Assembly: GCA_039808765.1 (NCBI GenBank) | Contig: JBDHTQ010000004.1 | Coordinates: forward strand, 74,287-138,286 | Source of the DNA: Bdellovibrionales bacterium | GTDB taxonomy: Bacteria > Pseudomonadota > Alphaproteobacteria > UBA2400 | DNA length: 64,000 nt | Reading direction: 5' to 3' | In this document: positions 1-64,000 of the stretch, in pieces | Position numbering within the stretch: the first letter of the stretch is position 1 | Layout of the letters: every line of letters starts with the position of its first letter | Program-made: the position numbers and the translations under genes | The notes under the pieces: model-generated | Database searches by the model: none | What the model saw: the letters and a program-made list of their open reading frames with translations, nothing else | Told to the model about the DNA's origin: nothing

Positions 1-19
1 TCCTTTCTAAGAAATTTCA

Positions 20-805
20 TTAACCGAGTTGAGATAATGAACCCATCATTTCGTCGGATGTTTTGATCACGCGTGAGTTCATTTCATAGGCACGCTGTGC
101 GGTAATAAGGCTGGTAATTTCTGAGACAACATTCACGTTCGATTGTTCAATGGAACCTTGTTCGATGGTGCCCAATCCATCCACGCCGGGGATACCGGTA
201 ACGGGCGCACCGGATGCCGGTGTTTCGCGATAAAGGTTGTTGCCGAGGCTTTCGAGGCCGGCTTCATTGGGAAAATCAGCGAGCTCGATTTGGCCGACGG
301 TTTGCGGATCGGTCTGTCCGTCAATCTTTGCTTGCACCTGTCCACTGGCATCAATGGTAATATCGGTTGTGCCTTGAGGAATGGTAAGACCCGGCAACAG
401 CGTATAGCCATCAGACGTAACAATCTGCCCATCGGCATTAAGCTGAAAGCTGCCAGCGCGCGTATAGCTGGTGGTGCCATCAGGCATCTCAATTTGAAAG
501 AAGCCTTTTCCATTGATTGCCAAGTCCAGTTCGTTGCCGGTGATGACGATACTGCCTTGGGTATGAATGCGATAAACCGCTGCCGTCTTAACCCCGGCAC
601 CAATTTGAATGCCTGTTGGCACGATTGTTCCCGCGTCAGAAGATTGGGAGCCGGGCCTGCGGATATTCTGGTAAAGCAGATCCTGAAATTCAGCACGCTG
701 TTGCTTAAATCCAGACGTGGTCATGTTGGCGATGTTGTTGGAAATAACTTCAACATTGGTTTGTTGTGCAAGCATTCCAGTTGCGCCGATGCTTAAACTT
801 CTCAT
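20..805 (-). CDS. flgG: Flagellar basal-body rod protein FlgG
   Basis: 261 aa. N-terminus MRSLSIGATGMLAQQTNVEVISNNIANMTTSGFK and the C-terminal QSNVNVVSEITSLITAQRAYEMNSRVI are the conserved rod-protein termini. The length matches FlgG. Confidence 0.85.
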   Translation of the reverse strand: MRSLSIGATGMLAQQTNVEVISNNIANMTTSGFKQQRAEFQDLLYQNIRRPGSQSSDAGTIVPTGIQIGAGVKTAAVYRIHTQGSIVITGNELDLAINGKGFFQIEMPDGTTSYTRAGSFQLNADGQIVTSDGYTLLPGLTIPQGTTDITIDASGQVQAKIDGQTDPQTVGQIELADFPNEAGLESLGNNLYRETPASGAPVTGIPGVDGLGTIEQGSIEQSNVNVVSEITSLITAQRAYEMNSRVIKTSDEMMGSLSQLG

Positions 806-830
806 AATGAAATCCCTCCTCTAATACTGG

Positions 831-1565
831 CTAAGCCGAAATTTTTGACAATTTGCTGTAGGCGTTACGAAGTAGATCGTGCTCATTTTTCATGATGCGC
901 TGCACGTTTTCGTATTGACGGGAAACGGCAATCATGTTGGTCATTTCTGTAACGGATTGCACATTTGATTGCTCTAAAAATCCTTGCTGAATTTTTGTAT
1001 CTTCAACTGCTTTTGGTTTTTCTTCGCTCAACAAGAGACCGTTTCCAAGGGGGCGCATGCGCTGCTCATTGGGAAACGTATAAACACCCAGTTTGCCTAA
1101 ACTTACTTGGTCGGCAAACACACTGCCATCCGGGGAAACCGTAATCTCGCGCGTGCCCACCGGGATGTTGATCCGGTTACCTGTATCATCCAGAACCGGC
1201 AGGCCGGACGATGTGGTGAGTTCACGCTGATCATTTTGCGTGAACGACCCATTGCGCGTATAGCGTTTGCCATCCAGCGTATCGACTTCAAAGTAACCGT
1301 CACCATTCAGGGCCAAATCCAGAGGATTGCCTGTTTGTATCAGTGCACCGGGCGTCATGTTGCGTGCGGTGCCTTGATCAAGCACCATGCTGTAATTGTT
1401 CAGCGGATCCGAAAATTTTTCCGGCTTCATCATGTATTCAACGAAGAGGGGGGACTCTCCCTTAAAAGCCGTGGTGTTGACGTTGGCAATATTATTGGAC
1501 ACAACAGCCATCTGCCGTTCCAATGCCGCCGCGCGTGATAAGACAATAAGCGATGTGTTTTCCAT
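831..1565 (-). CDS. flgF: Flagellar basal-body rod protein FlgF. The start is trimmed to the Met of MENTSLIVLS; the listed ORF extends to 1721.
   Basis: N-terminal ...ALERQMAVVSNNIANVNTTAFK and the C-terminal EQSNVQSVTEMTNMIAVSRQYE rod-family motifs are present. It lies immediately upstream of flgG on the same strand. Confidence 0.7.
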   Translation of the reverse strand: MENTSLIVLSRAAALERQMAVVSNNIANVNTTAFKGESPLFVEYMMKPEKFSDPLNNYSMVLDQGTARNMTPGALIQTGNPLDLALNGDGYFEVDTLDGKRYTRNGSFTQNDQRELTTSSGLPVLDDTGNRINIPVGTREITVSPDGSVFADQVSLGKLGVYTFPNEQRMRPLGNGLLLSEEKPKAVEDTKIQQGFLEQSNVQSVTEMTNMIAVSRQYENVQRIMKNEHDLLRNAYSKLSKISA

Positions 1566-1810
1566 ATTTTTACTCCCAACCGCTGGGGACTCGATTTTTT
1601 TGTAAGAGCTCACCCATCTAAATTGCCTAATGCATCTCTCATGCCAGAATAAACTTATGTTGTTTTTCAGTAACTTAATCTGGTTGCTTGCGGGTAAGCG
1701 GCAAAACTTTCCGACAATCACTTGTCGGTTAAGCCTTTTTTGTGGTTAATAGAGATTAAAAGGCGGATCGTTCGTTCTAAAACAGGCAGTTCTAAAAAAC
1801 GGGGTAAAAC

Positions 1811-2398
1811 ATGGCCGGGCATTCAGAAAGCGAATCGAAATCGGAAGAAGGTGGCGAGGGCGTCGAAGTGCCTAAAAAGAAGGTTGCAGGCAAAAAAATC
1901 ATTCTGATTGTTGTTGCGCTATTGATTTTAGTGGGAGCCGCTGTGGCGGGTCTCTACTTTACAGGCAAACTGGGCGGGCATAGCGAAGAAACCGCTGTAG
2001 AGGGCGAAGCTCACGGCGAGAAAAAGGCCGAGCATGGCGCTAAAGAAGGCGAACACGGGGATAAAAAAGGCGAAGCCGAAGGAAACGGGTTACCGGTTTT
2101 TTATGATGTGCCGCAGATCTTGGTGAATTTGCAATCTGATCGTAAACGTTCGACATTCTTGCGGCTCAAGGTCAGTTTACAACTTAATAGTGAAGCAGAC
2201 AAAGATGCCGTAGCGGCGGTCTTGCCGCGCGTAGTGGATAGTTTTCAAATGTATTTGCGTGAATTAACACGTGATGAAATGCAAGGCACCGCTGGGTTGG
2301 AGCGCCTGCGAGAAGAGTTGCGTTTGCGTGTGAGTGCTGCCATTGCACCGATCGAAATCAAAGACGTTCTTTTTACGGAAATGATCTTTGGGGATTAG
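1811..2398 (+). CDS. fliL: Flagellar basal body-associated protein FliL
   Basis: 195 aa with a single N-terminal TM segment (IILIVVALLILVGAAVAGL). The C-terminal VFYDVPQILVNLQ...TFLRLKVSLQL...AVLPRVVDSFQMYLRELT pattern is typical of the FliL family. It sits directly upstream of fliM. Confidence 0.75.
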   Translation: MAGHSESESKSEEGGEGVEVPKKKVAGKKIILIVVALLILVGAAVAGLYFTGKLGGHSEETAVEGEAHGEKKAEHGAKEGEHGDKKGEAEGNGLPVFYDVPQILVNLQSDRKRSTFLRLKVSLQLNSEADKDAVAAVLPRVVDSFQMYLRELTRDEMQGTAGLERLREELRLRVSAAIAPIEIKDVLFTEMIFGD

Positions 2399-2461
2399 GC
2401 ATGCGGCTTGCATGTGCTATGTGTGGTATTGAACACCTTGATGTGAAAGTGAAGCGCCAGC

Positions 2462-3532
2462 ATGAGTGATCCTTTTGAAGGGATGAGCGAAGAAGAGCGG
2501 ATGGCGGCAGAATGGGCCGCGGCCTCGGATGATGGCGGCGAAGAAGCCGGTGGGACCGCGCGTGTTCTTAATCAAGATGAAATCGATAGCCTTCTCGGTT
2601 TTGACGGTGATAAAGATAGTTCCGGCCAGTCGGGTATTATGGCGCTCATCAACAGCGCCATGGTTAACTATGAGCGCCTGCCTATGTTGGAGGTGGTGTT
2701 TGATCGGCTTGTGCGCGTGATGTCGACAAGCTTGCGCAACTTTACTTCTGATAACGTGGATGTGAGTATCGACAACATTACGTCCGTGCGTTTTGGCGAT
2801 TACCTCAATTCCATACCTTTGCCCGCAATGTTGGCGGTCTTTAAGGCAGAAGAATGGGACAACTATGGACTAATGGTGATTGATAGCGCCATGATTTATT
2901 CCATTGTTGACGTTCTTCTTGGTGGGCGGCGCGGTACTGCTGCCATGCGTATTGAGGGGCGGCCCTACACCACGATTGAGCGCAGCTTGGTTGAGCGTAT
3001 GGTGCATGTGATTATGGCAGACCTTTCATCGGCATTTGATCCTCTTTCACCCGTTACATTCCGATATGATCGGTTAGAGACTAACCCGCGTTTTGTTGCG
3101 CTGACCCGTCCGTCGAATGCGGCGGTTTTGGTTCGCTTGCGCGTCGATATGGAAGATCGTGGCGGTCGGGTGGAAATTGTTTTGCCTTACGCAACGCTTG
3201 AGCCCGTTCGTGAGCTGCTGCTGCAGATGTTCATGGGAGAAAAATTCGGTCGTGACTCAATCTGGGAAACCCACTTGGGTAATGAGCTGTTTGGGACAGA
3301 TATTGATATTACTGCCGTACTCTCTGAAACCACAGTCGAGTTAAACGATGTGCTGCATTGGAAACCTGGGTCGCAAGTTTTTTTCAACATGAAGAAAACC
3401 GATCTGGTTGAGTTGCGCTGTGGGGAAGTATCGCTTTTTTATGGACGAATGGGGCAGGCTGGTGGGCACATTGCGATCTGTCTTGAAAAAGAAGCGCCCA
3501 AGATGCGCACCACCGATGAGGAAGATGGCTAA
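2462..3532 (+). CDS. fliM: Flagellar motor switch protein FliM
   Basis: 356 aa. The N-terminal CheY-binding peptide LNQDEIDSLLGF is present. The middle domain is CheC-like and the C-terminus is a FliN-like SpoA region (VELRCGEVSLFYGRMGQ). Confidence 0.85.
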   Translation: MSDPFEGMSEEERMAAEWAAASDDGGEEAGGTARVLNQDEIDSLLGFDGDKDSSGQSGIMALINSAMVNYERLPMLEVVFDRLVRVMSTSLRNFTSDNVDVSIDNITSVRFGDYLNSIPLPAMLAVFKAEEWDNYGLMVIDSAMIYSIVDVLLGGRRGTAAMRIEGRPYTTIERSLVERMVHVIMADLSSAFDPLSPVTFRYDRLETNPRFVALTRPSNAAVLVRLRVDMEDRGGRVEIVLPYATLEPVRELLLQMFMGEKFGRDSIWETHLGNELFGTDIDITAVLSETTVELNDVLHWKPGSQVFFNMKKTDLVELRCGEVSLFYGRMGQAGGHIAICLEKEAPKMRTTDEEDG

Positions 3533-3990
3533 TGAATCCTATTATCATAATTTTATTAGATGTGCTTATGCTTGTATTGTTAATGGGAACAATTGTTTCG
3601 GCGTGGCGCCTTCAATCCCGTTTTAAGGTGCTCAAGGATGTTCACAAGGATTTTGAAAAACTGATGCTTCAGTTTGATGAATCGACCAGACGCGCTGATC
3701 AGGGTATAAAAACACTCCACCGTACTGCCGAGCAAGCCGGGAGTGTCTTACAGACGCAAATAGATCGTGCACAATCTTTGTATGATGACCTGTCTACGAT
3801 GGCGGGTGCAGCAGAAAATGTGGCTCGTCGTCTTGATCAGGCATCTGCATCGCTGTCGCAGCAGCGTTCATCGTCCGCACAGTCTGCTGCCGTATCTCGC
3901 GCTGAGTCGGCGGCAGCAGAACCCATTCCACCCGATCCGCGTTCGCGCGCCGAGCGTGAGTTGCTTCAAGCCCTCAACAAGAAAGAGTAA
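3532..3990 (+). CDS. Hypothetical membrane-anchored coiled-coil protein in the flagellar operon
   Basis: 152 aa with an N-terminal TM segment (IIIILLDVLMLVLLMGTIVSA) followed by a Q/A/S-rich helical region. It overlaps the fliM stop (ATGA-type coupling). No family was recognised. Confidence 0.35.
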   Translation: MNPIIIILLDVLMLVLLMGTIVSAWRLQSRFKVLKDVHKDFEKLMLQFDESTRRADQGIKTLHRTAEQAGSVLQTQIDRAQSLYDDLSTMAGAAENVARRLDQASASLSQQRSSSAQSAAVSRAESAAAEPIPPDPRSRAERELLQALNKKE

Positions 3991-3997
3991 GGGAAAA

Positions 3998-4795
3998 ATG
4001 ACCTTGCCACCCCCTTCACGCTTTATTCCTGCGGTTTTGCTGTTGTCGTTTGTATTGGTTGGGGTTAATGGCTTTGATTTGTGGCATGCTTGGCAAAACC
4101 ATTCTTTATCGATGCACTATGGACAGCCTGCACAGGCAGAAACAGCGCCTTCAAACGTTAGCGCTCCCGCCCCAGAAGCGGCGCATGCCAATAGCGCTAC
4201 CGCCAGTATCACACCTACGGGTACGACATCCGCTAGCGCGATGCAATCAGCGGATCACGCAGGCGAAGCAGCAACATCTTCAACAACACCATCGTCAGCG
4301 CCTGCCGCATCTGATACGCAATCAGCGGGTCACAAGAGCGCTCATGACGAAGCCGATGATGCACCTTATCCGCGTACTTTTACACCATCTGAAATTAATG
4401 TGCTGCAAAACCTCTCCAGGCGTCGTGATGAGCTCGATCAACGTGAACAAGCGTTGGATCGGCGTGAAGCCCTGATTACGGCCACTGAACAGCAGGTAGA
4501 CAACAAAGTCAAAGAACTGCAGACCATGAAAGATGATTTACAATCATTATTGAAGCAAGTCGATGATCAACAAAACCAGCGTATCCTTAGTCTAGTCAAA
4601 ATTTATGAGACGATGAAGCCGCGTGAAGCCGCCGCTATCATCGAAACGTTGGATATGACTGTGGCCCTGAGCGTTTTGGAGGAGATGAAAGAAGCGAAAA
4701 GCGCTCCCATTCTCGCATCAATGTCGCCACAAAAAGCAAGTGAAATTACTGTGGCAATGTCGCAACGCAAATCGCTCCCCACCGTGACCCCATAA
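3998..4795 (+). CDS. MotE-like flagellar protein with a signal-anchor N-terminus, a low-complexity linker and a C-terminal MgtE-N/FliG-like helical domain
   Basis: Start chosen at MTLPPPSRFIPAVLLLSFVLVG (a signal-like hydrophobic stretch). The C-terminus LVKIYETMKPREAAAIIETLDMTVALSVLEEMKEAKSAPILASMSPQKASEIT resembles MgtE-N/MotE-type helical repeats, and the gene sits in a flagellar operon. Confidence 0.45.
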   Translation: MTLPPPSRFIPAVLLLSFVLVGVNGFDLWHAWQNHSLSMHYGQPAQAETAPSNVSAPAPEAAHANSATASITPTGTTSASAMQSADHAGEAATSSTTPSSAPAASDTQSAGHKSAHDEADDAPYPRTFTPSEINVLQNLSRRRDELDQREQALDRREALITATEQQVDNKVKELQTMKDDLQSLLKQVDDQQNQRILSLVKIYETMKPREAAAIIETLDMTVALSVLEEMKEAKSAPILASMSPQKASEITVAMSQRKSLPTVTP

Positions 4796-5030
4796 TCCCT
4801 TGCTGCTGTTATTTTGTGCAAAATTGCTTTAAAACGCGATAATAGCGTGCGCAGATATGTAAAATGTTTGGCCATTGAATAAATAAAACAATGAAAATCC
4901 GTGTAAACAAGGGCATCGCTTTTAAAATTAACGATTTAACAACAACCCTGCTTCATAACTTTATGATAGGTTATCTGGATAAAGGCAAAAACGTCTTTGT
5001 CCTCCTCAGGTTTCGTGAAGAGAGGGTCAT

Positions 5031-5432
5031 ATGTCCGTCGATAAAAAAATGCCCGTTCTGGTTGTGGATGATTTTCCTACGATGCGCAAAATCATTCGCA
5101 ATCTTCTTGAGCAATTGGGCTTCAACAATATTACCGAAGCCGAAAATGGCGCAGATGCGTTACGCAAAATGCGTGATGCGGGGGCGCGGCAACATTTCGG
5201 ACTGATTATTTCTGACTGGAATATGGAGCCGATGACAGGTTTGCAATTGTTGCAAGAAGTTCGCGCTGATACCCATCTTAAAGGAACGCCTTTTATTATG
5301 GTTACGGCTGAGTCGAAAAAAGAAAATATTATCGCGGCAAAAGAGGCAGGCGTAAACAACTATATTGTCAAGCCATTTAACGCGATTACCTTGAAGAGCA
5401 AGCTTGAAGCCGTACTTGGGCCAATTGACTAA
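5031..5432 (+). CDS. cheY: Chemotaxis response regulator CheY (single REC domain)
   Basis: 133 aa, REC domain only. Conserved features: VLVVDDFPTMR, the phospho-acceptor context LIISDWNMEPMTG, and the K-box IVKPF. A GAGAGGG RBS precedes the start. Confidence 0.8.
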   Translation: MSVDKKMPVLVVDDFPTMRKIIRNLLEQLGFNNITEAENGADALRKMRDAGARQHFGLIISDWNMEPMTGLQLLQEVRADTHLKGTPFIMVTAESKKENIIAAKEAGVNNYIVKPFNAITLKSKLEAVLGPID

Positions 5433-5484
5433 GGATCGCCCTAAATCTGGGAATATTTATGCGAACAGTGAAAGGAGAGGGCGA

Positions 5485-6075
5485 ATGAGTCAGCCGCAAC
5501 AAAAAGATGTAAACGGAAAAATGCTTACACGTGAAGAGGTGACGTCAGCCATCACGACCTTGATGGAAAAAGTGACAACTCAAACTGCTGAAGCACAAGA
5601 AAAAGTAGTGCATGATCTCTTTGATCTCGCCGCGCAGATTGACAAGCTTTACAGTGAATTGGCCTCGATGCAGCCGCGTACACTGAAAGACGGTGAAATT
5701 CAGTCGGCGCATGACGAATTGATGGCGGTTGTGAAGGCGACACAAGAAGCGACTTTCTCCATCATTCATGAGGCTGAGGCGCTGGAAAAGCTCTCCAAAA
5801 ATTTACCGCCCGAAGCCGCAAAAGAAGTGGTTCAAAGCGTGACGCGAATTTACGAAGCGTGCGGCTTTCAAGACATTACCGGTCAGCGCATTACCAAAGT
5901 GGTCAAAACACTTAAATTCATTGAAGACCGTTTGGATGTGTTGATTCAAAATCTTGGGGTGCAATTGGGAGATGGCGATGATGTTGCGCAAGGTGAGTCC
6001 GCGTTGCTCAATGGGCCTGCTTTGCCGGGTCAAGCCATTTCACAAGATGAAATTGACAAGCTTTTGGGATTCTAG
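5485..6075 (+). CDS. cheZ: CheZ-like CheY-P phosphatase (start trimmed to MSQPQQ, which has an AAAGGAGAGG RBS)
   Basis: Contains a QDITGQRITKV segment (CheZ active-site helix, D..Q). The C-terminus ISQDEIDKLLGF mimics the CheY-binding peptide found at the FliM N-terminus and the E. coli CheZ C-terminus. It lies immediately downstream of cheY. Confidence 0.55.
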   Translation: MSQPQQKDVNGKMLTREEVTSAITTLMEKVTTQTAEAQEKVVHDLFDLAAQIDKLYSELASMQPRTLKDGEIQSAHDELMAVVKATQEATFSIIHEAEALEKLSKNLPPEAAKEVVQSVTRIYEACGFQDITGQRITKVVKTLKFIEDRLDVLIQNLGVQLGDGDDVAQGESALLNGPALPGQAISQDEIDKLLGF

Positions 6076-6106
6076 TGAGGCGTGTTTTCGGACACGAGAT
6101 TAAACT

Positions 6107-6994
6107 TTGGCACGTATCGCATTTATTGGTTTAGGGCAAATGGGCCTTCCTATGGCGACCAACCTTGTGATGGTGGGGCATCATGTGGTGGGGCATGATT
6201 TGCGTGCTTTACAAATGAGTCGTTTGCAAAATGCTGGTGGCTATGTGGCTGAATCAGCAGCTGAAGCAATTAAAGACGCTAATTTTGTCATTACCTGTCT
6301 TCCTGATTTGACAGCTCTGCGCAGTTTATGGATTCAAGATCCAGACGTGCCGAAAACCGTCAACAAAGGCACGATTATTATTGATTGCTCGGCAATCGGT
6401 GTTGACGAAGCGCGCACAATTGCCAGCTATTTAGAAGCCTCGGATCTTTCTGCATTGGATGCAGCGCCGATTGGTGACCCGCGCGATGCCCGTGCCCGCA
6501 TGTTGACCTTTGCGGTGGGTGGGGGGCTTGCGGCTTTTGCTGAAGCTAAGAGTATTTTGGAAGATATGGGCGAGCGTGTTATTCATGTTGGCAAGGCGGG
6601 GATGGGGATTACCACGGCTTTGTGTGTTCAGCTCATGTCGGTGATTAATTTGGTGGGGGTTGCCGAATCTTTTGCTCTGGCTGAACGTATGGGGCTGGGC
6701 GTCGAAAAACTTTTTGAGGTAGCAGCGTTATCGCCTGGTGCATCGTGGGCCTTGGCTGAACGTTGCCCGCAATCGGGGTTAGTACCCCATGCACCAAGTA
6801 ATAATCTTTACGAAGAAGGTTTAGCTGCTGCTCAAATTCTAAAGCAGCTACGCCAGCTGGACCATTCAATTCAAAAGGTTGAAGCGCGGGCACACTTGAC
6901 GCAAGGGGCATTAGCTTTATATAGCGAGTTTTGTCTAACCAAGGACCCCCAGCTTGATTTTTCTGCCATAATTCAGCTCTTGCGTCGGCGTTAG
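6107..6994 (+). CDS. NAD(P)-binding beta-hydroxyacid dehydrogenase family protein (3-hydroxyisobutyrate / 6-phosphogluconate dehydrogenase-like)
   Basis: The N-terminal Rossmann motif IAFIGLGQMGLPMATNL is typical of HIBADH-family enzymes. Length 295 aa; apparent TTG start. Confidence 0.6.
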   Translation: MARIAFIGLGQMGLPMATNLVMVGHHVVGHDLRALQMSRLQNAGGYVAESAAEAIKDANFVITCLPDLTALRSLWIQDPDVPKTVNKGTIIIDCSAIGVDEARTIASYLEASDLSALDAAPIGDPRDARARMLTFAVGGGLAAFAEAKSILEDMGERVIHVGKAGMGITTALCVQLMSVINLVGVAESFALAERMGLGVEKLFEVAALSPGASWALAERCPQSGLVPHAPSNNLYEEGLAAAQILKQLRQLDHSIQKVEARAHLTQGALALYSEFCLTKDPQLDFSAIIQLLRRR

Positions 6995-7130
6995 CGCCTG
7001 ATCTTAATAGATGTTAAGGGGTTGTCATGTATGATAGGCTCAGCTATCAATGGTTATTGATAAGCATCACACATGAAGGGGGGCCATTTTACGGCCTGTC
7101 TCTGGCATAAATTATGTAGAGGTTAAGCAC

Positions 7131-7592
7131 ATGAAGTCGCCTTATTTTGATACTGTTGGTTTAATTGAACGTTTGCACCGTACATTTATGGAAGCATTAC
7201 AAAACGCCCTTAATTCGCGTGGTATTTTGGATATTAGTAACGTTCAGGCGATGATCCTTTATAATATTGGTAATGATGAGATGACAGTGGGTGAGTTGAC
7301 GGCGCGTGGCTATTACCATGGTACCAATGTTTCTTATAATTTGGAACAAATGGTAACTGCAGGTTATTTGGAAAGAGAGCGTTCTACCCATGATCGTCGT
7401 TCGGTGCGGGTGCGCTTAACCGATAAGGGGCTGAAACTGCGGGATACTTTGGCAGAAGTTTTTGAAAAACAGGTCTCAAATCTTGGCCGCGCGTATCTTG
7501 AAGAATCGGCGCTGGCTGGTATTAATGAAACACTGAAACGGCTTGAGCGTTTCTGGCTCAATGCCTCGCAGTACGACAAATTTCCGATTTAG
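7131..7592 (+). CDS. MarR-family winged-helix transcriptional regulator
   Basis: 153 aa. An HTH/wing pattern (MTVGELTAR...VSYNLEQMVTAGYLERERSTHDRRSVRVRLTDKG) is typical of MarR. Confidence 0.6.
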   Translation: MKSPYFDTVGLIERLHRTFMEALQNALNSRGILDISNVQAMILYNIGNDEMTVGELTARGYYHGTNVSYNLEQMVTAGYLERERSTHDRRSVRVRLTDKGLKLRDTLAEVFEKQVSNLGRAYLEESALAGINETLKRLERFWLNASQYDKFPI

Positions 7593-7791
7593 TCTTTTTG
7601 CTTTCTTCTTAGCGTTTCCATTTTCTTGGTGTGGTCATGTTGTGGCTTTTTAAGCGGACAAATGATCGCGTTCGGACATATTGAACTTTATTGTCTTTCA
7701 AGCTGTTTAAGTAAGGATTAAGCATGTAGCGATATTGTTCTCCCAGAGGTGCTGCATTCGTGCGCCAAGAATGGGAATGAGAGGGTGAAAG

Positions 7792-9486
7792 ATGAATCGT
7801 TTAAGCGCAACCTGTGCTGCTGGTTTGTTTTCTTTGGTTTTGGTTGCCGGGATAACAATTCAGCCGGTTTATTCGTATGCTGAATCAGCGATACAAACAG
7901 CCTTGGTTTCACCGAGTGTGCAAGTTGGTGATGCGATTCTTGATCGTGCAGCGCTTCAGGCTGTTTACGGCACCCGTAACTATGAACCTCTGTGGATTGA
8001 AAAGGGAAAGATACGCGATCGCGCAAAGACAATTATTGCGGTACTAACCAATGCGCGCGTGCATGGGTTAAATACAGAAGATTATAATTTATCGCTAATT
8101 CTTAGGCGTGTAGATCAAAAACAATCAACAGCAGATCTCGTGGTGCTTGATCTATTGCTGACCGACGGCTTGATGCGTTATGCCAGTGATGTGCGGGGCG
8201 GGCGAGTTAATCCGCGCCAACTCGCGGGTGAGAAATACATTCGTCAGCAGATCATTGATCCGGTTGAAATTGTTTTGCAAGCGGCAGAAGCACCTGATTT
8301 AGAAGGTTTTTTGGCGCAGCTACCACCCCATACGGCACTTTATCAATCTCAGCTCAAGGCACTTGAAGCGTTGCGTGCCATGCCCGATTGGGTGCCTATC
8401 GCTACGGGTCCTAAACTGCAAAAGGGACAAACATCGTCACGCGTGGAAACATTGCGCCAGCGGTTGTTCGCCACTGGCGAGCTTATGGATGCAGACGTGA
8501 CTGGCACGACGTATGACCAAAAGCTTTTTGACGCTGTGAAAGCCTATCAAATCCGTAATGGATTGGATGCTGACGGTGTGATTGGCGCGAGCACATTGAC
8601 AATGCTCAATATTCCGCGTTCAGAGCGCATTGATCAGGTTATTGCCAATATGGAGCGCCAACGCTGGTTGCCGCAAAGTTTGGGGGGCCGCCACGTTTTG
8701 GTCAATGTGCCTGCGTATGAACTTTTTGCGGTTACAAATAATAATGTCGATTTGCACATGAAGACGATTGTTGGTCGCCCTGATCGTCCAACGCCATTGT
8801 TTGCTGATCTGATTCGCTACGTCGAGTTTAATCCGACGTGGGGTGTTCCTCCGACGATTGCTAAAAAAGATGTGCTCCCCCATCTAAGACAGGATCCCGG
8901 TTATGCGCTTGAGCACAAAAATGTGCGTATTTATCGCGATGGAGTGGAAATTGATCCTTATTCAGTCGATTGGAATGCAGCCAACATTGGGCGCTACACT
9001 CTGCGTGCGCCCCCTGGTCCGCGCAATCCTTTGGGACAGGTCAAGTTTCTTTTCCCTAACCGTTTTGATGTTTATCTCCATGATACGTCAGAGCGCAATA
9101 AATTTGCTTTAACCGAGCGTGACTTAAGCTCGGGGTGTGTTCGTGTAAATGATCCGGCGGCCCTGTCCAATTGGCTGCTCAGCGATAAGGATGGTTGGAG
9201 TGATGAAAAGCGTGTCAGTATTCTGAAAAGCGAAAGACAGACCCGCCTTTCAATGAATAAGCCTGTGCCGGTATGGTTAACCTACACAACTGCGTGGATG
9301 GATGGTGATGGCCATCCTGTCTTCCGACCGGATATCTACAGTTATGACGATGACTTGGTTCACGCCATTGAAGCCACAACTCAGCGCAAGCGTTGGTTGG
9401 TAGTATCGATGGTTCGGGCTGAAAACGACGAGGCTCCGGTTGATACGCTTGCTGATGATAAAGAGGTTCCGCAAGCAGCTCCATAG
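7792..9486 (+). CDS. L,D-transpeptidase (YkuD/ErfK family) with a peptidoglycan-binding domain
   Basis: Signal peptide present. A PG_binding_1-like segment (VKAYQIRNGLDADGVIGASTL) is followed by a YkuD catalytic domain with the HDTSERNKF...SSGCVRVND His/Cys motif. This is a YcbB-like architecture. Confidence 0.7.
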   Translation: MNRLSATCAAGLFSLVLVAGITIQPVYSYAESAIQTALVSPSVQVGDAILDRAALQAVYGTRNYEPLWIEKGKIRDRAKTIIAVLTNARVHGLNTEDYNLSLILRRVDQKQSTADLVVLDLLLTDGLMRYASDVRGGRVNPRQLAGEKYIRQQIIDPVEIVLQAAEAPDLEGFLAQLPPHTALYQSQLKALEALRAMPDWVPIATGPKLQKGQTSSRVETLRQRLFATGELMDADVTGTTYDQKLFDAVKAYQIRNGLDADGVIGASTLTMLNIPRSERIDQVIANMERQRWLPQSLGGRHVLVNVPAYELFAVTNNNVDLHMKTIVGRPDRPTPLFADLIRYVEFNPTWGVPPTIAKKDVLPHLRQDPGYALEHKNVRIYRDGVEIDPYSVDWNAANIGRYTLRAPPGPRNPLGQVKFLFPNRFDVYLHDTSERNKFALTERDLSSGCVRVNDPAALSNWLLSDKDGWSDEKRVSILKSERQTRLSMNKPVPVWLTYTTAWMDGDGHPVFRPDIYSYDDDLVHAIEATTQRKRWLVVSMVRAENDEAPVDTLADDKEVPQAAP

Positions 9487-9797
9487 CCTTTCGTCAAGTT
9501 CTTTATTTTAACCCCCTCTTTTGCACAAAAAATCTATCTGTACCAAAGAGTTATCCTTTTTTGTTAAAGGAGACTCTACTGGTACAGATTTTTTTTAATT
9601 GAGTAATAAGAAAAACACTCGTACAAGAAGGGCGTGCCGCGATCTGAAAGAATGGCATCTGTAAAGAAAATCAAAGTCGGGCAAAGACTGTAAAGGACAT
9701 GATGAAGTATTCCAATCCTTACCAACTTTGCGCGTTGTCTTTAGCGGAGTAAATGAATGCTTCCGCTCTCCTTCAAGAGGACTATACAGGAACACTC

Positions 9798-10430
9798 ATG
9801 ATTGAAAGTTTGAAATTGACTGACAGTTCGTCTGTCTCTCGGCGTGGTTTCTTGCAATTTGGTCTTAAAACCGCTGCCAGTGTTGCGCTTGTTTCATCAA
9901 CCCTAACTGCAGGTCTTCTTCCCACTGAAGCCGCAATGGCTGCAGAGTTTTCCGCCGGAATGGAGCGGATTGCTGGTCAAATCGGTGGTAATCGCCGCCT
10001 TTCGTTTAAAAACACGCATACGGGGGAACGTCTGGTCACAACGTTTTGGCGTGGTGGTGGGTATGACCAGTCGGCGTTGGACGAAATTAATTACATCATG
10101 CGCGATTTTCGCTCAGGTGATCTTCATCTCATCAATACGGGCCTGCTGAACCTGCTTACAATTTTACGTCACAAGCTGGGTACGGATATTCCTGTTAATA
10201 TCATTTCAGGTTATCGCTCACCTAAGACCAATGCCATGTTGCGCTCAAGCAGTGATGGTGTGGCGCGCCGTAGTTTCCATATGCAAGGTATGGCCATTGA
10301 CGTGCGGATGCCGGGAATTGCCACCTCTGGGATTGCTAATACAGCTCGCGGACTGGGCTTAGGTGGCGTGGGCTATTATAGCGATAGCGATTTTGTCCAT
10401 GTTGATGTTGGACCAAAGCGTACATGGTAG
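9798..10430 (+). CDS. DUF882/YcbK-like peptidase M15 family protein with a Tat-type signal
   Basis: Twin-arginine signal SRRGFLQFGLKTAASVAL. The M15-like metal-binding region is ISGYRSPKTN...RSFHMQGMAIDVRM...FVHVDV. The ycbB-ycbK style pairing with the upstream L,D-transpeptidase supports the call. Confidence 0.6.
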   Translation: MIESLKLTDSSSVSRRGFLQFGLKTAASVALVSSTLTAGLLPTEAAMAAEFSAGMERIAGQIGGNRRLSFKNTHTGERLVTTFWRGGGYDQSALDEINYIMRDFRSGDLHLINTGLLNLLTILRHKLGTDIPVNIISGYRSPKTNAMLRSSSDGVARRSFHMQGMAIDVRMPGIATSGIANTARGLGLGGVGYYSDSDFVHVDVGPKRTW

Positions 10431-10496
10431 TTGCTGTTTATTCAGCTGACAAATGGCCGGATTGCACCCGGCCGTTGTTATTTTAAAATCATGGTT

Positions 10497-11411
10497 TTAA
10501 GGCAAGGGGATTTCTGAAACAGGGGTGCCTTTTCGGCGAATAATCACCATCCAACCTGCAAGGCAAACACACAAAAGCCCCAAGCATATGCGCAGCGTAA
10601 GCGGCTCATGGAACATAAATGTTCCATAAACAAGCATCCAGAAAATTTGTGTGTATTGTAATGACGAAAAGTGTGGTGCAGTCATATGCTTTAACGCCAA
10701 GTAATAGCTGCAATTCGCGGTACCGACGACGAGTCCAATCGTCATAACCCAAAACATTTGTAATGATGTAATCGGCTGCCAGTCACCCATGGCGGCAAAA
10801 TTCATGATGACCTGCATTGTGGCGACGGGAATCAGTAAGACTGCGCCTGTATCACTGCGGCCTGCTCGACGCATGATAATGAGCGAAAGAGCGCCAAAAA
10901 ACCCCACGCCAAAACCTGTCAAGTGGGCTACAGAAAATGTGCGGATATGGGGGTTCATCGCGATCAGAACCCCGAAAAACCCGATTAAGACAGCCGCAAT
11001 TTGTCGGGGCCGTAAATATTCTTTGAGAAAAATTGCGCTCAAAACCAAGGCCCACAGCGGGGTTGTAAAAAACAGGGTGTAACACTCGGCCAAAGGCAGT
11101 CGGGTAAGTGTGTAATTAACGCATGCGACATCGGCTACGGCACAAAAGCAATAAAACAACAACCGATATGGGTGTGCGGTGTGTAATCCATTCCACTCGC
11201 GGTTGACGTGAGTCATCCATAAAATGGGAATAAGGGTGAATAATTCATACAAGAAGGCTAACTGAAATTGCCCCAGCCCTTGCATCATGAGATATCGCCC
11301 TAACGCATCCGCTGTACTGTAGCCAAAAAAGGTAAACAGCGCAAAGCCCAGGCTTAAAAGCGGCAGACGGAGCGTAAGGAGAGCCATAGAAAAACCAAGT
11401 ACAGCTAACAA
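10497..11411 (-). CDS. EamA/DMT-family transporter (10 TM-type permease). The true start may be downstream, near 11387.
   Basis: Highly hydrophobic throughout, with a duplicated 5-TM organisation and the Gly/Pro-rich loops typical of drug/metabolite transporter (EamA) proteins. Confidence 0.5.
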   Translation of the reverse strand: MLAVLGFSMALLTLRLPLLSLGFALFTFFGYSTADALGRYLMMQGLGQFQLAFLYELFTLIPILWMTHVNREWNGLHTAHPYRLLFYCFCAVADVACVNYTLTRLPLAECYTLFFTTPLWALVLSAIFLKEYLRPRQIAAVLIGFFGVLIAMNPHIRTFSVAHLTGFGVGFFGALSLIIMRRAGRSDTGAVLLIPVATMQVIMNFAAMGDWQPITSLQMFWVMTIGLVVGTANCSYYLALKHMTAPHFSSLQYTQIFWMLVYGTFMFHEPLTLRICLGLLCVCLAGWMVIIRRKGTPVSEIPLP

Positions 11412-11589
11412 GCATGTGGGCCGATAATCGGTTGGTTATGTGCATGAAAAACATTTTACCAACCTTAAAATATTCTTACGCGAACAGCTTAAGAAAGACT
11501 AAAGAGATTGGTCAACTGCGCTCTTCGTCGTCGGATTACAGCCGAGCGCAGTAACAAAGTGTAGGGTGGTTTTTATAGGCTTGTTGCTG

Positions 11590-12165
11590 CTAATCCATTT
11601 TCTGCATGCTTGTTTTAAGGCGATTTATGCCTTCCCATGCAGATCTCTTGGTTATGCCTTCGGGAAATTTGCCTGTCTCAATCATTACCATTAAATCTCG
11701 TAGGTTCAATTTTTCTGTTTTAACACGTGCTAGCGTTTTCTTACCTGTACGAGGTGATATACTTTGTTTGAATGCAATCAGCTCAATCCGCTTCTCCGAA
11801 CCCTTTCTACCTTGGCAAATACGACCGAGCTTATAAAATCTCTCGCTAACTGAACAATTTTTCTCCACCGCGGTCGTTTGTGAACGCTTTCGCAAACGGT
11901 TAAGCATGGTCGTGGCTGCGGCTTTATTGATGCCGCGAGGCAGCTGTTCCGTCTCGATCATGTGGCTCAAAGCATTCATTGTAACTGTTGCGGTGGTACA
12001 AATCCTTTTCTCTTTTGTGCCATCAGCACCATGGGGTTGATGGCACATAAAAATCAAAGTTACTTTCGGTTGATCACAATCTGAAGTGGGGCCTATCACT
12101 TTTCCCATGCGGGCCATAAAACCGGGAGGATTATCGTTATTTTTAAATGTAGTGTGTGTATTCAT
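11590..12165 (-). CDS. Hypothetical protein (basic, possible wHTH)
   Basis: 191-aa ORF with no recognisable catalytic motif. It lies in a variable AT-richer patch between the EamA gene and ctrA. Confidence 0.3.
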   Translation of the reverse strand: MNTHTTFKNNDNPPGFMARMGKVIGPTSDCDQPKVTLIFMCHQPHGADGTKEKRICTTATVTMNALSHMIETEQLPRGINKAAATTMLNRLRKRSQTTAVEKNCSVSERFYKLGRICQGRKGSEKRIELIAFKQSISPRTGKKTLARVKTEKLNLRDLMVMIETGKFPEGITKRSAWEGINRLKTSMQKMD

Positions 12166-12301
12166 AAATAGCTCGTCATCATCGGGGTTGAGCGGGATTA
12201 CTCAAGGTTGCTTTTATTCAAAACTAAGTGAAAAAAGCAACAAAAAAAACCCCCGAGGAACAAACCTCGGGGTAGACGTAACGTAATGTGTTGATTTGTG
12301 A

Positions 12302-13414
12302 TTAAGCTGCCTGCTGTAAATTAAGCTTAAGACCTGCTTGCTGCATAAGGGTAAGTGCGTCACTTGTGTTTTTTTCTTCCGTTGCTTCAAAGGCAGAAGT
12401 GTTTTTGCCATTCAAACTGATCGGACAGTCTTGCACGATGGATTGAAGTGTTTGCGAGTCGGTTGCTGACTGTAATCTGCTGCCCAACAAGAATGTGGAG
12501 ACAGCCTGCGAATCACTTAACGAAGCTCCCGAGAAGCGGCACAGCTCTGCCAGTCCCTCGATTGGACCCGCCGACAAATGAACACCATTGACTCCTTGTG
12601 AGACCTCTTCAAGCCCAAGTTGTTCTTTTTGTTCAAGGAACAAACGGCGCAGACTGCCAGCATTGGCTTTTTCTGGATTTGTCGTGCCGATCAAATCGTT
12701 GCGCGCTACACTCCAGTCCGTGTTGGTCACGAGACGAAACGTGACGATGGAGCGGCCCGCCTGAACAAAATGCTCCAATTGACGGGGGTGAAACGCATTG
12801 ATGAGGTAGTGGGTTTGCCCATCCCATTTTACAGGAATGCAGTATGTGCCGCCCGCAAGTTTGGTGATTTGGGCATTTTGGCAAAGCAAGTCCAACGATT
12901 CTGCATTCATGAACGGAAATTTTCGCAAAAATTCAAAAGACCCCAGAGGCTTGGCTTCTTCTACGGTCATACCAAATTTTTCTTTGAAGGTGTTTTTAGC
13001 GGTGTCAGACAATGAAGCGAGCGCATTGTTGCTTAAGCGATTGATCACACCATAGTGAGACGCAATGGCTCCACTTTCCTTCATGTATTGAGCGCCAAGC
13101 AAGTTAACTTCGAGAATTGTCATGCCAAACTTTTCAAGGCTTGAAAAAACGAGATCAAGAACGGCAGAGAGGTTGGTTTTGCCGTTGGAAGGTTTGGTGA
13201 TTTCAGGTTTGATGAAAAAAAGCATTTCATTTTTATACGACTGCGGGGAAATGCCTGAGGATTGGTAAAGCGATACGCGACCGGTCGCGGTTGTTTGCGC
13301 GGCTGTTATCGCATTGATGATTTTGCTTTTGAGTTCTTGCACGATATATCTCCCAACATGCGATTTTCTTTGGCAAAAGGGGTTCCGTTGCCTGCGCTGT
13401 TTTAGCCTTACCAA
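12302..13414 (-). CDS. Atypical expanded nucleoside-diphosphate-kinase-fold protein. A more likely start is at 13225 (MLFFIKPE).
   Basis: NDK-like blocks are present: FFIKPE (NDK N-terminal strand), IGTTNPEKANAGSLRRLF (NDK Kpn-loop/GATNP region), and NGVHLSAGPIEGLAELCRF (the NDK catalytic His, NG[T/V]H.S). Non-NDK insertions of about 100 aa and a roughly 90-aa C-terminal extension bring the total to 300+ aa, versus about 140 aa for canonical Ndk. Confidence 0.45.
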   Translation of the reverse strand: MVRLKQRRQRNPFCQRKSHVGRYIVQELKSKIINAITAAQTTATGRVSLYQSSGISPQSYKNEMLFFIKPEITKPSNGKTNLSAVLDLVFSSLEKFGMTILEVNLLGAQYMKESGAIASHYGVINRLSNNALASLSDTAKNTFKEKFGMTVEEAKPLGSFEFLRKFPFMNAESLDLLCQNAQITKLAGGTYCIPVKWDGQTHYLINAFHPRQLEHFVQAGRSIVTFRLVTNTDWSVARNDLIGTTNPEKANAGSLRRLFLEQKEQLGLEEVSQGVNGVHLSAGPIEGLAELCRFSGASLSDSQAVSTFLLGSRLQSATDSQTLQSIVQDCPISLNGKNTSAFEATEEKNTSDALTLMQQAGLKLNLQQAA

Positions 13415-13557
13415 TGGCTATGTTCAAGCAAAAAAAGATAAAAAAATCAGCAAAAATCAGCTTGTATCTATTTTCAGAAATCAGTTGATTCCACGGGCGG
13501 CGGTAAGTTAGGATGCTTCGTATCGTATGGAAATAATTTTTTAAGTGGTGATTAAAC

Positions 13558-14076
13558 ATGGATATTAAACAGCGTAATCGCTATATGGATGGAATATGTT
13601 ATAGTTGGCTCGCCGGAGGTGTGCTTGGAGCAGGTTCGGTCTTGGCGAACTTTTGTTGTCTTGCCCAGCAGCTTGTTGGTCAAAGGGACCCTCCTGTGGG
13701 CGTATCGTTTGCGCTTATGGCGCTGGGGGGGGCGTGTCTTTACTCAGCCTACGCGCTTTGCTTTCTTCCCAAACGATTAAGAGAGGCCAAAATTGTTAAT
13801 ATTTTGCCTGATCCTTCAGCATGCAAATCTCTCCAACGCTATACATTTGGCTATCTGGCTGCCGCAGTCACTGTAGCTGCTCTCAGTGGCTGTAATTATG
13901 CGACAACCGGTCGTTTCTGGAATATATTTGACGCGCCGACCACTCCATTTCGTCATTTAGGGAATAATATTACACCATCCCTAATACCTGAACTGTCTAG
14001 GGTACTGTTCGCGAATAACGCCGATGGGGTCGATCCGAAAAAAACAATTGTTGCACGCTTGCCGTCAATGTCGTAG
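13558..14076 (+). CDS. Hypothetical membrane protein
   Basis: 172 aa with two or three hydrophobic helices. No family recognised. Confidence 0.3.
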   Translation: MDIKQRNRYMDGICYSWLAGGVLGAGSVLANFCCLAQQLVGQRDPPVGVSFALMALGGACLYSAYALCFLPKRLREAKIVNILPDPSACKSLQRYTFGYLAAAVTVAALSGCNYATTGRFWNIFDAPTTPFRHLGNNITPSLIPELSRVLFANNADGVDPKKTIVARLPSMS

Positions 14077-14138
14077 AAGGTTGGCGTTTTTTGTGTTCTA
14101 TGGATTTCTTTTTTTTATAATCAGGGTGAATAACTAAA

Positions 14139-14726
14139 ATGTTGGATACAGAGGGGCTGGCTGATTCGGGCAGCGGAGAATTAACGGCGAAGCCAGAAAA
14201 AAATGACTTAAGCCCTGGGTTTTCAATTGGCATGGCGGCCATAATGGCCGTTCTTTTTTTTACTAACTTTCTGAGCACTGCATTGGGATCGGTGGGAGTT
14301 TTTGCAAATTACCTTGCTCATAGCTTTACCCCGTTGAGTGGAGTGGCTAGCGCGCTGGGCTTGATCGGTAGCTCTGGTCTTGCAGTACATGCGGTGAGAA
14401 CGGCATTTGAGCCGGGGCTAAGAATAGAAGAGAAAGAACCCAAAATTCTAAGGAAAAAAATGATAAGGCGCGTTGCAGTGGTTGCTTTTGCAACGACCGG
14501 ACTTGCATTAGCTAACGGTATTAACATGGTTGAAGGGCATAGAGCGACATTATTCAATAACAAAACGCAACCTGTGATTCCGGCACCTGAGCGCTGTCCT
14601 CCAACAACATCAGTGGTGCCTCCTTCGTACGCTTTTTCAGTTTTTTTGAGTAGGAGTCGGCCTGTTGTATTGGTTCCTTCTGGGTTATTACAAAGACCGA
14701 CATCAGCAAGTCTGACATTGGCATGA
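14139..14726 (+). CDS. Hypothetical membrane protein
   Basis: 195 aa with several TM helices (MAAIMAVLFFTNFL..., GLIGSSGLAV..., VAVVAFATTGLALA). No family recognised. Confidence 0.3.
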   Translation: MLDTEGLADSGSGELTAKPEKNDLSPGFSIGMAAIMAVLFFTNFLSTALGSVGVFANYLAHSFTPLSGVASALGLIGSSGLAVHAVRTAFEPGLRIEEKEPKILRKKMIRRVAVVAFATTGLALANGINMVEGHRATLFNNKTQPVIPAPERCPPTTSVVPPSYAFSVFLSRSRPVVLVPSGLLQRPTSASLTLA

Positions 14727-14880
14727 AAGCTTTTGTACTCATAATATCGAATTTTATAGTGAGCCATACAATTTAGCGAACACGAAGATCAACTATCCGA
14801 TGATAGATCATCTTCGGTCTTAAGATGTTGTCACACTGCCAACCATCACCGGGATTTTACGGCGTGTTATTGCTGGTAAC

Positions 14881-14908
14881 AAAAAAGGGCTCTAATATAA
14901 GAGCCCTT
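14881..14908 (-). terminator. Rho-independent terminator downstream of ctrA
   Basis: On the minus strand a GGGCTC-TTATATTA-GAGCCC hairpin is followed by TTTTTT. It lies about 30 nt 3' of the ctrA stop. Confidence 0.5.
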
Positions 14909-14935
14909 CTTAATATCTATTTCTAATACGTGTGT

Positions 14936-15655
14936 TTATTCAACCATTGCCTGTGAGCCAACGGCAGCTGGTGCTTCTCCGATTGGATCGCGCAAAACGT
15001 AACCGCGGCCCCATACTGTCTCGATATAGCTATCAGTATTGGTGGCTACGGCCAACTTCTTGCGCAACTTGCAAACAAACACGTCGATAATTTTCAATTC
15101 TGGCTCGTCCATTCCGCCATAAAGGTGATTCAAAAACATCTCTTTGGTGAGCGTTGTGCCTTTACGCAGTGAGAGAAGCTCCAGAATGCCATATTCCTTC
15201 CCTGTTAAGTGCAATGGGCGCTCGTCCACCGTAACGGTGCGGGTATCAAGATTGACGGTTAAGCGACCTGTCTTGATTACGCTGTCAGAGTGACCTTTCG
15301 AGCGACGCACAATGGCCTGAATGCGGGCGATAAGTTCGCGCTTGTCAAAAGGTTTGGTCAAATAATCATCGGCGCCAAAGCCTAAGCCCTTGATTTTGTG
15401 ATCTAGTTCTGTGAGGCCCGACAAGATGAGGATCGGTGTGTTCACGCGTGCTGACCGCAAACGACGCAAAACTTCGTAGCCATCAATATCAGGGAGCATC
15501 AGGTCAAGCAAAATGATGTCATAATCATACAGCTTCCCGATTTCCAGTCCATCTTCACCCAGATCTGTCGTGTCGACGATAAATCCCTCTGAATGTAGCA
15601 TTAGCTCAATGCTTTTAGCCGTCGAGCTATCATCTTCAACAAGCAGAACACGCAT
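14936..15655 (-). CDS. ctrA: Cell-cycle response regulator CtrA (OmpR family). The start is trimmed to MRVLLVEDD.
   Basis: Near-identical blocks to Caulobacter/Rhizobiales CtrA: [100 protein letters not shown]. Confidence 0.85.
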
Positions 15656-15864
15656 CTTAACCCCTCCTTGATCTGGGTTACTCTCCCTAACCATTCCGCA
15701 TGCTTTAAAGCAGAGGTCAGGATACATTAACTATCCCTAATATTTCCCAAATTAGTTAACAAAATCTCACCAAGGAAGGCAAGAATAAAATTTTAACCTT
15801 CATTAAAGCGGTTTTGAGCAGATTAAGACTAGGCTAAAAGAATGAATTCGCTTAGCATTCTGTT

Positions 15865-17208
15865 ATGGGAAGTGATCTAGAAACTTTTTTGGCGAACGTT
15901 AATGAAATTCCAGAACAGCAGTTTTTTGGTCGCGTTACGGCGGTTCAGGGATTGATGGTTGAGGTCATTGGGGTCGAAAAACAACTTACGCTGGGTGGTC
16001 GCTGTTATATTGTTAATAGTGAAAACAAGAGAATTCCATGCGAAGTTGTGGGGTTTCGTAAAAAACATGCGCTTTTGATGAGTTACGGGGCTTTGGAGGG
16101 TGTCGGTTTAAATTGCAAAGTTGAGGTATCTTCCAGTCGACCTGCGCTGCATCCAACGGCACTCTGGTTGGGGCGTGTGGTCAATGCATTGGGTGAGCCG
16201 ATTGATGGCAAAGGGCCATTACCGATTGGTGGCATTGCGGCGCCTTTTCGTGCAGCTCCACCGCCCGCCAATTTGCGGCAACGTGTGGCTGGTAAGGTTG
16301 ATTTGGGTGTAAAAGCCCTTAATACCTTTGTCACGCTTTGTCGGGGGCAGCGGATGGGGATTTTTGCGGCCTCAGGTGTTGGCAAATCAGTTTTGATGTC
16401 GATGTTGGCGCGTTATACCAGTTCCGACGTTAATGTCATCGGACTGGTGGGCGAACGTGGCCGCGAAGTGCAGGAGTTTATAAAGGACACATTGGGTGAA
16501 GAGGGGTTAAAACGCTCTATCATTGTGGTGGCAACTTCGGATGAACCTGCGTTGATGCGGCGGCAGGCTGCCTACACCACCCTTGCCCTTGCTGAGTATT
16601 TTCGTGATCAAGGCCAGCATGTGCTGTGCATGATTGATTCGGTTACCCGCTTTGCCATGGCCCAGCGCGAAATTGGCCTTTCAGCGGGTGAGCCACCCAC
16701 AACAAAAGGCTATCCACCGACGGTTTTTAGTGAGCTTCCCAAGCTGTTAGAGCGTGCTGGCCCTGGTGTTGATGGCAACAATGAGGGCGGGGGCGCCATA
16801 ACGGGCCTCTTTACTGTTTTGGTGGAAGGTGACGACCATGACGAACCGATTGCTGACGCCGTTCGCGGTATTCTTGATGGGCATATCGTGTTGGAGCGCT
16901 CGATTGGGGAGCGCGGGCGATACCCTGCGATTAACATTCTTCGCTCTGTTTCCCGCACGATGCCGATGTGCAATACCGATCAAGAAAATGCATTAATTAC
17001 GCGCGCCCGACGGCTTATATCCACCTATGACGATATGGCTGAAATGATCCGGCTAGGTGCGTATCGTATGGGGGCGGATCCGCTGGTTGATGAAGCAATT
17101 GCTTATCGCGAGCCTCTTGAGCGTTTTTTGTCGCAAAAGCCGGGTGAGCATTTTTCATTGGAACAGGGCTACACACAATTGGCTAATGTTCTTCAGCGTC
17201 AAGGCTGA
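15865..17208 (+). CDS. fliI: Flagellum-specific ATP synthase FliI
   Basis: 447 aa T3SS-type ATPase. Walker A GVGKSVLMSMLAR, Walker B LCMIDSVTRFAMAQREI, and the C-terminal helical domain are present. Divergent from ctrA, as in many Rhizobiales. Confidence 0.85.
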   Translation: MGSDLETFLANVNEIPEQQFFGRVTAVQGLMVEVIGVEKQLTLGGRCYIVNSENKRIPCEVVGFRKKHALLMSYGALEGVGLNCKVEVSSSRPALHPTALWLGRVVNALGEPIDGKGPLPIGGIAAPFRAAPPPANLRQRVAGKVDLGVKALNTFVTLCRGQRMGIFAASGVGKSVLMSMLARYTSSDVNVIGLVGERGREVQEFIKDTLGEEGLKRSIIVVATSDEPALMRRQAAYTTLALAEYFRDQGQHVLCMIDSVTRFAMAQREIGLSAGEPPTTKGYPPTVFSELPKLLERAGPGVDGNNEGGGAITGLFTVLVEGDDHDEPIADAVRGILDGHIVLERSIGERGRYPAINILRSVSRTMPMCNTDQENALITRARRLISTYDDMAEMIRLGAYRMGADPLVDEAIAYREPLERFLSQKPGEHFSLEQGYTQLANVLQRQG

Positions 17209-17313
17209 GGAAATAAATTTTAACGCCCTGTCAACTTATTTTGAGGTAAAAGCCAAGATATCCGGCAATGGTTCTTGGCTTATGCGTTGGGGATGCTATG
17301 ATCTGTCAACTGC

Positions 17314-20300
17314 ATGGCGCTTTGGCAAAATGATCAAATAAAGGATTGTGGGCACAAGATGATTCGTTTTTTAAATGACCTTTTTGCTTCGATTTATCTT
17401 GTCTTGCGTCAGCCATTGGAAACATTTATTCGTCTTGAAACGGCGGATGATGAGATAACGCTGGTTGCTGCAGATGGCTCGATGGTGAGCTATATCCGCA
17501 TTGACGGGGCAAAACGCTTAATCGGTGTCAATGAGTTTGAGCATATCGTTGAGCAGGCCAAAATTAAAATCGGCTCGCGTCTTGATCGCCCCGGTTATGC
17601 TCTACAGTTTTATTTTATGCGTGATCCCGCGCGTGTTCGTGGTGAGCTTGAGACCATTATGCGCCCCAATCGTGCGGCCGCAGCAAATCTTGGGCTTGAT
17701 CTGCAGGATTTATTTGAAGAGCGCGCCCGCCATCTTTCCAAGTTCCTGGCATGGGAAGAATGTTATGTTGTGTTGTGGACTCGCCCTGCAGCGTTTGGTG
17801 CTTCGGATTTACGGCGTGAGCTTAAAACACGTTCGGCAATCAAGTGGGTGAATGCACCAGATGCACAATTTCCGTTTGCTGCCCTCGGTGCTTTACGCAC
17901 ACGCCATAAAAGCTTTGTCAGCTCAATTAAAGGTGCTTTCGACGAGCTGGGTATTCGTACGCAAATTTTAGATGTTCACACTGCATTGCGTGCAGTTCGT
18001 TCCAGTTTGTCACCGAGCCATCCTTCCCGTCAGTGGCGCGCATGTTTGCCTGGTGACCCCATCTCCATGCGTGAGCCGCGGTCTCAACGCGACTATTCGG
18101 ATGTTTTATGGCCACCGTTAGCGCGCCAGTTGTTGACCGATGATGCAGAAATTATCAACCAGACACGTGTGCGCATCGGCAACCTTCTCTGGAGCCCGAT
18201 TGATATGACGATGGGGCCAGCTGAAGCGACCGAGTTTCCACGATTGCTGCGGCGGTTGTCTGAATACGATATTCCTTTCCGCATCTCGTGGCTTATCGAA
18301 AGTGCAGGGGCGCAAGGTGCGGGTTTGCGCCGCTTCCTTGTTTCGGTTATCGGATTTACAAAAACCGATAATAAGCTGATTAAGAACTCTCTTGAACATC
18401 TGGATATGATGTCAAAATCAGAGCCGGTGGTTCGTTTGCGTGTTTCTCTGGCCACATGGTGTGGAATCGACCAACCCCAACAACGCCTTGATGAGCAAGC
18501 TTCTGCGCTGATGTCGGCTTTTGAAAGCTGGGGGCAGTGTCAGGTTTCGCAAATTATGGGTGACCCCGTGGAGGGCATTATGTCGTCGGCATTGGGGATT
18601 GCGTGTGCCTCAACGGCCCCTGCTGGTATTGCGCCGCTTGAAGTTGTTTTGCGTCTGCTACCGTGGCAACCTGCTTCTTCGCCGTTTGAGCAGGGCGCGA
18701 TCATGTTCCGTACACCTGAAGGGCGTATCTGGCCCTATCAAACAGGCAGTAGCGTCACGACCACATGGTTTGATCTGATTTTCGCGCAGCCTGGTGCGGG
18801 TAAGTCTGTTTTGCTGAATGCCTTGTCTCTAGGGACGACGCTTACGGCGGGTGTGGCGCGCTTGCCGTATATTGCCATCATTGATATTGGGCCGTCATCG
18901 TCGGGATTGATCTCTCTTATTCGTGACTCGCTTCCCCCCGAGCGTCGCTATGAAGCCGCGCACTATCGTTTACGGATGACGGCGGAGTATGCGATTAATC
19001 CCTTTGATACGCAGTTGGGATGCCGCTATCCTTTGCCGGATGAACGTGCGTATTTGATTGAGCTTTTGACGTTGCTCTGTACGCCACCGGGACAAGAGCA
19101 GCCTTATGACGGTATTACGCAGTTGATTGGGTTTACGCTTGATGAGATGTACCGTTGGCGTGACGATAAACCTGCAGGTGCCGAGCCGCGTGTCTACCTT
19201 CCTTATCTTGATCATGAAGTGGATGAGGCAATCCGTTCGTATAACATTCATCTTCCCAAAGAACCGTATTGGTGGGATGTGGTCGAGCACCTTTTTGAGT
19301 TGGGGCTGATTCACGTTGCGCAATTAGCGCAGCGCCATGCTGTTCCAACCATCACGGATGCGGTAACGGCTTCGCGACGTCCGCAAATCCGCTCCCTTTT
19401 GGAAGAAACAAAGCTAAGCGCCTCTACGGAAAGTATTATTAATGCGTTTGAGCGTATGATTGCTTCGGCTATTCGTGAGTTTCCCATTATCGCCAGCATT
19501 ACCCGCTTTGATATTGGGGGGGCGCGTGTTTGTGCACTCGACTTGATGGAAGTTTCGCCGCAAGGGGATGAATCTGCCGATCGTCAAACTGCTATTCTTT
19601 ACATGTTGGCGCGACATACGTTGGTGCGCAGCTGGTGGTTGGGTGATGATGTGATTCGCCTTATTCCCGAAAAGTACAAATCCTACCATACCAAGCGCCT
19701 TGTTGATATTCGTGAAAGTCCCAAGCGGATTTGTTACGATGAATTCCATCGTACCAGTAAGTCGCATTCTGTGCGCTCGCAGGTGGTGCGCGACGTGCGT
19801 GAAGGTCGTAAATGGGGTGTGCAGATCGTTCTGGCTTCTCAGCTTCTGGAAGACTTCGACGATGCCATGGTTGACTTGGCAACAGGGGTCTGGATTCTCG
19901 GCTCGACGGTTTCTGAAAAAGCCATTGATAAAGCGGTTGATCGGTTCGGTCTATCTGAATCAGCACGTGCCGTTATGAAGGGTAAGTTGACTGGTCCGCG
20001 TGCGGGTGGTGCACCGTGTTTGCTTATTCTCTCCACCAATGATGGACGGTATGAGCAACATTTGATCAACACGCTTGGCCCGATTGAGTTGTGGGCGTTG
20101 TCGACGTCTGCTGAAGACGTGCTGATTCGTAACCGCTTGTACGCACGCCTTGGTGCGCAACGGGCACGCCTGATTTTGGCGTCGAATTATCCAGGCGGTT
20201 CTGCGCGTGCAGAAATTCGCCGTCGCGTGGCGATGGCAACCGAAAAAGGCGAAGTAGATGGTGCAGCAACAGGTGTTGTGATTAATGAGATTGTCGATGA

Positions 20301-20367
20301 GTTAGTTACCCGTTCAATTGCAGAGAGTGCAAAAGATACAGGGCGTACCAAAGCGATCATTATTTAA
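17314..20367 (+). CDS. VirB4-family type IV secretion ATPase, DotO/IcmB/TraU-sized (about 1000 aa). An alternative start is at 17359 (MIRFLND).
   Basis: Walker A FAQPGAGKSVLLN, Walker B-like ICYDEFHRT, and the VirB4/TrbE/CagE signature GRKWGVQIVLASQ (R-K...[AS][TS]Q) are present. The 1017-aa length fits DotO/TraU better than the roughly 800-aa VirB4 of T4A systems. Confidence 0.6.
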   Translation: MALWQNDQIKDCGHKMIRFLNDLFASIYLVLRQPLETFIRLETADDEITLVAADGSMVSYIRIDGAKRLIGVNEFEHIVEQAKIKIGSRLDRPGYALQFYFMRDPARVRGELETIMRPNRAAAANLGLDLQDLFEERARHLSKFLAWEECYVVLWTRPAAFGASDLRRELKTRSAIKWVNAPDAQFPFAALGALRTRHKSFVSSIKGAFDELGIRTQILDVHTALRAVRSSLSPSHPSRQWRACLPGDPISMREPRSQRDYSDVLWPPLARQLLTDDAEIINQTRVRIGNLLWSPIDMTMGPAEATEFPRLLRRLSEYDIPFRISWLIESAGAQGAGLRRFLVSVIGFTKTDNKLIKNSLEHLDMMSKSEPVVRLRVSLATWCGIDQPQQRLDEQASALMSAFESWGQCQVSQIMGDPVEGIMSSALGIACASTAPAGIAPLEVVLRLLPWQPASSPFEQGAIMFRTPEGRIWPYQTGSSVTTTWFDLIFAQPGAGKSVLLNALSLGTTLTAGVARLPYIAIIDIGPSSSGLISLIRDSLPPERRYEAAHYRLRMTAEYAINPFDTQLGCRYPLPDERAYLIELLTLLCTPPGQEQPYDGITQLIGFTLDEMYRWRDDKPAGAEPRVYLPYLDHEVDEAIRSYNIHLPKEPYWWDVVEHLFELGLIHVAQLAQRHAVPTITDAVTASRRPQIRSLLEETKLSASTESIINAFERMIASAIREFPIIASITRFDIGGARVCALDLMEVSPQGDESADRQTAILYMLARHTLVRSWWLGDDVIRLIPEKYKSYHTKRLVDIRESPKRICYDEFHRTSKSHSVRSQVVRDVREGRKWGVQIVLASQLLEDFDDAMVDLATGVWILGSTVSEKAIDKAVDRFGLSESARAVMKGKLTGPRAGGAPCLLILSTNDGRYEQHLINTLGPIELWALSTSAEDVLIRNRLYARLGAQRARLILASNYPGGSARAEIRRRVAMATEKGEVDGAATGVVINEIVDELVTRSIAESAKDTGRTKAIII

Positions 20368-20556
20368 TCGTTTGGTGGCAACTTATCGATTATCTGAATC
20401 CTGAGACTGAATTGCGCAGTGTGTTTTGCGCAGGCCTTACTGTGGGCATGCGTGATTAAAAGGATGCTGATGCTATGCACATATTTTTGATACTGTGTAT
20501 TGGTGCATCAATGTCATGCCCATTATCATTACGTGCGGTTGTTTTGTTGGATAAAA

Positions 20557-22458
20557 TTAAAGTACGCGTTTTTTGTTTTTTTCTGAGGGAATAAGTTCTG
20601 CTGCGGGTAATGGTGACAGCGCTACTTCAGCGGGGTTTAAACGTTGGGCTTCGATCAAGATATCGCGTGCGATAGGGGCCGCAATTTTTGATCCTCCACC
20701 ACCATGTTCAACAATAACGGCAACGGCATAACGTGGTGAGTGAGTGGGGGCATAACCGACGAACAAGGCGTTATCGCGTAAACGCCATTCACGATCTTCG
20801 TTGCGAATGATTCCGCTTGCACGTTCTGCCATAGAAATACGACGCACCTGACTCGTCCCTGTTTTTCCGCCCATCTCTTGACCATTCGTTGTAATCCGTG
20901 CACTGTAGGCAGTGCCGTGTTTGTCGTTACAAACGCTGTTCATTCCCGCAATGATGGCCGACAAATATTCCTCATCAAATCCGAGCGATTTTTCGTTCGT
21001 GAGAGGCGGAGACCTTGTCTGTGTATTGGTGCGCAAGAGTGTTGGCGTTACATCATGGCCGCCATTGACCAAACGTGCGACCATTGCTGCAAGTTGCAGG
21101 GGGGTGGTTTGTAAATCGCCTTGCCCAATGGCAATGTTCAAAGTGTCCCCCCCTTGCCAACGTTCTTTGCGTACCTTTTCTTTCCATTCACGATCGGGGA
21201 CAAGACCTTTCTTCTCGCTGGGCAAGTTAAGCCCTGTTTCTTTGCCCAATCCCAACGTGCGGGCCATATCGGCGATAGGATCAATGCCGATCTTGTTGCC
21301 CAGATCATAGAAATAAACGTCGCAGGACTCGCGCAAGGCACCCACCAGATCAAGTGAGCCATGTCCTCCGTGTTTCCAACAATGAAAAGTATGTCCACCG
21401 AGTTTCATCGCTCCCATGCATGGTACCGTATGTGCAGGAGTAATATGGCCCGTTGAGAGAGCCGCCATTGCTGTTACCATTTTGAATGTTGAGCCGGGGG
21501 AATAAAGACCGGCAATCACTTTATTTGTTAGCGGGGCTGCTTCGTCGTTGCGCAAACTATCCCACAGGGTTTGGGTGATGCCATGGCTAAATGTATTGCT
21601 GTCAAACGTCGGGTGCGATGCAAGAGCATAAATGGCGCCTGTGTGCACATCCATCACGACGCAGGCGGCGCTACGTTCGGTCATCAAACGTTGTTGGGCA
21701 TATTTTTGTAAGTCGATATCCAACGTTAAATTCAGGGTGTTTCCCGGCACACCTTCCTGACGCTGGATTTCTCGAATGACGCGGCCATACGCATTTACTT
21801 CCATATTGGCCGCGCCCACACGACCTCGAAGTGTTTTGTCTTGGGTTTTCTCAATCCCTGACTTGCCGATTTGCAAACCCGATACGCTAAGCAGCGGGTC
21901 GTCATCATCTTCGAGGTCTTTTTTACTAACAGCCCCGACGTAGCCTAAAATATGAGCCGTTGCTTGCGCAAAAGGGTAATAGCGAATTTGGCCTACGTCC
22001 ATGCTGACACCCTCAAGCTCAGGCAACCTGAGCTGCAGTGCTGCGACTTGATCCCACGATAAATTCTCGGCCAAAGTAACGGGATTGAACGGGCGGTTGT
22101 TTTTTATTTCTTGATGGATACGCTTGAGGGCGCTTTCGGAAAAGGGAATAAGTTTTGAAAGATTTGTGAGCGTATTTTCAATTGAAGGTGTTTGCTCGGG
22201 CGTGAGCAATAAGCGAAAATTTTGTTCATTGATCGCCAGTTTTAGTCCCATGCGATCAAGGATCAAACCACGCGGCGGCGCAAGCAAACGTACGCTGATT
22301 CGGTTTTCATCGGCCTGAGTGGTATATTTTACGCTCTGCGTGACCTGCAGGTAATACATGCGTGAAACCAAGCCGCCAAAGAAAGCCGCTTGTAGACCGC
22401 CTAAGAGCAGCGTTCTGCGTGTAAAGAGTCGTTGTCGTTCGCTATCAAAGTCGCGCAT
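20557..22458 (-). CDS. mrdA: Peptidoglycan D,D-transpeptidase PBP2 (MrdA). The start is trimmed to MRDFDSERQ, just after the mreD stop.
   Basis: An N-terminal TM segment and PBP dimerisation domain precede a transpeptidase domain carrying SxxK (STFK), SxN and KTG(T) motifs. It sits downstream of mreBCD. Confidence 0.8.
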   Translation of the reverse strand: MRDFDSERQRLFTRRTLLLGGLQAAFFGGLVSRMYYLQVTQSVKYTTQADENRISVRLLAPPRGLILDRMGLKLAINEQNFRLLLTPEQTPSIENTLTNLSKLIPFSESALKRIHQEIKNNRPFNPVTLAENLSWDQVAALQLRLPELEGVSMDVGQIRYYPFAQATAHILGYVGAVSKKDLEDDDDPLLSVSGLQIGKSGIEKTQDKTLRGRVGAANMEVNAYGRVIREIQRQEGVPGNTLNLTLDIDLQKYAQQRLMTERSAACVVMDVHTGAIYALASHPTFDSNTFSHGITQTLWDSLRNDEAAPLTNKVIAGLYSPGSTFKMVTAMAALSTGHITPAHTVPCMGAMKLGGHTFHCWKHGGHGSLDLVGALRESCDVYFYDLGNKIGIDPIADMARTLGLGKETGLNLPSEKKGLVPDREWKEKVRKERWQGGDTLNIAIGQGDLQTTPLQLAAMVARLVNGGHDVTPTLLRTNTQTRSPPLTNEKSLGFDEEYLSAIIAGMNSVCNDKHGTAYSARITTNGQEMGGKTGTSQVRRISMAERASGIIRNEDREWRLRDNALFVGYAPTHSPRYAVAVIVEHGGGGSKIAAPIARDILIEAQRLNPAEVALSPLPAAELIPSEKNKKRVL

Positions 22459-22460
22459 GG

Positions 22461-22979
22461 TTACAACCCGTCCAAAAATCCGCGTTGCACCCAGTGGAAT
22501 ATCCAAGCGATTGGCGGAAAAAGCGCCAGTCCGGCAACTGTTTGAAACAGGGCGGGCATAAAGGGGATCAACGTTTCATTGATCATGCAGTAAAATCCCC
22601 AGCTTACAACTGCCACCAGTGTAATCAAAATCGCGTAGCCCCACCAGAGCACCAGAAAAGAATGGGCAAGAAAAAGTTGCCGTTGGTGTACCAGTGTGCC
22701 GAAAGCGATTAAAAAAAGCAGGCTGTTGAGGCCCAAGGGGGCTCCGGACAATGTGTCATAGACAAATCCCAAGCTAAAAGCTGAACCAGGTCCAAACAGA
22801 TCGGGACGATAAATGCTCCAATAAAAAACGGCCATTAATCCGATGGATGGCATGATGGCGCCAAAATTGTTTAAGTGCAGTGGCACCATGGTAATGAGAA
22901 CCAGGAAAAGGGCGATAATGAGCGGCGAAAGTGCTCGCGCAGTGCGGTCAATTTTGCTCCACTGATCCCAAACCGTCAT
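22461..22979 (-). CDS. mreD: Rod shape-determining protein MreD
   Basis: Small polytopic membrane protein immediately after mreC. The start is trimmed to MTVWDQ, abutting the mreC stop. Confidence 0.6.
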   Translation of the reverse strand: MTVWDQWSKIDRTARALSPLIIALFLVLITMVPLHLNNFGAIMPSIGLMAVFYWSIYRPDLFGPGSAFSLGFVYDTLSGAPLGLNSLLFLIAFGTLVHQRQLFLAHSFLVLWWGYAILITLVAVVSWGFYCMINETLIPFMPALFQTVAGLALFPPIAWIFHWVQRGFLDGL

Positions 22980-22980
22980 T

Positions 22981-23874
22981 TCACGGCCGCGCGGCAGGAG
23001 CATGCGAGGATGTTGACTCAGGCGAGAGCAAGTCTTCTGGCGTGCCGGGATCAAGAACCTGAACAAATTCCAAACGACCTAAATCAGCTAGCGGTTCAAC
23101 CCGAATTATTCCTCCTTCAGCGTGGCTGATTACGCCGACGGGAATACCCGCTGGATAAATGCCTCCCACTCCTGAGGTAATTATACGCTCACCAATGGTG
23201 GGCATGATATCGGGTGGCAGGCTGGTTAGGCGCAATTGCTCAGAGTTATCCCCCTCCACCAAACCCCGTTGACGGCTTGATTCAAGCAAAACTGGAACAC
23301 GTGCACTAATATCATTGATCATTAATATCCGGCTGGAATGACGACCAACACTAACTATTCGGCCTGCCAACCCCCCTCCTGCCAGCGCAACAAGTCCATT
23401 GCGCAACCCCTCATCATACCCCGCAAGAATGACGATGTTGCGGATGAATGGGCCGCCCACATCGGCAATAACGCGGGCTGTTGTGGTGCGTTGAGTTGGA
23501 TCAATTTGCATTTTTAGCAGATCGCGTAGGCCTTTGTTTTCAGCCTCTAACTTCATCACGGCATTTTGGTATTGGCGCAGACGTTCGTTTTCTGCGAGCA
23601 GTCGTTCATTTTCCGCACGAAGTTCGGTAAGGTTGCCAAGCGTGGCAATAAAGTGGGCTGCGCTCCCAACGGGAGTTGCTACGGTTGCCAGAACAACGGT
23701 GAACGCATCGGTCATTCGGGTGCGTGCATTTTCAGCCAGCTGTGGTTGGACCAGTGAAAATAAGAGGAGAAAAACAGCGGCAATCACCATCATAGGCAGC
23801 GTCCAGCGCTGGGTATTGAGCGTGGTGAGAGTCAATGTCTTGGGTGTTGGCTGCTTGCGCGATGCGTTCATCAT
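22981..23874 (-). CDS. mreC: Rod shape-determining protein MreC
   Basis: Signal-anchor followed by a coiled coil (LRAENERLLAENERLRQY) and beta-rich MreC domains. It lies between mreB and mreD. Confidence 0.75.
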   Translation of the reverse strand: MMNASRKQPTPKTLTLTTLNTQRWTLPMMVIAAVFLLLFSLVQPQLAENARTRMTDAFTVVLATVATPVGSAAHFIATLGNLTELRAENERLLAENERLRQYQNAVMKLEAENKGLRDLLKMQIDPTQRTTTARVIADVGGPFIRNIVILAGYDEGLRNGLVALAGGGLAGRIVSVGRHSSRILMINDISARVPVLLESSRQRGLVEGDNSEQLRLTSLPPDIMPTIGERIITSGVGGIYPAGIPVGVISHAEGGIIRVEPLADLGRLEFVQVLDPGTPEDLLSPESTSSHAPAARP

Positions 23875-23919
23875 AATGTCAGCTCAACTCCTTTTCTTCA
23901 TCAACATAGGGCCGGTTTG

Positions 23920-24957
<1,038 letters not shown>

Positions 24958-25171
24958 TTATGACGCCTTCCTGTGCCTCATCGTGGCCTATGCGAGGCAT
25001 ACCCAATTGAAAGAAAACTTGCAAGAGGTGAGACCATACCCCACAAGAGCGATTTAGCAGAAAAATCAGTTAAAGCGAAACAAAAAAGCCAGCACGTGGT
25101 TCGCACTGGCTTTTTTATAAGCGGGGGAGAATTTTTATGTCAGATAATTCTCACGAGTCCCATTACAAAGA

Positions 25172-25612
25172 TTAACGATCGTCGCCGTCGGCATCCACAT
25201 CGTTTTCGTTGGATGTCCCCATTCCTTCATCGGATGTCGCATCCTCATCGGCTTGGGGTGTTGTTGTGCCTTCTTCCATGGTTGTGGCTTGCTCGGCAGC
25301 AGGAGCGGGTGTTACAGGTGTTGCTGCGGTCGATTCGGTTGATGGGGCAGGGGCTGCTTCCATCATTTTATTCGATGTATCTTCTTCTGTAGTGGTTTGA
25401 GGAGCAGTTGTTTCAGCTGGAGTGGTTTCTTCAGTTCCTGCAGCAGGCGCAATGCTGTTGTATGCTGCGCCGGTAGAAGCGGTTGTTTCAGCCGCCTTGT
25501 TCGTTGAAGACTGGGTCCACAGCCAACCGGTTGCAATCACTGCAGCCAGAACGATCAACGGCACAATCAGTTTGCCGTTACCTGAGGATTGATTGGGGGT
25601 ATTGTTCGCCAT
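25172..25612 (-). CDS. Hypothetical membrane-anchored acidic low-complexity protein
   Basis: An N-terminal TM segment (LIVPLIVLAAVIATGWLW) is followed by a T/A/E/P-rich disordered acidic tail. Confidence 0.3.
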   Translation of the reverse strand: MANNTPNQSSGNGKLIVPLIVLAAVIATGWLWTQSSTNKAAETTASTGAAYNSIAPAAGTEETTPAETTAPQTTTEEDTSNKMMEAAPAPSTESTAATPVTPAPAAEQATTMEEGTTTPQADEDATSDEGMGTSNENDVDADGDDR

Positions 25613-25784
25613 TGAATCGTACTCCGAAAATGAGCCAGAAAATCTTCTCAGAAATCTGGGCTGTGGTTATCTATGTAAACACCTTAGCGTGAGAGAGAGA
25701 CGAGGGCAATGGGCCTCTTGCCGCAGTGTCTGTTAATTTTGACAGGGGTATAGGTTTGTGCAGAAATGCTTTTCAATCAACCGT

Positions 25785-26540
25785 TTAACAGAATGCGCTT
25801 TTTTGTGCCTGATCAATAAAATGATGAGCCAGTCGTGTACGTGATGGGGGCAATATCCCCTTTTTTTGTGAAAAAACATGGGTGGAAAGAAAATAACCTG
25901 TTAATGCAAGTCCCTCTACAATGGCTTGCGTGGGATCGCTGTCAGGGGATTCATTCGCCGTGAGAAAAGCGGGCAACTTCAAAAGTTTTTCAAGATAGGG
26001 GGCAGCGGCTTCAGCACAAACCGCCCGCGCACTTTTGGGGCTAACATGTGTGAGACCTGTGGTCGCACCACTGACCGCACAGGTACTTAAATCCACCCCG
26101 TAGCCCAGGTCACGCAAGAGCCCGATTTCCCACCGGACATAGCTGTAAGGCCAGTGTTCTGAATGGCTCAGACTTTCAAGTAAGGCACTTAAGCCGTGGA
26201 ATGTTGCCGGATAGGGCTGCTGTTCAGCCATGGCCTGCTCAACCACGCTTAAGGCTGCAGTCATAGCAAGTAAACGCTCAGATTGACTCATGATCATGGC
26301 TGGCCAAGGGTATGCTGTTTCCAGTGACGTGAAATGACCCAGCTGCTCGCTCAAGCGCGTTCGCCAAGCGCAGCGTACGGCATTACCAGGCTGGATGATT
26401 GCTGCTTTGGTGCGAGATTGGCCACCATTGAGGATGCCCAACACACGCCCATGCTGTTCGCTCATTACACTTAATAGGATGTTGTTTTCGCCTTGCGGGC
26501 GGGCGCTTAAAATGAGGCCGTCATCTTGCCATTCAATCAT
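25785..26540 (-). CDS. recO: DNA repair protein RecO
   Basis: 251 aa. N-terminal OB-fold pattern MIEWQDDGLILSARPQGENNILLSVMSEQHGRVLG, and a central Cys-containing region. Confidence 0.75.
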   Translation of the reverse strand: MIEWQDDGLILSARPQGENNILLSVMSEQHGRVLGILNGGQSRTKAAIIQPGNAVRCAWRTRLSEQLGHFTSLETAYPWPAMIMSQSERLLAMTAALSVVEQAMAEQQPYPATFHGLSALLESLSHSEHWPYSYVRWEIGLLRDLGYGVDLSTCAVSGATTGLTHVSPKSARAVCAEAAAPYLEKLLKLPAFLTANESPDSDPTQAIVEGLALTGYFLSTHVFSQKKGILPPSRTRLAHHFIDQAQKSAFC

Positions 26541-26596
26541 GGCTTAGTGATGGCGGCTCTTCTGCGTTTTGTCAAATACCACTTTTGAGAAAAAGC

Positions 26597-27061
26597 TTAA
26601 GGTCTTTTTTGTTCAAGCTGTTGGATTAAAATAGATTTAACAGTTGAGGGTGGCAAAACTTTGTTATTGGCTTCTTCAAGTTTTGCACGCACAAAATTCA
26701 TATCAACCAAGTTGGTGCCTTGTCCGCGATCTTGCAGGGTGCCGTATAACCCCGAAAGGTAAGCGTCGCGCAAAAGCGGCATGTATGCATTAACAGCCTC
26801 TGCTTTTTCCTTGTTTTCAACTTCGAGGGCGACGACCAAAAAAAGACTTTGTACCACTTTTCCATTTTTGAGAATGGGGATGCTCATTGGGGCAATGGAG
26901 ATAAATTGCGGGCCTTTTGGCTCTTCTTTTTCACCTTCGCCGCCTTCTCCTTCACCTCCCTCGCTGCCATGTTTGGCGCTATTGGCCCACGCATGATGGG
27001 TTAAGGGGCTGCTTAAGCATAAAGCAAAAGCCAAGAGTAAAAGAAGAAAGACGTTTTTCAT
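26597..27061 (-). CDS. FliL-family-like periplasmic protein (a second, orphan FliL-like gene)
   Basis: Signal peptide present. The region ISIAPMSIPILKNGKVVQSLFLVVALEVENKEKAEAVNAYMPLLRDAYL follows the FliL-domain pattern (h.h.h.V.L.....YLP.hRD.hh) seen in the fliL at 1811. Confidence 0.4.
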   Translation of the reverse strand: MKNVFLLLLLAFALCLSSPLTHHAWANSAKHGSEGGEGEGGEGEKEEPKGPQFISIAPMSIPILKNGKVVQSLFLVVALEVENKEKAEAVNAYMPLLRDAYLSGLYGTLQDRGQGTNLVDMNFVRAKLEEANNKVLPPSTVKSILIQQLEQKRP

Positions 27062-27147
27062 GGTGACCTCAATGTCAATGCGCTCTTACCAGCAACAACT
27101 TCAAGATAGCGGCTAAATCTTAAGATGTGGCGAACATTTTTCGCGTT

Positions 27148-27180
27148 AAAAAATAAAAACGCACCCGTTGGAATGCGTTT
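27148..27180 (-). terminator. Rho-independent terminator downstream of clpA
   Basis: On the minus strand an AACGCA-TTCCAACGGG-TGCGTT hairpin is followed by TTTTTATTTTTT. Confidence 0.45.
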
Positions 27181-27213
27181 TCATGTTGTGATGATCAACG
27201 AAGTGAGGCGAAG

Positions 27214-29541
27214 TTATTCAACCGGCTCTTGGGTTGATGCCGCGTCTTCTTCATCATGATTCGTTTCGTGTTCAGTTTGTTCAAACGCGAAAGTCAGCTT
27301 GTCGTTTTCGACTTTTACCTTGGCGACTCCTCCCTTGACCAGCTTGCCGAAGAGGATTTCTTCCGCCAGCGGCTTTTTGAGATGCTCTTGAATCACACGG
27401 CTCAGGGGACGGGCGCCCATTTGCGGATCATAGCCCCGCACACCCAACCATTTACGGGCTTCTTCGCTCAGATCAATCGTGACATGGCGTTCAGAAAGTT
27501 GGCCTTCCAATTCCAGCACAAACTTATCGACCACCCGACCAATTGTTTCTTCGCTCAAAGCACCGAAGGGAATTATCGCATCCAGACGGTTGCGGAATTC
27601 TGGCGTAAACAGCTTGCTGATGGCTTCCATGTCTTCGCCTGTGCGAATACCATTGCCAAAACCAATCGCCCGTTTAGCCATGTCGGCAGCCCCAGCGTTG
27701 GTGGTCATGATCAAGATCACGTTGCGACAATCAATGCTTTTGCCGTTGTGGTCGGTCAAGCGACCGCTGTCCATCACCTGTAGAAGAATGTTGAACAAAT
27801 CTGGATGGGCTTTTTCAACTTCGTCGAGTAACAGCACAGCATGCGGGTGCTGGTCAATCGCATCGGTCAACAACCCGCCTTGATCGAAACCCACATAACC
27901 CGGAGGTGCACCAATCAGTCTTGAGACAGAATGTTTCTCCATGTATTCCGACATATCAAAGCGGATCATTTCAATCCCCAGCGACTTCGCCAGTTGACGG
28001 GCCACTTCAGTTTTACCAACACCTGTCGGACCTGAGAAAAGATAGTTACCAATTGGTTTGTCAGCCGAGCGCAAGCCGGCACGAGCCAGTTTGATTGCTG
28101 ATGAAAGCGCTTCTATGGCCTTTTCTTGCCCAAAAACAACGGTGCGCAAGTCACGCTCCAGATTTGCGAGCTGTTCACGGTCGTTACTGCTGACCGTTTT
28201 AGGCGGAATGCGTGCCATGGTGGCAATTGCCGCTTCAATATCTTTGACGTTGATGACGGTTTTGCGTTCGTTTTCTGACAAGAGATGCTGACTTGCGCCC
28301 ACTTCGTCAATCACATCAATGGCCTTGTCCGGCAGCTTGCGATCACTGATATACTTGGCCGATAAATCCACAGCTGCTTTGAGAGCACTCGCGGTATAAC
28401 GAACCTTATGATGCTTTTCGTAATAAGGTTTGAGACCCTGCAGAATTTTGAGCGCATCTTCTGGTGTTGGCTCATTCACATCGATCTTTTGGAAGCGACG
28501 CACAAGCGCACGATCTTTTTCAAAGAAACCGCGGAACTCTTTATACGTCGTCGAACCGATACAGCGCAGCGTTCCGGCAGAGAGTGACGGTTTAAGGAGG
28601 TTCGAGGCATCCATGGCCCCGCCAGATGTTGAACCGGCGCCAATAACTGTGTGAATTTCATCAATGAAAAGAACCGCTTTGCCATGTTTTTCGAGTGCGG
28701 TTACAACAGCTTTCAGGCGTTCTTCAAAATCACCGCGATAGCGTGTTCCCGCGAGTAGAGCACCCATATCAAGGGCAAAGATTGTGATTCCTTCCAAAAC
28801 TTCCGGCACGCTGTGTTCTGTAATGCGGCGGGCCAAACCTTCTGCAATCGCCGTTTTACCCACACCCGGATCACCCACCAGCAACGGATTGTTTTTGGTG
28901 CGACGGCAGAGAATCTGGATTGTACGCTCCACTTCCATCTCACGGCCGATCAGCGGGTCTATTTTTCCATTTTTAGCTTTTTCATTCAGATCAATACAGT
29001 AGGACTCGAGTGGATCTTTATCCTTTTTCGCCGCGCTAGCTTTATCAGGGATTGCGGCACCTGTTTCTTCATCACTGCGAGAAGAATTTATCGGCCCGTT
29101 CATACCCGGCACTTTAGCGATGCCGTGACTAATGAAATTTACTGCATCAAAGCGCGTCATTTCCTGTTCTTGTAGAAAGTAAACAGCGTGGCTTTCACGT
29201 TCAGAGAAAAGCGCCACCAAAACGTTGGCTCCCGTTACTTCATCGCGGCCAGCGCTCTGCACATGAATGGCAGCCCGTTGTAAAACGCGCTGAAAACCAG
29301 CTGTGGGTTTGGCATCCCCCAACGCAGGAATAACCAGATTGCCTAATTCCGTATCCAGATAGTCGCTCAAGTCACGCTGTAGGCGTTCAACATCCACACC
29401 ACACGCACGCAGAACAGGAATTGAATCGGCATCTTCGGTCAATGACAGCAATAAATGTTCCAGCGTGGCATATTCATGTCGCCGGGCATTCGCCTGACCA
29501 AGTGCACGATGTAATGACTGTTCAAGATTTCGCGAAAGCAT
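27214..29541 (-). CDS. clpA: ATP-dependent Clp protease ATP-binding subunit ClpA
   Basis: 775 aa. The Clp N-domain is followed by two AAA+ modules with Walker A motifs GDPGVGKT and GPTGVGKT, and a ClpB/ClpA D2-small domain. Confidence 0.9.
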   Translation of the reverse strand: MLSRNLEQSLHRALGQANARRHEYATLEHLLLSLTEDADSIPVLRACGVDVERLQRDLSDYLDTELGNLVIPALGDAKPTAGFQRVLQRAAIHVQSAGRDEVTGANVLVALFSERESHAVYFLQEQEMTRFDAVNFISHGIAKVPGMNGPINSSRSDEETGAAIPDKASAAKKDKDPLESYCIDLNEKAKNGKIDPLIGREMEVERTIQILCRRTKNNPLLVGDPGVGKTAIAEGLARRITEHSVPEVLEGITIFALDMGALLAGTRYRGDFEERLKAVVTALEKHGKAVLFIDEIHTVIGAGSTSGGAMDASNLLKPSLSAGTLRCIGSTTYKEFRGFFEKDRALVRRFQKIDVNEPTPEDALKILQGLKPYYEKHHKVRYTASALKAAVDLSAKYISDRKLPDKAIDVIDEVGASQHLLSENERKTVINVKDIEAAIATMARIPPKTVSSNDREQLANLERDLRTVVFGQEKAIEALSSAIKLARAGLRSADKPIGNYLFSGPTGVGKTEVARQLAKSLGIEMIRFDMSEYMEKHSVSRLIGAPPGYVGFDQGGLLTDAIDQHPHAVLLLDEVEKAHPDLFNILLQVMDSGRLTDHNGKSIDCRNVILIMTTNAGAADMAKRAIGFGNGIRTGEDMEAISKLFTPEFRNRLDAIIPFGALSEETIGRVVDKFVLELEGQLSERHVTIDLSEEARKWLGVRGYDPQMGARPLSRVIQEHLKKPLAEEILFGKLVKGGVAKVKVENDKLTFAFEQTEHETNHDEEDAASTQEPVE

Positions 29542-29544
29542 GGA

Positions 29545-29883
29545 TTACTCCCTCTCCATAACGCACTGCAACGGATGTTGGTGTTGCCGTGCTTGATCTA
29601 TAACCTGCATCACCTTCGTTTCCGCCACCTCGTAGGTATACACACCGCATATACCGACCCCCTCGTGGTGGACACTCAGCATGATGCTGGTTGCCTCCTC
29701 TTGATTTTTATGGAAATACCTTTCTAAGATGTGAATGACGAACTCCATTGGCGTGTAATCATCATTCAAAAGCAGCACTTTATAAAGTGAAGGTCGTTTG
29801 TTTTTGACAGCCGGTAATGGTTTGTCAATAATTTGTACATCGTCATCTTCTTGTGGATCTGAGAGGTCTGGTATGTTGGCCAT
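29545..29883 (-). CDS. clpS: ClpS adaptor protein (start trimmed to MANIPD)
   Basis: The [20 protein letters not shown] core is diagnostic of ClpS. It lies immediately upstream of clpA. Confidence 0.75.
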
Positions 29884-30116
29884 GGTCAAAAACACCTTAA
29901 ATTTGAGCATATTTTGTTGAGTCAACTAACAAGTTGCTGTGCCATATCCAGAATCGGTGGCCAAAGTTTGCCATTGAAACTGTGTCATTGGATGTGAAAA
30001 AGCAAGTTTTTCACAAATTTTTTTTCGGCAAAATTTTTTATCTCAAAAAAAGAAAAAATTTTAGCCGAATGCTTTTTAACCGTACTCCAACGTGCATCTT
30101 CTCTGGCGGGAAGAAA

Positions 30117-30611
30117 CTATTTCAACTTGTTAAAGCGAATGGTTTGCTGGCCCGAGCTGTCGTATGTCGTCATGTATGGTTCTTCGCCCAATTCATTTTC
30201 AAGACCAACGATAAAACGTACTTTAGAGTCGCTGTCTTTTAACACCAGGGTGGGACTCTGGTACTTGCCTTCCAAACGTAGCAGCGCTCGGATTTTACCT
30301 TTGTCGTCAGAAAGGGCAAGAAGAGGGTTGCCTTGATCTGGACCAGGGCCATATGTACCGATTTGGATGCGCTCAGTTCCGTTTTTGTCCAGAAACTTTA
30401 AGGCGGTGCCACCGTTTTGAGCAAAGGCTTGAATGCCGAAATTATTGGTCGAAGGGTCACGGATAGAGAAATATGATTCCCAAATTGTTTCGGCCCATGC
30501 TGGTGTAAACGTCATCAGCATTTGAGCGCTCATCCCACCGAGAAAAGCTGCAAAGAACAACCCGACAAACCGCAACGATATATGTGAAATGAAAGACTTC
30601 AGTTTGCGCAT
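30117..30611 (-). CDS. Hypothetical exported or membrane-anchored protein
   Basis: 164 aa with an N-terminal hydrophobic segment. No family recognised. Confidence 0.3.
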   Translation of the reverse strand: MRKLKSFISHISLRFVGLFFAAFLGGMSAQMLMTFTPAWAETIWESYFSIRDPSTNNFGIQAFAQNGGTALKFLDKNGTERIQIGTYGPGPDQGNPLLALSDDKGKIRALLRLEGKYQSPTLVLKDSDSKVRFIVGLENELGEEPYMTTYDSSGQQTIRFNKLK

Positions 30612-30689
30612 GAGTAATCCTTTCCAAACAAAACCGACGCTGAAGCAGCCCCTCAGCGCCGGTTAATTTAGCTTAAAGAAAGTAAAAAG

Positions 30690-31274
30690 TTAAGCGGCTT
30701 TTGAAACCTTTTCAATCGAATCATTGATTCGTTGATTAAAGGGCTCCATCACCTCATTGGCGACCTTTACGGCCATGTCGGAAATCTTTGACGTGCCGGA
30801 AATCAGATGATCCATCGAGTTGCGTGCGTATTCACTTTGAACATCGACCAAGTCTTGCAATGTGCGAATGTTCAGAGCGGCCTGGCTGGCTTGAACGCTG
30901 AGCTCCATTGATGACTGAGTAAAGCTGTAAATCGCTTTGCCAAGTTCTTCTGTTGCTTTCGCTAAAACCTGGGTTGAGCGAAGAGCGGCATCCATATTCT
31001 CTTTATTGAATTGAGATGCTTGAGCAAAGTTTTGCGGCGATGTCAGCTGTGCAACTTTATCTTGGATGCTGTTTACAGAGATGTTGCTCGCGTTTTGCGG
31101 GAAGTTTTGGTACATTTTCTTGTAAGTCTCTTCAATAGCCGAGGTGTTCCACAGCGGATTGCGGGACGTGCTTTGGTTGCTTGATGAGCGTTTTGCTTTG
31201 CTCTTGATTGACTTGGTGGCGCTCGTCTTCGTCGCGGTCGAGCGTTTGGTGTTTTTGGAGATTGTTTTAGCCAT
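30690..31274 (-). CDS. Phasin-family (PHA granule-associated) protein with a Lys-rich N-terminal tail
   Basis: A phasin_2-like amphipathic helical region (LQDLVDVQSEYARNSMDHLISGTSKISDMAVKVANEVMEPFNQRIN) follows a K/S/T-rich basic N-terminus. Confidence 0.55.
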   Translation of the reverse strand: MAKTISKNTKRSTATKTSATKSIKSKAKRSSSNQSTSRNPLWNTSAIEETYKKMYQNFPQNASNISVNSIQDKVAQLTSPQNFAQASQFNKENMDAALRSTQVLAKATEELGKAIYSFTQSSMELSVQASQAALNIRTLQDLVDVQSEYARNSMDHLISGTSKISDMAVKVANEVMEPFNQRINDSIEKVSKAA

Positions 31275-31428
31275 TTACGAGATCCTTTCTGATCCATTTG
31301 TGCACTGCAATAAACTGAAAATAAGCCGATTCAGCTCTTGATGCAAGGGTTATTGTGCGCTGCACAATAAAATAAACCATCTAACCCTGAGGATAGTGCA
31401 AAAAAAATAGAAGTCTAGCAGAATTTAT

Positions 31429-31857
31429 TTAGGAAGAAGTTGATGATTCGTGCAGAATTCGCTGTAATTGTGAGATCGCCTCTCGTTGTTGCGCTGCAGT
31501 GTATGTGTTATGATGAGGGGTCCCCCATATCGGGTGAGGCCATTGGGCGTCATTGATTTGACGTGCCACAATGTGCACGTGGAGTTGAGCAACAATGTTG
31601 CCCAGCGCTGCAACATTGATTTTATCACAGGGTACATATGACGCAAGTTTTTGGGAACAATGGCAAATTTCGTTCATAAGCCTATGAGCGTCTGCCGCAC
31701 TTAAATCTGAGATTTCGCTTACGTTGGCGCGCTGCGGGATAAGAATGATCCATGGCCACGTGGCGTTAAGCGATAAACGTATTTGGCAAAGCGATAAGCT
31801 GGTGATTAAAACGGATGATTCTTCTAAGCGAGGATCAAGTGAAAAGTCTTTTTCCAT
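31429..31857 (-). CDS. HIT-family (histidine triad) hydrolase
   Basis: A histidine-triad motif (QLHVHIVAR, H-x-H-x-H) is present. Length 142 aa. Confidence 0.65.
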   Translation of the reverse strand: MEKDFSLDPRLEESSVLITSLSLCQIRLSLNATWPWIILIPQRANVSEISDLSAADAHRLMNEICHCSQKLASYVPCDKINVAALGNIVAQLHVHIVARQINDAQWPHPIWGTPHHNTYTAAQQREAISQLQRILHESSTSS

Positions 31858-31926
31858 TTTAGAACCCTCACATTGCAGACAAAAAAGGCGCCCCGAAGGA
31901 CGCCTTTTGCTGTATTAAGCATTGCT

Positions 31927-32589
31927 CTATAGAATTTTACATCCAAGAATACTGATGCTTAAGCCAAACTCAAGGCTGCTCACCAAGTTACCATTAAAAC
32001 GCATATTTCCTGAGCAGTCGACAGAGAAAGTGCCAAGCGGTCCGAAATTGGCAACCGCACGACCATTTCCGATGCCAAAGCTTACTTTACGCAAGGCGCT
32101 GGCCAGACCATCTGTCCACATTTCCGGACACATTAGTGAGCTTAAAACGGCAGGCAGTTTAAGGTCTACCCGAATAAGATCCATTAAGGAGTTAAAAGGT
32201 CCAGCCCCTGAAAGGGTAAAGGAAAGGCTGTTAAGAAGGGTTGTGATCACGCCGAAGGGGTCAAGAATGCTCAAAAAGAGACTAAGAATGTTGTTAATCG
32301 CCGAAGTAATTGCATTTTTGAGACGTGTAGCAAAAGAAACACGCCAAACGTTTGCGTTGGTTGTTGCGCAGTCGAACTGCTGCATAGAGCTAGGCGGACG
32401 ATGCAGTGCATAAATAATATCGTCGCTTTGCTCGATACCACGGTTAGCAGCATCGCTCATTTCTGTGAACAATTGCTCATCGCATCCGTCAGCGCCAATG
32501 GCTGGAGCTGTCTGCGCGTGAGAAATCTGAGGTGATAACAGTGTTAAGGCCAAAGCCAAAAAGACGCATGAAAAATAACGACCGAGCAT
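31927..32589 (-). CDS. Hypothetical secreted protein
   Basis: A clear Sec signal (MLGRYFSCVFLALALTLLSPQISHAQTAPA) is followed by a Cys-containing domain. The gene is divergent from the T4SS-like operon. Confidence 0.35.
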   Translation of the reverse strand: MLGRYFSCVFLALALTLLSPQISHAQTAPAIGADGCDEQLFTEMSDAANRGIEQSDDIIYALHRPPSSMQQFDCATTNANVWRVSFATRLKNAITSAINNILSLFLSILDPFGVITTLLNSLSFTLSGAGPFNSLMDLIRVDLKLPAVLSSLMCPEMWTDGLASALRKVSFGIGNGRAVANFGPLGTFSVDCSGNMRFNGNLVSSLEFGLSISILGCKIL

Positions 32590-32813
32590 GTGACTCCTCC
32601 TAGCTTAGTTAAGGTTTAACATAAACTTCGCCTTGCTGCTAGCTAAGAATGTTAAAAATTCTCCTATTGAAGTTTAACGGGTGGGCGATTAAATAAAAAT
32701 TAATTTATTAAAAGAGTGCATGAACCTTTAAATATTGGCTATTTTCTCTGAGAACGTGTAAAGGGTTGGGGTGGTGTTGCGTCTTTTTTGCATCAGAATC
32801 AAGGGGAGAGACA

Positions 32814-33899
32814 ATGTTTTCTTTTAAAATGTTCTCCGATTTTCCCCCCTGGATTTTATCGCTTTTGGCGCGTAAAAAGGGTGATACTGGTCATAAGTCT
32901 GGTCGTATTGCACGTCCGCCGCGCAAAATTTCAACGCACAGCCTTCGGCGGGTGGAGCAATATAGAAAACAGCCACCGAAGGGTGCTTTAGCCACGGTGC
33001 GCTCTGCTCGACGCCATGCTTACCAGATAAAAGAGGATCGCGGGCAACCAAAAAAAGTACCTGTTTCTCCCGATTCACCGCGCGTAATGGCGGGAGGTGT
33101 TTTGCCTCAACATGTGCGTTTACGTAACGACAAATTCGATGTCGAAATGCTGGGATTGATTGCGGATGCTCAACAAATTGAGAATAAGCTCGTTTGGGAT
33201 TCTGAAAAAATTACCTCTGAAATCAGTGAAGACCTGAAAGCCGAGGATGAAGGTGTTATTGGTCCCGCTGAAATGGCACAACGGATGGAGCGGGAGCATT
33301 CAGAGCAATATAAAAAATTCTCCATACGACATGAAAATTTTGAGCGGGCGTTAAAAGACGTTTCTCGTCCGGACCCTGCGCAAACGCTTTCTCCGCGAGT
33401 ATCCGACGAGAAGGGGTTACGTGAGCGTAAGTTCGGCTCAAAAATAAGTGAGAGGGTTTTTCCACCCGCGGAAGCTGGTGATCGTAATCACCCAAAAATG
33501 AAAGACAGTGCAACAGTAAGCCTTCAGCGTGTATGGCAATCGCGTGCACAGAAGAGCATGCTTACGCGTCTCGATAATCAAATGAAAAATATAAAGGATA
33601 AGTTAAATGTTCTGCGGGGTGATTTTGACAACGAACTCCATATTAAAAAAGAAAATTATCTTGCGCAGGCTGTGCAGGATGTCAACATGATTGCTGAGCA
33701 AACAGTGCCGAGCACACCATCAGAGGCACGCCCTCAGGTTGACATGGACGCAGATAAAGAAAGGAGGCGCCAAGAGGCCTATTTCAGGCGTCAGCGGCAA
33801 CTGCAAAAAATTAATGCTGCGCCTCAGCCGAAGCCTCCGAAATTTACTTCCCCGGACTCTGCGAAGCGTCGTAAAAAAGATGATGAGACGTCAATCTGA
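32814..33899 (+). CDS. Hypothetical highly charged (K/R/E/D-rich) protein, likely cytoplasmic
   Basis: About 360 aa, strongly polar and charged, with coiled-coil stretches. It is the first gene of the co-directional T4SS-like operon. Confidence 0.35.
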   Translation: MFSFKMFSDFPPWILSLLARKKGDTGHKSGRIARPPRKISTHSLRRVEQYRKQPPKGALATVRSARRHAYQIKEDRGQPKKVPVSPDSPRVMAGGVLPQHVRLRNDKFDVEMLGLIADAQQIENKLVWDSEKITSEISEDLKAEDEGVIGPAEMAQRMEREHSEQYKKFSIRHENFERALKDVSRPDPAQTLSPRVSDEKGLRERKFGSKISERVFPPAEAGDRNHPKMKDSATVSLQRVWQSRAQKSMLTRLDNQMKNIKDKLNVLRGDFDNELHIKKENYLAQAVQDVNMIAEQTVPSTPSEARPQVDMDADKERRRQEAYFRRQRQLQKINAAPQPKPPKFTSPDSAKRRKKDDETSI

Positions 33900-33904
33900 T
33901 TTTA

Positions 33905-34681
33905 TTGCATATGGGGCTGGAGGATCGCATGATTGATAGCGACACAGCGGGTTGGTTTGGTGCATTTTCCGGTGTTCTGATTGGCTTAACGCTCGGCAGT
34001 TTTGTCGGTATGGCCAGTTGGCGATGGCCGTTGGGTAAAAACTTTATTGTCCCCTCTTCGTGTCCTGCGTGTCTGCATCGTCTTACGCTGCGTGAGCTTA
34101 TTCCTGTTTTTAGCTGGGTAATTCAAAGAGGGCGTACACGATGTTGTGATCGCCCGCTTTCGTTGCGCTATCCCGCGGTCGAAGCATTGAACGGTATTTT
34201 GCTCGGTATCGTGGGTTGGAATGCGGGCTTGGGTACAGCGTTTATTTTGCTTGCGATGCTGTTTTGCGCTTTGTCAATTGGTGCATTGATTGATCTTGAA
34301 TGGAAAATTATTCCAGACGGAGTAAATTGCGCGGTGGCAATTTTGGGGGTTTGTTGGGTGGTTTTTCTGGCACCACAAGATTGGGGTTATCGCTTGATCA
34401 ATGTTCTTCAGTGTGGAAGCTTGGGTGTTTTTTTGGCGTATTTTTATTCTAAATGGCGAAAAAAGGATATGCTGGGGTGGGGAGATGTCAAGCTTATGGC
34501 AGCTTCTGGCTTTTGGTTTCCGCCGCAGTGGGTTGGTTTTTACTTGTTTTTTGCGGCGCTACAGGGCATCGGCCTGTCCCTTTACTGGCGACGACGCACG
34601 GGCGAGGCTGAATATCCCTTTGTTCCCCCGCTTGCTGTATCGCTTGCGGTATTAATGATCTGGCAAACATTTGTTGATTAA
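33905..34681 (+). CDS. Prepilin peptidase (A24 family, with an N-terminal zinc-ribbon domain)
   Basis: The N-terminal Cys tetrad is C-P-A-C...C-C (PSSCPACLHRL...RTRCCDRP). A polytopic membrane domain follows, carrying the conserved acidic residues (LIDLEWKIIPDG..., GWGDVKLMAA). Confidence 0.65.
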   Translation: MHMGLEDRMIDSDTAGWFGAFSGVLIGLTLGSFVGMASWRWPLGKNFIVPSSCPACLHRLTLRELIPVFSWVIQRGRTRCCDRPLSLRYPAVEALNGILLGIVGWNAGLGTAFILLAMLFCALSIGALIDLEWKIIPDGVNCAVAILGVCWVVFLAPQDWGYRLINVLQCGSLGVFLAYFYSKWRKKDMLGWGDVKLMAASGFWFPPQWVGFYLFFAALQGIGLSLYWRRRTGEAEYPFVPPLAVSLAVLMIWQTFVD

Positions 34682-34735
34682 GTGCAAGTGGTTACCCCTC
34701 TCGACGAAGAGGGAAATATACGGTAAATCTAACTT

Positions 34736-35464
34736 ATGAGTTCAAAAAGCGTGTCACCTCCCGTTAGTTTGGTCAAAAAATCAGACCATTTGGTCCTCCC
34801 TCCGAAAGCGGAAGAGCGCCATTCCACAGTAGATGGACTGGCGCTTGTCATGGCGCGCAATAATTTTTATGTTTTTCACTATCACAAAATTTTGTACATC
34901 GTTTTGGCTCAATTGGCTGGAATTATCATTTTGGTAATGATTTTGTTTCGGTTATTTGAATTTACCGATTCGCGGGATTATTTTTTTCCTGTTCAGCAAG
35001 ACAGCACATTGATCATCGAACGGCCTCTTTATGAGTCCGTTTATAGTGACGACGAAATGCGTCGGTGGGTGGAAGAGGCGACCACCACCACACTCACCTT
35101 TGGTTATTACGATTATCAGATGCGCTGGCAAGATTCGCGCGGTTATTTTACGCCCCAGGGATGGGCCAGCTACAATCGTGCGATGGAAAATGTTTTAAAC
35201 TACATTGGTGTTGGCATAGAAAACTCTGCCAAGAAAGTCATTCTGACCCGTGTTCATCCAGGCAAAGGGGCAGAAATCAAACGGCAGGGAATTTCTAATG
35301 GGGTTTATACGTGGGATTTTACGATCAGTTTGGATGTGACATATTTTGGTACAAGTGAACAAAGTCGGGAGACGTGGAACGTCGACCTTAGAATTGTGCG
35401 CATGCCTTCTAATATCAGTCGCTATGGTCGAGGGATCAAGTGGTTAGTTGCGTTGAAGGAATGA
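34736..35464 (+). CDS. Bitopic VirB8/DotI(IcmL)-like T4SS inner-membrane component, paralogue 1
   Basis: Short cytoplasmic N-terminus, one TM segment (IVLAQLAGIIILVMILF), then a periplasmic domain of about 170 aa. The family-level pattern (FGYYDY...R..FTPQGW...) is shared with the three downstream paralogues. Confidence 0.4.
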   Translation: MSSKSVSPPVSLVKKSDHLVLPPKAEERHSTVDGLALVMARNNFYVFHYHKILYIVLAQLAGIIILVMILFRLFEFTDSRDYFFPVQQDSTLIIERPLYESVYSDDEMRRWVEEATTTTLTFGYYDYQMRWQDSRGYFTPQGWASYNRAMENVLNYIGVGIENSAKKVILTRVHPGKGAEIKRQGISNGVYTWDFTISLDVTYFGTSEQSRETWNVDLRIVRMPSNISRYGRGIKWLVALKE

Positions 35465-35467
35465 TCT

Positions 35468-36205
35468 ATGGCGTTTAAGCTTTTCTCCTCTTCCTCTTCT
35501 TCTGCCGTGCGTAAAGACAGCGAGGTTTTTGCCAAGCCTTCCGATATGCTGATGTCTGTGCAGAGTCAGCAGGATTTTTATTCCATCAGCTATCGTTTTC
35601 TGGTTAAGACCTCACTCTTCTTGGGAACAATCGTTATTGTTTTGATTGTACTCTGTTGTGGAATTGTTATTTTTTCGGCGCCGCATGATCGTTTTTTTAC
35701 CGCATCAGTAGATGGGCGGGTTGAGCGCGTGGTGCCCCTCAATATCGCAACCGCACCGACGGCTGAGATGGCGCAAAAAGTGCGAGATCACATTTCACGT
35801 GCGCTTAATTTTGGTTATCTTGACTATGAGCAACGTCGCGCCGAAAATTTATCGCCCTTTACAGCTTCTGCGTTCGAGAAGCTACAGGATCAGACATTGT
35901 TGCCGTTTGGTTTGCGCGACATGCTCAAAAAGATGCTCGTTTTTAAGACGTCACCGTTAAAATCTCCGGGTGTGTCATTGGTTGCCAATAATGTAGATCA
36001 AAACTTTACCATGCAATGGATTTTCGACGTTCCCGTTAAAATTGAGGTGAGTTCGGATGATCCAAGCGTGAAAGATGCTAATCGACAAGATATCGTCGTG
36101 ATTCGTGTTCTTGTGAAGCGTTCGGCTGATATTGACACGCCTGGCGGGTACATCATCTGGGACATTCAGGGGATAAAAATTATTAATCATGGAGGGGCAT
36201 CATGA
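35468..36205 (+). CDS. VirB8/DotI(IcmL)-like bitopic protein, paralogue 2
   Basis: Same architecture (TM segment LFLGTIVIVLIVLCCGIVIF) and a shared motif (LNFGYLDYEQRRAENLSPFTASAF). Confidence 0.4.
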   Translation: MAFKLFSSSSSSAVRKDSEVFAKPSDMLMSVQSQQDFYSISYRFLVKTSLFLGTIVIVLIVLCCGIVIFSAPHDRFFTASVDGRVERVVPLNIATAPTAEMAQKVRDHISRALNFGYLDYEQRRAENLSPFTASAFEKLQDQTLLPFGLRDMLKKMLVFKTSPLKSPGVSLVANNVDQNFTMQWIFDVPVKIEVSSDDPSVKDANRQDIVVIRVLVKRSADIDTPGGYIIWDIQGIKIINHGGAS

Positions 36206-36978
36206 CTGATTTGAGCTCTTCTGCCAAAAAGCCTGCGGATGTCCAAAAGAAAGCATCAGCAAATGCTACGGTAGCGAAAAAGAATTCGGCCCGTACAGCC
36301 GCCGGCAAAAAAGGGACTCAAAAGCCCGCGTCGAAAAGTGGGCTGAAAAAGTTTGTGTTGCGTTTGAAGGAAGCGCTTTACAGCCAAACACTGCAACCTG
36401 CTGATGTCTCGATGCGGCAGACTTTTTTGGCAACCATCGGGGTTGTGATTTTGATTGCGGGTATTTTTGCTTTTGTTTTTGGCAATAAGCGCGCTGATTT
36501 GCTTTTTGCCAGCCATAGCGGAAAGCTAACGCCCATTCAGTATGTTGACACACCAAGTATTAGTAATGAGGCTGTGATCAACTGGGCCATGGCCGCATTT
36601 ATGGATATCAAAAACTTTAATTTTAACAACATTGATGAACGATTTAATAGCGCATATCGTTATTTTACGCCTGAGGGATGGGACTCTTTCGTGGCCGCAC
36701 TCTACAAGAGTGGTATCATTGACGCCATCAAAACCAATAAACAGTACGTGAGCGCTGTTCCAGGAGGGGCACCAATTATGCAGTCCGAAACAGATGATCC
36801 GGGACATTATTCATGGGTTGTACAAATTCCGTATCAAATGACCACGGTTTGGCGTGATAGTAATGGTACCAATCGGGAAAAAACAGATAGTAAAGTCGCG
36901 ACGATTACGGTGGAGAGTATTCCCACAAACACCTCACTGGCGGGTTACCCCTTCGGGATATCAAGGATAAACGAATAA
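36202..36978 (+). CDS. VirB8/DotI(IcmL)-like bitopic protein, paralogue 3
   Basis: Same architecture (TM segment ATIGVVILIAGIFAFVF) and motif (YRYFTPEGWDSF). It overlaps the upstream gene by 4 nt. Confidence 0.4.
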   Translation: MTDLSSSAKKPADVQKKASANATVAKKNSARTAAGKKGTQKPASKSGLKKFVLRLKEALYSQTLQPADVSMRQTFLATIGVVILIAGIFAFVFGNKRADLLFASHSGKLTPIQYVDTPSISNEAVINWAMAAFMDIKNFNFNNIDERFNSAYRYFTPEGWDSFVAALYKSGIIDAIKTNKQYVSAVPGGAPIMQSETDDPGHYSWVVQIPYQMTTVWRDSNGTNREKTDSKVATITVESIPTNTSLAGYPFGISRINE

Positions 36979-37652
36979 TGACTTTTTCAGGAAAACCCGT
37001 GAGCTTGGTTAAAAAAACCGATATTCAGCGTAATCGGCAATCTTATTTCCGGCTAAACAATAATTTCTTGCGTGATCGTGCGCGTTTTATGGTGGTTCTA
37101 AAGTTTCAGCAATATTTGACTGTGATTCTGCTCTGCATTCTCTTTGGCCTGCTTTTTGGGGTTGTCAGTACCAATTATCGGGTTTTTGCGACAAGTAATA
37201 ATGGAACGCTCGTCCCTAACACGCCGATCGATCAGGAAGTACAGGAAAGCGTGTTGATGACATGGGTTGTAACAACGGTTCTGGAAGCTTCAACGATTGG
37301 ATTTTTCGATTATGAGCTAAGGTTTCAGCAGCTTCGAAGTGCATTTACCGATCAGGGATGGGAATCCTACAACCGCTTTTTACGAACAAGTTTTAATAAA
37401 AAAACCTCTATTCGTGCAGAATTGGAAAATGGCCATATTTTGCTGCAACCCAAAATTTCAACCCCGCCACAAATTTTGCGACGTGGGCTGGTGGGGGGGG
37501 TTATGACGTATCATCTTCAGCTTGAGATTGTTATTCGCGGCGTGTGGAGCGAAGATATGCGAATCCCCAAAATACTGGATTTGATTGTTGAAAGGGTGAC
37601 ACCGGAAATAAATTCAGATGGTTTGGCGATCTCACAGTGGAGAATCTCTTAA
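36978..37652 (+). CDS. VirB8/DotI(IcmL)-like bitopic protein, paralogue 4
   Basis: Same architecture (TM segment LTVILLCILFGLLFGVV) and motif (GFFDYELRFQQLRSAFTDQGWESY). Its start overlaps the upstream stop. Confidence 0.4.
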   Translation: MTFSGKPVSLVKKTDIQRNRQSYFRLNNNFLRDRARFMVVLKFQQYLTVILLCILFGLLFGVVSTNYRVFATSNNGTLVPNTPIDQEVQESVLMTWVVTTVLEASTIGFFDYELRFQQLRSAFTDQGWESYNRFLRTSFNKKTSIRAELENGHILLQPKISTPPQILRRGLVGGVMTYHLQLEIVIRGVWSEDMRIPKILDLIVERVTPEINSDGLAISQWRIS

Positions 37653-37778
37653 TTTCTTTGTAGATTGTTAAGAAGTCCTCGTCACAATCGGTTGGTCGAG
37701 CTTAAAGTGTCGCATAAAAGCAACGGCCTGACACTGAGTTTATCTTGAAGGTTTCCTGAGAAAAGTTTAAACCTTATA

Positions 37779-38786
37779 GTGTGTTGTGGAGTGCTTGAGA
37801 TGTTTCAGAAACGGTTTTTTCTCCTTTTGCTTATGGTTGTTGCGCTAGCGAGCAGCGTGGCTCAGCCTGTTTGGGCGTCTTCGAATATGGGGCGAGGGTC
37901 GTCGAGCCAAGGCGGAGATGTTGGTTTGGAAGGTTTTGTTGAGCCACCACAAATCAGTCAGGAAGAAATTCTTAGAAAAGCCAAACAGATGGCGTTTGAT
38001 AACGCTCTGGATGGAGCAATGCCCCTCTCGCCTGAGCAGATTGCGGCTATTATTCAAAAAATGTCAATCGTGCAGGAAGCTGCTGCGCCAGCCATAGCAA
38101 ATCCCGTGCGCCCTAAGCCAGTCCTAAAGGTTGAAACAATTTCGCTTGACCCTGGTACTCAGCCCCCTGTCATCAAGGTGGCTGCGGGCTATGTGACGTC
38201 GGTTATGATTCTTGATGCCACCGGGGCGCCGTGGGAGATTAAAGATATTGCGTATGTTGGCAAATTTAACGCGGCCATTCCCAACAGTGCGCCGCATACG
38301 TTTCGAATTTTGCCCCTTAATCGCTTTTATGAGGGCAACTTGACGCTGCAGTTGGTGGGGCTTGCAACACCTGTTACCTTCCGTCTTGAGGCCGGTGAAG
38401 ATGAGGTTTATTACCGTTATGATGTGCGGTTACCTGTTATTGGTCCCAACGCTAAGGCCCCGCAATTTAAGTCTGCAAACAGCATGGTGGCCGGCGATTC
38501 TGTTATGATGGCGGTTTTGAGCGGTTATCCTCCCGCTTCGTCAAAGCGGTTGCAGGTCTCTGGGCTTGATGATCGTTCGGCGGCTTGGGAGATTAATGGT
38601 CAAATTTTCTTGCGCACACCCCACACCTTGCTTTCGCCTGCGTGGTCTGGCAGCACGACATCGGGGGATGGTACCACAGTTTATGCAATTCCCGATACGC
38701 CTGTGCTGCTTCTGTCAGATCAGGGGGTTATGGTTCGTGCACGCTTAAGTCGCCCTAAAGGTATTGTTGAGGGAGAAGCTCAATGA
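37779..38786 (+). CDS. Secreted VirB9/DotH(IcmK)/TraN-like T4SS outer-membrane-complex protein
   Basis: Sec signal (LLLLMVVALASSVAQPVWA) followed by a beta-rich sequence (VIKVAAGYVTSVMILD..., LTLQLVGLATPVTFRLEAG). Its position between the VirB8-like and VirB10-like genes matches the conserved B8-B9-B10 / dotI-dotH-dotG order. Confidence 0.4.
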   Translation: MCCGVLEMFQKRFFLLLLMVVALASSVAQPVWASSNMGRGSSSQGGDVGLEGFVEPPQISQEEILRKAKQMAFDNALDGAMPLSPEQIAAIIQKMSIVQEAAAPAIANPVRPKPVLKVETISLDPGTQPPVIKVAAGYVTSVMILDATGAPWEIKDIAYVGKFNAAIPNSAPHTFRILPLNRFYEGNLTLQLVGLATPVTFRLEAGEDEVYYRYDVRLPVIGPNAKAPQFKSANSMVAGDSVMMAVLSGYPPASSKRLQVSGLDDRSAAWEINGQIFLRTPHTLLSPAWSGSTTSGDGTTVYAIPDTPVLLLSDQGVMVRARLSRPKGIVEGEAQ

Positions 38787-40120
38787 GTAATACATCCGAT
38801 TTTAATGAAACACCCGGTAATTCTCGTTACCGTCGCCCGAACAAGGCGAGCAGTCTTTCTCAGATGTGGCAAAATCCAATCGTCAAGCTTGTTATCGTTT
38901 TGATGGTTTTGGGTGGGGCTGCTCTGGCTGGAATGAAGTTCCTATCGGGGGGGCGTGATGAACAGGAAACAGTTTTGGCAACGCCTGGTTCTGGCGGTGG
39001 TGCTGCAAAAGTAGGTAACCAAATAACACCCGAGTATCAGTTGGCTGTTCAGCAAAGTGATATTCGTAACGCTGCAGAAGCGCGTGCAACGGGTGATACT
39101 GCTGTGCCAACACCTTTGCAGACTGCTGTATCATCACCAGAAGTTGACACTGACATGAATGCCGCTCAAGGGGAGGATCCCATTCGTCAGTTTGAAGCCA
39201 TTTTGCAGAAGGATGGACAGGGAAAGAAGAGTAATTTGCCTCCTCCACAAACAACGCAGCCGGCTGTTCAGGTTCCGCCTGAAGTTTTAAAGCAGCTTAC
39301 GGAAGCGATGGCTAATCAGATTGGTGCGATGATGAAGACGTGGACACCTCCCACAATGTCTCAGGTTACATCGAACATCAAGGAAGAGGACATTTTGATG
39401 CGCAATACGCCGAAGGAAATTTCGGTCGACAGTTTGAAGCCTCTGACCGAGTCTAAACCGGTTGTGACTGCGGGTAGTGTTTATTATGGGCAGATGATTA
39501 TTGAAGCCAATTCTGACATTCCGGGCCCGATTATGGCGCAAATTCTCACTGGACCTTTGGCCGGAGGGCGTGCAATCGGTCAGTTTCAAACGTTTCGCAA
39601 CCATCTTTTGATTCGCTTTGATACGGTTTCACTTGGCACAAATCAGATGAGCGTGGATATTATCGCCCTTGATCCCAATACTACTCTTGGTGGGATTGCG
39701 AGCGAGGTTGACCCGCGTTACTTCCAACGTGTTTTGCTGCCTGCTGCTGCTGCGTTTATTTCTGAATATGGTCAAGCGCTTTCAGAGCCGACCAGCACGG
39801 TAAGTGTTTCAGGGACGGATGGTACCAACATCTCTACTTCGACCAATGAGCGCGATGCAAAAGATGCGATGTATGCTGGTATTGGTGCTGCATCAGAGAA
39901 GATCGAGCAATTCGTGACAGAAGAAGCATCGTCAATTAAGCGCCTTGTTCGCGTTGGCGTGGGCACGCCAATCGGCATGTTTTTTGTGAAGCCTGTTTGC
40001 GGCTTTAGCGGGCAGTGTAATGCGGGGTCAGCGGTAACGCCTGCTTCTTCGCCTTCCCCTTCCCCCGTATCTGTGAGTGGTGTTGTTTCTCCGACATCGA
40101 CATCTTATATTCAACGTTGA
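38783..40120 (+). CDS. VirB10/TrbI/DotG-family T4SS protein
   Basis: N-terminal TM segment (IVKLVIVLMVLGGAALAGM), then a Pro/Gln-rich linker. The C-terminal domain aligns block-by-block to VirB10/TrbI: AGSVYYGQMIIEANSDIPGPIMAQI, GGRAIGQF, LIRFDTVSLGTNQMSVDIIALDPNTTLGGIASEVDPRYFQRVLLPAAAAFIS. Confidence 0.65.
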   Translation: MSNTSDFNETPGNSRYRRPNKASSLSQMWQNPIVKLVIVLMVLGGAALAGMKFLSGGRDEQETVLATPGSGGGAAKVGNQITPEYQLAVQQSDIRNAAEARATGDTAVPTPLQTAVSSPEVDTDMNAAQGEDPIRQFEAILQKDGQGKKSNLPPPQTTQPAVQVPPEVLKQLTEAMANQIGAMMKTWTPPTMSQVTSNIKEEDILMRNTPKEISVDSLKPLTESKPVVTAGSVYYGQMIIEANSDIPGPIMAQILTGPLAGGRAIGQFQTFRNHLLIRFDTVSLGTNQMSVDIIALDPNTTLGGIASEVDPRYFQRVLLPAAAAFISEYGQALSEPTSTVSVSGTDGTNISTSTNERDAKDAMYAGIGAASEKIEQFVTEEASSIKRLVRVGVGTPIGMFFVKPVCGFSGQCNAGSAVTPASSPSPSPVSVSGVVSPTSTSYIQR

Positions 40121-40130
40121 GGTTTTAGTG

Positions 40131-42086
40131 ATGAGAGCTTTTGGTAAACGCGGCGGATCAAATAATCAAAACGACGAGGGATTTGAGGACGAAAACCTTC
40201 CCCCGGAAGATTATTATCAAGAGGAATTTTCTGCTTCTACGCTCGATTCTGAACAAGGCGATGATGACTGGGATTCTTTGTCTGATAATGAAGATTCTGT
40301 CCTCTCTCAAGCTGAGGAAATGAAACATCGTTCCTCGCCCATTGCGCGCATGATTCCTTGGTTTGCCTTGGGTGTGATTGTCGCGGGGGGAATTGTTTAC
40401 TACTTGACGGCCAATATGGGTTCCGGTGTGATTCAGCCGGGAAGTGCTATAACTGCTACCCCTGTTGCCCCGTCAACCAATACTACAGATGAACAATTTG
40501 CCAAACCTATGACATCGCGCGCAACGCCCAGCAGCACAAGTGGTGGGGCAGCGTCAACATCTTCTGGTTCTCCCGAGACGTCAGCATCAGTGTCCATGCC
40601 GGCCTTGCCATCGGATACTGCTTCTGCAAGTGCTCAAACCACCCGATCCGGCTCGTTTATCCCCTCTGACGACGGCACAATTAAATGGGTAGAGCCTGTT
40701 CAATCTCCTGACCAGACGGCCAATAAGGGCAATGTTACGGAGACAGGGACAGCGACGTCTGCATCTACAACAGCTACTGCTGCCACTAACACACCCAGTT
40801 CGGTAACAGAGCAAACTGAGACATCACAACCGCAAACAACGCCGATCATTGGATCACAAGAAACAGTGGAAACCCCGGTTACCACACCGCCTGATTTTTC
40901 TAAGCAGATGGCTTCTATTAATTCCTCATCTGTGACGGATAAACCGGTCACGCCAAACTCACAAAATTCTTCAGCTGCGCAGGAAACTGTCCCATTAAAA
41001 GAACAAACCACGCCGACCGCACCTGCGACACCTAAAAATATTTCGACGGCCAATGACCAACATGCTTCTGAAACAGCTGTTGCCGTGACGCCCTCGACGT
41101 CATCTTCTGACGCCGCGACAAACGAGCGTTCGCCTGAGTCGCTCTTGATGAGTGCGATGAAGTCAACAGCAGATCAGGCAAAAATCCCGCCTGTCGAGAC
41201 GCCTGCAATGACGGCAACAACCGCTCCCACGACGGCCCTTCCAGCAGCGGCTATTCCAACAACGGCAAATGTTAAACCGACGGGCGCTTCTTCTGTACCA
41301 TCTTCATCAGAAGCACCGATACCCAGTGCTGTCACGTCGTCGGGGGAGGCTTCGTCTGCTACATCGGCTCCCTCGCCGTCAGGATTAACGTCAACCTTGG
41401 TTCCGACGTTAGCACCAACAACATCGGTTACAGCACCTGTTTCATCTCAGGGGCTGGGCGTAAGTTCTTCCATTTCGTCGTCCGTCGATGCAACAAAAAC
41501 ACCATCAGCTTCAACTGAAGATGTTGATGATCTCAATTCACGCATGGCTGTGCTTGAGCAGCGATTAGGTGACCTGACGCAGGCATTGGATAAAGTTGCT
41601 GTGCAGAGTACCTCAAAATCATCGGCTACCTCTGAACAAAACACTCAAGCGATGGCTCAGGCTGGTGCATTAAACACTCAGCTTTCTGCACAAATTAAAT
41701 CGCTGCAAAGTGAAATGCAGTCTCTTAAGTCGCAGGTAAAAGATCAAAGCCGGGCGGCCGTGCCGTCATCTGTCACAACATCACCTGTTGTAACATCGGT
41801 TGAAAATAAACAGCCACCCAAAACAATTCCGCTTTTGCCATCCAAGCCCCAGACGGAATCACACAAAGTGGCAACTGCATCGTCCCCTGCTCAAGCCAAT
41901 TCTGCTAAAGCGTGGGAACTGCGTGCGGCGCAGGCTGGCGAGGCTTGGGTAGCGCGTAAAGGCTCAGACAATTTGCAGCATGTCACGGTCGGTCAGTCCG
42001 TGAGTGGTTTGGGTCGCGTGACCAGTATTCGTGAGAAAAATGGGGCATGGGTTGTCGTGACAACAGGCGGTACGCTGCGTCAGTAA
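40131..42086 (+). CDS. Ser/Thr/Ala/Pro-rich bitopic protein with a C-terminal coiled coil and a small beta domain, possibly the DotF/IcmG/TraP analogue
   Basis: TM segment (IPWFALGVIVAGGIVYYL) followed by about 380 aa of S/T/A/P-rich low complexity. A coiled coil (LEQRLGDLTQALDK...LQSEMQSLKSQVKD) and a compact C-terminal domain follow. The gene sits immediately after the VirB10-like gene, as dotF follows dotG. Confidence 0.3.
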   Translation: MRAFGKRGGSNNQNDEGFEDENLPPEDYYQEEFSASTLDSEQGDDDWDSLSDNEDSVLSQAEEMKHRSSPIARMIPWFALGVIVAGGIVYYLTANMGSGVIQPGSAITATPVAPSTNTTDEQFAKPMTSRATPSSTSGGAASTSSGSPETSASVSMPALPSDTASASAQTTRSGSFIPSDDGTIKWVEPVQSPDQTANKGNVTETGTATSASTTATAATNTPSSVTEQTETSQPQTTPIIGSQETVETPVTTPPDFSKQMASINSSSVTDKPVTPNSQNSSAAQETVPLKEQTTPTAPATPKNISTANDQHASETAVAVTPSTSSSDAATNERSPESLLMSAMKSTADQAKIPPVETPAMTATTAPTTALPAAAIPTTANVKPTGASSVPSSSEAPIPSAVTSSGEASSATSAPSPSGLTSTLVPTLAPTTSVTAPVSSQGLGVSSSISSSVDATKTPSASTEDVDDLNSRMAVLEQRLGDLTQALDKVAVQSTSKSSATSEQNTQAMAQAGALNTQLSAQIKSLQSEMQSLKSQVKDQSRAAVPSSVTTSPVVTSVENKQPPKTIPLLPSKPQTESHKVATASSPAQANSAKAWELRAAQAGEAWVARKGSDNLQHVTVGQSVSGLGRVTSIREKNGAWVVVTTGGTLRQ

Positions 42087-42104
42087 CCCTATTGCAGAAA
42101 AAAA

Positions 42105-42149
42105 GCACAGCCATCTGGTGAGCGTACCACGGTCACCAGATGGCTGTGC
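42105..42149 (+). terminator. Perfect 17-bp inverted repeat (GCACAGCCATCTGGTGA-loop-TCACCAGATGGCTGTGC) just after the stop of the DotF-like gene
   Basis: Read directly from the sequence. It is preceded by an A7 run and followed by a weak T-rich stretch. It could be a terminator/attenuator or an RNA stability element. Confidence 0.35.
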
Positions 42150-42412
42150 AGCTTTGTTCGCATCATCACTTTCGTGTGTTTATGGTAAATCCTGAGTAGA
42201 TAGAATCGAAGAAGCCATCTTTGGCGCCGTATTTGCGTTAAAAATATAAAATAGAGCATTTCTACCTTTTGGAGATGCGCTCTAGCCCTGCAATTGACTC
42301 TACACCATCCGTGTTTTTGATTTTTTGCAGTAGGGGAAAATGATTGACTTCAATACGGCATTCGTCCAGATTAAGGCCACAAAGACTTTTTTATACTTAG
42401 AAGGAGATATCA

Positions 42413-42901
42413 ATGAGCAATTTAGGAGAAAAATTTAAAGAATCGGCTGAAAAGTTCAAAAATTACATCCAAGGAAATAAAACGACAGTACGTATGTTTT
42501 GTGGTGTGTCCACAGCTTTTCTTTTCGGAGCAGCTTTAGATCATACCCTGATGTGGGCAAGTATGCTTGCACCAACTTCATTAACACTGCCTAGCGCAAC
42601 CATTAGCGTTGCGTTGGGTTTCGGCGCTGCTCGCCAGATTGATAAGGGGTTAAAATTATTGCCAAATGATGATAATAACAGTATTTTAGGCTCGCCAAAA
42701 GCAGGATTTATAGATGCCGCTGGATTCGCCGTATTGTCAGGCATGGCAACGCATATGGGTTTTGCGTTATCGTTGTGTGAGTTTCCAAAAGCATCTGTAT
42801 TCGGCCTCCTTGTAGGGGGAATTTGTGGCGCTACCGCAGTTGCTTTGTTTCGTGATAGTGCGCACGCGCTGCGCTCAAAAGTTTCTCGAGCAATGCATTA
42901 A
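42413..42901 (+). CDS. Small polytopic membrane protein in the T4SS-like operon (about the size of IcmC/DotE)
   Basis: 162 aa with 3-4 hydrophobic helices and an AGGAG RBS upstream. No family recognised. Confidence 0.3.
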   Translation: MSNLGEKFKESAEKFKNYIQGNKTTVRMFCGVSTAFLFGAALDHTLMWASMLAPTSLTLPSATISVALGFGAARQIDKGLKLLPNDDNNSILGSPKAGFIDAAGFAVLSGMATHMGFALSLCEFPKASVFGLLVGGICGATAVALFRDSAHALRSKVSRAMH

Positions 42902-43216
42902 TTTTATATGGTTCAATTTTTTCAGGCGAGATATTGTTCAGCGTGATTTGTGAGGAAGCGTTCTGGATCGATTATTGTTTGTTCCTGTTTTTCCTGTGCC
43001 TGGCATTGGTGGCTGCATTTTTGCGTGCAGACAAAAATGCCAGGTTTTTACGTTTTTAAGAAAACAAACCGATTGCGAGAGTGAAATTTTTGGTTAAGGA
43101 CTCGTTTTTTAGCGAATTTGTTCTAAATTCTCGTAAAATTTATCGATTAATTAAAGTAATGGGTGTTCATTTGATCATTCTAACCTGTTATAATTGCAGG
43201 ATAAGATAGAGGAGAT

Positions 43217-44191
43217 GTGCCTATGGATTGCACTAAAAAAGATTTTTTCGCTTCAAAATCAAATGGATGCCTAACGTTCAGTGTGGCTCTAATCAGCGTG
43301 CTGTTCTTTGCTTTTCCTGCATTCGCTGATGAAGATTTGGGCGCAAGCATTCTTAGTGTCGTTAATTCGGGTTACAGTAATGTTCCAATTATTCTGACGT
43401 ATTTCTCTTACATTGCGGGGCTTATGCTTGGTCTGATCGGTTTAAATAAAATAAAAACCCATTTCGTTGGTGGGAATCAGCCTCTTTCTGGTGGATTGTG
43501 GCATCTGGTTGGCGCATCGCTGCTAATTTCTTTGCCCACAGCATGGGGCATGATTGTTCGTTCTCTCAAAACGGGTTCTGTATCGGGTTCCACGCGGGCT
43601 GTGGCCGATTTAAGTGGGGCAGGTGGGGGCACAGGGAGCTTATCGCTTGACCAAATGATGATCGACTTGGTAACCAATATCCAAGCACCGATGGGCTACC
43701 TTTTGTGGAGCTTGAGTGCAGTATTGGGACTATTCTTCCTAACCACCTCATTTTTGCGAATGGCCAAAAACTCTGGTCAGGATGGACCGCGTAACTCACT
43801 GGGTGCGGGAACACTCAGCCGAGTAGTTATCGGCGGGTTACTTCTTTCATTCTCGGCGACGGCAGACATTGTAACGACCACCCTGTTTGGTACCAATGTT
43901 CTTAAATTTTCATCAATGGATCTGAGCGGTTCGGTAGATGCGAATGCGTTAGACCATATTAATGCGACCATTTCGGCTGTGTTGGTTTTCGTTCAGATTC
44001 TTGGGTTCATTGCTTTTATGCGTGGTTTTTTGATGCTTCGTGCCCAGTTTGACGGTGGTAACGGAAGTACAGCGGCTGCTTTTACCCATATTATTGGTGG
44101 AGCGGTGGCGTTTAATATTTCCTCATTTATGGGGATTATGGAAAAAACGTTCTGTGCAACCGCTGGGTGTAGCGTCTTTGAATTTAACTGA
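43217..44191 (+). CDS. Polytopic membrane protein with a signal peptide, last gene of the T4SS-like operon
   Basis: 324 aa. A signal-like N-terminus (FSVALISVLFFAFPAFADE) is followed by about 6 TM helices and Gly-rich loops. A strong terminator follows. Confidence 0.3.
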   Translation: MPMDCTKKDFFASKSNGCLTFSVALISVLFFAFPAFADEDLGASILSVVNSGYSNVPIILTYFSYIAGLMLGLIGLNKIKTHFVGGNQPLSGGLWHLVGASLLISLPTAWGMIVRSLKTGSVSGSTRAVADLSGAGGGTGSLSLDQMMIDLVTNIQAPMGYLLWSLSAVLGLFFLTTSFLRMAKNSGQDGPRNSLGAGTLSRVVIGGLLLSFSATADIVTTTLFGTNVLKFSSMDLSGSVDANALDHINATISAVLVFVQILGFIAFMRGFLMLRAQFDGGNGSTAAAFTHIIGGAVAFNISSFMGIMEKTFCATAGCSVFEFN

Positions 44192-44212
44192 GGTTCCATC
44201 TTTTCCAAAACT

Positions 44213-44236
44213 GGGGGCTTCGGCCCCCTTTTTTTG
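44213..44236 (+). terminator. Rho-independent terminator ending the T4SS-like operon
   Basis: GGGGGCTTCGGCCCCC hairpin followed by TTTTTTT. Confidence 0.55.
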
Positions 44237-44357
44237 TGCTTAATTTATTGGCTGCTATTATGTTGTCCATCAAATGATTCGAGGGATTGCGCGTCGTGCT
44301 TAAGTGTGGCTTTATCGCCCTTGAGCAAAATGCTTACTCTTTGTCGGGTGGGGGATA

Positions 44358-45524
44358 GTGGTGCAGTCTTCATACATTTTTACAAGCGAATCCGTATCTG
44401 AAGGACATCCTGATAAGGTATGCGATCGCATATCCGATAGTTTGCTGGACCATTTTCTAACCGTTGATCCCAATGCGCGTGTGGCAATTGAAACATTAGC
44501 GACAACCAACACGGTTGTTCTTGCCGGGGAGGTTCGCAGCAATACCGAGGTTTCTCGCCAAACGCTTGAAAATGTAGCGCGTAAAGCGGTTAAGGAAATC
44601 GGCTACGAGCAGGAAGGATTCAGTTGGAAAACCCTTAATATTCAATCTTTTATTCACGCACAATCGGCAGATATTGCACGCGGCGTTGATGCGGCTCTTA
44701 ATAAGGACGAGGGGGCAGGGGATCAGGGCATTATGTTTGGTTATGCCTGTGATGAAACCCCCCAGCTCATGCCGGCTCCCCTTTTTTATGCACATAAAAT
44801 TCTGCAATTGTTGGCTGAGGCGCGCCATAGCCGTCTGGCTGATAAATTAGGGCCAGATGCCAAAAGCCAGGTCAGTATCGCGTATGAAAACAATCGGCCG
44901 ATGCGCTGTACCTCGCTTGTTCTTTCTACGCAACATGCAGGCAATCTTGAGCAGGATGAGGTTAAAGCGATTGTTCTGCCAGTACTTGAACAGGCCATTC
45001 CGCAAGGATGGATGTGCGATGAGCGCGCGTTATATATCAACCCAACCGGACGGTTTGTGATTGGCGGGCCGGATGGCGATGCCGGGCTAACGGGGCGCAA
45101 GATCATTGTCGATACTTATGGCGGGGCTTCACCGCATGGAGGCGGCGCTTTTTCAGGCAAAGACCCGACAAAGGTAGATCGCTCTGCCGCGTATGCGATG
45201 CGTTATTTGGCCAAGAATGTGGTGGCGGCTGGTTTGGCAAAACGTTGCTGTATTCAGGTGTCTTATGCGATCGGGGTGGCATATCCCTTATCCTTATACG
45301 TTAACACCTATGGCACAAATGAAGTCGACGAAGGGAAAATCGCAGAAACCCTCCGTGCCCTCATGAATTTAAGTCCACGCGGTATCCGTGAGCATCTAAA
45401 GCTCAATCGCCCCATCTACGCACGCACATCCGCTTATGGTCACTTTGGTCGTGAGCCGGAGGCTGATGGTGGCTTTAGTTGGGAAAAGCTGGATTTGGTC
45501 GATGCGCTAAAATCGGCATTTTAA
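44358..45524 (+). CDS. metK: S-adenosylmethionine synthetase MetK
   Basis: 388 aa. Conserved blocks: [37 protein letters not shown]...[23 protein letters not shown]. Confidence 0.9.
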
Positions 45525-45535
45525 GAGGTGTAGCG

Positions 45536-46273
45536 ATGAATAAGATTGCATTAATTACCGGGGCTAATCGGGGCTTGGGGTATGAGGCCGCTCGGCAATT
45601 GGGCCAATGTGGCTATCACATTATTTTGGGTGTGCGAACATTAAGCAAAGGCATGGCTGCAGCAGCACAGCTTAAAAAGGAAGGGATCAATGTGATTGCC
45701 ATCCAACTGGATGTGACGAACGAAGCGAGCCTGAAAAAAGCGGCCGAGCAGATTGCGCAGTCTTATGATCACCTCGATGTTTTGATCAACAATGCTGGTA
45801 TCGGTCGCAATGAAGATGTGCAACCATCCGTTACGCCTCAGTCGATTTGGCAGGAAGTTTTTACGACCAATTTCTTTGGGTTGGTTGCCTGTACCCAGGC
45901 GTTTTTACCGCTTCTCAAAAAATCACCAGCAGGCCGGATCGTGAATGTTAGCAGCATTATGGGCTCGATTTCGCTTGCAGCAGACGAAAAAAATTATGAA
46001 TTTTCGAAATGGGTCGGCGTTGGTGCTGGCGCATACTCTGCCTCGAAAGCGGCTGTAAACATGTTTACAGTTCATCTTGCCCGCGAATTAAAGGATACAT
46101 CAGTCAAGGTCAATACTGTACATCCGGGCTGGGTTAAAACTGACATGGGGGGACAAGAGGCTCCGATGGAAATTCCTGAGGGTGCAAAAACCTTGGTGGA
46201 TCTTGCCACACTGCCCCCTGATAGCGCTGTGACAGGACAGTTTATTCATATGGGTCAAGCATTAGCTTTTTAG
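45536..46273 (+). CDS. Short-chain dehydrogenase/reductase (SDR) family oxidoreductase
   Basis: Cofactor-binding motif TGANRGLG, NNAG, and the catalytic YxxxK (YSASKAAV). Confidence 0.7.
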   Translation: MNKIALITGANRGLGYEAARQLGQCGYHIILGVRTLSKGMAAAAQLKKEGINVIAIQLDVTNEASLKKAAEQIAQSYDHLDVLINNAGIGRNEDVQPSVTPQSIWQEVFTTNFFGLVACTQAFLPLLKKSPAGRIVNVSSIMGSISLAADEKNYEFSKWVGVGAGAYSASKAAVNMFTVHLARELKDTSVKVNTVHPGWVKTDMGGQEAPMEIPEGAKTLVDLATLPPDSAVTGQFIHMGQALAF

Positions 46274-46630
46274 TTTACGTCAAAAAAATTATGTCTTGGG
46301 TCCTTCTGATTGTGGCAAAAGCTTAATACACTTATCCGCGCGTGAGCGAATGCCGTTAATCACCAAAAAAATGTCCCCACTTGCGGCCATTGCCGCATCA
46401 TGGCGGGCAGCGCCATCCCAAATCTGGGCAAGATTGCACACACCGAATGTATAAAAAGAGGCGACCAAGGGTTTTGTCACGACAAATTCTTCAACTTTTG
46501 CTGCAAAATGCCTCATATGTTTGTATATTTTTAAAAAGAATGGTTAAAGAATTGGTGCTCTTGTTACAAGCTAAAAAAAGTTAAGATATAGCAGACGCCG
46601 GTTTACGAAATTCCGTATAAGCAGTTTTGT

Positions 46631-47509
46631 TCATTTACTTTTTTGCTCGTTAAGGTGCGGTAACTGAATGTGAGCAGCACGCAGCGTGTTAGAGAGTAAA
46701 CATGCCACCGTCATTGGGCCAACACCACCGGGCACAGGTGTGATTGCCCTTGCTTTTTCTGCGCATTCAGCAAAGGCTAGATCGCCTATCAGTTTTCCTT
46801 CACCGTTACGGGTGATCCCCACATCAATAAGAATACTTCCCTCTTTTACCCATGAGCCTTTAACCAGTTCAGCCACACCCGTTGCCGTAACAATGATATC
46901 CGCTTGGTGCGCCAAAAGGGCGAGATCACGCGTATGGCGATGGGCAATCGTGACAGTGCATTCCGCTTGATTGAGTAATTCCGCCATCGGGTGTCCCACC
47001 AGTAACGATCGCCCGATCACGAGCGCATTCATTCCCACAAGTGAGGGTTCAACAGTGTGAATAAGCCGCATACATCCTTGTGGCGTGCAGGGCACGAATC
47101 CAGTGGTTTGGTTTTGGGCAAGCAGACCTTGATTCAACGGATGCAGGCCGTCTACATCTTTGCGTGGGTCAATAAGGGGTAAAAAATCATATGCATTCAG
47201 CTCGGGGGGAAGGGGGAGCTGTAAAAGAATCCCATGTACGTCAGGGTTATTGTTGAGAGAAATAATCGCCTGACGCAATTCCTCTGCGGACGTTGCAGGA
47301 TTTAAAAAAACGGGGACTGTATCTATTCCCACGTTTTTACAGGCAGAAATTTTCTTTTGAACATAAATCTGACTGGCCGGGTCATCGCCAACCAAGATCG
47401 TCGCCAGTGTCACCCTCTTGAGACTGATCGCCTCATAGTGTGAGGCTTCTTGCTTTACCTTTTCAAGAAGAATAGACGCGATTGCCTTGCCATCAATAAC
47501 GTGTGCCAT
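46631..47509 (-). CDS. folD: Bifunctional methylenetetrahydrofolate dehydrogenase/cyclohydrolase FolD
   Basis: 292 aa. Conserved blocks: ATILVGDDPASQIYV, HGILLQLPLP, TPQGCMRL, GRSLLVGHPMAELL, PVPGGVGPMTVA. Confidence 0.85.
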   Translation of the reverse strand: MAHVIDGKAIASILLEKVKQEASHYEAISLKRVTLATILVGDDPASQIYVQKKISACKNVGIDTVPVFLNPATSAEELRQAIISLNNNPDVHGILLQLPLPPELNAYDFLPLIDPRKDVDGLHPLNQGLLAQNQTTGFVPCTPQGCMRLIHTVEPSLVGMNALVIGRSLLVGHPMAELLNQAECTVTIAHRHTRDLALLAHQADIIVTATGVAELVKGSWVKEGSILIDVGITRNGEGKLIGDLAFAECAEKARAITPVPGGVGPMTVACLLSNTLRAAHIQLPHLNEQKSK

Positions 47510-47512
47510 GGG

Positions 47513-47812
47513 TTATAAGGGGGTGTGAATAACCAAAGGGACAAGATACCACCACAAACACTGACGTATAAACTCAATGAGCAAAATTAAGATGACCGGA
47601 GAAATATCAATCCCGCTAATTGGAGGGATTTTACGACGAATAGGTTTTAAAAGTGGCTCGGTAAGTGAGATACAAAAACGATAAATTGTTCGCACCAATT
47701 CGTTATGTCCATTGATGACATTAAAGGTGAGAAGAAGGTTTAAAAGAACGGCAATAATCAGTACCCACGAATAGAGGTTCAGAAGAGTATTAATAAGGTT
47801 GATAAATGGCAT
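47513..47812 (-). CDS. YggT-family small membrane protein
   Basis: 99 aa with two TM helices and the proline-containing loop characteristic of YggT/Ycf19. It sits next to folD. Confidence 0.45.
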   Translation of the reverse strand: MPFINLINTLLNLYSWVLIIAVLLNLLLTFNVINGHNELVRTIYRFCISLTEPLLKPIRRKIPPISGIDISPVILILLIEFIRQCLWWYLVPLVIHTPL

Positions 47813-47913
47813 CGTGTATTCTCCCCGGGATCAAGGTAGCAGGTTGTAAAAAAGAGGCAAGTACAGCTTGACAGATGCGGCCCAAATCGGCCAATCTCCG
47901 CACTGCAAACAGT

Positions 47914-47989
47914 GGGGCAATAGCTCAGTTGGTAGAGCGCTACATTCGCATTGTAGAGGTCGGGAGTTCGACTCTCCTTTGCTCCACCA
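47914..47989 (+). tRNA. tRNA-Ala (anticodon CGC)
   Basis: Cloverleaf folded by hand. The acceptor stem GGGGCAA/TTGCTCC carries the Ala identity pair G3:U70. D-arm GCTC-AGTTGGTA-GAGC; anticodon arm CTACA-TTCGCAT-TGTAG (anticodon CGC); T-arm GGGAG-TTCGACT-CTCCT; discriminator A; encoded CCA. Confidence 0.8.
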
Positions 47990-48145
47990 TTCCGTCTGGC
48001 CGGTCAGGCCTTTTTGCATATATCCCCTGCTTTTGTCCCGATTGAGGGGGTATTTCGCCACCACCGGGTCGGGGAGAGCGGACTTTCGGTCCTTAATCGG
48101 CCTCTTCGGGCTAGAATTCTCCGTTTCAGATTGTGTCCGACCCGC
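47958..48145 (+). repeat. Direct repeat copy 1 (attL-like). It covers the 3' 32 nt of tRNA-Ala plus about 155 nt downstream.
   Basis: About 190 bp that recurs with roughly 93% identity at 54279-54470. The two copies bracket a 6.3-kb insert. Confidence 0.6.
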
Positions 48146-48292
48146 GAGCGTATATGTGGCAGAATTATTCAAAATCACTTTGCGAAATGTGATCGACGCT
48201 CGCCGCGCGCGATTTATTTTAATACCGCCAATCACATCGCCTTACGCCCGGACATCTTCATATTCCTAGAGGCAAGTTTCACTACCTAATTT

Positions 48293-49300
48293 TTAAAGTT
48301 CTGGGAACATCACATCTGCCATATATGCTGCCACATTACGGGGTCGGCCGATGGCGGGCATGTGGTGCATGGCGAGACCGGGGTTGGCATTAATCTCGAT
48401 GATCGCATGGGTAACCGTAGTCTGATCGACGGTAATGTCCGGAGTAAGAAAATCGATCCCTACACAGGGAAGACCATCGAATGTCTGCAGTGCTCTTTTT
48501 GCAATGCTCAACACCGAGGAATGAATCACATCTGTCATGTCCGTTGATACGCCGCCTTGAGCTAGATTAGAAATGAGTCGCAGATAGATTTTTTCACCTT
48601 TATTCGGGACGTGATCAAAGTTCAGGCCCTTCTGCTGCAGGTAATTCAGCACGATATCGTCGAGGGCTATGGGGCAGAGGGCACTACCCTCTTTCTTTTT
48701 GACAGACTCCCGCCGGAGACTTTCCTGCTCAGCTAGAGCTCGGATATTGTTTTTGCCGTCACCTATTACATGCGCGGGATCGCGAAGTAGAACTGCGTAG
48801 TCTCCCTTGGTGGTGATGAAGATGCGGTACTCGTTGCCGTGAATATGCCGTTCGACGATAAAGAAAGATTGCTCTCCTGCCTGATGGAGAAGGGCGTAAA
48901 TTGCATCCTGCAGCTGTTCTCTGTTTTCGAGGCCGGAGCGAACTAACTCGCCATGCGAGCCGGTATTCGGTTTGACCACAAGCGGGAAGCCGATTTCGTC
49001 GCCATAATTCAGCGCTGCCTCGATATCGCCGCCCGTGAAGATTCGTCCCTCGGGCACATACAGCCCACTCTCTTCCAGAAGTAATTTAGCCGTGTGTTTG
49101 TCCGCCGCTAACGAGGACGGCAGATAAGGCACGATTTTGCTAGCCCGGTCGAGCAGATACTCAGTCGTTCCTTTATAAGACACCCGCATAAGCTCGAGAT
49201 TGTAGTCGAGCGAAGTGACATTCGCCCCGCGGCGCACGAGTTCTTCAACCAGGAGACGCTGATTGGTATGAAGACAGCTGAGATCAAGTGTACTCGTCAC
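48293..49300 (-). CDS. ATP-grasp ligase (RimK / LysX / graspetide-ligase-like)
   Basis: 335 aa with a GTG start. ATP-grasp blocks present: FPLVVKPNTGSHGELV, HIHGNEYRIF, IIEINANPG. Confidence 0.65.
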   Translation of the reverse strand: MTSTLDLSCLHTNQRLLVEELVRRGANVTSLDYNLELMRVSYKGTTEYLLDRASKIVPYLPSSLAADKHTAKLLLEESGLYVPEGRIFTGGDIEAALNYGDEIGFPLVVKPNTGSHGELVRSGLENREQLQDAIYALLHQAGEQSFFIVERHIHGNEYRIFITTKGDYAVLLRDPAHVIGDGKNNIRALAEQESLRRESVKKKEGSALCPIALDDIVLNYLQQKGLNFDHVPNKGEKIYLRLISNLAQGGVSTDMTDVIHSSVLSIAKRALQTFDGLPCVGIDFLTPDITVDQTTVTHAIIEINANPGLAMHHMPAIGRPRNVAAYMADVMFPEL

Positions 49301-49417
49301 TTACTGCGGACGAGGCCGACCAGTGACGGGACGCGGATCAACGTCAAGTTTGCGCGGCGAACGGCCACGGGCAGGTCGGCTGCGATAATTTTCAGTCGGA
49401 TTATTATCTTCAGACAT
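49301..49417 (-). CDS. Candidate 38-aa Pro/Arg-rich peptide gene (possible RiPP precursor/substrate), below the 60-aa ORF-track cutoff
   Basis: Translated by hand: MSEDNNPTENYRSRPARGRSPRKLDVDPRPVTGRPRPQ*. An SD-like GAGGTG lies 5 nt upstream of the ATG. The TAA stop abuts the GTG start of the ATP-grasp gene, and the ORF fills the gap between the methyltransferase and ATP-grasp genes. Confidence 0.4.
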   Translation of the reverse strand: MSEDNNPTENYRSRPARGRSPRKLDVDPRPVTGRPRPQ

Positions 49418-49476
49418 TTGGCACCTCACTCTACAGGCAATTCTAGCATCTGGCAAACGGGTTTTGCAAGCAGAAA

Positions 49477-50154
49477 TTATCCTTCAAAAATAAGCACGTT
49501 ATGACCGATTTCAGCAGTGTTAACTTTTTGGCCGACCGCTTCGCCCCATATACCGCCGATGATGTGGCGAGCATGGGTAATATCCCTGAACTGAAAGCTC
49601 GTTGCCAGCCGGGCGGTGATCCGAAAGCCGGCTACGTCCTGAAGCCAGGCGTTATAAGCGATTGAAACGGGGATTTTTTCTCTTATCTCTTCAAACATGC
49701 CGCTGGCATCGTTCTCAACCAGAAAAATTCTACCGCCGGGATGTAAAGAGGCGCGGACGCAGTTCAGAATATCTAGTCGCTTCGGCTCACTGCTAATGGT
49801 ACCAAGCATCCAGCAGGCGAGCGCGATATCGTATTTTCCGAGGTTGGGATTTTCAGCAGCATCGGCGTGAATGAATGAGATGTTTCTAAAGTTTCGGGTC
49901 TGCGCCCGCGCTATCGTCAGCTGCGCCTCAGCAGCGTCTAGCCCACAGATATGCTGCGCATGGGGAGCAAAAAGTCTTAGATATTTTCCGGTGCCGCAGC
50001 CGAGATCAAGCATGGTCTTGTTTTCGATGTGGGGTAATAGCCAATTAAAGACCTGGCCTCGGGCATCTTCAGCTGCGCAAAACTCTTCATAAAGATTGGC
50101 CTTCTGGTAATAGACTTCTGATTTTTCTTGAAGGTTGTTCTTGGAATAGCTCAT
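49477..50154 (-). CDS. Class I SAM-dependent methyltransferase (start trimmed to MSYSKNN, an ATGA overlap with the upstream stop)
   Basis: SAM-binding motif I LDLGCGTGKYL plus a motif II/III acidic loop. Length about 225 aa. Confidence 0.65.
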   Translation of the reverse strand: MSYSKNNLQEKSEVYYQKANLYEEFCAAEDARGQVFNWLLPHIENKTMLDLGCGTGKYLRLFAPHAQHICGLDAAEAQLTIARAQTRNFRNISFIHADAAENPNLGKYDIALACWMLGTISSEPKRLDILNCVRASLHPGGRIFLVENDASGMFEEIREKIPVSIAYNAWLQDVAGFRITARLATSFQFRDITHARHIIGGIWGEAVGQKVNTAEIGHNVLIFEG

Positions 50155-52565
50155 GCTTTCTTTTCCCATAGCAGAATGATGTCTTTGTTGTTGTCTTCCC
50201 ACGCGCTTTGAATCTCGATTTCCGTGTAAACGCCGTCGGCGTAATGACCGAAAGCTTTATGGCGAGCTTCCGAGTCGTTGATCCGGCTGCGCACGTTTGA
50301 TCCATTCATGTTGTAGGCGTCAAAGACGTAGCCGAGAATCATCTGACCGCCGGGCCGAAGGCGTTTAGCCATTGGCGTAACGATCTTCGACCGGAACTCT
50401 TCAAGATAATCACTGTCATACATGTGGTGCGCGTAATCGCTGAGGTTGGAGAGGAGGATGGTGTCGTAGCTGTCTTCCGTCTGTGCCATCTCTTCAGCTG
50501 TAAGGGTATTCCATTTCACCTCTAGCTTATGGCAAGCCGTCTGTGCTTTTGCATAGGCATCTATATTGGCGAGATAGGGATTGTTGAGAGCAATCCGCTC
50601 GCCTGACTGCTGTTTGCGGAACAAAGCCGAATGGCGCATAGCTGAGCCATCCATGTTGAAGAATTTGTAGGCGCTATCAAAGAAGTATCTGGCAGAAAGA
50701 CTTAATCCATCCCTGCAGATTTGATATCTATCGTGCTCCATAAGCAAGAGGAAATTCTGGAACTCTGAAATTCCGAAAGTATGGAGAGCTGCCAGCTTGA
50801 GTTCAGCCATATATTTTGCAAGCAGGTTGACGTCAAAATTTACAACGCTCTTCGCCCCAGCCATACAGACGTTGATCAATTGATCGCCCGATGCACCGAC
50901 GGTCAGGACGTCCTTGCCAGAAAAGTCGAGAAAGTTAAGATACCCGCCGATATTCTCTGTTGCGAAGGCATAGACAGGGCTCGCCTTTGAATAGCGCCCT
51001 CCGCGCTGAAGATTGGCGATCAGATCGCCTTCGAACAAGGAAGCGATGAATTCGGCCTCGGCAAATTGGGGAACGATTTGCATCGGGCAGCGATCAAGTC
51101 CTGATCGGGTAAGGCCAGTCACTAAATGCCGGAATGAAGTGTTCTCACGGTCCTCAAGAATTTCCCGTAGGGTGTGATCATGTAGCGTCTTTTCTGCGAT
51201 ATAAGTCGGGCGGCGCTCCGCCACCCACGTGCAGGGTGAAATACGCCCTTTATGGTCGATAAAGAGGAACCGCTCTCCACCAGGGCAGGCGCCGCAGCCC
51301 TCCTTCACCGTTTCGGCGAAGTTGCCGTTGACTTTGATGCGGCCCGAGAATTCCGCGCGAAGCGCCTCGATCTCAGCCTTCATTTCGCTGATGGGACGGT
51401 CACACAACATGGCTGGACGGTTGCGCATGCGTCCGACCGGTTCCATCAGGGAATAAATCACCTCATTGCAACCAAGCTCAAAACAGAATTCGGTGATTGC
51501 CCGCATTTCGTTCTGATTGTTCCGGTAAAGAACGCAACCAATACGCACATAAATTCCGTTGTCTACAAGATGTTTTAAGCCATTAATCGTCGGTGTATAA
51601 GTTCGCTTTCCACGTATTGCTTCCTGCAGCTCTTGCGTATGCCCGTCGAGGCTGACATGAACCATATCAAGCTTCAGAGAAGCTAGTTCCTGCACCACCT
51701 CTGCCGTGATGAAGGCGGCGTTTGTCGAGAGGTCCGTTCGGAAGTTCTGCTGGCGAGCATACTTCAGAATATCCATAAGATCGGGTCGCGTAAACGGCTC
51801 GCCCCCCGTGATCTTGAGATGCGTGAACCCGCATTCCTTCAGACCATCGATTGTCTCGTAAATTTTGGCCGTGGAAAGTTCATCGGCCTGCGGGCGCGAG
51901 GTCGAGCTGAAAATGCAGTAACGGCAGCCGTAGTTGCAGGTATTAGTTATTTCCCAGATGACTCGGCCGCCATGGCGGGGAATGCGGAAGAGGCAGAACG
52001 ACGTTGCAGGATCGTAATCATCGGCGCAGAGTTCATAGGCTTTCTCTATATTATCGTCGATCAACCCAGCGGTTGTATCCACAAGTTGATATGGTTTGCC
52101 ATATTGTTCAAGAAGAGTGATTATCTCTGACGTTGGCATTTGCCTCTTTAAGCGCGCATCAATCTGCGCGTTCGAAAGATCTCCGCCTTGGAGGCGCGCC
52201 ATGCGCTCAATATCATTGCAATGCACGACGATGACACCGTCGACCATATCGAGATATCCATCCTCGATAAGTCGCGCCCATTCTAGGACGACAAGACCTT
52301 CCGCAGCCTGGACTTGCCGTTGCGCCTCGGTGCGCGTAGACTCGCTTACTTTCTCCCACAAAGCCTCAAAATGATCGGGGTCGGAGCCACCGATAGTGCG
52401 GCGTATCGTGTCGATGGAAACAAGAGTGGCTCCCACTTTTTTGACCAGACGATCCGCCAGCGTCGTTTTTCCCGCTCCCATGCCGCCCGTAATGCCGATG
52501 ACGCGTGAGGCCATTCTAATATTCCCAGCCAAGGCCATAGCGCAGCGGGCAGAGCGACACGACAT
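50151..52565 (-). CDS. Three-part fusion protein: a P-loop kinase-like N-terminus (dephospho-CoA-kinase-like), a radical SAM core with a SPASM/twitch-like Cys-rich extension, and a C-terminal domain of unknown function
   Basis: The N-terminal VIGITGGMGAGKTTLADRL is a CoaE/AAA-kinase P-loop. The radical-SAM cluster motif is TNTCNYGCRYCIF (CxxxCxxC). An auxiliary Cys region follows (CGACPGG...ISPCTW). A further roughly 280-aa domain brings the total to 804 aa. Confidence 0.55.
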   Translation of the reverse strand: MSCRSARCAMALAGNIRMASRVIGITGGMGAGKTTLADRLVKKVGATLVSIDTIRRTIGGSDPDHFEALWEKVSESTRTEAQRQVQAAEGLVVLEWARLIEDGYLDMVDGVIVVHCNDIERMARLQGGDLSNAQIDARLKRQMPTSEIITLLEQYGKPYQLVDTTAGLIDDNIEKAYELCADDYDPATSFCLFRIPRHGGRVIWEITNTCNYGCRYCIFSSTSRPQADELSTAKIYETIDGLKECGFTHLKITGGEPFTRPDLMDILKYARQQNFRTDLSTNAAFITAEVVQELASLKLDMVHVSLDGHTQELQEAIRGKRTYTPTINGLKHLVDNGIYVRIGCVLYRNNQNEMRAITEFCFELGCNEVIYSLMEPVGRMRNRPAMLCDRPISEMKAEIEALRAEFSGRIKVNGNFAETVKEGCGACPGGERFLFIDHKGRISPCTWVAERRPTYIAEKTLHDHTLREILEDRENTSFRHLVTGLTRSGLDRCPMQIVPQFAEAEFIASLFEGDLIANLQRGGRYSKASPVYAFATENIGGYLNFLDFSGKDVLTVGASGDQLINVCMAGAKSVVNFDVNLLAKYMAELKLAALHTFGISEFQNFLLLMEHDRYQICRDGLSLSARYFFDSAYKFFNMDGSAMRHSALFRKQQSGERIALNNPYLANIDAYAKAQTACHKLEVKWNTLTAEEMAQTEDSYDTILLSNLSDYAHHMYDSDYLEEFRSKIVTPMAKRLRPGGQMILGYVFDAYNMNGSNVRSRINDSEARHKAFGHYADGVYTEIEIQSAWEDNNKDIILLWEKKA

Positions 52566-53910
52566 TCATATTTGGTGTGCGGTACCGAAGTGCCTCCACG
52601 TTCATAAATTCATCCGGGTGGCGGACCACAGCATAGCCACCCCCGCTCAGTTCTGCTGCGATGCCCTCGACGGCTTCGCGCACCCGCTCGGAGCTTACCT
52701 TGGCTAGGTTCTGGTTCTGCATGCCCTGATGAATGTATTGCGTCGAAGGAATGTCGGAATAATCCTCATAAATTCTGCTACCCATGCGGATGGCCAGATG
52801 GTGCAGCCGCACTTCTTCAGTGCGAAGTTCCAGAATGAGATCGGCCGTGCGTTGGAGTTCATCCTCAGTTGATCCGGGCAGATCCATGATCCAGCTTGTC
52901 CGCACGCGGAAACCCATCTCTCGTGTGCGATTCACGATGCGGCGCACATCGTCCGCATTGACCTTCTTGTGGATAGAGTTTAGAAGCCGATCATCGCCGG
53001 ATTCGACGCCATAGTGGATCCAGCGGAATCCCGCCTCATGCATGGTTTCCATCATCTCTTCTTCGAACAGGTTGAGCGAGCCGAGGCACCCCATTGCGAC
53101 TTTTATCTTGCGCGCGATAAGTTCTTCGCAGATATCCTTCATACGTTTGCGTCCGACGGTTGCGTTATCGTCGAGGAACAAAATTTTCTTCGCGCCGCAT
53201 TCATTGACGAGATACTCAATCTCATTTGCGATGGCTCCAGCACTGCGTCCGCGCCAGTTGCCCCAGAATCCGGGGACATGGCAGAAATCGCATTTCATGT
53301 GGCATCCACGGCTGGAAAGGATGGTACGTACATCGATATAGGCATCAAGGTCAACGAGGCTGCGTTTAGCGATGGGAAGCGTGTCGAGATCGAACGGCTG
53401 GCTTGGGCGATCCGTGACGTGAATGTCTAGACTTCCGTCCAGATAGCAAATCCCCGGTATTTGCTTGAGCGAATTCTGAGACCATGTTGGTACCGCAAGT
53501 AGCGCGCTCAGAGCCAGCTCCATCTCATGCCGTATCAGAACATCTACAGGCGTCCCGCTGAAAAGAAGCTGCTCAGGCTTATAGGTCGCCGTTTTCCCAC
53601 CAACGATGACCTTTGCCCCCCGCGCCCTAGCCTGATCAGCGATGTTCCGAACAGCCTCAAGCGTCCCATCGCAATGAAGAGGGATGTGATAATCATAGAT
53701 GATAATGGCGATATCATATGCAAAATCGGTCATATGATTTTTGAAATCTTCCGGTCGGATCTGGCGGACATCCATATCCAACAGTCGCACTTCATGGCCG
53801 AGCACCGCGACAAAGGATGCCGTAACCAAAACATCGATTGGCTCGATCAGGATACCCTTGGAACTGAACGGCACATTTGGCGGATTGATGATCAATGCCT
53901 TCATTTCCAA
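52516..53910 (-). CDS. B12-binding-domain radical SAM protein (class B rSAM)
   Basis: An N-terminal Rossmann-like B12-binding region (MKALIINPP...) is followed by SSRGCHMKCDFCHV (CxxxCxxC) and a TIM-barrel radical-SAM core. Length 464 aa. Confidence 0.7.
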   Translation of the reverse strand: MEMKALIINPPNVPFSSKGILIEPIDVLVTASFVAVLGHEVRLLDMDVRQIRPEDFKNHMTDFAYDIAIIIYDYHIPLHCDGTLEAVRNIADQARARGAKVIVGGKTATYKPEQLLFSGTPVDVLIRHEMELALSALLAVPTWSQNSLKQIPGICYLDGSLDIHVTDRPSQPFDLDTLPIAKRSLVDLDAYIDVRTILSSRGCHMKCDFCHVPGFWGNWRGRSAGAIANEIEYLVNECGAKKILFLDDNATVGRKRMKDICEELIARKIKVAMGCLGSLNLFEEEMMETMHEAGFRWIHYGVESGDDRLLNSIHKKVNADDVRRIVNRTREMGFRVRTSWIMDLPGSTEDELQRTADLILELRTEEVRLHHLAIRMGSRIYEDYSDIPSTQYIHQGMQNQNLAKVSSERVREAVEGIAAELSGGGYAVVRHPDEFMNVEALRYRTPNMNVVSLCPLRYGLGWEY

Positions 53911-54278
53911 ATGTTTACCTCAATTCTTAAAAGATGGGGCAGACTAACATATCTCTCTTCGAGAAATCCACTTTAATATATTGAACTCAAGCCTTGTTTT
54001 CTGGCCTCGCGTCCGAACCTACGGACCTCCAAAATAGCCATCATTTACCCCGGTTAAGGTATAGCACCGAGTGCTATTAACATCAAGGTAGTATACCTGT
54101 GTGTTTGGGTCATTCTGAGATCAGGTTTCTCACCTGAATCTCTCCCTTGCAGAGGAGAGTCCTGCAATCGGTATCCTGCATCGTTGCAGAGCAACATTTC
54201 TGTTATGAAATGACATAATATCAGCTGGTTAGGCCATATCATGACAGGAATTAGCCATGGTTGGGCATATAGTTGCTG

Positions 54279-54470
54279 GTCGGACCGGGAGTTCGACTCT
54301 CCTTTGCTCCACCATTCCGTCAGGGCGGTCAGGCCATTTTGCATATATCCCCTGCTTTTTCCCCGATTGAGGGGGTATTTCGCCACCACCGGGTCGGGGA
54401 GAGCGAACTTCCCGCCCTTAATCGGCCTCTTCGGGCTAGAATTCTCCGTTTCAGATTGTGTCCGACCCGA
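54279..54470 (+). repeat. Direct repeat copy 2 (attR-like). It consists of the tRNA-Ala 3' fragment plus the downstream segment.
   Basis: It matches 47958-48145, including GGGAGTTCGACTCTCCTTTGCTCCACCA. Only the 3' end of the tRNA is duplicated, as expected for a tRNA-targeted insertion. Confidence 0.6.
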
Positions 54471-54735
54471 TAGACCGTTATTGGGCTGCATCAAAGCTAA
54501 GCGTATGGCGCTGTTCCTGCCACATGAGAGAAAGGGGTTTGCTGACCAGCTTTTCTTTGCTCAGGCCGTCCGGCTGCTTGCCAGCGAGGATATCCTTGTT
54601 GTTAATAATGATCCCATCATCTGCTGAAACTACAGCTGAAACTACAGATGCTGACAGCCAAACGAGCAGCGTTTTTAGCTTGGTAGTTTCTGTCGGGGTA
54701 TGCAAGAATGACGAGATAAAAATAGGTAGGTTATC

Positions 54736-55479
54736 TTGGAAAGAATTGCCTGCGATAGAGAAATGATTACCCTGCCTCCAGCGCATGAGTTTGCGAAGTT
54801 GGAGACGAAGGTGTTTCGCACACTTAAAGATGCACACTTGGCAATGCGTGATATTGAGGAGCTGCCATTTTTTAAAATGTCCGATGAAAAGTTGCGGCCT
54901 GATATTAGAAAGGTAGTAAAAGTAATTCTAGATTTGACGCCCGAGCTAGTTAAGTTTGTCCAAGCGCAGTTTGACAGCAAAATTCTACATTTGTCGCTTG
55001 GCGGGTCGGCTGTTTTTAGGAGCAACCCAGCTGACTTGGATTTTAATTTAATCGTTAGTGGGTCTCATTTTTCATATCGGGAATATGCTTTTAGTCAAAT
55101 TGGGATACGAGGCGCGCCGCAAGATATCCTTGATCAATTTTCTTTTATTGCGTTTGGCGCAGATAATCTCGCTGGCACTGCTGCATGTGAGGATAGTATT
55201 TTAAACAAAGGATATTTGCACCAAGACATCATAAGCAGAGAGTTGATAATTTATGATATGCGGAATTTGCTTCTCTACGGACATCCAGTCACGGTTTCTC
55301 CAGGAGTAGACTTGATACTGAAGCGTGTGATGACTGGTATTGGCTTTGCTCGCCGGGGGCTTACAGGAGAGGTCGTGCGCTACACGACTCCAGAGAGAAA
55401 AATAAGAAAAGCTGTTTCAAGAATTGAAGAGGCGGAAGCTATCATCAAGGAGCTTATTCGCCGTGGTGCATCAGGCTAA
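54736..55479 (+). CDS. Nucleotidyltransferase-fold (Pol-beta superfamily) protein of unknown function
   Basis: hG[GS]x9-13Dh[DE]h signature present: HLSLGGSAVFRSNPADLDFNLIV. Length 247 aa (the start may be at MITLPPAH). Confidence 0.35.
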   Translation: MERIACDREMITLPPAHEFAKLETKVFRTLKDAHLAMRDIEELPFFKMSDEKLRPDIRKVVKVILDLTPELVKFVQAQFDSKILHLSLGGSAVFRSNPADLDFNLIVSGSHFSYREYAFSQIGIRGAPQDILDQFSFIAFGADNLAGTAACEDSILNKGYLHQDIISRELIIYDMRNLLLYGHPVTVSPGVDLILKRVMTGIGFARRGLTGEVVRYTTPERKIRKAVSRIEEAEAIIKELIRRGASG

Positions 55480-56543
55480 CAGGCCGGCCCCTTGCTTTTA
55501 ATACTGGCTATTGATTGTTCGATTACAACTGACATATCGCTGGAATTAATAGCTGATAACCTGTTGTAGAGAGTTGCCAAGACTGATTGATCTTTCTGAA
55601 AGCGCAAACCCATCCTTCTGGAATAGGTCAGTAGTTCTTTTTGTCTTGAAGAGTAGCTCCAGTTTTTGCCATCAAGACTAAGTAGCGAAAGCAAGCGAAG
55701 AATTTCTGGCTCACTGACTATGCTTCGGATAGCAGGATCTGCGAGCACCTCATTTGCAGGCATCTTTGACAGCCCAATATAGCCGAGTGGTGGTAAGCTT
55801 AGATTCCGGAATCCAAAATTGAATGGTGCGACCTTATTAAGAGTGCCAAGTCCAACAAACGCCCACGCGCGATCATGAGACAGCTTCTCAGCTAGGTATA
55901 TGGGAAATAGGGCATTGCTCACTCTAGGGTCAAGTTTAAGGTCATTTAAGCCAATTGAATTGAGTGGAACTCCGGTCTTTCTCTTTTTGCTAATGAGAGC
56001 TTGCTGCGGCATAGAGGCAAGCTGACCTGACCAGTTAGATGGTTTGTTGATAATAGGCAGATATAGTGATAATTCATTTGCATGATGGGCGAGCGGCATA
56101 CTTAAAATATTGCGCGTTTGATGAGCGGGGGTGATTGGTTTTCCGCAGTTCGCGCAATCAACGGGTGCAGGCGCTGTAGCAAAGGCCTGAGGGCCGTCAC
56201 AGCTGCTACAAACTAGAATTTTTTGCTGGCTGAGGGTGATCGTACCACTCTCAATCGCGCGCATGAGTTGAACTCCCACCCAACTATGAAAAGCTGGATC
56301 GTTATCAAAGTAATGAGGCTTGTCTTTGCTGTACATGCTATAAGCACGCAGTGTGTCTTCATAGCGCTTAAAGGGATCATCAATTCCGGTTTTAAGTCCG
56401 GTATTCCACAGAGCGTGGCCAGTTAGTCCCGGGATATGTAATTCGTTAAAAATATCAGTTAGTACAACAGGGAGCAGTCTCCCTGGAGCAGAGATGGATA
56501 AGTTAGCCATTCCCACTGGCGAGGTTGTTATTATGGTTTTCAT
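55476..56543 (-). CDS. Hypothetical protein with a C-x2-C...C-x2-C zinc-ribbon-like segment
   Basis: 355 aa. The segment LVCSSCDGPQAFATAPAPVDCANCGKP suggests a Zn ribbon. There are weak class-I-synthetase-like hints (HIPG...GH, LSKM) but no confident family. The gene is AT-rich. Confidence 0.3.
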   Translation of the reverse strand: MKTIITTSPVGMANLSISAPGRLLPVVLTDIFNELHIPGLTGHALWNTGLKTGIDDPFKRYEDTLRAYSMYSKDKPHYFDNDPAFHSWVGVQLMRAIESGTITLSQQKILVCSSCDGPQAFATAPAPVDCANCGKPITPAHQTRNILSMPLAHHANELSLYLPIINKPSNWSGQLASMPQQALISKKRKTGVPLNSIGLNDLKLDPRVSNALFPIYLAEKLSHDRAWAFVGLGTLNKVAPFNFGFRNLSLPPLGYIGLSKMPANEVLADPAIRSIVSEPEILRLLSLLSLDGKNWSYSSRQKELLTYSRRMGLRFQKDQSVLATLYNRLSAINSSDMSVVIEQSIASIKSKGPAC

Positions 56544-56623
56544 TATGCCCCCATGGATTTTTAATCACATTTAAGTGAGCAAGGTCAACGTTGAATTGTA
56601 GGTGGCCATCCGTTTTTGTATGA

Positions 56624-57547
56624 TCATAACTTAATAAATCTGGAGATTTCTAATTTAAGTAATTTGTCCTGTAGTGGGCTGCCATGTCCATAATCGGGCA
56701 CGATGAACAGTTTTGAGTTATTCATCGCTTTATGAAGAGCCCACGCCTGCTCAGGCGGGCAGACAAAATCGAGGCGATTATGAACAATGAGAGTGTGTTT
56801 ATCTTTGATGATGTCGATGTTATCCAGAATTTGGTTGTCACAGAGGAAGAAATTTTCTTTTTCATAATGCATACGAATCCTGAAATTATCTAGATGTGCG
56901 CCACTGGGTTCGTTCTGGCTAATTTCTGGCGATAGGCTGCCAAGTTCATGCTCATAGCTGCCGTATTTGTTCAGTGCTGAGATGCATTGTTGTTTGTCAC
57001 CTGATAATGCTAGAGCGGCGTAATATTGCTGTGCGTTCGTATTTTTCGGCAGATTAGATGTAACGTTCTCCATAAGGTCAGGATAGAAGCGACCAGAATC
57101 GTGTGCGATCCAATCAATGTCCACGCGACGGGCAAGAAAAGCTTGGGTGATAATGATCTTATTGACCAGCGCTGGGTAAGTTTCTGCAAAGACTAAAGCG
57201 AGCGTTGCGCCCCACGAACAGCCGTAAATTACTGCGTGATCAATGTTGAGCTTATCAAGAAGCCTTTTTGCATCGTGAACGGTATGTTGTGTTGTGTTTT
57301 CCTCTAATTTGCCGGTTGGTAGCGATTTTCCGCGACCACGTTGATCGAACATTATGATACGACAGACATTCAAATTAAAAGCATTTGCATGTTTTGGTTT
57401 GCTAAAAGAGCCAGGGCCACCATGAAAGGAGAGAATTGGCAGTCCATTTGGATTCCCAAACTCATGAAAGTAGACCAAATGTCCATCCTCTTCGGGAAGA
57501 TAGCCTGTATTGAACGGTTTGTGTTCTCTGCTTATAAAGGTAAACAT
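56624..57547 (-). CDS. Alpha/beta hydrolase, proline-iminopeptidase-like
   Basis: HGGPGS oxyanion motif and the nucleophile elbow GCSWG. The N-terminus (YLPEEDGHLVYFHEFGNPNGLPILSFHGGPG) matches the prolyl aminopeptidase family. Confidence 0.6.
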   Translation of the reverse strand: MFTFISREHKPFNTGYLPEEDGHLVYFHEFGNPNGLPILSFHGGPGSFSKPKHANAFNLNVCRIIMFDQRGRGKSLPTGKLEENTTQHTVHDAKRLLDKLNIDHAVIYGCSWGATLALVFAETYPALVNKIIITQAFLARRVDIDWIAHDSGRFYPDLMENVTSNLPKNTNAQQYYAALALSGDKQQCISALNKYGSYEHELGSLSPEISQNEPSGAHLDNFRIRMHYEKENFFLCDNQILDNIDIIKDKHTLIVHNRLDFVCPPEQAWALHKAMNNSKLFIVPDYGHGSPLQDKLLKLEISRFIKL

Positions 57548-57608
57548 GGATTATTCCAATATTATAGTACGATGAAGAAATATACTAACGACGATGAAAA
57601 AGTCAAAG

Positions 57609-64000: not shown

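Follow-up and report, generated by a model that had tools for sequence, protein, structure and literature searches.

A conserved, uncharacterised family of expanded nucleoside-diphosphate-kinase-like proteins, seen from an alphaproteobacterial member

The window investigated here, a stretch of DNA 64 kb in length, carries on its reverse strand a gene for an expanded protein with the fold of nucleoside diphosphate kinases (NDKs). As originally described, the gene sits between an EamA gene (10497-11411) and ctrA (14936-15727) amid unrelated hypotheticals, all of them open reading frames (ORFs) without a family match. Judged by ctrA, the flagellar genes and the nearest homologues, the DNA comes from an alphaproteobacterium. 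The maximal ORF (12302..13414, minus strand) comprises 370 aa when counted from a TTG at 13414. The real start is likely the GTG at 13342 and not this TTG, since a ribosome binding site GGGAG (13354-13350) lies 7 nt in front of the GTG, the N-termini of all homologues coincide with this start and the resulting 346-aa product is 100% identical to a database protein (P0001). The transcription unit is made up of the following features:

12241..12272, minus strand: intrinsic terminator-like hairpin and T-run, CCCCGAGG-TTTGTT-CCTCGGGG, with 8 pairs, 7 of them G-C
12302..13342, minus strand: predicted gene for the expanded NDK-fold protein (346 codons and a stop), GTG start at 13342-13340
13343..13414, minus strand: segment of the maximal ORF upstream of the GTG, from TTG 13414 onwards, holding the ribosome binding site GGGAG at 13350-13354

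The upstream part is probably an untranslated leader, and neither the homologue search nor the alignment revealed an extension of any homologue into it. The hairpin begins 30 nt past the stop codon, is placed correctly and is by far the strongest terminator-like site; in the region overall such sites are not enriched (5 found versus 3.5 expected). Judged by these signals, the window copy is a monocistronic, stand-alone transcription unit with its own ribosome binding site and terminator. The gene had also been assigned to a small variable region. Indeed, the neighbours differ from one close alphaproteobacterial homologue to the next, but the G+C content of the gene (47.1%) equals the window mean (47.3%). 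A 191-aa ORF downstream of the gene was compared with its positional counterpart in one relative (L082), but with an E-value of only 0.02 homology between the two was not established. A tblastn search with the E. coli Ndk sequence found no canonical ndk in the 64-kb window or in the fetched loci of relatives. Neither the NDK-like protein nor its window neighbours matched a defence system in PADLOC-DB.

The three hallmark blocks of NDKs occur in the same order as in NDK, with FIKPE at 13202-13216, GTTNP at 12674-12688 and NGVHLS at 12572-12589, just as they had been recognized at the outset. With the single sequence as query, the Pfam NDK model was matched with an E-value of 0.033 (14.5 bits, below the gathering cut-off of 27), the NCBIfam ndk models with 0.003 (11.9-17.3 bits against cut-offs of 155-255) and NDK chains in the PDB with 0.18 and weaker; among the relatives, only eukaryotic multi-module proteins exceed the Pfam NDK threshold, and they do so by summed score. 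The family profile, by comparison, matched the NDK structure 1nhk with an E-value of 0.0076. A local hhalign comparison with E. coli Ndk yielded a probability of 88% and an E-value of 2.7e-6 over residues 199-272, aligning NGVHLSAGP in the C-terminal half on NGTHGSDS of the E. coli enzyme, and a weak alternative alignment placed residues 60-98 on Ndk residues 18-56, with a consistent order of elements. A global alignment, in which the N-terminal half was misaligned, was discarded in favor of the local mode. The confident AF2 model displays the βαββαβ ferredoxin-like core, the αA-α2 hairpin, the Kpn loop and α4 of the NDK superfamily together with the catalytic histidine, so that the modelling and profile comparison proposed for this gene both support the NDK assignment. 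On this combined profile and model evidence, the NDK likeness is not a chance resemblance and the gene product is an NDK-fold protein.

The alignment and the model divide the 346 residues into five segments:

13232..13342, minus strand: N-terminal element, residues 1-37, with a helix (2-17) and a strand (22-27) in the AF2 model; not in canonical NDK
13052..13231, minus strand: NDK core up to the insertion, residues 38-97, with β1 carrying FIKPE (K45), α1, β2 and αA ending in H96-Y97 (alignment, AF2 model)
12794..13051, minus strand: insertion of 86 aa (residues 98-183) that separates αA from α2, with a helical bundle and a three-stranded β element (alignment, AF2 model)
12530..12793, minus strand: NDK core past the insertion, residues 184-271, with F184-H185, α2, β3, α3 (R214), the extended Kpn loop (T221, R232), NGVHLS and α4 (E262, E266)
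12305..12529, minus strand: C-terminal domain, residues 272-346, with helices, a β-hairpin and the invariant T321-E322 ('TEE') (alignment, AF2 model)

Canonical Ndk (EC 2.7.4.6, PF00334; e.g. 3q83 from S. aureus, 1nhk from M. xanthus and 2hur from E. coli) is a single domain of ~140-150 aa without inserted subdomains, a non-specific NTP:NDP phosphotransferase that assembles into tetramers or hexamers. In contrast, the window protein stays below the thresholds of both Pfam PF00334 and NCBIfam, shares only ~20% identity with canonical Ndk and, as had been estimated, is more than twice as large (346 aa, 2.4 times an Ndk of ~143 aa). The additional mass had been described as large insertions and a long C-terminal tail; the extra mass is there, but it actually consists of the 37-aa N-terminal helix and strand, one 86-aa insertion, a Kpn loop ~10 residues longer than in ordinary NDK and a folded C-terminal domain of 75 aa. 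Each of these additions has invariant residues of its own, those of the insertion being I100, N101, F119, G134, K161 and G165-T166-Y167. Sequence-profile searches of the PDB with the insertion and with the C-terminal domain returned noise only, revealing no relative of either among solved structures, and the expanded module as a whole was not found there by profile or fold searches. The NDK of Pyrobaculum aerophilum (1xqi, 195 aa) has insertions as well, but these are much smaller, and the PDB profile searches detected no homology between them and the insertion or the C-terminal domain. The NME5, NME6, NME7, NME8 and CFAP67/FAP67 proteins are built from NDK or DM10 modules of canonical size, whereas an expanded module, with its insertion and C-terminal domain, comprises ~300 aa.

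The protein had been regarded as a diverged NDK. We found that it is not idiosyncratic at all, being a normal member of a well-conserved family of ~340 aa. Searching a database clustered at 90% identity, we obtained 631 homologues at E≤1e-3; the best 120 of these are ~338-345 aa long, most covering 88-94% and a minority ~80% of the 370-aa query ORF. At E≤1e-30 the family comprises 439 clusters at 50% identity. Homology extends over the full length, including the insertion and the C-terminal domain, and includes the motifs HYGxIN, KLxGGxY, GFHPxQ and TEE as well as W210; every invariant column of our 32-sequence alignment (A1) is present in the window protein, which falls inside an alphaproteobacterial clade in a neighbor-joining tree. 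Most homologues stem from Bacteroidota, further carriers being Sericytochromatia, Acidobacteriota, Bdellovibrionales, Desulfobacteraceae, Alphaproteobacteria and plasmids of Bacillaceae. While canonical Ndk is near-universal, the expanded gene is a rare accessory gene, with 182 loci among 185 579 species representatives. The bacterial proteins contain a single module, whereas proteins of kinetoplastids, euglenids and dinoflagellates contain 3-8 tandem copies, which begin past the N-terminal element at about profile position 33. An IMG/VR scan, a tblastn search of INPHARED and a BFVD fold search found no phage members; as PADLOC gave no match either, a phage or defence origin was rejected. Literature searches turned up no description of this expanded NDK-like family of ~340 aa, which is conserved yet uncharacterised.

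The catalytic and nucleotide-binding positions of NDK are invariant in alignment A1, and we surveyed them further in 316 modules from 273 proteins. K45 is kept in all 291 modules aligned at this position, and the other positions are kept in 289-314 of the 316 modules (Y97 in 308, R214 in 299, T221 in 289, R232 in 313, N252 in 314, H255 in 309, S257 in 314 and E266 in 306). The sequence N252-G-V-H255-L-S257 together with E266 matches the N-x-x-H-x-S histidine motif with its orienting serine and glutamate, H255 being the catalytic histidine. As counterparts of the phosphate- and sugar-binding residues we take Ndk K11, Y52, R88, T94 and R105 (approximate E. coli/human numbering), the equivalents of which are all near-invariant in the family. 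R214, T221 and R232 are positioned by significant alignments to NDK, whereas for K45, Y97 and F184 in the N-terminal half the equivalences are deduced from the order of motifs and secondary-structure elements; on this basis K45 would match Ndk K11, and Y97 would match Y52. An active enzyme would show just such conservation. The gene product is most likely an active histidine-dependent phosphotransferase with a restricted nucleotide acceptor. The family differs in this respect from the C-terminal NDK-like domain of XRP2, which is inactive and lacks the catalytic residues: the expanded proteins keep all of them and are no comparable pseudo-enzymes.

In a minority of genomes, relatives of the window gene are joined to or grouped with further nucleotide-modifying enzymes. 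One protein (P0128) is a fusion of a 209-aa protein, here termed c14, with the NDK-like module, and in 5 of 80 loci (Bacteroidota, Acidobacteriota) c14 immediately precedes the NDK-like gene in the same orientation, with gaps of 11-82 bp; in a sixth locus (L070) it adjoins the gene in divergent orientation. No match was found for the c14 profile in the PDB by sequence, and its fold was recognized only after modelling, as that of a minimal protein-kinase-like kinase and not of a P-loop dNMP kinase. A ThyA-like gene occurs within the same cluster in four loci (L034, L056, L020, L089), together with Ham1 and an AAA_28 kinase in L020 and with CYTH in L089 and L034, while NUDIX genes occur within the clusters of L070 and L085. 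Plasmid members from Bacillus thuringiensis (pST7-2) and Parageobacillus, which match the family profile with E-values of 2e-85 and 5e-52, are accompanied by MetK, a small P-loop kinase, an APH-family kinase, NTP_transf_5, CYTH and myo-inositol-1-phosphate synthase. Most members, including all close alphaproteobacterial relatives, stand alone among unrelated neighbours. This also holds for the window gene, which is neither fused nor adjacent to c14 and has no ThyA-like, CYTH, NUDIX or P-loop kinase gene beside it; a tblastn search of the whole 64-kb window for the c14, ThyA-like, c85, c86, GcvP-like, Ham1 and AAA_28 partners gave nothing below an E-value of 0.05. When the neighbours of the 80 loci were clustered, the idea of a conserved family-wide operon had to be discarded: only lineage-restricted associations emerged, namely SiaC in Bacteroidales, Sua5 in Cytophagales, DHH in some Bacteroidia and a DapA-like gene in Sericytochromatia, none of which was accepted as a functional partner of the family in general. 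A radical-SAM neighbour of the fusion protein was considered as a viperin; this reading was dropped, as the pVip match is weak (E 1e-13) and generic radical-SAM families score better.

The cluster-embedded relatives, and only these, bear a functional analogy to the supply lines of phages for modified dNTPs. In phage T4 such a line leads from dCMP hydroxymethylase via a dNMP kinase to NDK, and similar routes serve the hypermodification of 5-hmdU and 5-hmdC. Like the phage lines, the clusters of these relatives pair a pyrimidine-C5 enzyme of the ThyA family with kinases, an NDK-type enzyme, 'sanitising' Ham1 or NUDIX enzymes and a DNA methylase nearby. Unlike them, their kinase partner c14 is protein-kinase-like, and the window gene is without partners.

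Taken together, we consider it probable, with some reserve, that the gene product is a competent catalyst, an NDK-superfamily phosphotransferase that resides in the cytoplasm and belongs to an uncharacterised family of ~340 residues. Following the NDK paradigm, an NTP donor would phosphorylate His255 (His279 in the numbering of the 370-aa ORF), and a diphosphate acceptor occupying the same cleft would then receive the phosphate from the phosphohistidine. In this ping-pong scheme, K45, Y97, R214, T221, R232 and N252 would hold phosphates and sugar, and S257 and E266 would position the histidine. In ordinary NDKs the base of the bound nucleotide protrudes at the αA-α2 connection. It is this short connection whose place the 86-residue insertion takes, and the additions carry the family-specific invariants K161, G165-T166-Y167, F184-H185 and T321-E322. 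We infer that the insertion, the C-terminal domain and the longer Kpn loop may cover the base and sugar or else a subunit interface, and that a non-specific NDK could in this way have become an enzyme for a restricted, probably non-canonical acceptor. The fusions and operons with the c14 kinase, the ThyA-like pyrimidine-C5 enzyme, CYTH, NUDIX, Ham1 and P-loop kinases suggest a step with a modified nucleotide, for which the NDK-like enzyme would carry out the last conversion of diphosphate to triphosphate. The idea of a non-canonical acceptor is an extrapolation, since kinase- or ThyA-type partners are present in only ~8% (6/80) of the sampled loci.

Extended to the whole family, the same observations would make the module a dedicated terminal kinase in a horizontally mobile, so far undescribed route to a C5-modified pyrimidine or another non-canonical NTP, a proposal we put forward tentatively and regard as rather unlikely. 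The ThyA-like enzyme would act first, followed by c14 or a P-loop kinase and finally by the NDK-like enzyme, while CYTH, NUDIX and Ham1 enzymes would consume or police the product. In this scenario the insertion and the C-terminal domain would cover the base as a specificity lid. Copies that stand alone, like that of the window, would deal with the same unusual nucleotide in salvage or as a signal, and the giant proteins of kinetoplastids, euglenids and dinoflagellates would be arrays of 3-8 such specialised modules.

Conversely, the protein might simply be the general-purpose Ndk of the organism, i.e. a larger isofunctional replacement with broad NDP specificity, the extra domains of which serve oligomerisation or stability only. 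This is doubtful in view of the rarity of the family and its patchy occurrence across phyla, which is unlike that of a housekeeping replacement. Also, one member belongs to a specialised cluster on a Bacillus thuringiensis plasmid, and Bacillus chromosomes have a canonical ndk; the invariant residues particular to the insertion and the C-terminal domain, as well as the fusion to a dedicated kinase (c14), point to specialisation. A role in protein phosphorylation, signalling or motility, with the histidine as phosphodonor to two-component or SiaC-type phosphoproteins or with the protein associated with the flagellum like the axonemal multi-NDK proteins of eukaryotes, appears improbable. Both alternatives that the original prediction had entertained for this protein, a pseudo-kinase scaffold devoid of activity and an effector secreted to act on a host, appear very unlikely. 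The catalytic residues are strongly conserved. The N-terminus is modelled as an amphipathic helix (residues 2-17, pLDDT ~98 in the AF2 model) that packs against the fold, with no Sec-type signal peptide in sequence or model, although non-classical secretion would not show in the sequence. The carriers are for the most part Bacteroidota, Acidobacteriota and Sericytochromatia that live free in soil and water, and no secretion-system genes were noticed adjoining the gene in the ORF list and Pfam scan.

NDK is usually seen as a small, non-specific housekeeping enzyme, yet the family described here keeps the full catalytic machinery and has acquired a conserved subdomain at the mouth where the base binds, as well as a C-terminal domain. 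For annotation, hundreds of 'hypothetical proteins' could be named at the superfamily level. The window gene itself is an ordinary stand-alone member of the family, and nothing about it points to virulence. If the additions do confer acceptor specificity, the family would represent a substrate-specific NDK and may provide a handle on pathways for modified nucleotides or nucleoside natural products.

The window protein has an NDK fold. As proposed in the original prediction, the motifs FIKPE, GTTNP and NGVHLS occur in this order, and the order, the matches of the family profile to NDKs and an hhalign alignment to E. coli Ndk together bear out the fold. With the single sequence all matches were marginal: E 0.033 for Pfam NDK (residues 231-264 in the numbering of the 370-aa ORF), E 0.003-0.18 for the NCBIfam ndk models and E 0.18-1.6 for NDK chains in the PDB. 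The signal is stronger with a family profile, built from 32 aligned sequences of about 340 aa (alignment A1); in an hmmsearch of this profile against PDB sequences, 18 of the 19 matches at E≤1 were NDKs (best E 0.0076). Compared by hhalign with the E. coli Ndk sequence, the profile places residues 199-272 on Ndk 72-134 (probability 88%) and NGVHLSAGP on NGTHGSDS.

Combining the secondary structure of the predicted model with the alignments, we delimited the following segments of the 346-aa protein, whose residue numbers are 24 lower than those of the 370-aa ORF:

Residues 1-37: additional helix and strand
Residues 38-97: NDK β1 (FIKPE), α1, β2 and αA, with invariant H96-Y97 at the end
Residues 98-183: inserted subdomain of helices and a three-stranded β element
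Residues 184-271: remaining NDK core, with F184-H185 and α2, β3, α3 (R214), Kpn loop (T221, R232), β4 (N252, H255, S257) and α4 (E262, E266)
Residues 272-346: small helical and β-hairpin domain with invariant T321-E322

The Kpn loop is about 10 residues longer than that of Ndk, and the 98-183 insertion stands in place of the short αA-α2 connection, which in established NDK structures makes up one lip of the cleft that binds the nucleotide, at the point from which the base protrudes. Searched separately, the insertion and the C-terminal domain had no sequence-detectable relative among solved structures; the expanded module itself occurs in none of these.

The window protein is not an orphan. 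A word-indexed search returned 631 homologues (E≤1e-3); the top 120 are all about 338-345 aa long with 43-66% identity and a query coverage of mostly 88-94% (about 80% for a minority). Of 1.84 billion cluster representatives searched exhaustively, 1493 matched at E≤1e-3; of these, 1002 reached E≤1e-10 and 439 reached E≤1e-30. In 185,579 species-representative genomes we counted 182 loci encoding relatives, the majority in Bacteroidota (Mucilaginibacter, Puia, Chitinophagaceae, Cytophagales and many Bacteroidales MAGs), the others in Sericytochromatia, Pyrinomonadaceae and other Acidobacteriota, Bdellovibrionales, Desulfobacteraceae and a few Alphaproteobacteria. Distant but clear members are carried by plasmids of Bacillus thuringiensis (pST7-2, profile E 2e-85) and Parageobacillus caldoxylosilyticus (5e-52). 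A neighbour-joining tree groups the window protein with its five closest homologues (52-66% identity) in an alphaproteobacterial clade. Source annotations read 'hypothetical protein', now and then 'nucleoside-diphosphate kinase'; no member was found in the phage collections searched or among the PADLOC defence models. One bacterial relative, P0215 (816 aa, L091 7544-9994), has two modules and a signal-peptide-like N-terminus MNKTLILSAALAGITAFAATTQ, the sole sign that any family member may be exported; the gene is surrounded by unrelated housekeeping genes.

Unexpectedly, the top profile matches were giant eukaryotic proteins with 3-8 tandem expanded modules: Bodo saltans CUF98075.1 (2366 aa, eight modules and a C-terminal EF-hand pair), Trypanosoma theileri XP_028879250.1 (2516 aa, seven), the euglenid Jenningsia (four) and the dinoflagellate Gymnodinium smaydae (three). 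Most of their modules contain the catalytic histidine, and their summed scores pass the Pfam NDK threshold. Literature searches found no published description of expanded NDK-like proteins and nothing on the giant tandem proteins. The fold and the chemistry are already known; what appears to be undescribed so far is the family as such, its architecture of insertion and terminal domains, the mini-kinase fusion (see below) and the tandem amplification in protists.

In the window, the gene and its surroundings are arranged as follows:

10497-11411, minus strand: EamA transporter
11590-12165, minus strand: ORF without family match (191 aa), directly downstream of the NDK-like gene
12272-12241, minus strand: strong hairpin and T-run, 30 nt past the stop codon
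13414 (TTG) to 12302, minus strand: maximal ORF of the NDK-like gene (370 aa, ORF call)
13342 (GTG), minus strand: start of the 346-aa coding sequence (RBS, database protein, homologue N-termini)
13558-14076, plus strand: ORF without family match (172 aa)
14139-14726, plus strand: ORF without family match (195 aa)
14936-15727, minus strand: ctrA
15865-17208, plus strand: fliI

The biologically sensible start is GTG 13342, not TTG 13414: GGGAG precedes it at 13354-13350 with a 7-nt spacer, the product is identical to the database protein P0001, and the N-termini of all homologues coincide with this point. The gene looks monocistronic, since the hairpin and T-run follow its stop codon and the upstream intergenic region is common to it and a divergently oriented ORF. 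Its G+C content (47.1%) equals the window mean (47.3%). ORF calls and family searches confirmed the neighbours originally described (EamA, unrelated hypotheticals, ctrA). In the 191-aa ORF, residues 58-92 recur at about 150-184 (40% identity, E 1e-6), an internal duplication whose copies have the motif MIETxxxPxGIxK...NRL[RK] in common; a 186-aa ORF (9310-9870) holds the same position beside the 66%-identical homologue in L082, its similarity to the 191-aa ORF reaching E 0.02 only. The two adjacent ORFs between the NDK-like gene and ctrA are hydrophobic and membrane-like by eye, without match in Pfam, NCBIfam or PADLOC and without significant mutual similarity (E 0.25).

Across 80 loci compared, neighbours are mostly unrelated or lineage-specific. 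Five close alphaproteobacterial contexts all differ: EamA and ctrA in the window, SLAC1 and DUF882 in L082 (in part syntenic with the window, which has DUF882 at 9753-10430), a hybrid histidine kinase and HerA in L081, ribF in L086 and fliD-fliS in L087. The window copy is an ordinary family member without special context. Functional clues come from a minority of loci: a 209-aa protein without Pfam match (c14, modelled as a minimal protein-kinase-like kinase) is encoded directly upstream on the same strand in five loci (gaps 11-82 bp), and in a sixth the two genes are neighbours but divergent; these six loci belong to Bernardetia, Saprospiraceae, Chitinophaga, other Bacteroidota and two Acidobacteriota. 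In P0128 (555 aa), c14 and the NDK-like module form one in-frame fusion. A divergent thymidylate-synthase-family (ThyA-like) gene joins the clusters of L034, L056, L020 and L089. Other genes vary from cluster to cluster; they encode CYTH-domain proteins, a generic radical-SAM enzyme, a PLP enzyme resembling GcvP, an N6/N4 DNA methylase, NUDIX (L070) and, in Bernardetia, both Ham1/ITPase and an AAA_28 kinase. Members linked to c14 are dispersed among stand-alone ones in the tree and therefore form no separate subfamily. No c14/ThyA-type partner was detectable anywhere in the 64-kb window. In L056, a Saprospiraceae MAG, paralogous small ORFs (6740-7054, 104 aa; 11965-12297, 110 aa; 66% identical) flank the five-gene cluster c14/NDK-like/ThyA-like/c85/c86, which hints at a cassette.

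Both Bacillaceae plasmids (pST7-2, CP016196.1 33231-50124; Parageobacillus, NZ_CP040554.1 8946-25794) carry a cluster of the NDK-like gene, MetK, myo-inositol-1-phosphate synthase, two SDRs, a small P-loop kinase, an APH-family kinase, NTP_transf_5, CYTH, phosphoesterase, HAD and SurE or NUDIX. Its gene content suggests the biosynthesis of a nucleoside- or cyclitol-type product; the cluster is different from the c14 clusters and similar in flavour. What recurs is an NDK-type enzyme accompanied by kinases for the first and second steps and by enzymes that modify or hydrolyse nucleotides.

In A1, every NDK residue that binds phosphate or sugar, or positions the histidine, is invariant. Among 316 modules from 273 family proteins, K45 is kept in 291/291 modules where the position aligns, and the others in 289-314 of 316 (Y97 308, R214 299, T221 289, R232 313, N252 314, H255 309, S257 314, E266 306). 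By analogy with NDK, we consider the protein to be probably an active His-dependent nucleotide phosphotransferase with a specialised acceptor. That it would instead replace Ndk for general purposes is unlikely, given that the family is rare and patchily distributed, occurs on plasmids and in gene clusters and has invariant residues of its own. A role in signalling or motility could be read from ctrA/fliI, fliD-fliS, hybrid kinase and SiaC genes close by in carriers and from homologues in flagellate eukaryotes, but these are inconsistent among carriers, mostly non-flagellated Bacteroidota, which makes it quite improbable; the proximity to flagellar genes (fliD-fliS, or ctrA and fliI near the window copy) may be coincidence, as other contexts differ. 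We observed a 58%-identical alphaproteobacterial homologue right after fliD-fliS, on the same strand and 62 bp past fliS (L087 586-3918; L088 920-2528). In 19/80 loci, all Bacteroidales-type genomes (L028, L046, L053, L055, L059, L060, L062, L068, L071, L072, L074 and other Bacteroidales loci), a SiaC-family gene (PF09345, E 1.4e-40; 124 aa) is found downstream of the NDK-like gene, at most about 2.3 kb away; in 12 of the 19 it abuts the NDK-like gene (≤60 bp), convergent in all but L045. The pseudo-kinase scaffold or secreted effector of the original prediction is very improbable, as residue conservation argues strongly against a pseudo-enzyme, a signal peptide is absent and the ecology of the carriers speaks against an effector.

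An active phosphotransferase would, as in NDK, pass phosphate from an NTP donor to H255 and on to a diphosphate acceptor. We infer that the conserved additions, with their own invariant residues, lie at the cleft mouth, where they would restrict which acceptor fits. In some organisms at least, the fusion and the clusters suggest, this acceptor may be a modified or non-canonical nucleotide from the ThyA-like enzyme that is phosphorylated stepwise; that the expanded module would serve specifically as the last kinase in a modified-nucleotide pathway not yet recognised is a tentative and rather doubtful extension. The stand-alone copy in the window likely performs the same chemistry as the clustered members.

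Follow-up and report, generated by a model that had tools for sequence, protein, structure and literature searches.

The IcmB/DotO protein of Legionella pneumophila is an ATPase that forms a hexamer of dimers (dodecamer) and binds DotI, DotJ, and IcmT (PMC11474061). DotI and DotJ are its membrane receptors, and its similarity to VirB4 is low (14% identity, E 0.009) (PMC11474061); the protein described here is likewise poorly matched. A literature search on a Dot/Icm-like system of the Micavibrio type yielded a passing mention only, in a paper that counts pT4SSi in seven genomes and gives no gene order or function (PMC9418006), and the 2011 genome paper on M. aeruginosavorus ARL-13 reported no T4SS (PMC3189940). 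Here we describe a gene, icmB, which is very likely an intact and normal IcmB/DotO, the ATPase of a chromosomal Dot/Icm-like T4BSS of a Micavibrio-like alphaproteobacterium, brought next to the flagellar gene fliI by rearrangement.

Results

An intact gene between the fliI and mre/mrdA loci

The gene lies in a 64-kb stretch of DNA, referred to below as the window. The gene, its motifs, and its immediate neighbors are as follows.

14936..15727, - strand: CtrA-like OmpR-family response regulator, divergent from fliI (family scan)
15865..17208, + strand: fliI, flagellar export ATPase (PF00006 and T3SS_ATPase_C), upstream of icmB (family scan)
17209..17358, + strand: fliI-icmB intergenic region, 150 bp (consensus matches)
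17359..20367, + strand: icmB/dotO coding sequence, predicted T4B VirB4-class ATPase, 1002 aa (ORF, homologue starts, TraU alignment, fold)
18784..18807, + strand: Walker A, AQPGAGKS, aa 476-483, with K482 (motif, homologue alignment)
19738..19842, + strand: Walker B-type DEFH (aa 794-797), then GRKWG...LASQ (aa 816-828) (motif, TrwK alignment)
20557..22506, - strand: mrdA (PBP2), convergent with icmB, opening the mreBCD-mrdA block (family scan)

An uninterrupted ORF extends over 17314-20367 on the + strand and comprises 1017 codons counted from the first ATG. The true start is most likely 17359 rather than 17314, which would give a product of 1002 aa, since the homologues, all 985-1006 aa long, each start at the equivalent of M16; this start is also used by P0001, a database protein with an identical sequence, and by the gene as called in L001, another assembly of this species. 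From that start the gap between fliI and icmB is 150 bp; the original prediction of a co-directional gene 105 bp after fliI was right as to direction and as to the distance to the first ATG, but not as to the distance to the likely start. Motif residues are numbered here from M16.

All the motifs named in that prediction (Walker A, a Walker B-like DEFH, and GRKWG...LASQ) could be located, with DEFH at nt 19738-19749, GRKWG at aa 816-820, and LASQ at aa 825-828. The key residues of the Walker A, Walker B, and RK..SQ motifs were invariant in 36 homologues, and DEFH and GRKWG...LASQ lined up in register with their TrwK counterparts (DEF...RK...ATQ). The Walker A lysine, K482, is the equivalent of K495 of L. 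pneumophila DotO, which is essential for the ATPase activity (PMC11474061). No transmembrane segment was detected in the icmB product, no 19-residue window of which had a mean Kyte-Doolittle hydropathy above 1.6.

The coordinates of the flanking genes confirmed the site between ctrA-fliI and mre/mrdA; beyond mrdA follow mreD, mreC, and mreB, also on the - strand. The GC content of icmB was not above that of the adjoining core genes. Direct or inverted repeats, sought at its flanks as a transposition signature, amounted to short chance matches only.

Family assignment

A Pfam scan of the icmB product at E up to 10, VirB4-type models included, gave no match. The best NCBIfam model was of the TraC-F type (E 0.096; 10.5 bits versus a cut-off of 567), and the PDB chains, searched with phmmer and with a 36-sequence profile, returned HerA and eL30 at chance level only, so that no non-T4SS P-loop family was significant in any of these searches. 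Since they fail, the placement of the protein rests on its homology to TraU, the source annotations of its homologues, and its fold.

In BLASTP, the product was collinear from end to end with IncI1 TraU (1014 aa), with 28% identity over 970 aa and E 8e-108, while its best match to TrwK, the 823-aa T4A VirB4 of R388, was not significant (E 0.34); this comparison argues against a position within T4A. Neither of the two outcomes named beforehand as refuting the original prediction was observed. With tblastn, 3,784 records were matched in a set of 72,556 plasmids, and 30 rows sampled across the ranking were mostly TraU or IncI/IncL-M-type transfer genes; in the TraU genes of IncI and IncL/M-type plasmids, 93-96% of the query was covered. 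Close homologues numbered 1,279, with 60-86% identity, and the named ones among them are called IcmB (names given by NCBI and JGI), the nearest named relatives being Micavibrio MAGs. At 50% identity, 1,439 clusters were obtained. Among the 150 listed, most were of ~1000 aa, and almost none of the ten distant cluster representatives that were looked up carried a name.

At the profile level, hhalign paired residues 452-946 with residues 406-807 of TrwK and kept the motifs in register (E 2.4e-4, probability 44%). A Foldseek search of the PDB with the AlphaFold model, whose quality is mediocre (pLDDT 62.9, ATPase core below 50), returned R388 TrwK/VirB4 as all of the top 14 matches (E 3e-12 to 1e-9); the first match other than TrwK/VirB4 had E 0.24. 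The predicted fold thus supports a VirB4-class ATPase, and the sequence comparisons support membership in the T4B (MPF-I) branch. Both the proposed VirB4/TrbE/CagE family and the proposal that the length fits T4B (IcmB/DotO, TraU) and not T4A were borne out, the former by the motifs and the fold matches, the latter by a length of 1002 aa, compared with 1014 for TraU and 823 for TrwK. Neither the gene nor its position pointed to a novel type of system.

The same data bear on two other possibilities, an orphan gene left over from a T4BSS in decay and a non-T4SS P-loop NTPase of the HerA/FtsK type, e.g., a defence ATPase. The gene is indeed parted from its universal partner icmJ, and its sole family scores are the weak ones to TraC (E 0.096) and HerA (E 0.29 and 1.6). 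However, the ORF is full-length with all the catalytic motifs intact and invariant, its product has the same sequence in both assemblies (100% identity) and shares 86% identity with that of the next species, and the remaining T4BSS genes of the window are intact as well. Moreover, the homology to TraU covers the full length, not the P-loop alone, and the fold is much nearer VirB4 (E 3e-12) than HerA (E 6.5). We consider such a remnant or unrelated NTPase extremely improbable.

Partner genes in the window

The nearest of the other T4BSS genes starts at 34736, 14.4 kb downstream of icmB, in keeping with the predicted ~14 kb. The genes found there, with the peptidase gene that precedes them, are listed below.

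33905..34681, + strand: A24 prepilin peptidase, directly 5' of the IcmL paralogues (family scan)
34736..37652, + strand: four tandem DotI/IcmL paralogues (PF11393) (family scan)
37779..38786, + strand: DotH/IcmK (PF12293, E 6e-66) (family scan)
38783..40120, + strand: TrbI-domain protein in the DotG/IcmE position (family scan, position)
40077..42086, + strand: 669-aa protein in the DotF/IcmG/TraP position, with no family match (only its C-terminus resembles the L003 counterpart)
43217..44191, + strand: IcmC/DotE-like (NCBIfam conj_TraQ_IncI1 at E 3e-12, below the family cut-off; weak DUF6750) (profile match)

The T4BSS cluster breaks at metK, the IcmC/DotE-like gene being its last member. All the T4BSS genes at 34.7-44.2 kb are set in the core chromosome, are intact like icmB, and together with it are interspersed with the housekeeping genes fliI, mrdA, mreBCD, recO, clpA, metK, and folD. 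The 64-kb window contains no DotB, DotL/M, DotA, DotC/D, or IcmT, and a profile search of its whole length found no IcmJ. No relaxase, T4CP, or integrase was present among its scanned ORFs.

These surroundings weigh on a further reading, namely, that the protein is a TraU ATPase with which an IncI-like conjugative element (an ICE or integrated plasmid) transfers DNA, rather than part of an effector-type Dot/Icm system. Its best annotated matches are TraU proteins of conjugation, relatives carry type IVb pilus genes of the IncI-thin-pilus kind beside icmJ-icmB, and one window gene matches the IncI1 TraQ model. Against it stand the scattering of the T4BSS genes among housekeeping genes and the lack of a relaxase, coupling protein, or integrase in the scanned ORFs of the 64-kb window and of a flanking repeat. 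The 60-86% identity of the product over many Micavibrionales-like genomes fits vertical inheritance, and in seven marine Micavibrionales the system was classed by MacSyFinder as a relaxase-less pT4SSi (PMC9418006). A conjugative role is accordingly very improbable, and the chromosomal Dot/Icm-like reading is retained.

Synteny in relatives and a probable rearrangement

Directly upstream of icmB, five distinct arrangements in relatives (seven loci) have icmJ/dotN. The icmJ-icmB pair was seen in L003, L004, L005, L008/9, L010/11, and L012, and the window has fliI in that place instead; an upstream icmJ is a feature of synteny and does not define the protein family. The deeper relatives L003 and L004 keep the Legionella/IncI order icmG-C-D-J-B, and in some relatives the pair is adjoined by type IVb pilus genes resembling those of the IncI thin pilus. 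The genes ctrA, fliI, and fliJ are likewise kept together in relatives, with ctrA divergent and no icmB there. The fliI-icmB junction itself recurs in L001, the second assembly of the same species (a 3.7-kb contig), in which the icmB product is 100% identical; that of the next species is 86% identical. With the IcmJ of the nearest relative as a query, no recognisable icmJ candidate was obtained for the window's species; the best one, P0276, was dropped because it sits in a normal icmJ-icmB pair of a different organism.

The adjacency of icmB to fliI is very likely the result of a species-specific genome rearrangement, and the location, which had been called unusual, proves to be so when set against the relatives. 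In the scheme we propose, an ancestral string icmG-C-D-J-B would have been cut just upstream of icmB and an ancestral ctrA/fliI-fliJ string just downstream of fliI, and the loose fliI and icmB ends would then have been joined in this species. The odd neighborhood is recent, and nothing pointed to flagellar and type IV secretion modules having become functionally fused.

The fliI-icmB spacer and transcription

Inspection of the 150-bp spacer revealed a predicted sigma-70-like site, TTGGCT-16-TATGAT with an upstream TG (extended -10), at 17275-17302, and a hairpin at 17189-17212 that spans the fliI stop and has no U tract; no canonical terminator was seen. These promoter and terminator calls are consensus matches of a kind that shuffled sequence gives as often. 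An imperfect CtrA-type box, TTAA-N7-TCAA, is present at 17221-17235. No perfect box (TTAA-N7-TTAA) was found in the spacer upstream of icmB, and the four in the whole window are not clearly above chance. Transcription of icmB probably starts from a separate promoter within the spacer, with read-through from fliI possible.

A rival reading is the capture of icmB by the transcription unit of fliI, with co-transcription from a CtrA-dependent or flagellar promoter; the secretion motor would then be produced along with the flagellar export apparatus, e.g., during a motile attack phase. Both genes run in the same direction with just 150 bp between them, and icmB occupies the slot of fliJ, which in relatives follows fliI by 6-33 nt, so that the ancestral fliI transcript continued beyond this point; no FliJ was found by tblastn in the six frames of the window. 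The hairpin at the fliI stop lacks a U tract, and in L010 icmJ-icmB adjoins motAB and in L008 lies a few kb from fliJ and flhA. Nevertheless, the fliI-icmB adjacency is limited to one species, and the spacer holds a promoter-like site with an extended -10 and no perfect CtrA box. Furthermore, within the fetched flanks no flagellar genes accompany icmJ-icmB in L005 and L002, where it lies beside type IVb pilus genes, or in L003 and L004, where it lies inside the T4BSS cluster. Capture into the flagellar unit therefore seems rather unlikely to us, and a promoter of its own remains the preferred reading for icmB. A general linkage of icmJ-icmB to flagellar genes was also rejected, as it is true in L008 and L010 and not in L002 through L005.

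Discussion

Proposed role and meaning

A large protein missed by Pfam and NCBIfam can now be assigned to the DotO/TraU branch of the VirB4 ATPases. For the window gene itself we have described the homology, motifs, fold, partner genes, and synteny; its working mode is modeled on that of Legionella DotO. By this analogy, the soluble IcmB/DotO would dock with its N-terminal domain on the cytoplasmic tails of the membrane proteins IcmT and DotI/DotJ type (IcmL), and the C-terminal RecA-like domain would form a hexamer of dimers beneath the inner-membrane complex. IcmB/DotO may then recruit DotB, with ATP hydrolysis assembling and driving the secretion channel.

Micavibrio-like alphaproteobacteria widely carry a well-conserved Dot/Icm-like system whose genes are scattered over the chromosome. 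Micavibrio-type bacteria are known as epibiotic predators on other bacteria, and Pseudomonas putida IsoF has a T4BSS that kills bacteria. By analogy, the Micavibrio T4BSS and the type IVb pilus genes might together make up a prey-directed injector, and in the window's species the position of icmB right behind fliI and beside ctrA could tie production of the motor ATPase to a flagellated, cell-cycle-controlled attack phase; we put this forward as a decidedly unlikely idea. The targets of these systems may be bacterial prey or eukaryotic hosts.

Comparison with known systems

Like IcmB/DotO of Legionella and Coxiella, the icmB product is a soluble protein of ~1000 aa with no transmembrane segment and a mid-protein Walker A lysine (K482 versus K495), and VirB4 is only a distant relative of both. 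The tie to this DotO consists of the IcmB names of homologues (NCBI, JGI). As in Dot/Icm, DotI/IcmL, DotH/IcmK, DotG/IcmE, and IcmC co-occur, and deeper relatives have icmG-C-D-J-B. Unlike in Legionella, the host belongs to the Micavibrio group of the alphaproteobacteria and not to the Legionellales, icmB has parted from icmJ and adjoins fliI, and four IcmL paralogues take the place of DotI and DotJ.

The similarity to IncI1 TraU (R64/ColIb-P9 type, MPF-I) is collinear over the full length (1014 versus 1002 aa), and the IncI1 order traP-Q-R-S-T-U is mirrored by L003 and L004. However, TraU is plasmid-borne, has a relaxase partner, and serves DNA transfer, whereas icmB sits in the chromosome amid core genes, with no relaxase seen in the window. 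With the T4A VirB4 of R388, TrwK, the product shares the predicted fold (E 3e-12) and C-terminal ATPase motifs in register, but it has no significant BLASTP similarity to it and is ~180 aa longer. The locus also resembles the pT4SSi of marine Micavibrionales MAGs (Needham et al. 2022, PMC9418006), which belong to the same order and the same secretion class and combine an IcmB/VirB4 homologue with accessory genes.

IcmB belongs to the T4B branch of VirB4-class ATPases

The ORF at 17314-20367 on the plus strand is uninterrupted over 1017 codons in both the ORF listing and the translation, and all the motifs originally predicted are present in its product. Numbered from M16 of the icmB translation (plus strand), they are as follows:

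aa 476-483, +, Walker A AQPGAGKS
aa 794-797, +, DEFH
aa 816-820, +, GRKWG
aa 825-828, +, LASQ

In an alignment of 36 homologues of 59 to 85% identity, G479, G481, K482, S483, D794, E795, F796, and H797 were invariant, as were G816, R817, K818, S827, and Q828. The antisense ORFs within icmB, none longer than 120 aa, were less conserved in relatives than the sense frame and were therefore regarded as shadow ORFs. Since P0001, a database protein identical to IcmB, and the gene called on L001 (a 3.7-kb contig of GCA_039808745.1) both start at the second ATG, 17359 (M16), and the homologues, all 985 to 1006 aa long, share a common N terminus from M16 onward, the true start most likely lies at 17359. 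IcmB would then have 1002 aa and lie 150 bp behind fliI; the predicted 1017 aa and 105 bp hold for the longest ORF.

We then searched for homologues of IcmB. Among 8,000 candidates scored, 1,279 proteins matched at E values up to 1e-3; the best 120 of these were all 60 to 100% identical, and those bearing a name are annotated as "type IV secretion protein IcmB" by NCBI or as "intracellular multiplication protein IcmB" by JGI. When 1.84 billion cluster representatives were scanned exhaustively with HMMER, 1,439 clusters matched (720 at E values up to 1e-30), and the 150 listed were mostly about 1000 aa long. By tblastn against 72,556 plasmids, 3,784 records matched, 3,703 of them over at least 80% of the query, and 30 rows sampled across the ranking were mostly TraU or IncI/IncL-M-type transfer genes. 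The homology searches were unambiguous on the identity of IcmB.

No Pfam model matched IcmB even at E values up to 10, the best NCBIfam matches were at chance level (TraC-F-type, E 0.096; HerA, E 0.29), and no PDB chain was found by the sequence or by a 36-sequence profile. Thus, no non-T4SS P-loop NTPase family was significant. In pairwise comparison, residues 44-985 were collinear with the 1014-aa IncI TraU (28% identity, E 8e-108), whereas BLASTP against TrwK of R388 (823 aa) gave nothing significant (best E, 0.34), which favors T4B over T4A, as predicted from the length. A family profile of 32 diverse members aligned residues 452-946 to TrwK 406-807; this alignment was weak (E 2.4e-4, probability 44%), with Walker A, Walker B, and RK..(S/T)Q in register. 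[quoted passage not shown] The in-register alignment and the TrwK-only top matches support the VirB4 family assigned from motifs. Since neither a foreign NTPase family nor a T4A placement emerged, icmB encodes a VirB4-class ATPase belonging to the T4B (DotO/IcmB/TraU) branch.

icmB lies in core chromosome

The neighbors of icmB are as described in the original prediction:

14936-15727, -, CtrA-like response regulator
15865-17208, +, fliI (PF00006, E 1e-86, plus T3SS_ATPase_C)
20557-22506, -, mrdA, then mreD, mreC, and mreB

The window is ordinary core chromosome, with flagellar and chemotaxis genes (flgF/G-type rod genes, fliL, fliM, cheY, cheZ-like, fliI) and other core genes (ctrA-like, mrdA, mreBCD, recO, clpA, clpS, metK, folD, tRNA-Ala). 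The GC content near icmB (0.50 to 0.52) equals that of the mre/mrdA block, no repeats were found flanking icmB, and no relaxase, coupling protein, or integrase was found among the window ORFs scanned. The nearest IcmB loci in a species-representative genome collection belong to "Micavibrio sp." MAGs (79 and 61% identity), an "uncultured Pseudobdellovibrionaceae" MAG (82%), and an alphaproteobacterial MAG (60%); Pseudobdellovibrionaceae is the family holding Micavibrio in the NCBI taxonomy.

Elsewhere in the window, three ORFs between the EamA transporter and the ctrA-like gene (12302-13414, -; 13558-14076, +; 14139-14726, +) have no Pfam or NCBIfam family. The tRNA-Ala(CGC) gene (47914-47989, +) lies inside a 134-aa ORF (47831-48235, -), which has no family match and is probably spurious. 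A gene run at 48293-53910 (-) encodes an ATP-grasp enzyme, a SAM methyltransferase, an 803-aa fusion (P-loop kinase-like domain, radical SAM/SPASM, and DUF3419), and a B12-binding radical SAM enzyme, and may form a small cluster for biosynthesis or modification. Across 58678-64000, the GC content falls to 0.39 to 0.42, and Pfam matched none of six consecutive ORFs (58678-60132, 60147-60776, 60937-61629, 61747-62475, 62604-62834, and 63271-end); this region may be horizontally acquired or fast evolving.

The fliI-icmB junction is confined to one species

In all relatives examined (L003, L004, L005, L008/L009, L010/L011, and L012), icmB is directly preceded by an approximately 232-aa gene; the copies of this gene are 40 to 69% identical to one another, weakly similar to IncI TraT, and named IcmJ by JGI. 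Two relatives of 60% identity, L003 and L004, have the order DotF-like, TraQ-like/DUF6750, additional small DUF6750 genes (three in L003), an approximately 235-aa gene, and icmB, which is that of Legionella icmG-C-D-J-B and IncI traP-Q-R-S-T-U. In closer relatives (79 to 86% identity), icmJ-icmB lies outside the main cluster at differing sites: next to type IVb pilus genes of IncI-like type in L005 and, judging by matching ORF sizes, apparently in L002 as well; after motAB in L010; and with a two-component system on one side and a solute-binding protein on the other in L008.

The divergent ctrA-like/fliI pair is likewise kept in relatives, with fliJ 6 to 33 nt after fliI (L016 and L017). In the nearest relative genome, GCA_054403615.1, a phosphatase-family gene and alr come after fliI, and icmJ-icmB is on another contig, where an inverted fliJ, adjoining an RND pump gene, lies about 6 kb away. 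Neither fliJ nor icmJ was detectable anywhere in the 64-kb window, and DNA similarity to relatives stops inside fliI. The simplest reading of these sequences is that the conserved pairs fliI-fliJ and icmJ-icmB were each broken and that fliI was joined to icmB.

The same junction occurs in L001 at 98 to 100% identity, which makes an isolated assembly error unlikely; both assemblies may, however, derive from common source data. The unusual location originally noted is thus a real adjacency, but one confined to a single species. Across the loci compared (L014, L016, L017, and L008), fliI is followed by fliJ in relatives, and the two are separate in this species and in the nearest relative genome; rearrangement breakpoints therefore seem to recur just behind fliI in the clade.

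Transcription of icmB

The 150-bp spacer holds one sigma-70-like site (TTGGCT-16-TATGAT with an upstream TG, 17275-17302), from which the 5' UTR would be some 50 nt long, and icmB may be transcribed from such an independent promoter; sites of this kind are no more frequent in the spacer than in shuffled sequence. Read-through from fliI would instead make the two genes cotranscribed, which we consider improbable; no canonical terminator was found after fliI, and a 9-bp hairpin over its stop codon (dG -14.5 kcal/mol, z -2.1) has no U tract.

The spacer has no perfect CtrA box, only an imperfect TTAA-N7-TCAA (17221-17235). Perfect TTAA-N7-TTAA boxes occur four times in the window (32689-32703, 13541-13555, 7707-7721, and 26626-26640), three of them in promoter-side intergenic regions; one of these three lies 63 nt upstream of ORF 32766-33899, the first in the A24-peptidase/IcmL gene string. 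This count is not clearly above chance (1.65 expected; 8 of 100 shuffles reach 4).

Further T4B genes and pilus genes

Further T4B genes lie 14.4 kb downstream of icmB, in agreement with the predicted distance of about 14 kb, and include the following:

33905-34681, +, A24 prepilin peptidase, directly upstream of the IcmL paralogues
34736-37652, +, four tandem DotI/IcmL paralogues of 224 to 258 aa (PF11393)
40077-42086, +, 669-aa protein in the DotF/IcmG/TraP position

In order, the peptidase and the four paralogues are followed by DotH/IcmK, a TrbI-domain protein in the DotG/IcmE position, the 669-aa protein, and a TraQ-like protein, the IcmC/DotE counterpart, which matches the IncI1 TraQ model in its C-terminal half; metK comes directly after. 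The 669-aa protein had a subthreshold match to the NCBIfam "CpoB-like predatory vesicle lipoprotein Bd0635" (E 1e-3; 18.8 bits against a cutoff of 250), probably a coiled-coil artifact.

Type IVb pilus genes resembling those of the IncI thin pilus stand beside icmJ-icmB in relatives (L005, 9033-14963; L010, 1-6613) and comprise two PilS, T2SSF, T2SSE, a secretin, PilO, and TcpQ. On a Bosea megaplasmid (L007, 10272-11144), an A24 peptidase lies 3 kb from an IcmB homologue of 43% identity. The proximity of A24 peptidase and pilus genes to T4B genes suggests a module of T4BSS plus type IVb pilus resembling that of IncI plasmids.

Comparison with known systems

One study counts a "pT4SSi" system, a type that lacks a relaxase, in seven marine Micavibrionales MAGs but does not describe it further (PMC9418006), and the genome paper on cultured M. 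aeruginosavorus ARL-13 reports no type III or IV system (PMC3189940). No work on a T4BSS in Micavibrio turned up in our full-text literature searches. The fliI-icmB rearrangement is a curiosity of this locus; of broader scope, and largely unexplored, is the role of a conserved Dot/Icm-like machine in a lineage known for bacterial predation. A bacteria-killing T4BSS is known in P. putida IsoF (PMC9519443).

Legionella DotO is a soluble, membrane-associated ATPase and a very distant homologue of VirB4 (14% identity, E 0.009), and its Walker A lysine, K495, is essential (PMC11474061). IcmB agrees with it in its distant relation to VirB4 and in its soluble nature, no segment of the whole protein being hydrophobic enough for a transmembrane helix. 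By homology with DotO (PMC11474061), the N-terminal domain of IcmB would bind DotI/DotJ-type and IcmT proteins at their cytoplasmic tails, and IcmB would assemble as a hexamer of dimers under the inner-membrane complex and recruit DotB, with ATP hydrolysis at the K482 site assembling and powering the channel. Legionella has one DotI and a short DotJ as the joint DotO membrane receptor, whereas the window encodes four IcmL paralogues, which would supply the DotI/DotJ-type partners.

Follow-up and report, generated by a model that had tools for sequence, protein, structure and literature searches.

The closest described systems are the T4B systems, Dot/Icm of Legionella and Tra/Pil of IncI plasmids, with the annotated gene orders traO-P-Q-R-S-T-U-V-W-X-traY on an IncI plasmid and DotI-DotH-DotG-IcmG-IcmC-x-HNH(DotN-like)-x-x-IcmB on a Xanthomonas MPF_I plasmid. 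For Micavibrio-like predators, the reference genome paper reported no type IV secretion system, and an expressed 'icmO' (DotL coupling protein) is among the genes tabulated for M. aeruginosavorus ARL-13. At least one Micavibrionales MAG has been proposed to be photoheterotrophic (PMC9933672).

The window (the whole stretch of DNA analysed, 64 kb) contains ten co-directional genes on the + strand at 33905-44191. This block is probably the operon for the envelope scaffold of a T4BSS (Dot/Icm / IncI 'MPF_I') that is fixed in the chromosome and inherited vertically in a Micavibrio-like (Micavibrionales) alphaproteobacterium, most likely a protein translocator. The block and associated features are as follows.

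17314..20367, +, DotO/IcmB/TraU, VirB4-class ATPase, 1017 aa; relocated, 105 nt downstream of fliI
31927..32589, -, secreted Cys-containing 220-aa protein; divergent neighbour kept in the subclade, membership uncertain
32766..33899, +, highly charged 361-377-aa protein immediately 5' of the block, membership uncertain
33905..34681, +, A24 prepilin peptidase / N-methyltransferase, putative PilU equivalent; first gene of the block
34736..35464, +, DotI/IcmL paralogue 1, VirB8-like, bitopic (PF11393 68.5 bits; NCBIfam IcmL_DotI E = 1.6e-23)
35468..36205, +, DotI/IcmL paralogue 2 (48.7 bits)
36202..36978, +, DotI/IcmL paralogue 3 (94.9 bits)
36978..37652, +, DotI/IcmL paralogue 4 (64.7 bits)
37800..38786, +, DotH/IcmK/TraN, VirB9-like outer-membrane and periplasmic ring subunit (PF12293 222.4 bits)
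38783..40120, +, DotG/IcmE/TraO, VirB10-like (TrbI 41.5 bits)
40131..42086, +, DotF/IcmG/TraP-family bitopic protein, 651-669 aa (family HMM from 69 loci, 154 bits)
42105..42149, +, near-perfect hairpin, 21-nt arms and 3-nt loop, directly 3' of the DotF-like stop codon
42413..42901, +, hypervariable near-orphan small membrane protein, 162 aa; position-conserved homologue in L090 only
43217..44191, +, IcmC/DotE/TraQ-family polytopic membrane protein, N-terminal half TraR/DUF6750-like (family HMM 267 bits)
44213..44235, +, intrinsic terminator, GGGGGCTTCGGCCCCC then T7 (GGGGGC-TTCG-GCCCCC + TTTTTTT); ends the block

Gene families and layout of the block

The first-pass annotation counted eleven genes; there are ten, the eleventh co-directional ORF (32766-33899) being outside the block, with its stop 5 nt upstream. 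The tight packing that it described holds up to the DotF-like gene (successive gaps of 54, 3, -4, -1, 147, -4 and 10 nt), and the layout is looser around the 162-aa gene (326 and 315 nt). Its strong terminator after the last gene is present, as are the housekeeping flanks, namely HIT, phasin and ClpS/ClpA upstream and metK, SDR and folD downstream. The hairpin at 42105..42149 lacks a T-run and may be a terminator, an attenuator or a processing site.

Profile-HMM searches (Pfam/NCBIfam) placed the A24 peptidase, the four DotI/IcmL proteins, DotH/IcmK and DotG in their families far above chance; all four DotI paralogues exceed the PF11393 cut-off of 27.7 bits. The proposed topologies are borne out as well: each DotI has one TM segment (residues 49-79, 42-77 and 37-70 in paralogues 1, 2 and 4, respectively), DotH carries a signal peptide, and DotG and the 651-669-aa protein are bitopic. 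Paralogue 1 has a positional orthologue in each of L003, L007, L008 and L009. The AlphaFold model of DotH (pLDDT 74.6) has as its top PDB match L. pneumophila DotH (7muc_AH, E = 1.9e-24, 35% identity), with VirB9 proteins ranking next, and the C-terminal domain of DotG matches IcmE/DotG (7muc_AG, E = 3.1e-17). At 445 aa, DotG is TraO-like in length, without the long repeat region of Legionella DotG. The sequence scores are higher for Dot/Icm than for IncI1: 123.6 bits for NCBIfam DotG vs. 81.5 for TraO; in a phmmer search of PDB sequences with paralogue 3, E = 4.1e-16 for L. pneumophila DotI (3wz4) vs. 1.1e-5 for R64 TraM (3wz3); and, in relatives, 343 bits for DotB vs. 219 for TraJ.

The long Ser/Thr-rich protein in the dotF position does appear to belong to the DotF/IcmG/TraP family. 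Its N-terminus is acidic, a TM segment lies at ~70-96, and the protein further contains a long spacer rich in Ser/Thr/Pro/Ala, a coiled coil and, C-terminally, a conserved domain of ~55 aa. The family HMM scores 66.5 bits against the Xanthomonas 'IcmG-like' protein (shuffles <6) and 14.3 bits against IncI TraP; the L008 orthologue matches NCBIfam IcmG_DotF (E = 1.6e-6), and the match to PDB DotF (E = 4.6e-5) ranks below coiled coils. The two proteins annotated simply as membrane proteins differ in their assignment. One is of the IcmC/DotE/TraQ family (NCBIfam TraQ 46.7 bits, residues 146-311; DUF6750 20.6 bits, residues 6-119), and its family scores 39.9, 19.8 and 28.4 bits against Xanthomonas 'IcmC-like', IncI TraQ and TraR, respectively; these IcmC scores, like those for DotF, are below curated cut-offs. 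The other, the 162-aa protein, matches no Pfam or NCBIfam family and has a single true homologue among 1.84 billion representatives (32% identity), located at the same position in the sister contig L090.

The ATPase at 17314-20367, 14 kb from the block, is a full-length DotO/TraU, as had been suggested: it is 27.5% identical to annotated IncI1 TraU over 98% of its length (E = 1e-91; phmmer against IncI TraU, 354.8 bits) and 38% identical to the Xanthomonas plasmid 'IcmB', with Walker A (QPGAGKS) at 492-498 and Walker B (ICYDEF) at ~806-811. It has no Pfam or NCBIfam match. The families represented (DotI, DotH, DotG, DotF-like, IcmC-like and DotO) support the original assignment to T4B (Dot/Icm or IncI-like) over a VirB/Trb T4A system, and the dotI-dotH-dotG (B8-B9-B10) order was read correctly; the block is collinear with both IncI (traM-U order) and the Xanthomonas MPF_I plasmid.

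Relatives, dispersal and selection

The block order recurs in more than 70 chromosomal loci of MAGs labelled Micavibrio, Bdellovibrionales or Alphaproteobacteria, and the lineage is therefore Micavibrionales-like and not demonstrably Hyphomicrobiales, as first assumed. The closest relatives of DotH (62-76% identity) and DotO (57-74%) come from MAGs with these labels or that of Pseudobdellovibrionaceae, whereas the Hyphomicrobiales megaplasmid homologues are 40-43.7% identical. GTDB species representatives yielded 154 confirmed DotH loci, and nearly all of the best 80 carry the label Micavibrio, Bdellovibrionales or Alphaproteobacteria. With the L060 DotO as query, at least 120 DotO clusters reach an identity of 76% or higher, several of them named 'IcmB [Micavibrio ...]'.

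In the 80 loci that were kept, the recurrent order is DotI-DotH-DotG-DotF-like-TraQ-like-small TraR-like-DotN-DotO; the DotF-like gene directly follows DotG in 68 of them, and in 29 no more than 10 kb separates DotO from DotH. The window departs from this arrangement: in relatives the IcmC-like gene is followed by the TraR-like gene, DotN and DotO, whereas here the operon lacks the first two and DotO has moved next to fliI. The system is thus dispersed, as the first-pass annotation had supposed. In close relatives, the operon is broken at other points and the flanks differ (HIT/phasin and metK in the window, trmE and prfB/lepA in L003, bipA and RNase J in L005); these different housekeeping contexts and split points imply long residence. 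The genes are under purifying selection, judging from the sequence comparison: pS is saturated (0.70-0.88), pN is 0.18-0.50, and the proteins are still 30-74% identical, with orthology kept paralogue by paralogue. Because DotO has moved and the operon breaks vary while the genes stay intact despite saturated synonymous sites, we consider the system to be dispersed, old and maintained rather than decaying.

The four-fold DotI expansion and the lineage-specific hypervariable gene suggest remodelling. Together with the shorter operon and the prepilin peptidase at its head, they could be taken to indicate a reduced or repurposed, non-secreting apparatus that uses the envelope core only, e.g. a scaffold for adhesion or for anchoring a pilus, or a device that takes up or releases DNA. 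This seems improbable given that DotO is kept, intact and highly conserved (identity of 74% with the DotO of L008, which adjoins the T4B operon there, and of 57-60% with the wider clade) and that relatives encode DotN (82.9 bits), DotB (343 bits) and IcmT (96.6 bits). Moreover, relocated genes are known in functional T4SSs, such as the two-region layout of Legionella and the rvh system of Rickettsiales. The earlier suggestion of a partial or repurposed apparatus is not indicated, given the purifying selection and the DotB, IcmT and DotN of relatives.

DotA, DotB, DotC, DotD, DotL/M, DotN and IcmT are absent from the 64-kb window, as noted at the outset for the first four. Together with the dispersal, and with the peptidase gene of L008 apparently split between two frames, these absences would fit a T4BSS that was once complete and is now a non-functional remnant in decay. 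We judge this very unlikely: the ten ORFs and DotO are all full length and intact, the pattern of substitution described above points to maintenance, and in L090 the proteins are 85-97% identical to those of the window except for the DotF-like (78%) and 162-aa (36%) proteins.

Conjugation, protein translocation and the thin pilus

The same families and gene order are found on IncI1 and on the conjugative Xanthomonas MPF_I plasmid, so that the block might instead be the mating-pair-formation (MPF_I) module of an integrated conjugative element or former plasmid, moving DNA between bacteria like IncI1 Tra/Pil. A tblastn search with DotO matched 3784 plasmid records, including IncI1 TraU, of which 3222 are typed conjugative; the MPF_I systems of alphaproteobacterial megaplasmids and enterobacterial plasmids are conjugative, the nearest plasmid homologues lie beside a T4CP and a toprim protein (Bosea megaplasmid), and the ARL-13 paper describes nine ICE-like islands. 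However, we regard this reading as unlikely. The window has no relaxase, T4CP or integrase among its scanned ORFs, no direct (att-like) repeats flanking the block and no GC anomaly (block GC of 43-51% equals that of the surroundings); none of the 80 loci has a T4CP within 10 kb of DotH; the housekeeping contexts and split points vary among close relatives; and the system is shared by at least 154 species representatives, essentially all from a single lineage. Similarly, an independent survey with MacSyFinder classed Micavibrionales systems as pT4SSi, i.e. without a relaxase (PMC9418006).

A contact-dependent protein translocator is the most likely reading, with protein effectors more likely as cargo than DNA, and either a prey bacterium or a eukaryote as the candidate target. 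The solved Legionella machine suggests how the parts would work: DotH, DotG and DotF, with lipoproteins encoded elsewhere, would form the rings of the outer membrane and periplasm, the DotI paralogues would form the inner-membrane collar, and DotO hexamers would dock beneath and energise transfer. The A24 peptidase would mature PilS-type type IVb pilins encoded elsewhere, the thin pilus would grip the target cell, as in R64 liquid matings, and substrates would then be driven into that cell. The analysis identified no effector, no IcmS/W chaperone and no translocation signal. Ankyrin-repeat proteins surround one related locus and would point to eukaryotic targets; of the candidate targets, a prey bacterium during epibiotic attachment is the most interesting for this lineage. 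This kind of system is already known, and its interest is raised by the predator context; we infer a predatory lifestyle for the window organism only from the labels of related MAGs.

The prepilin peptidase had been left unexplained by the first-pass annotation. Its product scores 86.1 bits (A24_N_bact) and 53.3 bits (Peptidase_A24) in Pfam and contains GWGD at 191-194, IIPDG and an N-terminal CxxC. By analogy, it fits the PilU role of an IncI/R64-type thin pilus. Association with a thin pilus is a hallmark of IncI1, a point in favour of the conjugative module, and in the relatives of the window thin-pilus genes also lie beside T4B genes (secretin, PAP_PilO at 107 bits, T2SSE, T2SSF and PilS-type prepilins). 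The peptidase adjoins T4B genes only in the window's subclade (L001, L003/4, L005/7, L008 and L009).

The two ORFs upstream of the block match no family. Homologues of the secreted protein are placed in the same way in L003 (89 bits), L007 (33 bits) and L008 (12.5 bits). The highly charged protein has positional counterparts in the same three loci, with weak mutual similarity and a common C-terminal P-x-L-K-P...(D/E)ET tail.

A type IVB secretion operon in a chromosomal setting

Ten genes on the + strand form the block, and a further co-directional ORF stops 5 nt before it. The co-directional run described in the first-pass annotation therefore stands, and its count of eleven genes becomes ten within the block and one just upstream.

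17314-20367, + strand: DotO, predicted ATPase of 1017 aa, outside the block
31927-32589, − strand: secreted, Cys-containing protein of 220 aa
32766-33899, + strand: charged protein preceding the block
33905-44191, + strand: block, in the order A24 peptidase, DotI1, DotI2, DotI3, DotI4, DotH, DotG, DotF-like protein, 162-aa membrane protein, TraQ-like protein
42413-42901, + strand: gene of the 162-aa membrane protein
44213-44235, + strand: intrinsic terminator (GGGGGC-TTCG-GCCCCC, then T7)

The intergenic distances are, in order, 54, 3, −4, −1, 147, −4, 10, 326 and 315 nt, i.e. the genes are tightly packed through the eighth and more loosely around the ninth. Upstream of the block lie ClpA/ClpS, phasin and HIT protein genes, and downstream metK, SDR, folD and tRNA-Ala; elsewhere in the window there are flagellar genes, cheY/cheZ, mreBCD-PBP2 and recO. 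Given these housekeeping neighbors, the window is chromosomal, and both the embedding between HIT/phasin and metK and the strong terminator at the end of the block were correctly recognized at first pass. An identical MreB and a DotH of the same 90%-identity cluster are both recorded on one 238.6-kb contig. The GC content of the block (43-51%) equals that of its surroundings, no direct repeats of att-like quality were found around it, and no integrase, relaxase or coupling protein was detected among the window ORFs scanned with Pfam and NCBIfam. In an Rfam scan of the window, tRNA-Ala was the sole match and no riboswitch was found ahead of metK.

Profile-HMM searches of the block proteins returned T4B (Dot/Icm-IncI class) families for all four DotI copies, DotH and DotG, each of them a component by which a T4B secretion system (T4BSS) is recognized. 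All four DotI copies, which are successive bitopic proteins, exceed the gathering score of their model (27.7 bits).

Table. Pfam matches of the block proteins.
Protein; model; score
Peptidase, N-terminal domain; A24_N_bact; 86 bits
Peptidase, catalytic domain; Peptidase_A24; 53 bits
DotI1, DotI2, DotI3, DotI4; T4BSS_DotI_IcmL; 68.5, 48.7, 94.9, 64.7 bits
DotH; T4BSS_DotH_IcmK (PF12293); 222 bits
DotG; TrbI; 41.5 bits (cut-off 35)

Comparison with sequences and structures in the PDB gave the same picture. DotI3 matched Legionella pneumophila DotI (3wz4, E = 4e-16) and R64 TraM (E = 1e-5), and the C-terminal domain of DotG matched IcmE/DotG (7muc_AG, E = 3e-17). For the AlphaFold model of DotH (pLDDT 74.6), the top PDB match was L. 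pneumophila DotH (Foldseek E = 1.9e-24, 35% identity), followed by VirB9 proteins. Against NCBIfam, DotG scored 123.6 bits with the DotG/IcmE model and 81.5 bits with TraO, both under the full-length equivalog cut-offs; within the 1008 positions of the DotG model, the alignment covers 744-1004 and involves only residues 156-403 of the protein. The protein has 445 aa, and the long form of about 1000 aa with a central repeat region is not what is found here. The proteins match T4B-specific models and not the VirB8 or CagX families expected of a VirB/Trb-type T4A system; the only match shared with T4A among the Pfam results for the block is the TrbI/VirB10 domain of DotG. Thus, the four VirB8/IcmL-like proteins, the VirB9/DotH-like protein, the VirB10/TrbI C-terminal domain and the T4B rather than T4A character claimed in the first-pass annotation are all upheld.

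A 24-nt direct repeat family was observed within DotI1 (35142-35165), DotI3 (36659-36682) and DotI4 (37339-37362). The repeats encode the (Y)FT..GW motif common to the DotI paralogues and are a trace of their shared origin, not regulatory elements.

The gene after DotG encodes a Ser/Thr-rich protein (651-669 aa) that itself has no direct Pfam or NCBIfam family match in the window. An HMM of the family, built from 69 orthologues, scored 66.5 bits against the "IcmG-like" protein of a Xanthomonas plasmid, compared with less than 6 bits for all of 20 composition-matched shuffles, and 14.3 bits against IncI TraP. The orthologue in L008 ("Micavibrio sp. UBA2400"), one of the related loci described below, reached 28 bits (E = 1.6e-6) with NCBIfam IcmG_DotF, a model with a cut-off of 200. 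A profile of the C-terminal domain alone found no DotF among PDB sequences, where coiled coils dominated the matches, and no homologues were obtained when the last 220 aa were used as the seed of a search. These weak but convergent matches suggest membership in the DotF/IcmG/TraP family, with which the position agrees; the family follows DotG in 68 of the best 80 among 154 related loci. The earlier proposal of DotF is thus sustained at the family level. Two other window ORFs matched by the DotF-like HMM (25175-25666 and 3764-4792) were rejected as low-complexity artefacts.

Two further genes had been listed simply as membrane proteins, which they are, and only one could be assigned to a known family, the other being the near-orphan 162-aa protein. 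The last gene of the block scored 46.7 bits with NCBIfam TraQ and its L008 orthologue 64.3 bits, both below the cut-off of 80; the family HMM scored 39.9 bits against Xanthomonas "IcmC-like". By these similarities, it is a predicted member of the IcmC/DotE/TraQ family. Its N-terminal half, a fused TraR-like part, resembles small TraR/DUF6750 proteins, and the separate small TraR-like gene of relatives is absent from the window. The small TraR/DUF6750 protein of one relative shows a weak match to TrbC/VirB2 pilin.

Dispersal of the system in a probable Micavibrio-like lineage

DotO had no match in Pfam, NCBIfam or PDB sequences, so its identity was established by tblastn against annotated plasmids. 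It aligns end to end with IncI1 TraU (27.5% identity, 98% coverage, 354.8 bits), shows 38% identity to a Xanthomonas plasmid "IcmB" and carries Walker A and Walker B motifs; its AlphaFold model has a pLDDT of 48. On this alignment evidence, it is assigned as the putative DotO/IcmB/TraU ATPase of a T4BSS, in accord with the first reading of this distant ORF of about 1000 aa.

A DotH profile search of one genome per species yielded 154 confirmed loci, of which the best 80 were kept. Nearly all of these 80 come from MAGs labelled Micavibrio sp., M. aeruginosavorus, Bdellovibrionales, Pseudobdellovibrionaceae, Rhodospirillaceae or Alphaproteobacteria; the Bdellovibrionales labels arise because NCBI taxonomy places Micavibrio under that order. 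DotH is 62-76% identical to its closest relatives. For DotO, identity is 74% to L008, 57-60% to the wider clade, where the protein is already named "type IV secretion protein IcmB [Micavibrio ...]" at NCBI, and about 43% to Hyphomicrobiales megaplasmid homologues (Bosea, Methylorubrum, Rhizobium). This pattern of labels and identities does not support the attribution to Hyphomicrobiales made at first pass, and the best inference for the source is a Micavibrionales-like lineage.

The canonical locus in relatives reads (GcrA-like)-DotI (1-2 copies)-DotH-DotG-DotF-like-TraQ-like-small TraR-like-DotN/IcmJ-DotO, with DotO within 10 kb of DotH in 29 of the best 80 among the 154 loci. Matching orders are found on an annotated IncI plasmid (traO-P-Q-R-S-T-U) and an annotated Xanthomonas MPF_I plasmid (DotI-DotH-DotG-IcmG-IcmC-x-"HNH"-x-x-IcmB), and each positional pair is backed by HMM scores above those of shuffled controls. 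The series DotI-H-G-F-(C/Q)-(D/R)-(J/T)-(B/U), and with it the dotI-dotH-dotG order pointed out in the first-pass annotation, thus recurs on two plasmids and in 80 chromosomal loci. In the window, it ends after the TraQ-like gene.

The window belongs to a subclade with L001, L003, L007, L008, L009 and L090, in which the A24 peptidase heads the operon and DotI is present as four paralogues; each of these has an orthologue at the corresponding position, and the duplications are therefore older than the species of the subclade. The operon is intact through DotO in L008, ends after the DotF-like gene in L003, where prfB/lepA follow, and ends after the TraQ-like gene, before metK, in the window; close relatives differ in the flanking housekeeping genes. 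In comparison with L003, L007 and L008, pS is saturated (0.70-0.88), pN is 0.18-0.50 and all ORFs are intact. Taken together, the varied break points, the varied flanks and the saturated pS with intact ORFs indicate an ancient, maintained chromosomal system undergoing dispersal by rearrangement, neither a recent island nor decaying. That the apparatus might be dispersed had been suggested from the window; the position of DotO next to fliI and the operons of relatives, broken at other points, agree with this suggestion.

Several components missing from the window are present in relatives: DotN/IcmJ (82.9 bits), DotB (343 bits, on a truncated ORF) and IcmT/TraK (96.6 bits, above cut-off). No DotN/IcmJ/TraT, DotB/TraJ or IcmT/TraK was found in the 64-kb window by HMM and phmmer searches of the six-frame translation, and DotA/TraY, DotC/TraI, DotD/TraH and DotL/TrbC had no Pfam or NCBIfam match among the window ORFs scanned, consistent with the earlier statement that no relaxase, coupling protein or DotA/B/C/D is visible. 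A TcpQ/STN-domain protein accompanies DotB/IcmT in four loci (L014, L015, L017 and L053), and in L008 the gene after DotO encodes a PilT/TraJ-like ATPase.

T4B genes are repeatedly linked to flagellar genes. In the window (region 15865-20367), 105 nt separate fliI from DotO downstream of it, and 17275-17302 looks like a promoter; in about 24 relatives, among them L014, L015, L029 and L059, the T4B locus has flgK, flgL and flgE as neighbors. In M. aeruginosavorus ARL-13, a 2994-bp hypothetical gene lies among fliP, fliM, fliL and flgG; its 997 aa equal the length of DotO in Micavibrio-labelled MAGs, a lead by size alone. Four ORFs of 191, 370, 172 and 195 aa with no family match (11590-14726) lie beside the gene of an OmpR-type response regulator located ahead of fliI and DotO.

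The peptidase at the head of the block carries both A24 domains and the catalytic motifs of the PilU-type enzyme that belongs to the R64-type thin pilus. No PilS, PilN secretin lipoprotein, PilO, PilQ or PilR was found in the window, and a scan of all window ORFs for a prepilin leader motif was empty, as expected from the initial remark that no pilin is visible. In L017 and L036, an R64-type thin-pilus (type IVb) set adjoins the T4B genes and comprises a secretin lipoprotein, PAP_PilO (107 bits), a GspE/PilQ-like ATPase, a T2SSF platform and PilS-type prepilins; in L003, a PilS-type prepilin lies 4.5 kb from the T4B operon. An A24 peptidase is also paired with a TraU-like gene on a Bosea megaplasmid. 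The presence of thin-pilus genes beside T4B genes in relatives accounts for a prepilin peptidase in the window, the counterpart of PilU in a thin pilus otherwise encoded at other places. In L008 (5815-6671), the closest relative whose locus is contiguous, the A24 peptidase matches as two pieces in different frames, which points to a frameshift or pseudogene or else to an error of assembly.

Comparison with known systems and probable function

Legionella region II has the order icmL-K-E-G-C-D-J-B. The system described here shares with Legionella Dot/Icm the components DotI, DotH, DotG, DotF, IcmC/DotE and DotO, as well as DotN, DotB and IcmT in relatives, and is likewise chromosomal with no relaxase seen nearby. 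It differs in its alphaproteobacterial host with a presumed bacterial-predator background, in a DotG of 445 aa compared with 1048 aa, in four full-length DotI paralogues in place of DotI and DotJ, in the prepilin peptidase within the operon and in the detachment of DotO and DotN; unlike in Legionella, no IcmS/W/R/Q, DotU/IcmF or effectors were identified here. With IncI1 (R64-type) Tra/Pil, it shares the positional series TraM/N/O/P/Q/R/T/U, a DotG of TraO-like length and the tie to a thin pilus of type IVb, for which relatives carry PilN/O/Q/R/S-type genes and the window the PilU-type peptidase. Unlike IncI1, it lies on the chromosome, and neither a relaxase, nikAB/oriT nor a T4CP (coupling protein) was seen; its protein identity to that system is low, the pil genes do not adjoin it in the window, and a shufflon was not seen.

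The closest plasmid-borne DotO proteins are those of Bosea pBSY19_1, the Methylorubrum extorquens AM1 megaplasmid, Rhizobium and Xanthomonas citri plA (38-43.7%), all more distant than the Micavibrionales chromosomal ones (57-74%). The Bosea megaplasmid resembles the window in combining the A24 peptidase with a TraU-like ATPase, and plA in the DotI-to-IcmB order, but the alphaproteobacterial and Xanthomonas plasmids, typed MPF_I, carry T4CP, toprim, partition or replication genes. The rvh system of Rickettsiales is likewise a chromosomal, scattered T4SS of host-dependent alphaproteobacteria, with duplicated VirB8, VirB9, VirB4 and VirB6. The likeness is by analogy only; rvh is T4A (VirB-type), and the families here are T4B.

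An automated MacSyFinder survey of marine Micavibrionales MAGs reports pT4SSi, the class defined by the lack of a relaxase, in seven genomes (Needham et al. 2022, PMC9418006), i.e. the same system class in the same lineage. The passage concerned is a one-sentence mention that touches on neither architecture, predation, DotI expansion, dispersal nor thin-pilus association.

A system for conjugation, i.e. DNA transfer, appears improbable for this locus: neither a relaxase nor a T4CP is linked to it (no T4CP occurs within 10 kb of DotH in any of the 80 related loci kept), its residence in the chromosome is long, its presence is lineage-wide, HMM scores lean to Dot/Icm, and that independent survey, in the passage cited, places its seven systems in pT4SSi. 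For the same reasons, protein translocation is favored, with some confidence, as the function.

For such a protein translocation machine, the solved Legionella complex and IncI genetics suggest that DotH, DotG and DotF, with the DotC/DotD lipoproteins, would form an outer-membrane cap and periplasmic ring, the DotI paralogues an inner-membrane collar, and that IcmC- and IcmD-like proteins would reside in the inner membrane. A DotL/M/N coupling complex would bring in substrates, DotO and then DotB would energize transfer, and the thin pilus would stabilize contact between cells.

The predator context suggests prey bacteria as the target; caution is called for by the ankyrin-repeat proteins that surround one related locus and by a Micavibrionales MAG reported to be photoheterotrophic. 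Conceivably, the T4BSS and an IncI-like thin pilus form a conserved attack organelle of Micavibrio-like epibiotic predators, in which the prey bacterium is held by the pilus and receives effectors injected by the T4BSS, and the 162-aa protein serves self or sibling exclusion (immunity), a tentative proposal that we put at well under even chances. If true, this would be the first T4B system with bacteria as natural protein targets.

The ARL-13 genome paper reports no evidence of a secretion system of type III or IV (PMC3189940); its gene table (Additional file 4) lists GMV_383, "icmO", of 2583 bp, expressed in the attack and attachment phases. When this table was searched by annotation words for a T4B cluster, "icmO" was the only find and the sole lead to DotL. 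GMV_1650/1651 (a small membrane protein and an HNH protein) was considered as the cluster and rejected since its neighborhood does not match. A 2025 review of contact-dependent predation treats Micavibrio and type IV secretion papers in separate passages and never links them (PMC12428579), and a 2024 review presents the non-conjugative T4BSS as a hallmark of Gammaproteobacteria that branch deeply and live within cells, Micavibrio being unconnected (PMC11338181); our literature search found no dedicated study of a T4BSS in Micavibrio. The observation in the first-pass annotation is real and was largely read correctly. It is not categorically new, since the main components were already recognized by automatic annotation and the class was noted in the order by one survey. 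What is found is a T4BSS with lineage-specific traits, namely four DotI paralogues, an operon-borne PilU-type peptidase, gene dispersal and a hypervariable cassette. It offers a concrete candidate machine for unexplained epibiotic predation, or else for an unsuspected eukaryote association, and it widens the evolutionary range of chromosomal Dot/Icm-type systems beyond intracellular Gammaproteobacteria. Genetic tests are feasible because M. aeruginosavorus can be cultivated with prey and has "icmO" in its gene table.

Variable genes in and around the locus

The hypervariable cassette inside the operon spans 42092-42880. The 162-aa membrane protein has one true homologue among 1.84 billion representatives, which holds the same slot in the sister contig L090 (7703-8197) and is 36% identical; the neighboring proteins are 78-97% identical and the flanking DNA about 84%. 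Hairpins at 42105-42149 and 43015-43040 flank the cassette on both sides. The protein could be an exclusion, immunity or specificity determinant.

The charged protein upstream of the peptidase has positional counterparts in L003 (5309-6190), L007 (3257-4342) and L008 (4624-5454). It evolves fast, and the counterparts have little in common apart from a tail at the C-terminus, P-x-L-K-P...(D/E)ET, which calls to mind secretion signals located there. The secreted 220-aa protein, of no known family, is kept as a divergent operon neighbor in the same three loci.

A multi-copy family of secreted proteins with a Cys-rich N-terminus (72 members, 390-650 aa) is encoded immediately upstream of DotI on the other strand in 26 related loci, with as many as four copies in tandem at a locus (e.g. 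L065, 254-7828; L053, 5004-8768). It has no Pfam or NCBIfam family and is absent from the window; a weak match to TraW (E = 0.014) was not reproduced against IncI TraW. These proteins may be effectors or an unrecognized structural component. Several ankyrin-repeat proteins are encoded around the T4B locus of "Micavibrio sp. Chal_Metagen_Bin5", and in L071, L078 and L083 a putative DUF6782 metallopeptidase is found upstream (ankyrin/DUF6782 regions L071, 1-6315 and 18943-20028; L083, 6440-7534); both have the look of eukaryote-directed or effector-like cargo.

Toward the end of the window (54000-64000), GC falls to 38-44%, and eight ORFs of 115-484 aa with no Pfam match accompany a sulfotransferase and an alpha/beta hydrolase, none of them with a homologue in any of the 80 related loci; this may be an island or a lineage-specific cargo region. 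A cluster on the − strand (48293-53910) may represent a natural-product or lipid-modification pathway; its products are an ATP-grasp protein, a SAM methyltransferase, a kinase/radical-SAM/DUF3419 fusion of 804 aa and a radical-SAM enzyme that binds B12.

Follow-up and report, generated by a model that had tools for sequence, protein, structure and literature searches.

Four tandem full-length DotI/IcmL paralogues in a chromosomal type IVB secretion locus of a Micavibrio-like alphaproteobacterium: probable subunits of one hetero-oligomeric inner-membrane complex

The number of VirB8/DotI protomers in a type IV machine, and which of them touch the VirB4-type ATPase, are still being worked out by cryo-EM and genetics; non-equivalent positions are filled by one gene product in R388 and by two in Legionella. 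A flagellated, Micavibrio-like alphaproteobacterium raises the question anew: on its chromosome, four IcmL genes lie back to back on the + strand (34736-37652) of the 64,000-nt stretch of DNA analysed here (the window), flanked by a prepilin peptidase gene upstream and by icmK/dotH-icmE/dotG downstream. What do four full-length copies do in place of the one or two found in known systems? An assembly built from the same subunit has probably become mixed, and the sequences point, with somewhat better than even confidence, to the four paralogues (P1 to P4) being subunits of a single hetero-oligomeric inner-membrane complex.

The four ORFs have the coordinates and lengths assigned to them in the first-pass annotation, made from the sequence alone (Table 1). 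The overlapping stops and starts that it also described are present at two of the three junctions, namely P2/P3 (ATGA overlap at 36202-36205, -4 nt) and P3/P4 (TAATG at 36978, -1 nt), but not at P1/P2, where TGAtctATG leaves a 3-nt spacer. Across orthologous loci, neighbouring IcmL genes overlap by as much as 4 nt or stand up to approximately 9 nt apart, and tight gene packing is therefore conserved. Junctions of -4 to +3 nt in the window, together with the lack of any promoter or terminator signal above background between the four genes, favour joint expression, and co-expression and co-translation are most likely on these grounds.

Table 1. Coordinates of the IcmL array, its neighbours and the candidate ATPase within the window
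Feature	Position	Strand	Evidence or remark
TraU/IcmB(DotO)-type VirB4-class ATPase	17314..20367	+	1017 aa; synteny in L007 and plasmid tblastn
Prepilin peptidase (A24, with N-terminal domain)	33905..34681	+	PF06750 86 bits, PF01478 53 bits
P1, IcmL/DotI	34736..35464	+	242 aa; PF11393 68.5 bits; 3wz4 E=2e-12; clade bootstrap 100
P2, IcmL/DotI	35468..36205	+	245 aa; PF11393 48.7 bits; orthologue profile and AF2 model; clade bootstrap 100
P3, IcmL/DotI	36202..36978	+	258 aa; PF11393 94.9 bits; 3wz4 E=4e-16
P4, IcmL/DotI	36978..37652	+	224 aa; PF11393 64.7 bits; 3wz4 E=3e-6; clade bootstrap 100
IcmK/DotH outer-membrane core subunit	37779..38786	+	PF12293 222 bits
IcmE/DotG/TraO (VirB10-class)	38783..40120	+	PF03743 TrbI 41.5 bits
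Membrane protein in icmG/dotF position	40077..42086	+	669 aa; weak coiled-coil Pfam matches only
ORF within cluster	42413..42901	+	162 aa; no Pfam/NCBIfam match
TraQ(IncI1)-like/DUF6750 membrane protein, last cluster gene	43217..44191	+	NF033883 E=3e-12
Intrinsic-terminator-like hairpin	44213..44228	+	6 G-C pairs, then T7 run; ends cluster before metK

The peptidase gene ends 54 nt before P1, and icmK starts 126 nt past P4 with the DotG/TraO-like gene next, which places the array directly upstream of dotH/dotG. The IcmE protein gives E=7.5e-36 with the DotG C-terminus (NF033900) and E=7e-23 with TraO, and neither match reaches its equivalog cut-off. The 669-aa protein that follows, the gene for which probably starts near 40131, combines a linker rich in S/T/P with a coiled coil; homologues are found after icmE in most related loci, and its gene position would make it DotF. 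The 162-aa ORF has no homologue in related loci at E<1e-4, while the TraQ-like gene, which has a weak DUF6750 match, is conserved downstream in related loci.

Within the window, the type IVB secretion system (hereafter T4BSS) has as its representatives IcmK and DotG/TraO-like, TraQ-like and TraU/IcmB-like proteins; DotB, DotC/D, DotL/M, DotA and IcmT were not seen in these 64 kb, which are only part of the genome, and a DotB-like ATPase gene adjoins the cluster in the related locus L007. Sequence searches of Pfam, NCBIfam and the PDB found no match for the 1017-aa ATPase, encoded 14 kb upstream of the array between fliI and a PBP2 gene; it shows a visible Walker A motif (GAGKS), is 74% identical to the product of a 1005-aa L007 gene located three genes downstream of the TraQ-like gene, and matches 3785 plasmid records in tblastn (3222 conjugative), mostly over at least 80% of its length. 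By analogy with known systems, it is probably the protein with which the IcmL tails pair in the cytoplasm. Given the position of the array directly upstream of single icmK, icmE and TraQ-like genes and a terminator, with an IcmB-type ATPase in the window, one T4BSS machine is most likely served. The locus also puts on record a probable Dot/Icm-type system on the chromosome of Micavibrio-like bacteria. For a cultured Micavibrio-like representative, the genome paper reportedly describes no type IV secretion system. Seven Micavibrionales genomes are reported to contain pT4SSi but no relaxase with it (PMC9418006).

The VirB8/IcmL-like family and fold proposed in the first-pass annotation are borne out by Pfam and NCBIfam DotI/IcmL matches, by matches to the DotI crystal structure and by an AF2 model of P2. 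All four paralogues score above the PF11393 (T4BSS_DotI_IcmL) gathering score of 27.7 bits in a Pfam search, with E-values of 8e-13 to 5e-27 that lie far beyond chance, and they are almost certainly DotI/IcmL family members. Against NF038072, the Legionellales-type IcmL/DotI equivalog of NCBIfam, P1 to P4 score 83, 46, 106 and 61 bits, all below the curated cut-off of 175 bits; they belong to the family but are not equivalogs of the Legionellales IcmL/DotI. None of the four matches the VirB8 Pfam family at E<=1, and the likeness to VirB8 is at the level of the fold only. P1, P3 and P4 match the DotI crystal chain 3wz4 directly in sequence, and this alignment provides their fold assignment. A direct PDB sequence search with P2 gave only noise; the P2 orthologue profile matches the DotI structure at E=1e-5, and P2 is the one paralogue for which a structure was predicted. 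The model (pLDDT 80) has a long helix at residues 25-69 followed by an alpha+beta domain, and is TraM/DotI-like in Foldseek, with TraM 3wz3 (TM 0.84), DotI (0.80) and lpg0120 (0.77) ahead of CagV, A. tumefaciens VirB8 and TrwG (ranks 10 to ~45). The C-terminal domains of all four thus have a predicted NTF2-like (VirB8-like) fold.

The common architecture described earlier, with a short N-terminus, one transmembrane (TM) helix and a C-terminal domain, was recovered in all four by hydrophobic-segment analysis. Each protein has a single strong hydrophobic segment (P1 52-70, P2 50-68, P3 75-93, P4 47-65; mean KD of the 19-mers 2.6-3.2) between an N-terminal tail of 46-74 aa and a C-terminal domain of 159-177 aa, and analogy with DotI would give an N-in/C-out orientation. 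None is a DotJ/IcmM-type truncation (~94 aa, tail and TM helix without a periplasmic domain), as all four are 224-258 aa long with full periplasmic domains. Pairwise alignment gave 17-32% identity, and the diverged motif noticed in the first reading was found as a shared FG[YF].DY..R...FT..GW region in which R130, F138 and T139 (P1 numbering) are invariant across P1 to P4.

Related loci show that this arrangement is not confined to the window. IcmK served as the anchor for 80 related genome loci, the scan being seeded with a 9-sequence alignment (a 19-sequence one was too divergent), and the order of peptidase, four IcmL genes and IcmK is common to at least 10 distinct contigs. Wherever a four-copy locus is long enough, all four IcmL ORFs are intact (in the window, alias L001, and in L002, L003, L006, L007, L008, L087, L088 and L089), the loci L004, L005, L086 and L090, which are cut by contig ends, being left out of this count. 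Each paralogue forms its own orthologue clade in a neighbour-joining (NJ) tree with bootstrap 100/100, and groupings between paralogues have bootstrap values of at most 40, so that the tree gives no order of duplication; the hhalign scores merely hint at a likeness of P3 to the downstream copy in two-copy loci and of P1 and P4 to the upstream one. The array is best read as a product of old tandem duplications of one icmL kept as four orthologue lines, and the four paralogues are most likely non-redundant, as all are intact in four-copy loci and each is a bootstrap-100 clade. The great divergence of P2, which has the lowest family scores, could be taken to indicate one functional icmL accompanied by decaying duplicates or gene-calling artefacts. 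Such a reading is hardly credible in view of the four full-length ORFs of similar size in at least nine independent contigs, the IcmK proteins of which are 54-76% identical, the bootstrap-100 clades, and the confident DotI-like model and conserved motifs of P2; it was rejected on conservation.

The other related loci carry one IcmL copy, one copy and a DotJ-like stub, or two copies, and the IcmK tree places one-copy, copy-and-stub, two-copy (two types) and four-copy loci in separate clades. A regular-expression search for extra ORFs with the tail motif found none; a later HMM search of ORFs of at least 40 aa did find DotJ-like stubs (81-120 aa, tail and TM helix), only in the sister loci L009-L011. 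In L072, L080 and L084, IcmK is present with no detectable IcmL within 5-10 kb upstream. The copy-number series (one, stub and one, two, four) points to repeated evolution of DotI heteromerisation, and hence to a functional importance of asymmetry within the DotI/VirB8 unit. In L089 and L088, Tad/Flp genes or a faint PilS match are found close to the cluster.

Where a four-copy locus is long enough to show it, the gene directly upstream of the array is always a peptidase homologue; this holds for none of ~70 loci with one or two copies. The first-pass annotation had singled out P1 for a possible paralogue-specific role because it follows the peptidase directly. P1 does adjoin it and is, on sequence evidence, the most ancestral-like and most conserved paralogue, scoring 149 bits against a single-copy IcmL HMM, and it carries no prepilin-type cleavage motif. 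A prepilin-type G/[FM]TL.E signal is absent from P1 to P4 and from every window ORF of at least 80 aa, and the IcmL paralogues and their close neighbours were rejected as peptidase substrates on this basis.

The greatest divergence among the four is in their cytoplasmic tails. In single-copy relatives, RNEFYRDGYR directly precedes the TM helix, and the reference motif RN.FYRD.[FY]R is represented by LRNDF15YRDNFRR in the bona fide Piscirickettsia IcmL/DotI. P1 retains DGLALVMARN.FY, aligns to NF038072 from model position 2, and has a juxtamembrane tail that is 54% identical across eight genomes. The P2 tail keeps [FY].RD.YR, and that of P4 has VSL[VA]K[KR][ST]D plus a degenerate N.[FY]LQD, with a conservation of 40-42%; P2, which has lost RN, and P4, in which the motif is degenerate, thus retain it only in part. 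An aromatic residue equivalent to DotI F15 is kept in P1, P2 and P4 in 8/8 genomes each, and these three tails are as conserved as their own periplasmic domains. P3, on the other hand, combines the most canonical periplasmic domain with a basic, poorly conserved tail that lacks the RN.FYRD/F15 motif (23% identity versus 47% for its periplasmic domain); it aligns to NF038072 only from model position 22, and the single-copy HMM match begins at its TM helix in 5/6 genomes. In Legionella, DotI F15 is conserved and is needed for polar localisation of DotO and for intracellular growth, and DotJ(F15E) has no phenotype (PMC11474061); an aromatic residue at this position is consequently no proof of function. 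By extension from Legionella, the tails of P1, P2 and P4 may bind DotO.

These tails bear on two further readings. The four paralogues might be interchangeable, each building a homo-oligomeric DotI complex that the cell would use as conditions or targets (prey or hosts, for instance) change, which would give variant machines in place of one mixed complex, and the homo-hexamer of R64 TraM, which marks homomers as the ancestral state, would agree with this, as would the faster evolution of the paralogues (mean orthologue identity 38-48% versus 64% for IcmK) expected with variable partners. It is nevertheless unlikely, because the tight junctions without internal signals favour joint expression, all four copies are kept in every sufficiently long four-copy locus, and P3, lacking the DotI motif that positions the ATPase, would be a poor stand-alone DotI. 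That same loss in P3 may instead indicate that at least one paralogue has left the T4BSS for another envelope role, either with the peptidase and a type IV pilus or as a free-standing NTF2-like periplasmic protein comparable with lpg0120 (PDB 5cnl), an IcmL-like Legionella protein separate from DotI. It is precisely in the four-copy clade that the operon took in the peptidase, and the Tad/Flp genes or faint PilS match of L089 and L088 also fit such a departure; still, all four genes stay between peptidase and icmK at every locus and retain the TM helix and periplasmic motif, no prepilin-type signal accompanies them, and there is no evidence of DotI-family proteins acting in pilus systems, all of which makes this reading quite improbable.

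Hetero-oligomerisation with specialised subunits, the preferred explanation, fits the four clades, the paralogue-specific conserved tails and the tight packing of the genes. Old tandem duplications of one icmL would have given rise to four orthologue lines, all with TM helix and NTF2-like periplasmic domain retained while their tails diverged paralogue by paralogue. As in DotI and VirB8, the tail would dock onto the VirB4-type ATPase (DotO/IcmB), and the complex would anchor it. The oligomer, homomeric in R64 (TraM hexamer) and in R388 (VirB8 trimers, six per machine), would here have become hetero-oligomeric, with the Legionella DotI2:DotJ1 complex as precedent, and each dedicated paralogue would occupy a structurally non-equivalent position; co-assembly, stoichiometry and contact between tails and DotO are, we infer, parts of this arrangement. 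A tentative elaboration, which we consider rather doubtful, has the tails of P1, P2 and P4 clamping each outer DotO protomer and P3 contributing mainly its periplasmic domain. More speculative and unlikely is an obligate P1/P2/P4 heterotrimer that clamps DotO, with P3 building periplasmic arches, which might have arisen with capture of the peptidase as a distinct T4BSS architecture used by Micavibrio-like predators or parasites against prey or hosts. A trimeric unit offers no simple correspondence with four paralogues. With four paralogues that are distinct, conserved and full-length, each position could be tagged, deleted or mutated separately, and the natural loss of the ATPase-docking motif in P3 offers a built-in contrast, so that a problem of symmetry may become one of genetics.

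The normal copy number assumed in the first reading agrees with the literature, in which R64 TraM is single, Legionella has DotI and a truncated DotJ, and Coxiella a tandem duplication (PMC4454188, PMC11338181). The Legionella DotI-DotJ (IcmL-IcmM) pair likewise consists of side-by-side bitopic inner-membrane paralogues immediately upstream of dotH-dotG (PMC4454188; PMC11474061). It is a known hetero-complex, the tails of which bind the VirB4-type ATPase DotO. DotJ is a 94-aa stub without a periplasmic domain; the window has four full-length copies, of which P3 has lost the tail motif instead. The array thus has four members rather than two and is an independent expansion in Alphaproteobacteria. 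In Coxiella burnetii, DotI is duplicated in tandem as IcmL.1/IcmL.2 without a DotJ (PMC4454188; PMC11338181), and an icmL.2 transposon mutant is defective in intracellular replication (PMC4117601), so that at least the IcmL.2 copy is required. These are also full-length DotI genes in tandem within a Dot/Icm system, but there are two rather than four and they belong to gammaproteobacterial Legionellales; no paralogue-specific tail analysis of the pair was found in the literature searched.

The IncI plasmid R64 TraM resembles the array in family, in fold (3wz3 being the best match to the P2 model) and in its position upstream of traN/traO, the icmK/icmE homologues, but it is a single gene of a conjugative system, and its product forms a homo-hexamer (PMC4454188); a plasmid tblastn search yielded 249 places, spread over 241 records. 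R388 TrwG/VirB8 shares the NTF2-like fold and bitopic topology, and trimers of its tails bind each outer VirB4 subunit, one gene product filling three non-equivalent positions (PMC12857230); unlike the array, it is homomeric, type IVA and without a sequence-level match. The Gram-positive pairs pCF10 PrgD/PrgL and pIP501 TraH/TraM likewise give each machine more than a single VirB8-class subunit, and their predicted oligomeric states differ (PMC12857230), but they are of ALPHA/GAMMA domain classes, reside in a monoderm envelope, are sequence-unrelated and are not tandem copies of one architecture. The sister loci L009-L011 are part of this alphaproteobacterial T4BSS radiation too, as the sister clade of the IcmK tree, and an extra paralogue directly upstream would make DotI heteromeric there as well; theirs is an 81-120 aa stub, convergent with Legionella DotJ, and they have no peptidase. 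The Legionella DotI2:DotJ1 trimer is itself similar to the trimers in which VirB8 binds outer VirB4 subunits (PMC11474061), and the array is best read as an extension of the precedent set by DotI2:DotJ1 and the VirB8 trimer.

All four products of the tandem genes P1–P4 belong to the DotI/IcmL/TraM family, both by Pfam match and by fold. Each of the four exceeds the Pfam gathering score for PF11393, and all match the NCBIfam IcmL/DotI model NF038072 below its equivalog cut-off; they are not among the Legionellales IcmL/DotI equivalogs, none qualifies as a DotJ, and at sequence level they are not members of VirB8. A single strongly hydrophobic segment in each paralogue separates a cytoplasmic tail of 46–74 aa from a C-terminal domain of 159–177 aa, in agreement with the common architecture (tail, one TM helix, C-terminal domain) proposed in the first-pass annotation. 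The paralogues are 17–32 % identical in pairwise comparison, and within the shared motif noted in that annotation R130, F138 and T139 (P1 numbering) are invariant. Neither a fold other than NTF2 nor an absence of homology among the four, the two outcomes that would have spoken against the original assignment, was found. The crystallised periplasmic domain of DotI (3wz4) is a direct match for P1 (E=2e-12), P3 (E=4e-16) and P4 (E=3e-6). P2 alone gave no direct alignment to the DotI structure in a PDB sequence search; a profile of six P2 orthologues aligns to it over the entire domain (E=1e-5). The AlphaFold2 model of P2 (mean pLDDT 80.3, above 90 across most of the domain) has R64 TraM (TM 0.84), DotI (0.80) and the Legionella 'IcmL-like' protein lpg0120 (0.77) as its top PDB matches, followed by CagV, the VirB8 proteins of Rickettsia and Agrobacterium, and R388 TrwG.

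Features of the window and of related genome loci (L handles)
Feature	Position	Strand	Description
Flagellar genes	831-4795 and 15865-17208		rod protein, FliL, FliM, DUF6468, MgtE_N-domain protein, FliI; CheZ-like gene
Walker-A protein	17314-20367	+	1017 aa; between fliI and PBP2 gene
Prepilin peptidase	33905-34681	+	both A24 domains; upstream of P1
Hairpin	34690-34710		CCCTCT-cgacga-AGAGGG, without T-run
P1	34736-35464	+	242 aa; PF11393 (T4BSS_DotI_IcmL) 68.5 bits
P2	35468-36205	+	245 aa; PF11393 48.7 bits
P3	36202-36978	+	258 aa; PF11393 94.9 bits
P4	36978-37652	+	224 aa; PF11393 64.7 bits
IcmK/DotH			downstream of P4; 222 bits
DotG/TraO-type protein			downstream of IcmK/DotH
Membrane and coiled-coil protein	40077-42086	+	669 aa; icmG/dotF position
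162-aa ORF			downstream, between 669-aa protein gene and TraQ-like gene
TraQ-like protein			last gene before terminator-like hairpin
Strong terminator-like hairpin	44213-44228		just before metK
Radical-SAM cluster	48293-53910	-	ATP-grasp protein, methyltransferase, 804-aa kinase-like/radical-SAM/SPASM fusion, B12-binding radical-SAM protein
Stub ORF	L009:1779-2024		directly upstream of single full-length icmL
Stub ORF	L010:5647-5931		94 aa; directly upstream of single full-length icmL
Stub ORF	L011:5341-5703		directly upstream of single full-length icmL
IcmL match pair	L055:4430-5887		193 and 239 aa
202-aa gene	L088:18428-19036		faint PilS (IncI thin-pilus pilin) match
Pilus genes	L089:12088-14990		three Flp pilin genes, TadV peptidase, RcpC, secretin

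The overlapping stops and starts described for the array hold at the P2/P3 (ATGA) and P3/P4 (TAATG) junctions but not between P1 and P2, where a 3-nt spacer is present (TGAtctATG). The prepilin peptidase is separated from P1 by 54 nt, a spacer that contains the hairpin. The 669-aa protein is built from an acidic N-terminus and a single TM helix, then a low-complexity linker of ~350 aa rich in S/T/P/A, a coiled coil and finally a small domain at the C-terminus. It belongs to no assigned family and is conserved among related loci. Of the four-copy relatives, L089 carries its pilus genes directly 3' of the T4BSS cluster, and in L088 ~6 kb separate the T4BSS genes from the 202-aa gene 3' of them. 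The remaining window is ordinary chromosome (flagellar genes, mreBCD, PBP2, recO, clpB, folD and the radical-SAM cluster, which may serve to modify a peptide or cofactor), and its flagellar and CheZ-like genes fit a motile Micavibrio-like organism.

Sequence searches of Pfam, NCBIfam and PDB gave no match for the 1017-aa Walker-A protein. It is 74 % identical to the product of an L007 gene three genes 3' of the TraQ-like gene, and in tblastn searches it matched 3785 plasmid records, mostly conjugative, across most of its length. From this synteny and the plasmid matches we read it as the putative TraU/IcmB(DotO) VirB4-class ATPase of the T4BSS, encoded by a gene that stands alone, 14 kb away from the rest of the cluster.

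Homologues of P1 and P2 are rare, with only ten and six, respectively, among 5.8 billion protein clusters, and every sufficiently long contig carrying them contains the peptidase, four PF11393 genes and IcmK. The same proteins are present in the metagenome-assembled genome GCA_039808745.1. Copy number was surveyed in 80 species-representative genomes, using IcmK as an anchor and a lineage-specific HMM search for IcmL. Four copies were confined to the clade of the window, whose IcmK proteins are 54–76 % identical and ~328 aa long, while ~30 loci contain two copies and ~40 contain one. In L072, L080 and L084, IcmK and IcmE are present and no IcmL was detected within 5–10 kb upstream, in sequence free of N runs; there, icmL may lie elsewhere or be too diverged to be recognised. 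The full-length A24 peptidase is attached 5' of the array in L002, L003, L005–L008 and L086–L089 as well, that is, in all four-copy loci extending that far, and in none of ~70 one- or two-copy loci. Among species-representative genomes, the nearest IcmK relatives bear the labels Micavibrio sp., Alphaproteobacteria, Rhodospirillales or Bdellovibrionales/Pseudobdellovibrionaceae, a mixture that arises because NCBI taxonomy places Micavibrio under Pseudobdellovibrionaceae.

In the neighbour-joining tree of IcmK, the four-copy loci form a single clade whose sister is L009–L011. Two-copy arrays come in two kinds, of which one has a separate, nested position among single-copy loci. L009–L011 encode one full-length IcmL directly preceded by a stub ORF of 81–120 aa, in which the FYRR.YR tail motif and the TM helix are followed by just the first few periplasmic residues. 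These stubs look DotJ-like, with an origin independent of Legionella DotJ, which at 94 aa has the length of the L010 stub. A neighbour-joining tree of 88 IcmL proteins recovers P1, P2, P3 and P4 each as a clade (bootstrap 100/100), with groupings between these clades at 40 or less; hhalign comparisons hint that, of the two copies in two-copy loci, the downstream one may be akin to P3 and the upstream one to P1 and P4. The same tree places both L055 matches together beside the single copy of L061, and the pair may have arisen by duplication very recently, or may be a single gene broken by a frameshift or split in assembly. Mean pairwise identity between orthologues is 48 % for P1, 38 % for P2, 43 % for both P3 and P4, and 64 % for IcmK. 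Since the array is kept across the four-copy loci and its members form separate orthologue clades, the quadruplication is old, with each of the four genes preserved intact. Such conservation excludes decaying duplicates, an explanation that is highly improbable.

Divergence among the copies is most apparent in their tails. Single-copy relatives share a conserved juxtamembrane cytoplasmic motif with the consensus VVVRNEFYRDGYR. The annotated IcmL/DotI of a Piscirickettsia plasmid starts LADSALTQVKLRNDFYRDNFRR, and its phenylalanine is therefore residue 15. In Legionella, F15 is conserved in DotI and DotJ, with DotI(F15E) intracellular growth and the polar localisation of DotO are both abolished, and two-hybrid assays show the DotI and DotJ tails binding DotO (PMC11474061). 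Across eight four-copy genomes, tail and periplasmic identities are 54 and 49 % in P1 (motif DGLALVMARN.FY), 40 and 38 % in P2 ([FY].RD.YR), and 40–42 and 45 % in P4 (VSL[VA]K[KR][ST]D plus N.[FY]LQD). The aromatic residues equivalent to F15 are F44 in P1, F37 in P2 and F29 in P4. The P3 tail has no motif, is basic and variable, and is only 23 % identical, compared with 47 % for its periplasmic domain, which has the best family scores of the four; the alignment of P3 to DotI models begins at the TM helix, with nothing before it. Of the four copies, P1 is on the whole the most ancestral-like, scoring 149 bits with the single-copy HMM.

The tight gene coupling, universal retention and separate orthologue lines, together with tail conservation that equals that of the periplasmic domain in three copies, suggest that P1–P4 are probably translated together and probably form, as non-redundant subunits, a single hetero-oligomeric inner-membrane complex, whose co-assembly and stoichiometry we infer. 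This complex would anchor the DotO-type ATPase through a presumed contact and would form the periplasmic DotI layer. The four proteins could instead be alternative homomeric variants, each used under different conditions, but the genes are tightly packed and P3 has lost the tail motif, which makes this rather unlikely. It is also doubtful that one or more paralogues have been neofunctionalised away from the T4BSS, perhaps in connection with the peptidase, as synteny is fixed and no prepilin-type signal was found in P1–P4 or in window ORFs of at least 80 aa. Within the hetero-oligomeric complex, P1, P2 and P4 might, more tentatively, supply three tails per outer ATPase protomer, with P3 contributing mainly its periplasmic domain.

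Neither a type III nor a type IV system was reported in the genome paper of M. aeruginosavorus ARL-13 (PMC3189940), and a later survey described pT4SSi in seven marine Micavibrionales genomes (PMC9418006); IcmL copy number is not mentioned in either. No account of such a four-copy array was found in the literature covered, which excluded subscription journals, and the attached peptidase is a new feature of the array. R64 TraM is a homo-hexamer, while Legionella DotI and DotJ form a 2:1 hetero-complex (PMC4454188). VirB8 trimers are bound to every outer VirB4 subunit in the R388 structure, and the mixed DotI/DotJ trimer is similar to them (PMC11474061), so the unit has non-equivalent positions. 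Coxiella possesses a second full-length DotI in place of DotJ (PMC4454188; PMC11338181), and disruption of its icmL.2 blocks intracellular replication (PMC4117601). As a natural system, the array would allow the asymmetry within the VirB8/DotI unit to be dissected: described DotI systems contain one or two copies, whereas here there are four full-length paralogues, one of which, P3, has lost the ATPase-docking motif and kept its periplasmic domain.
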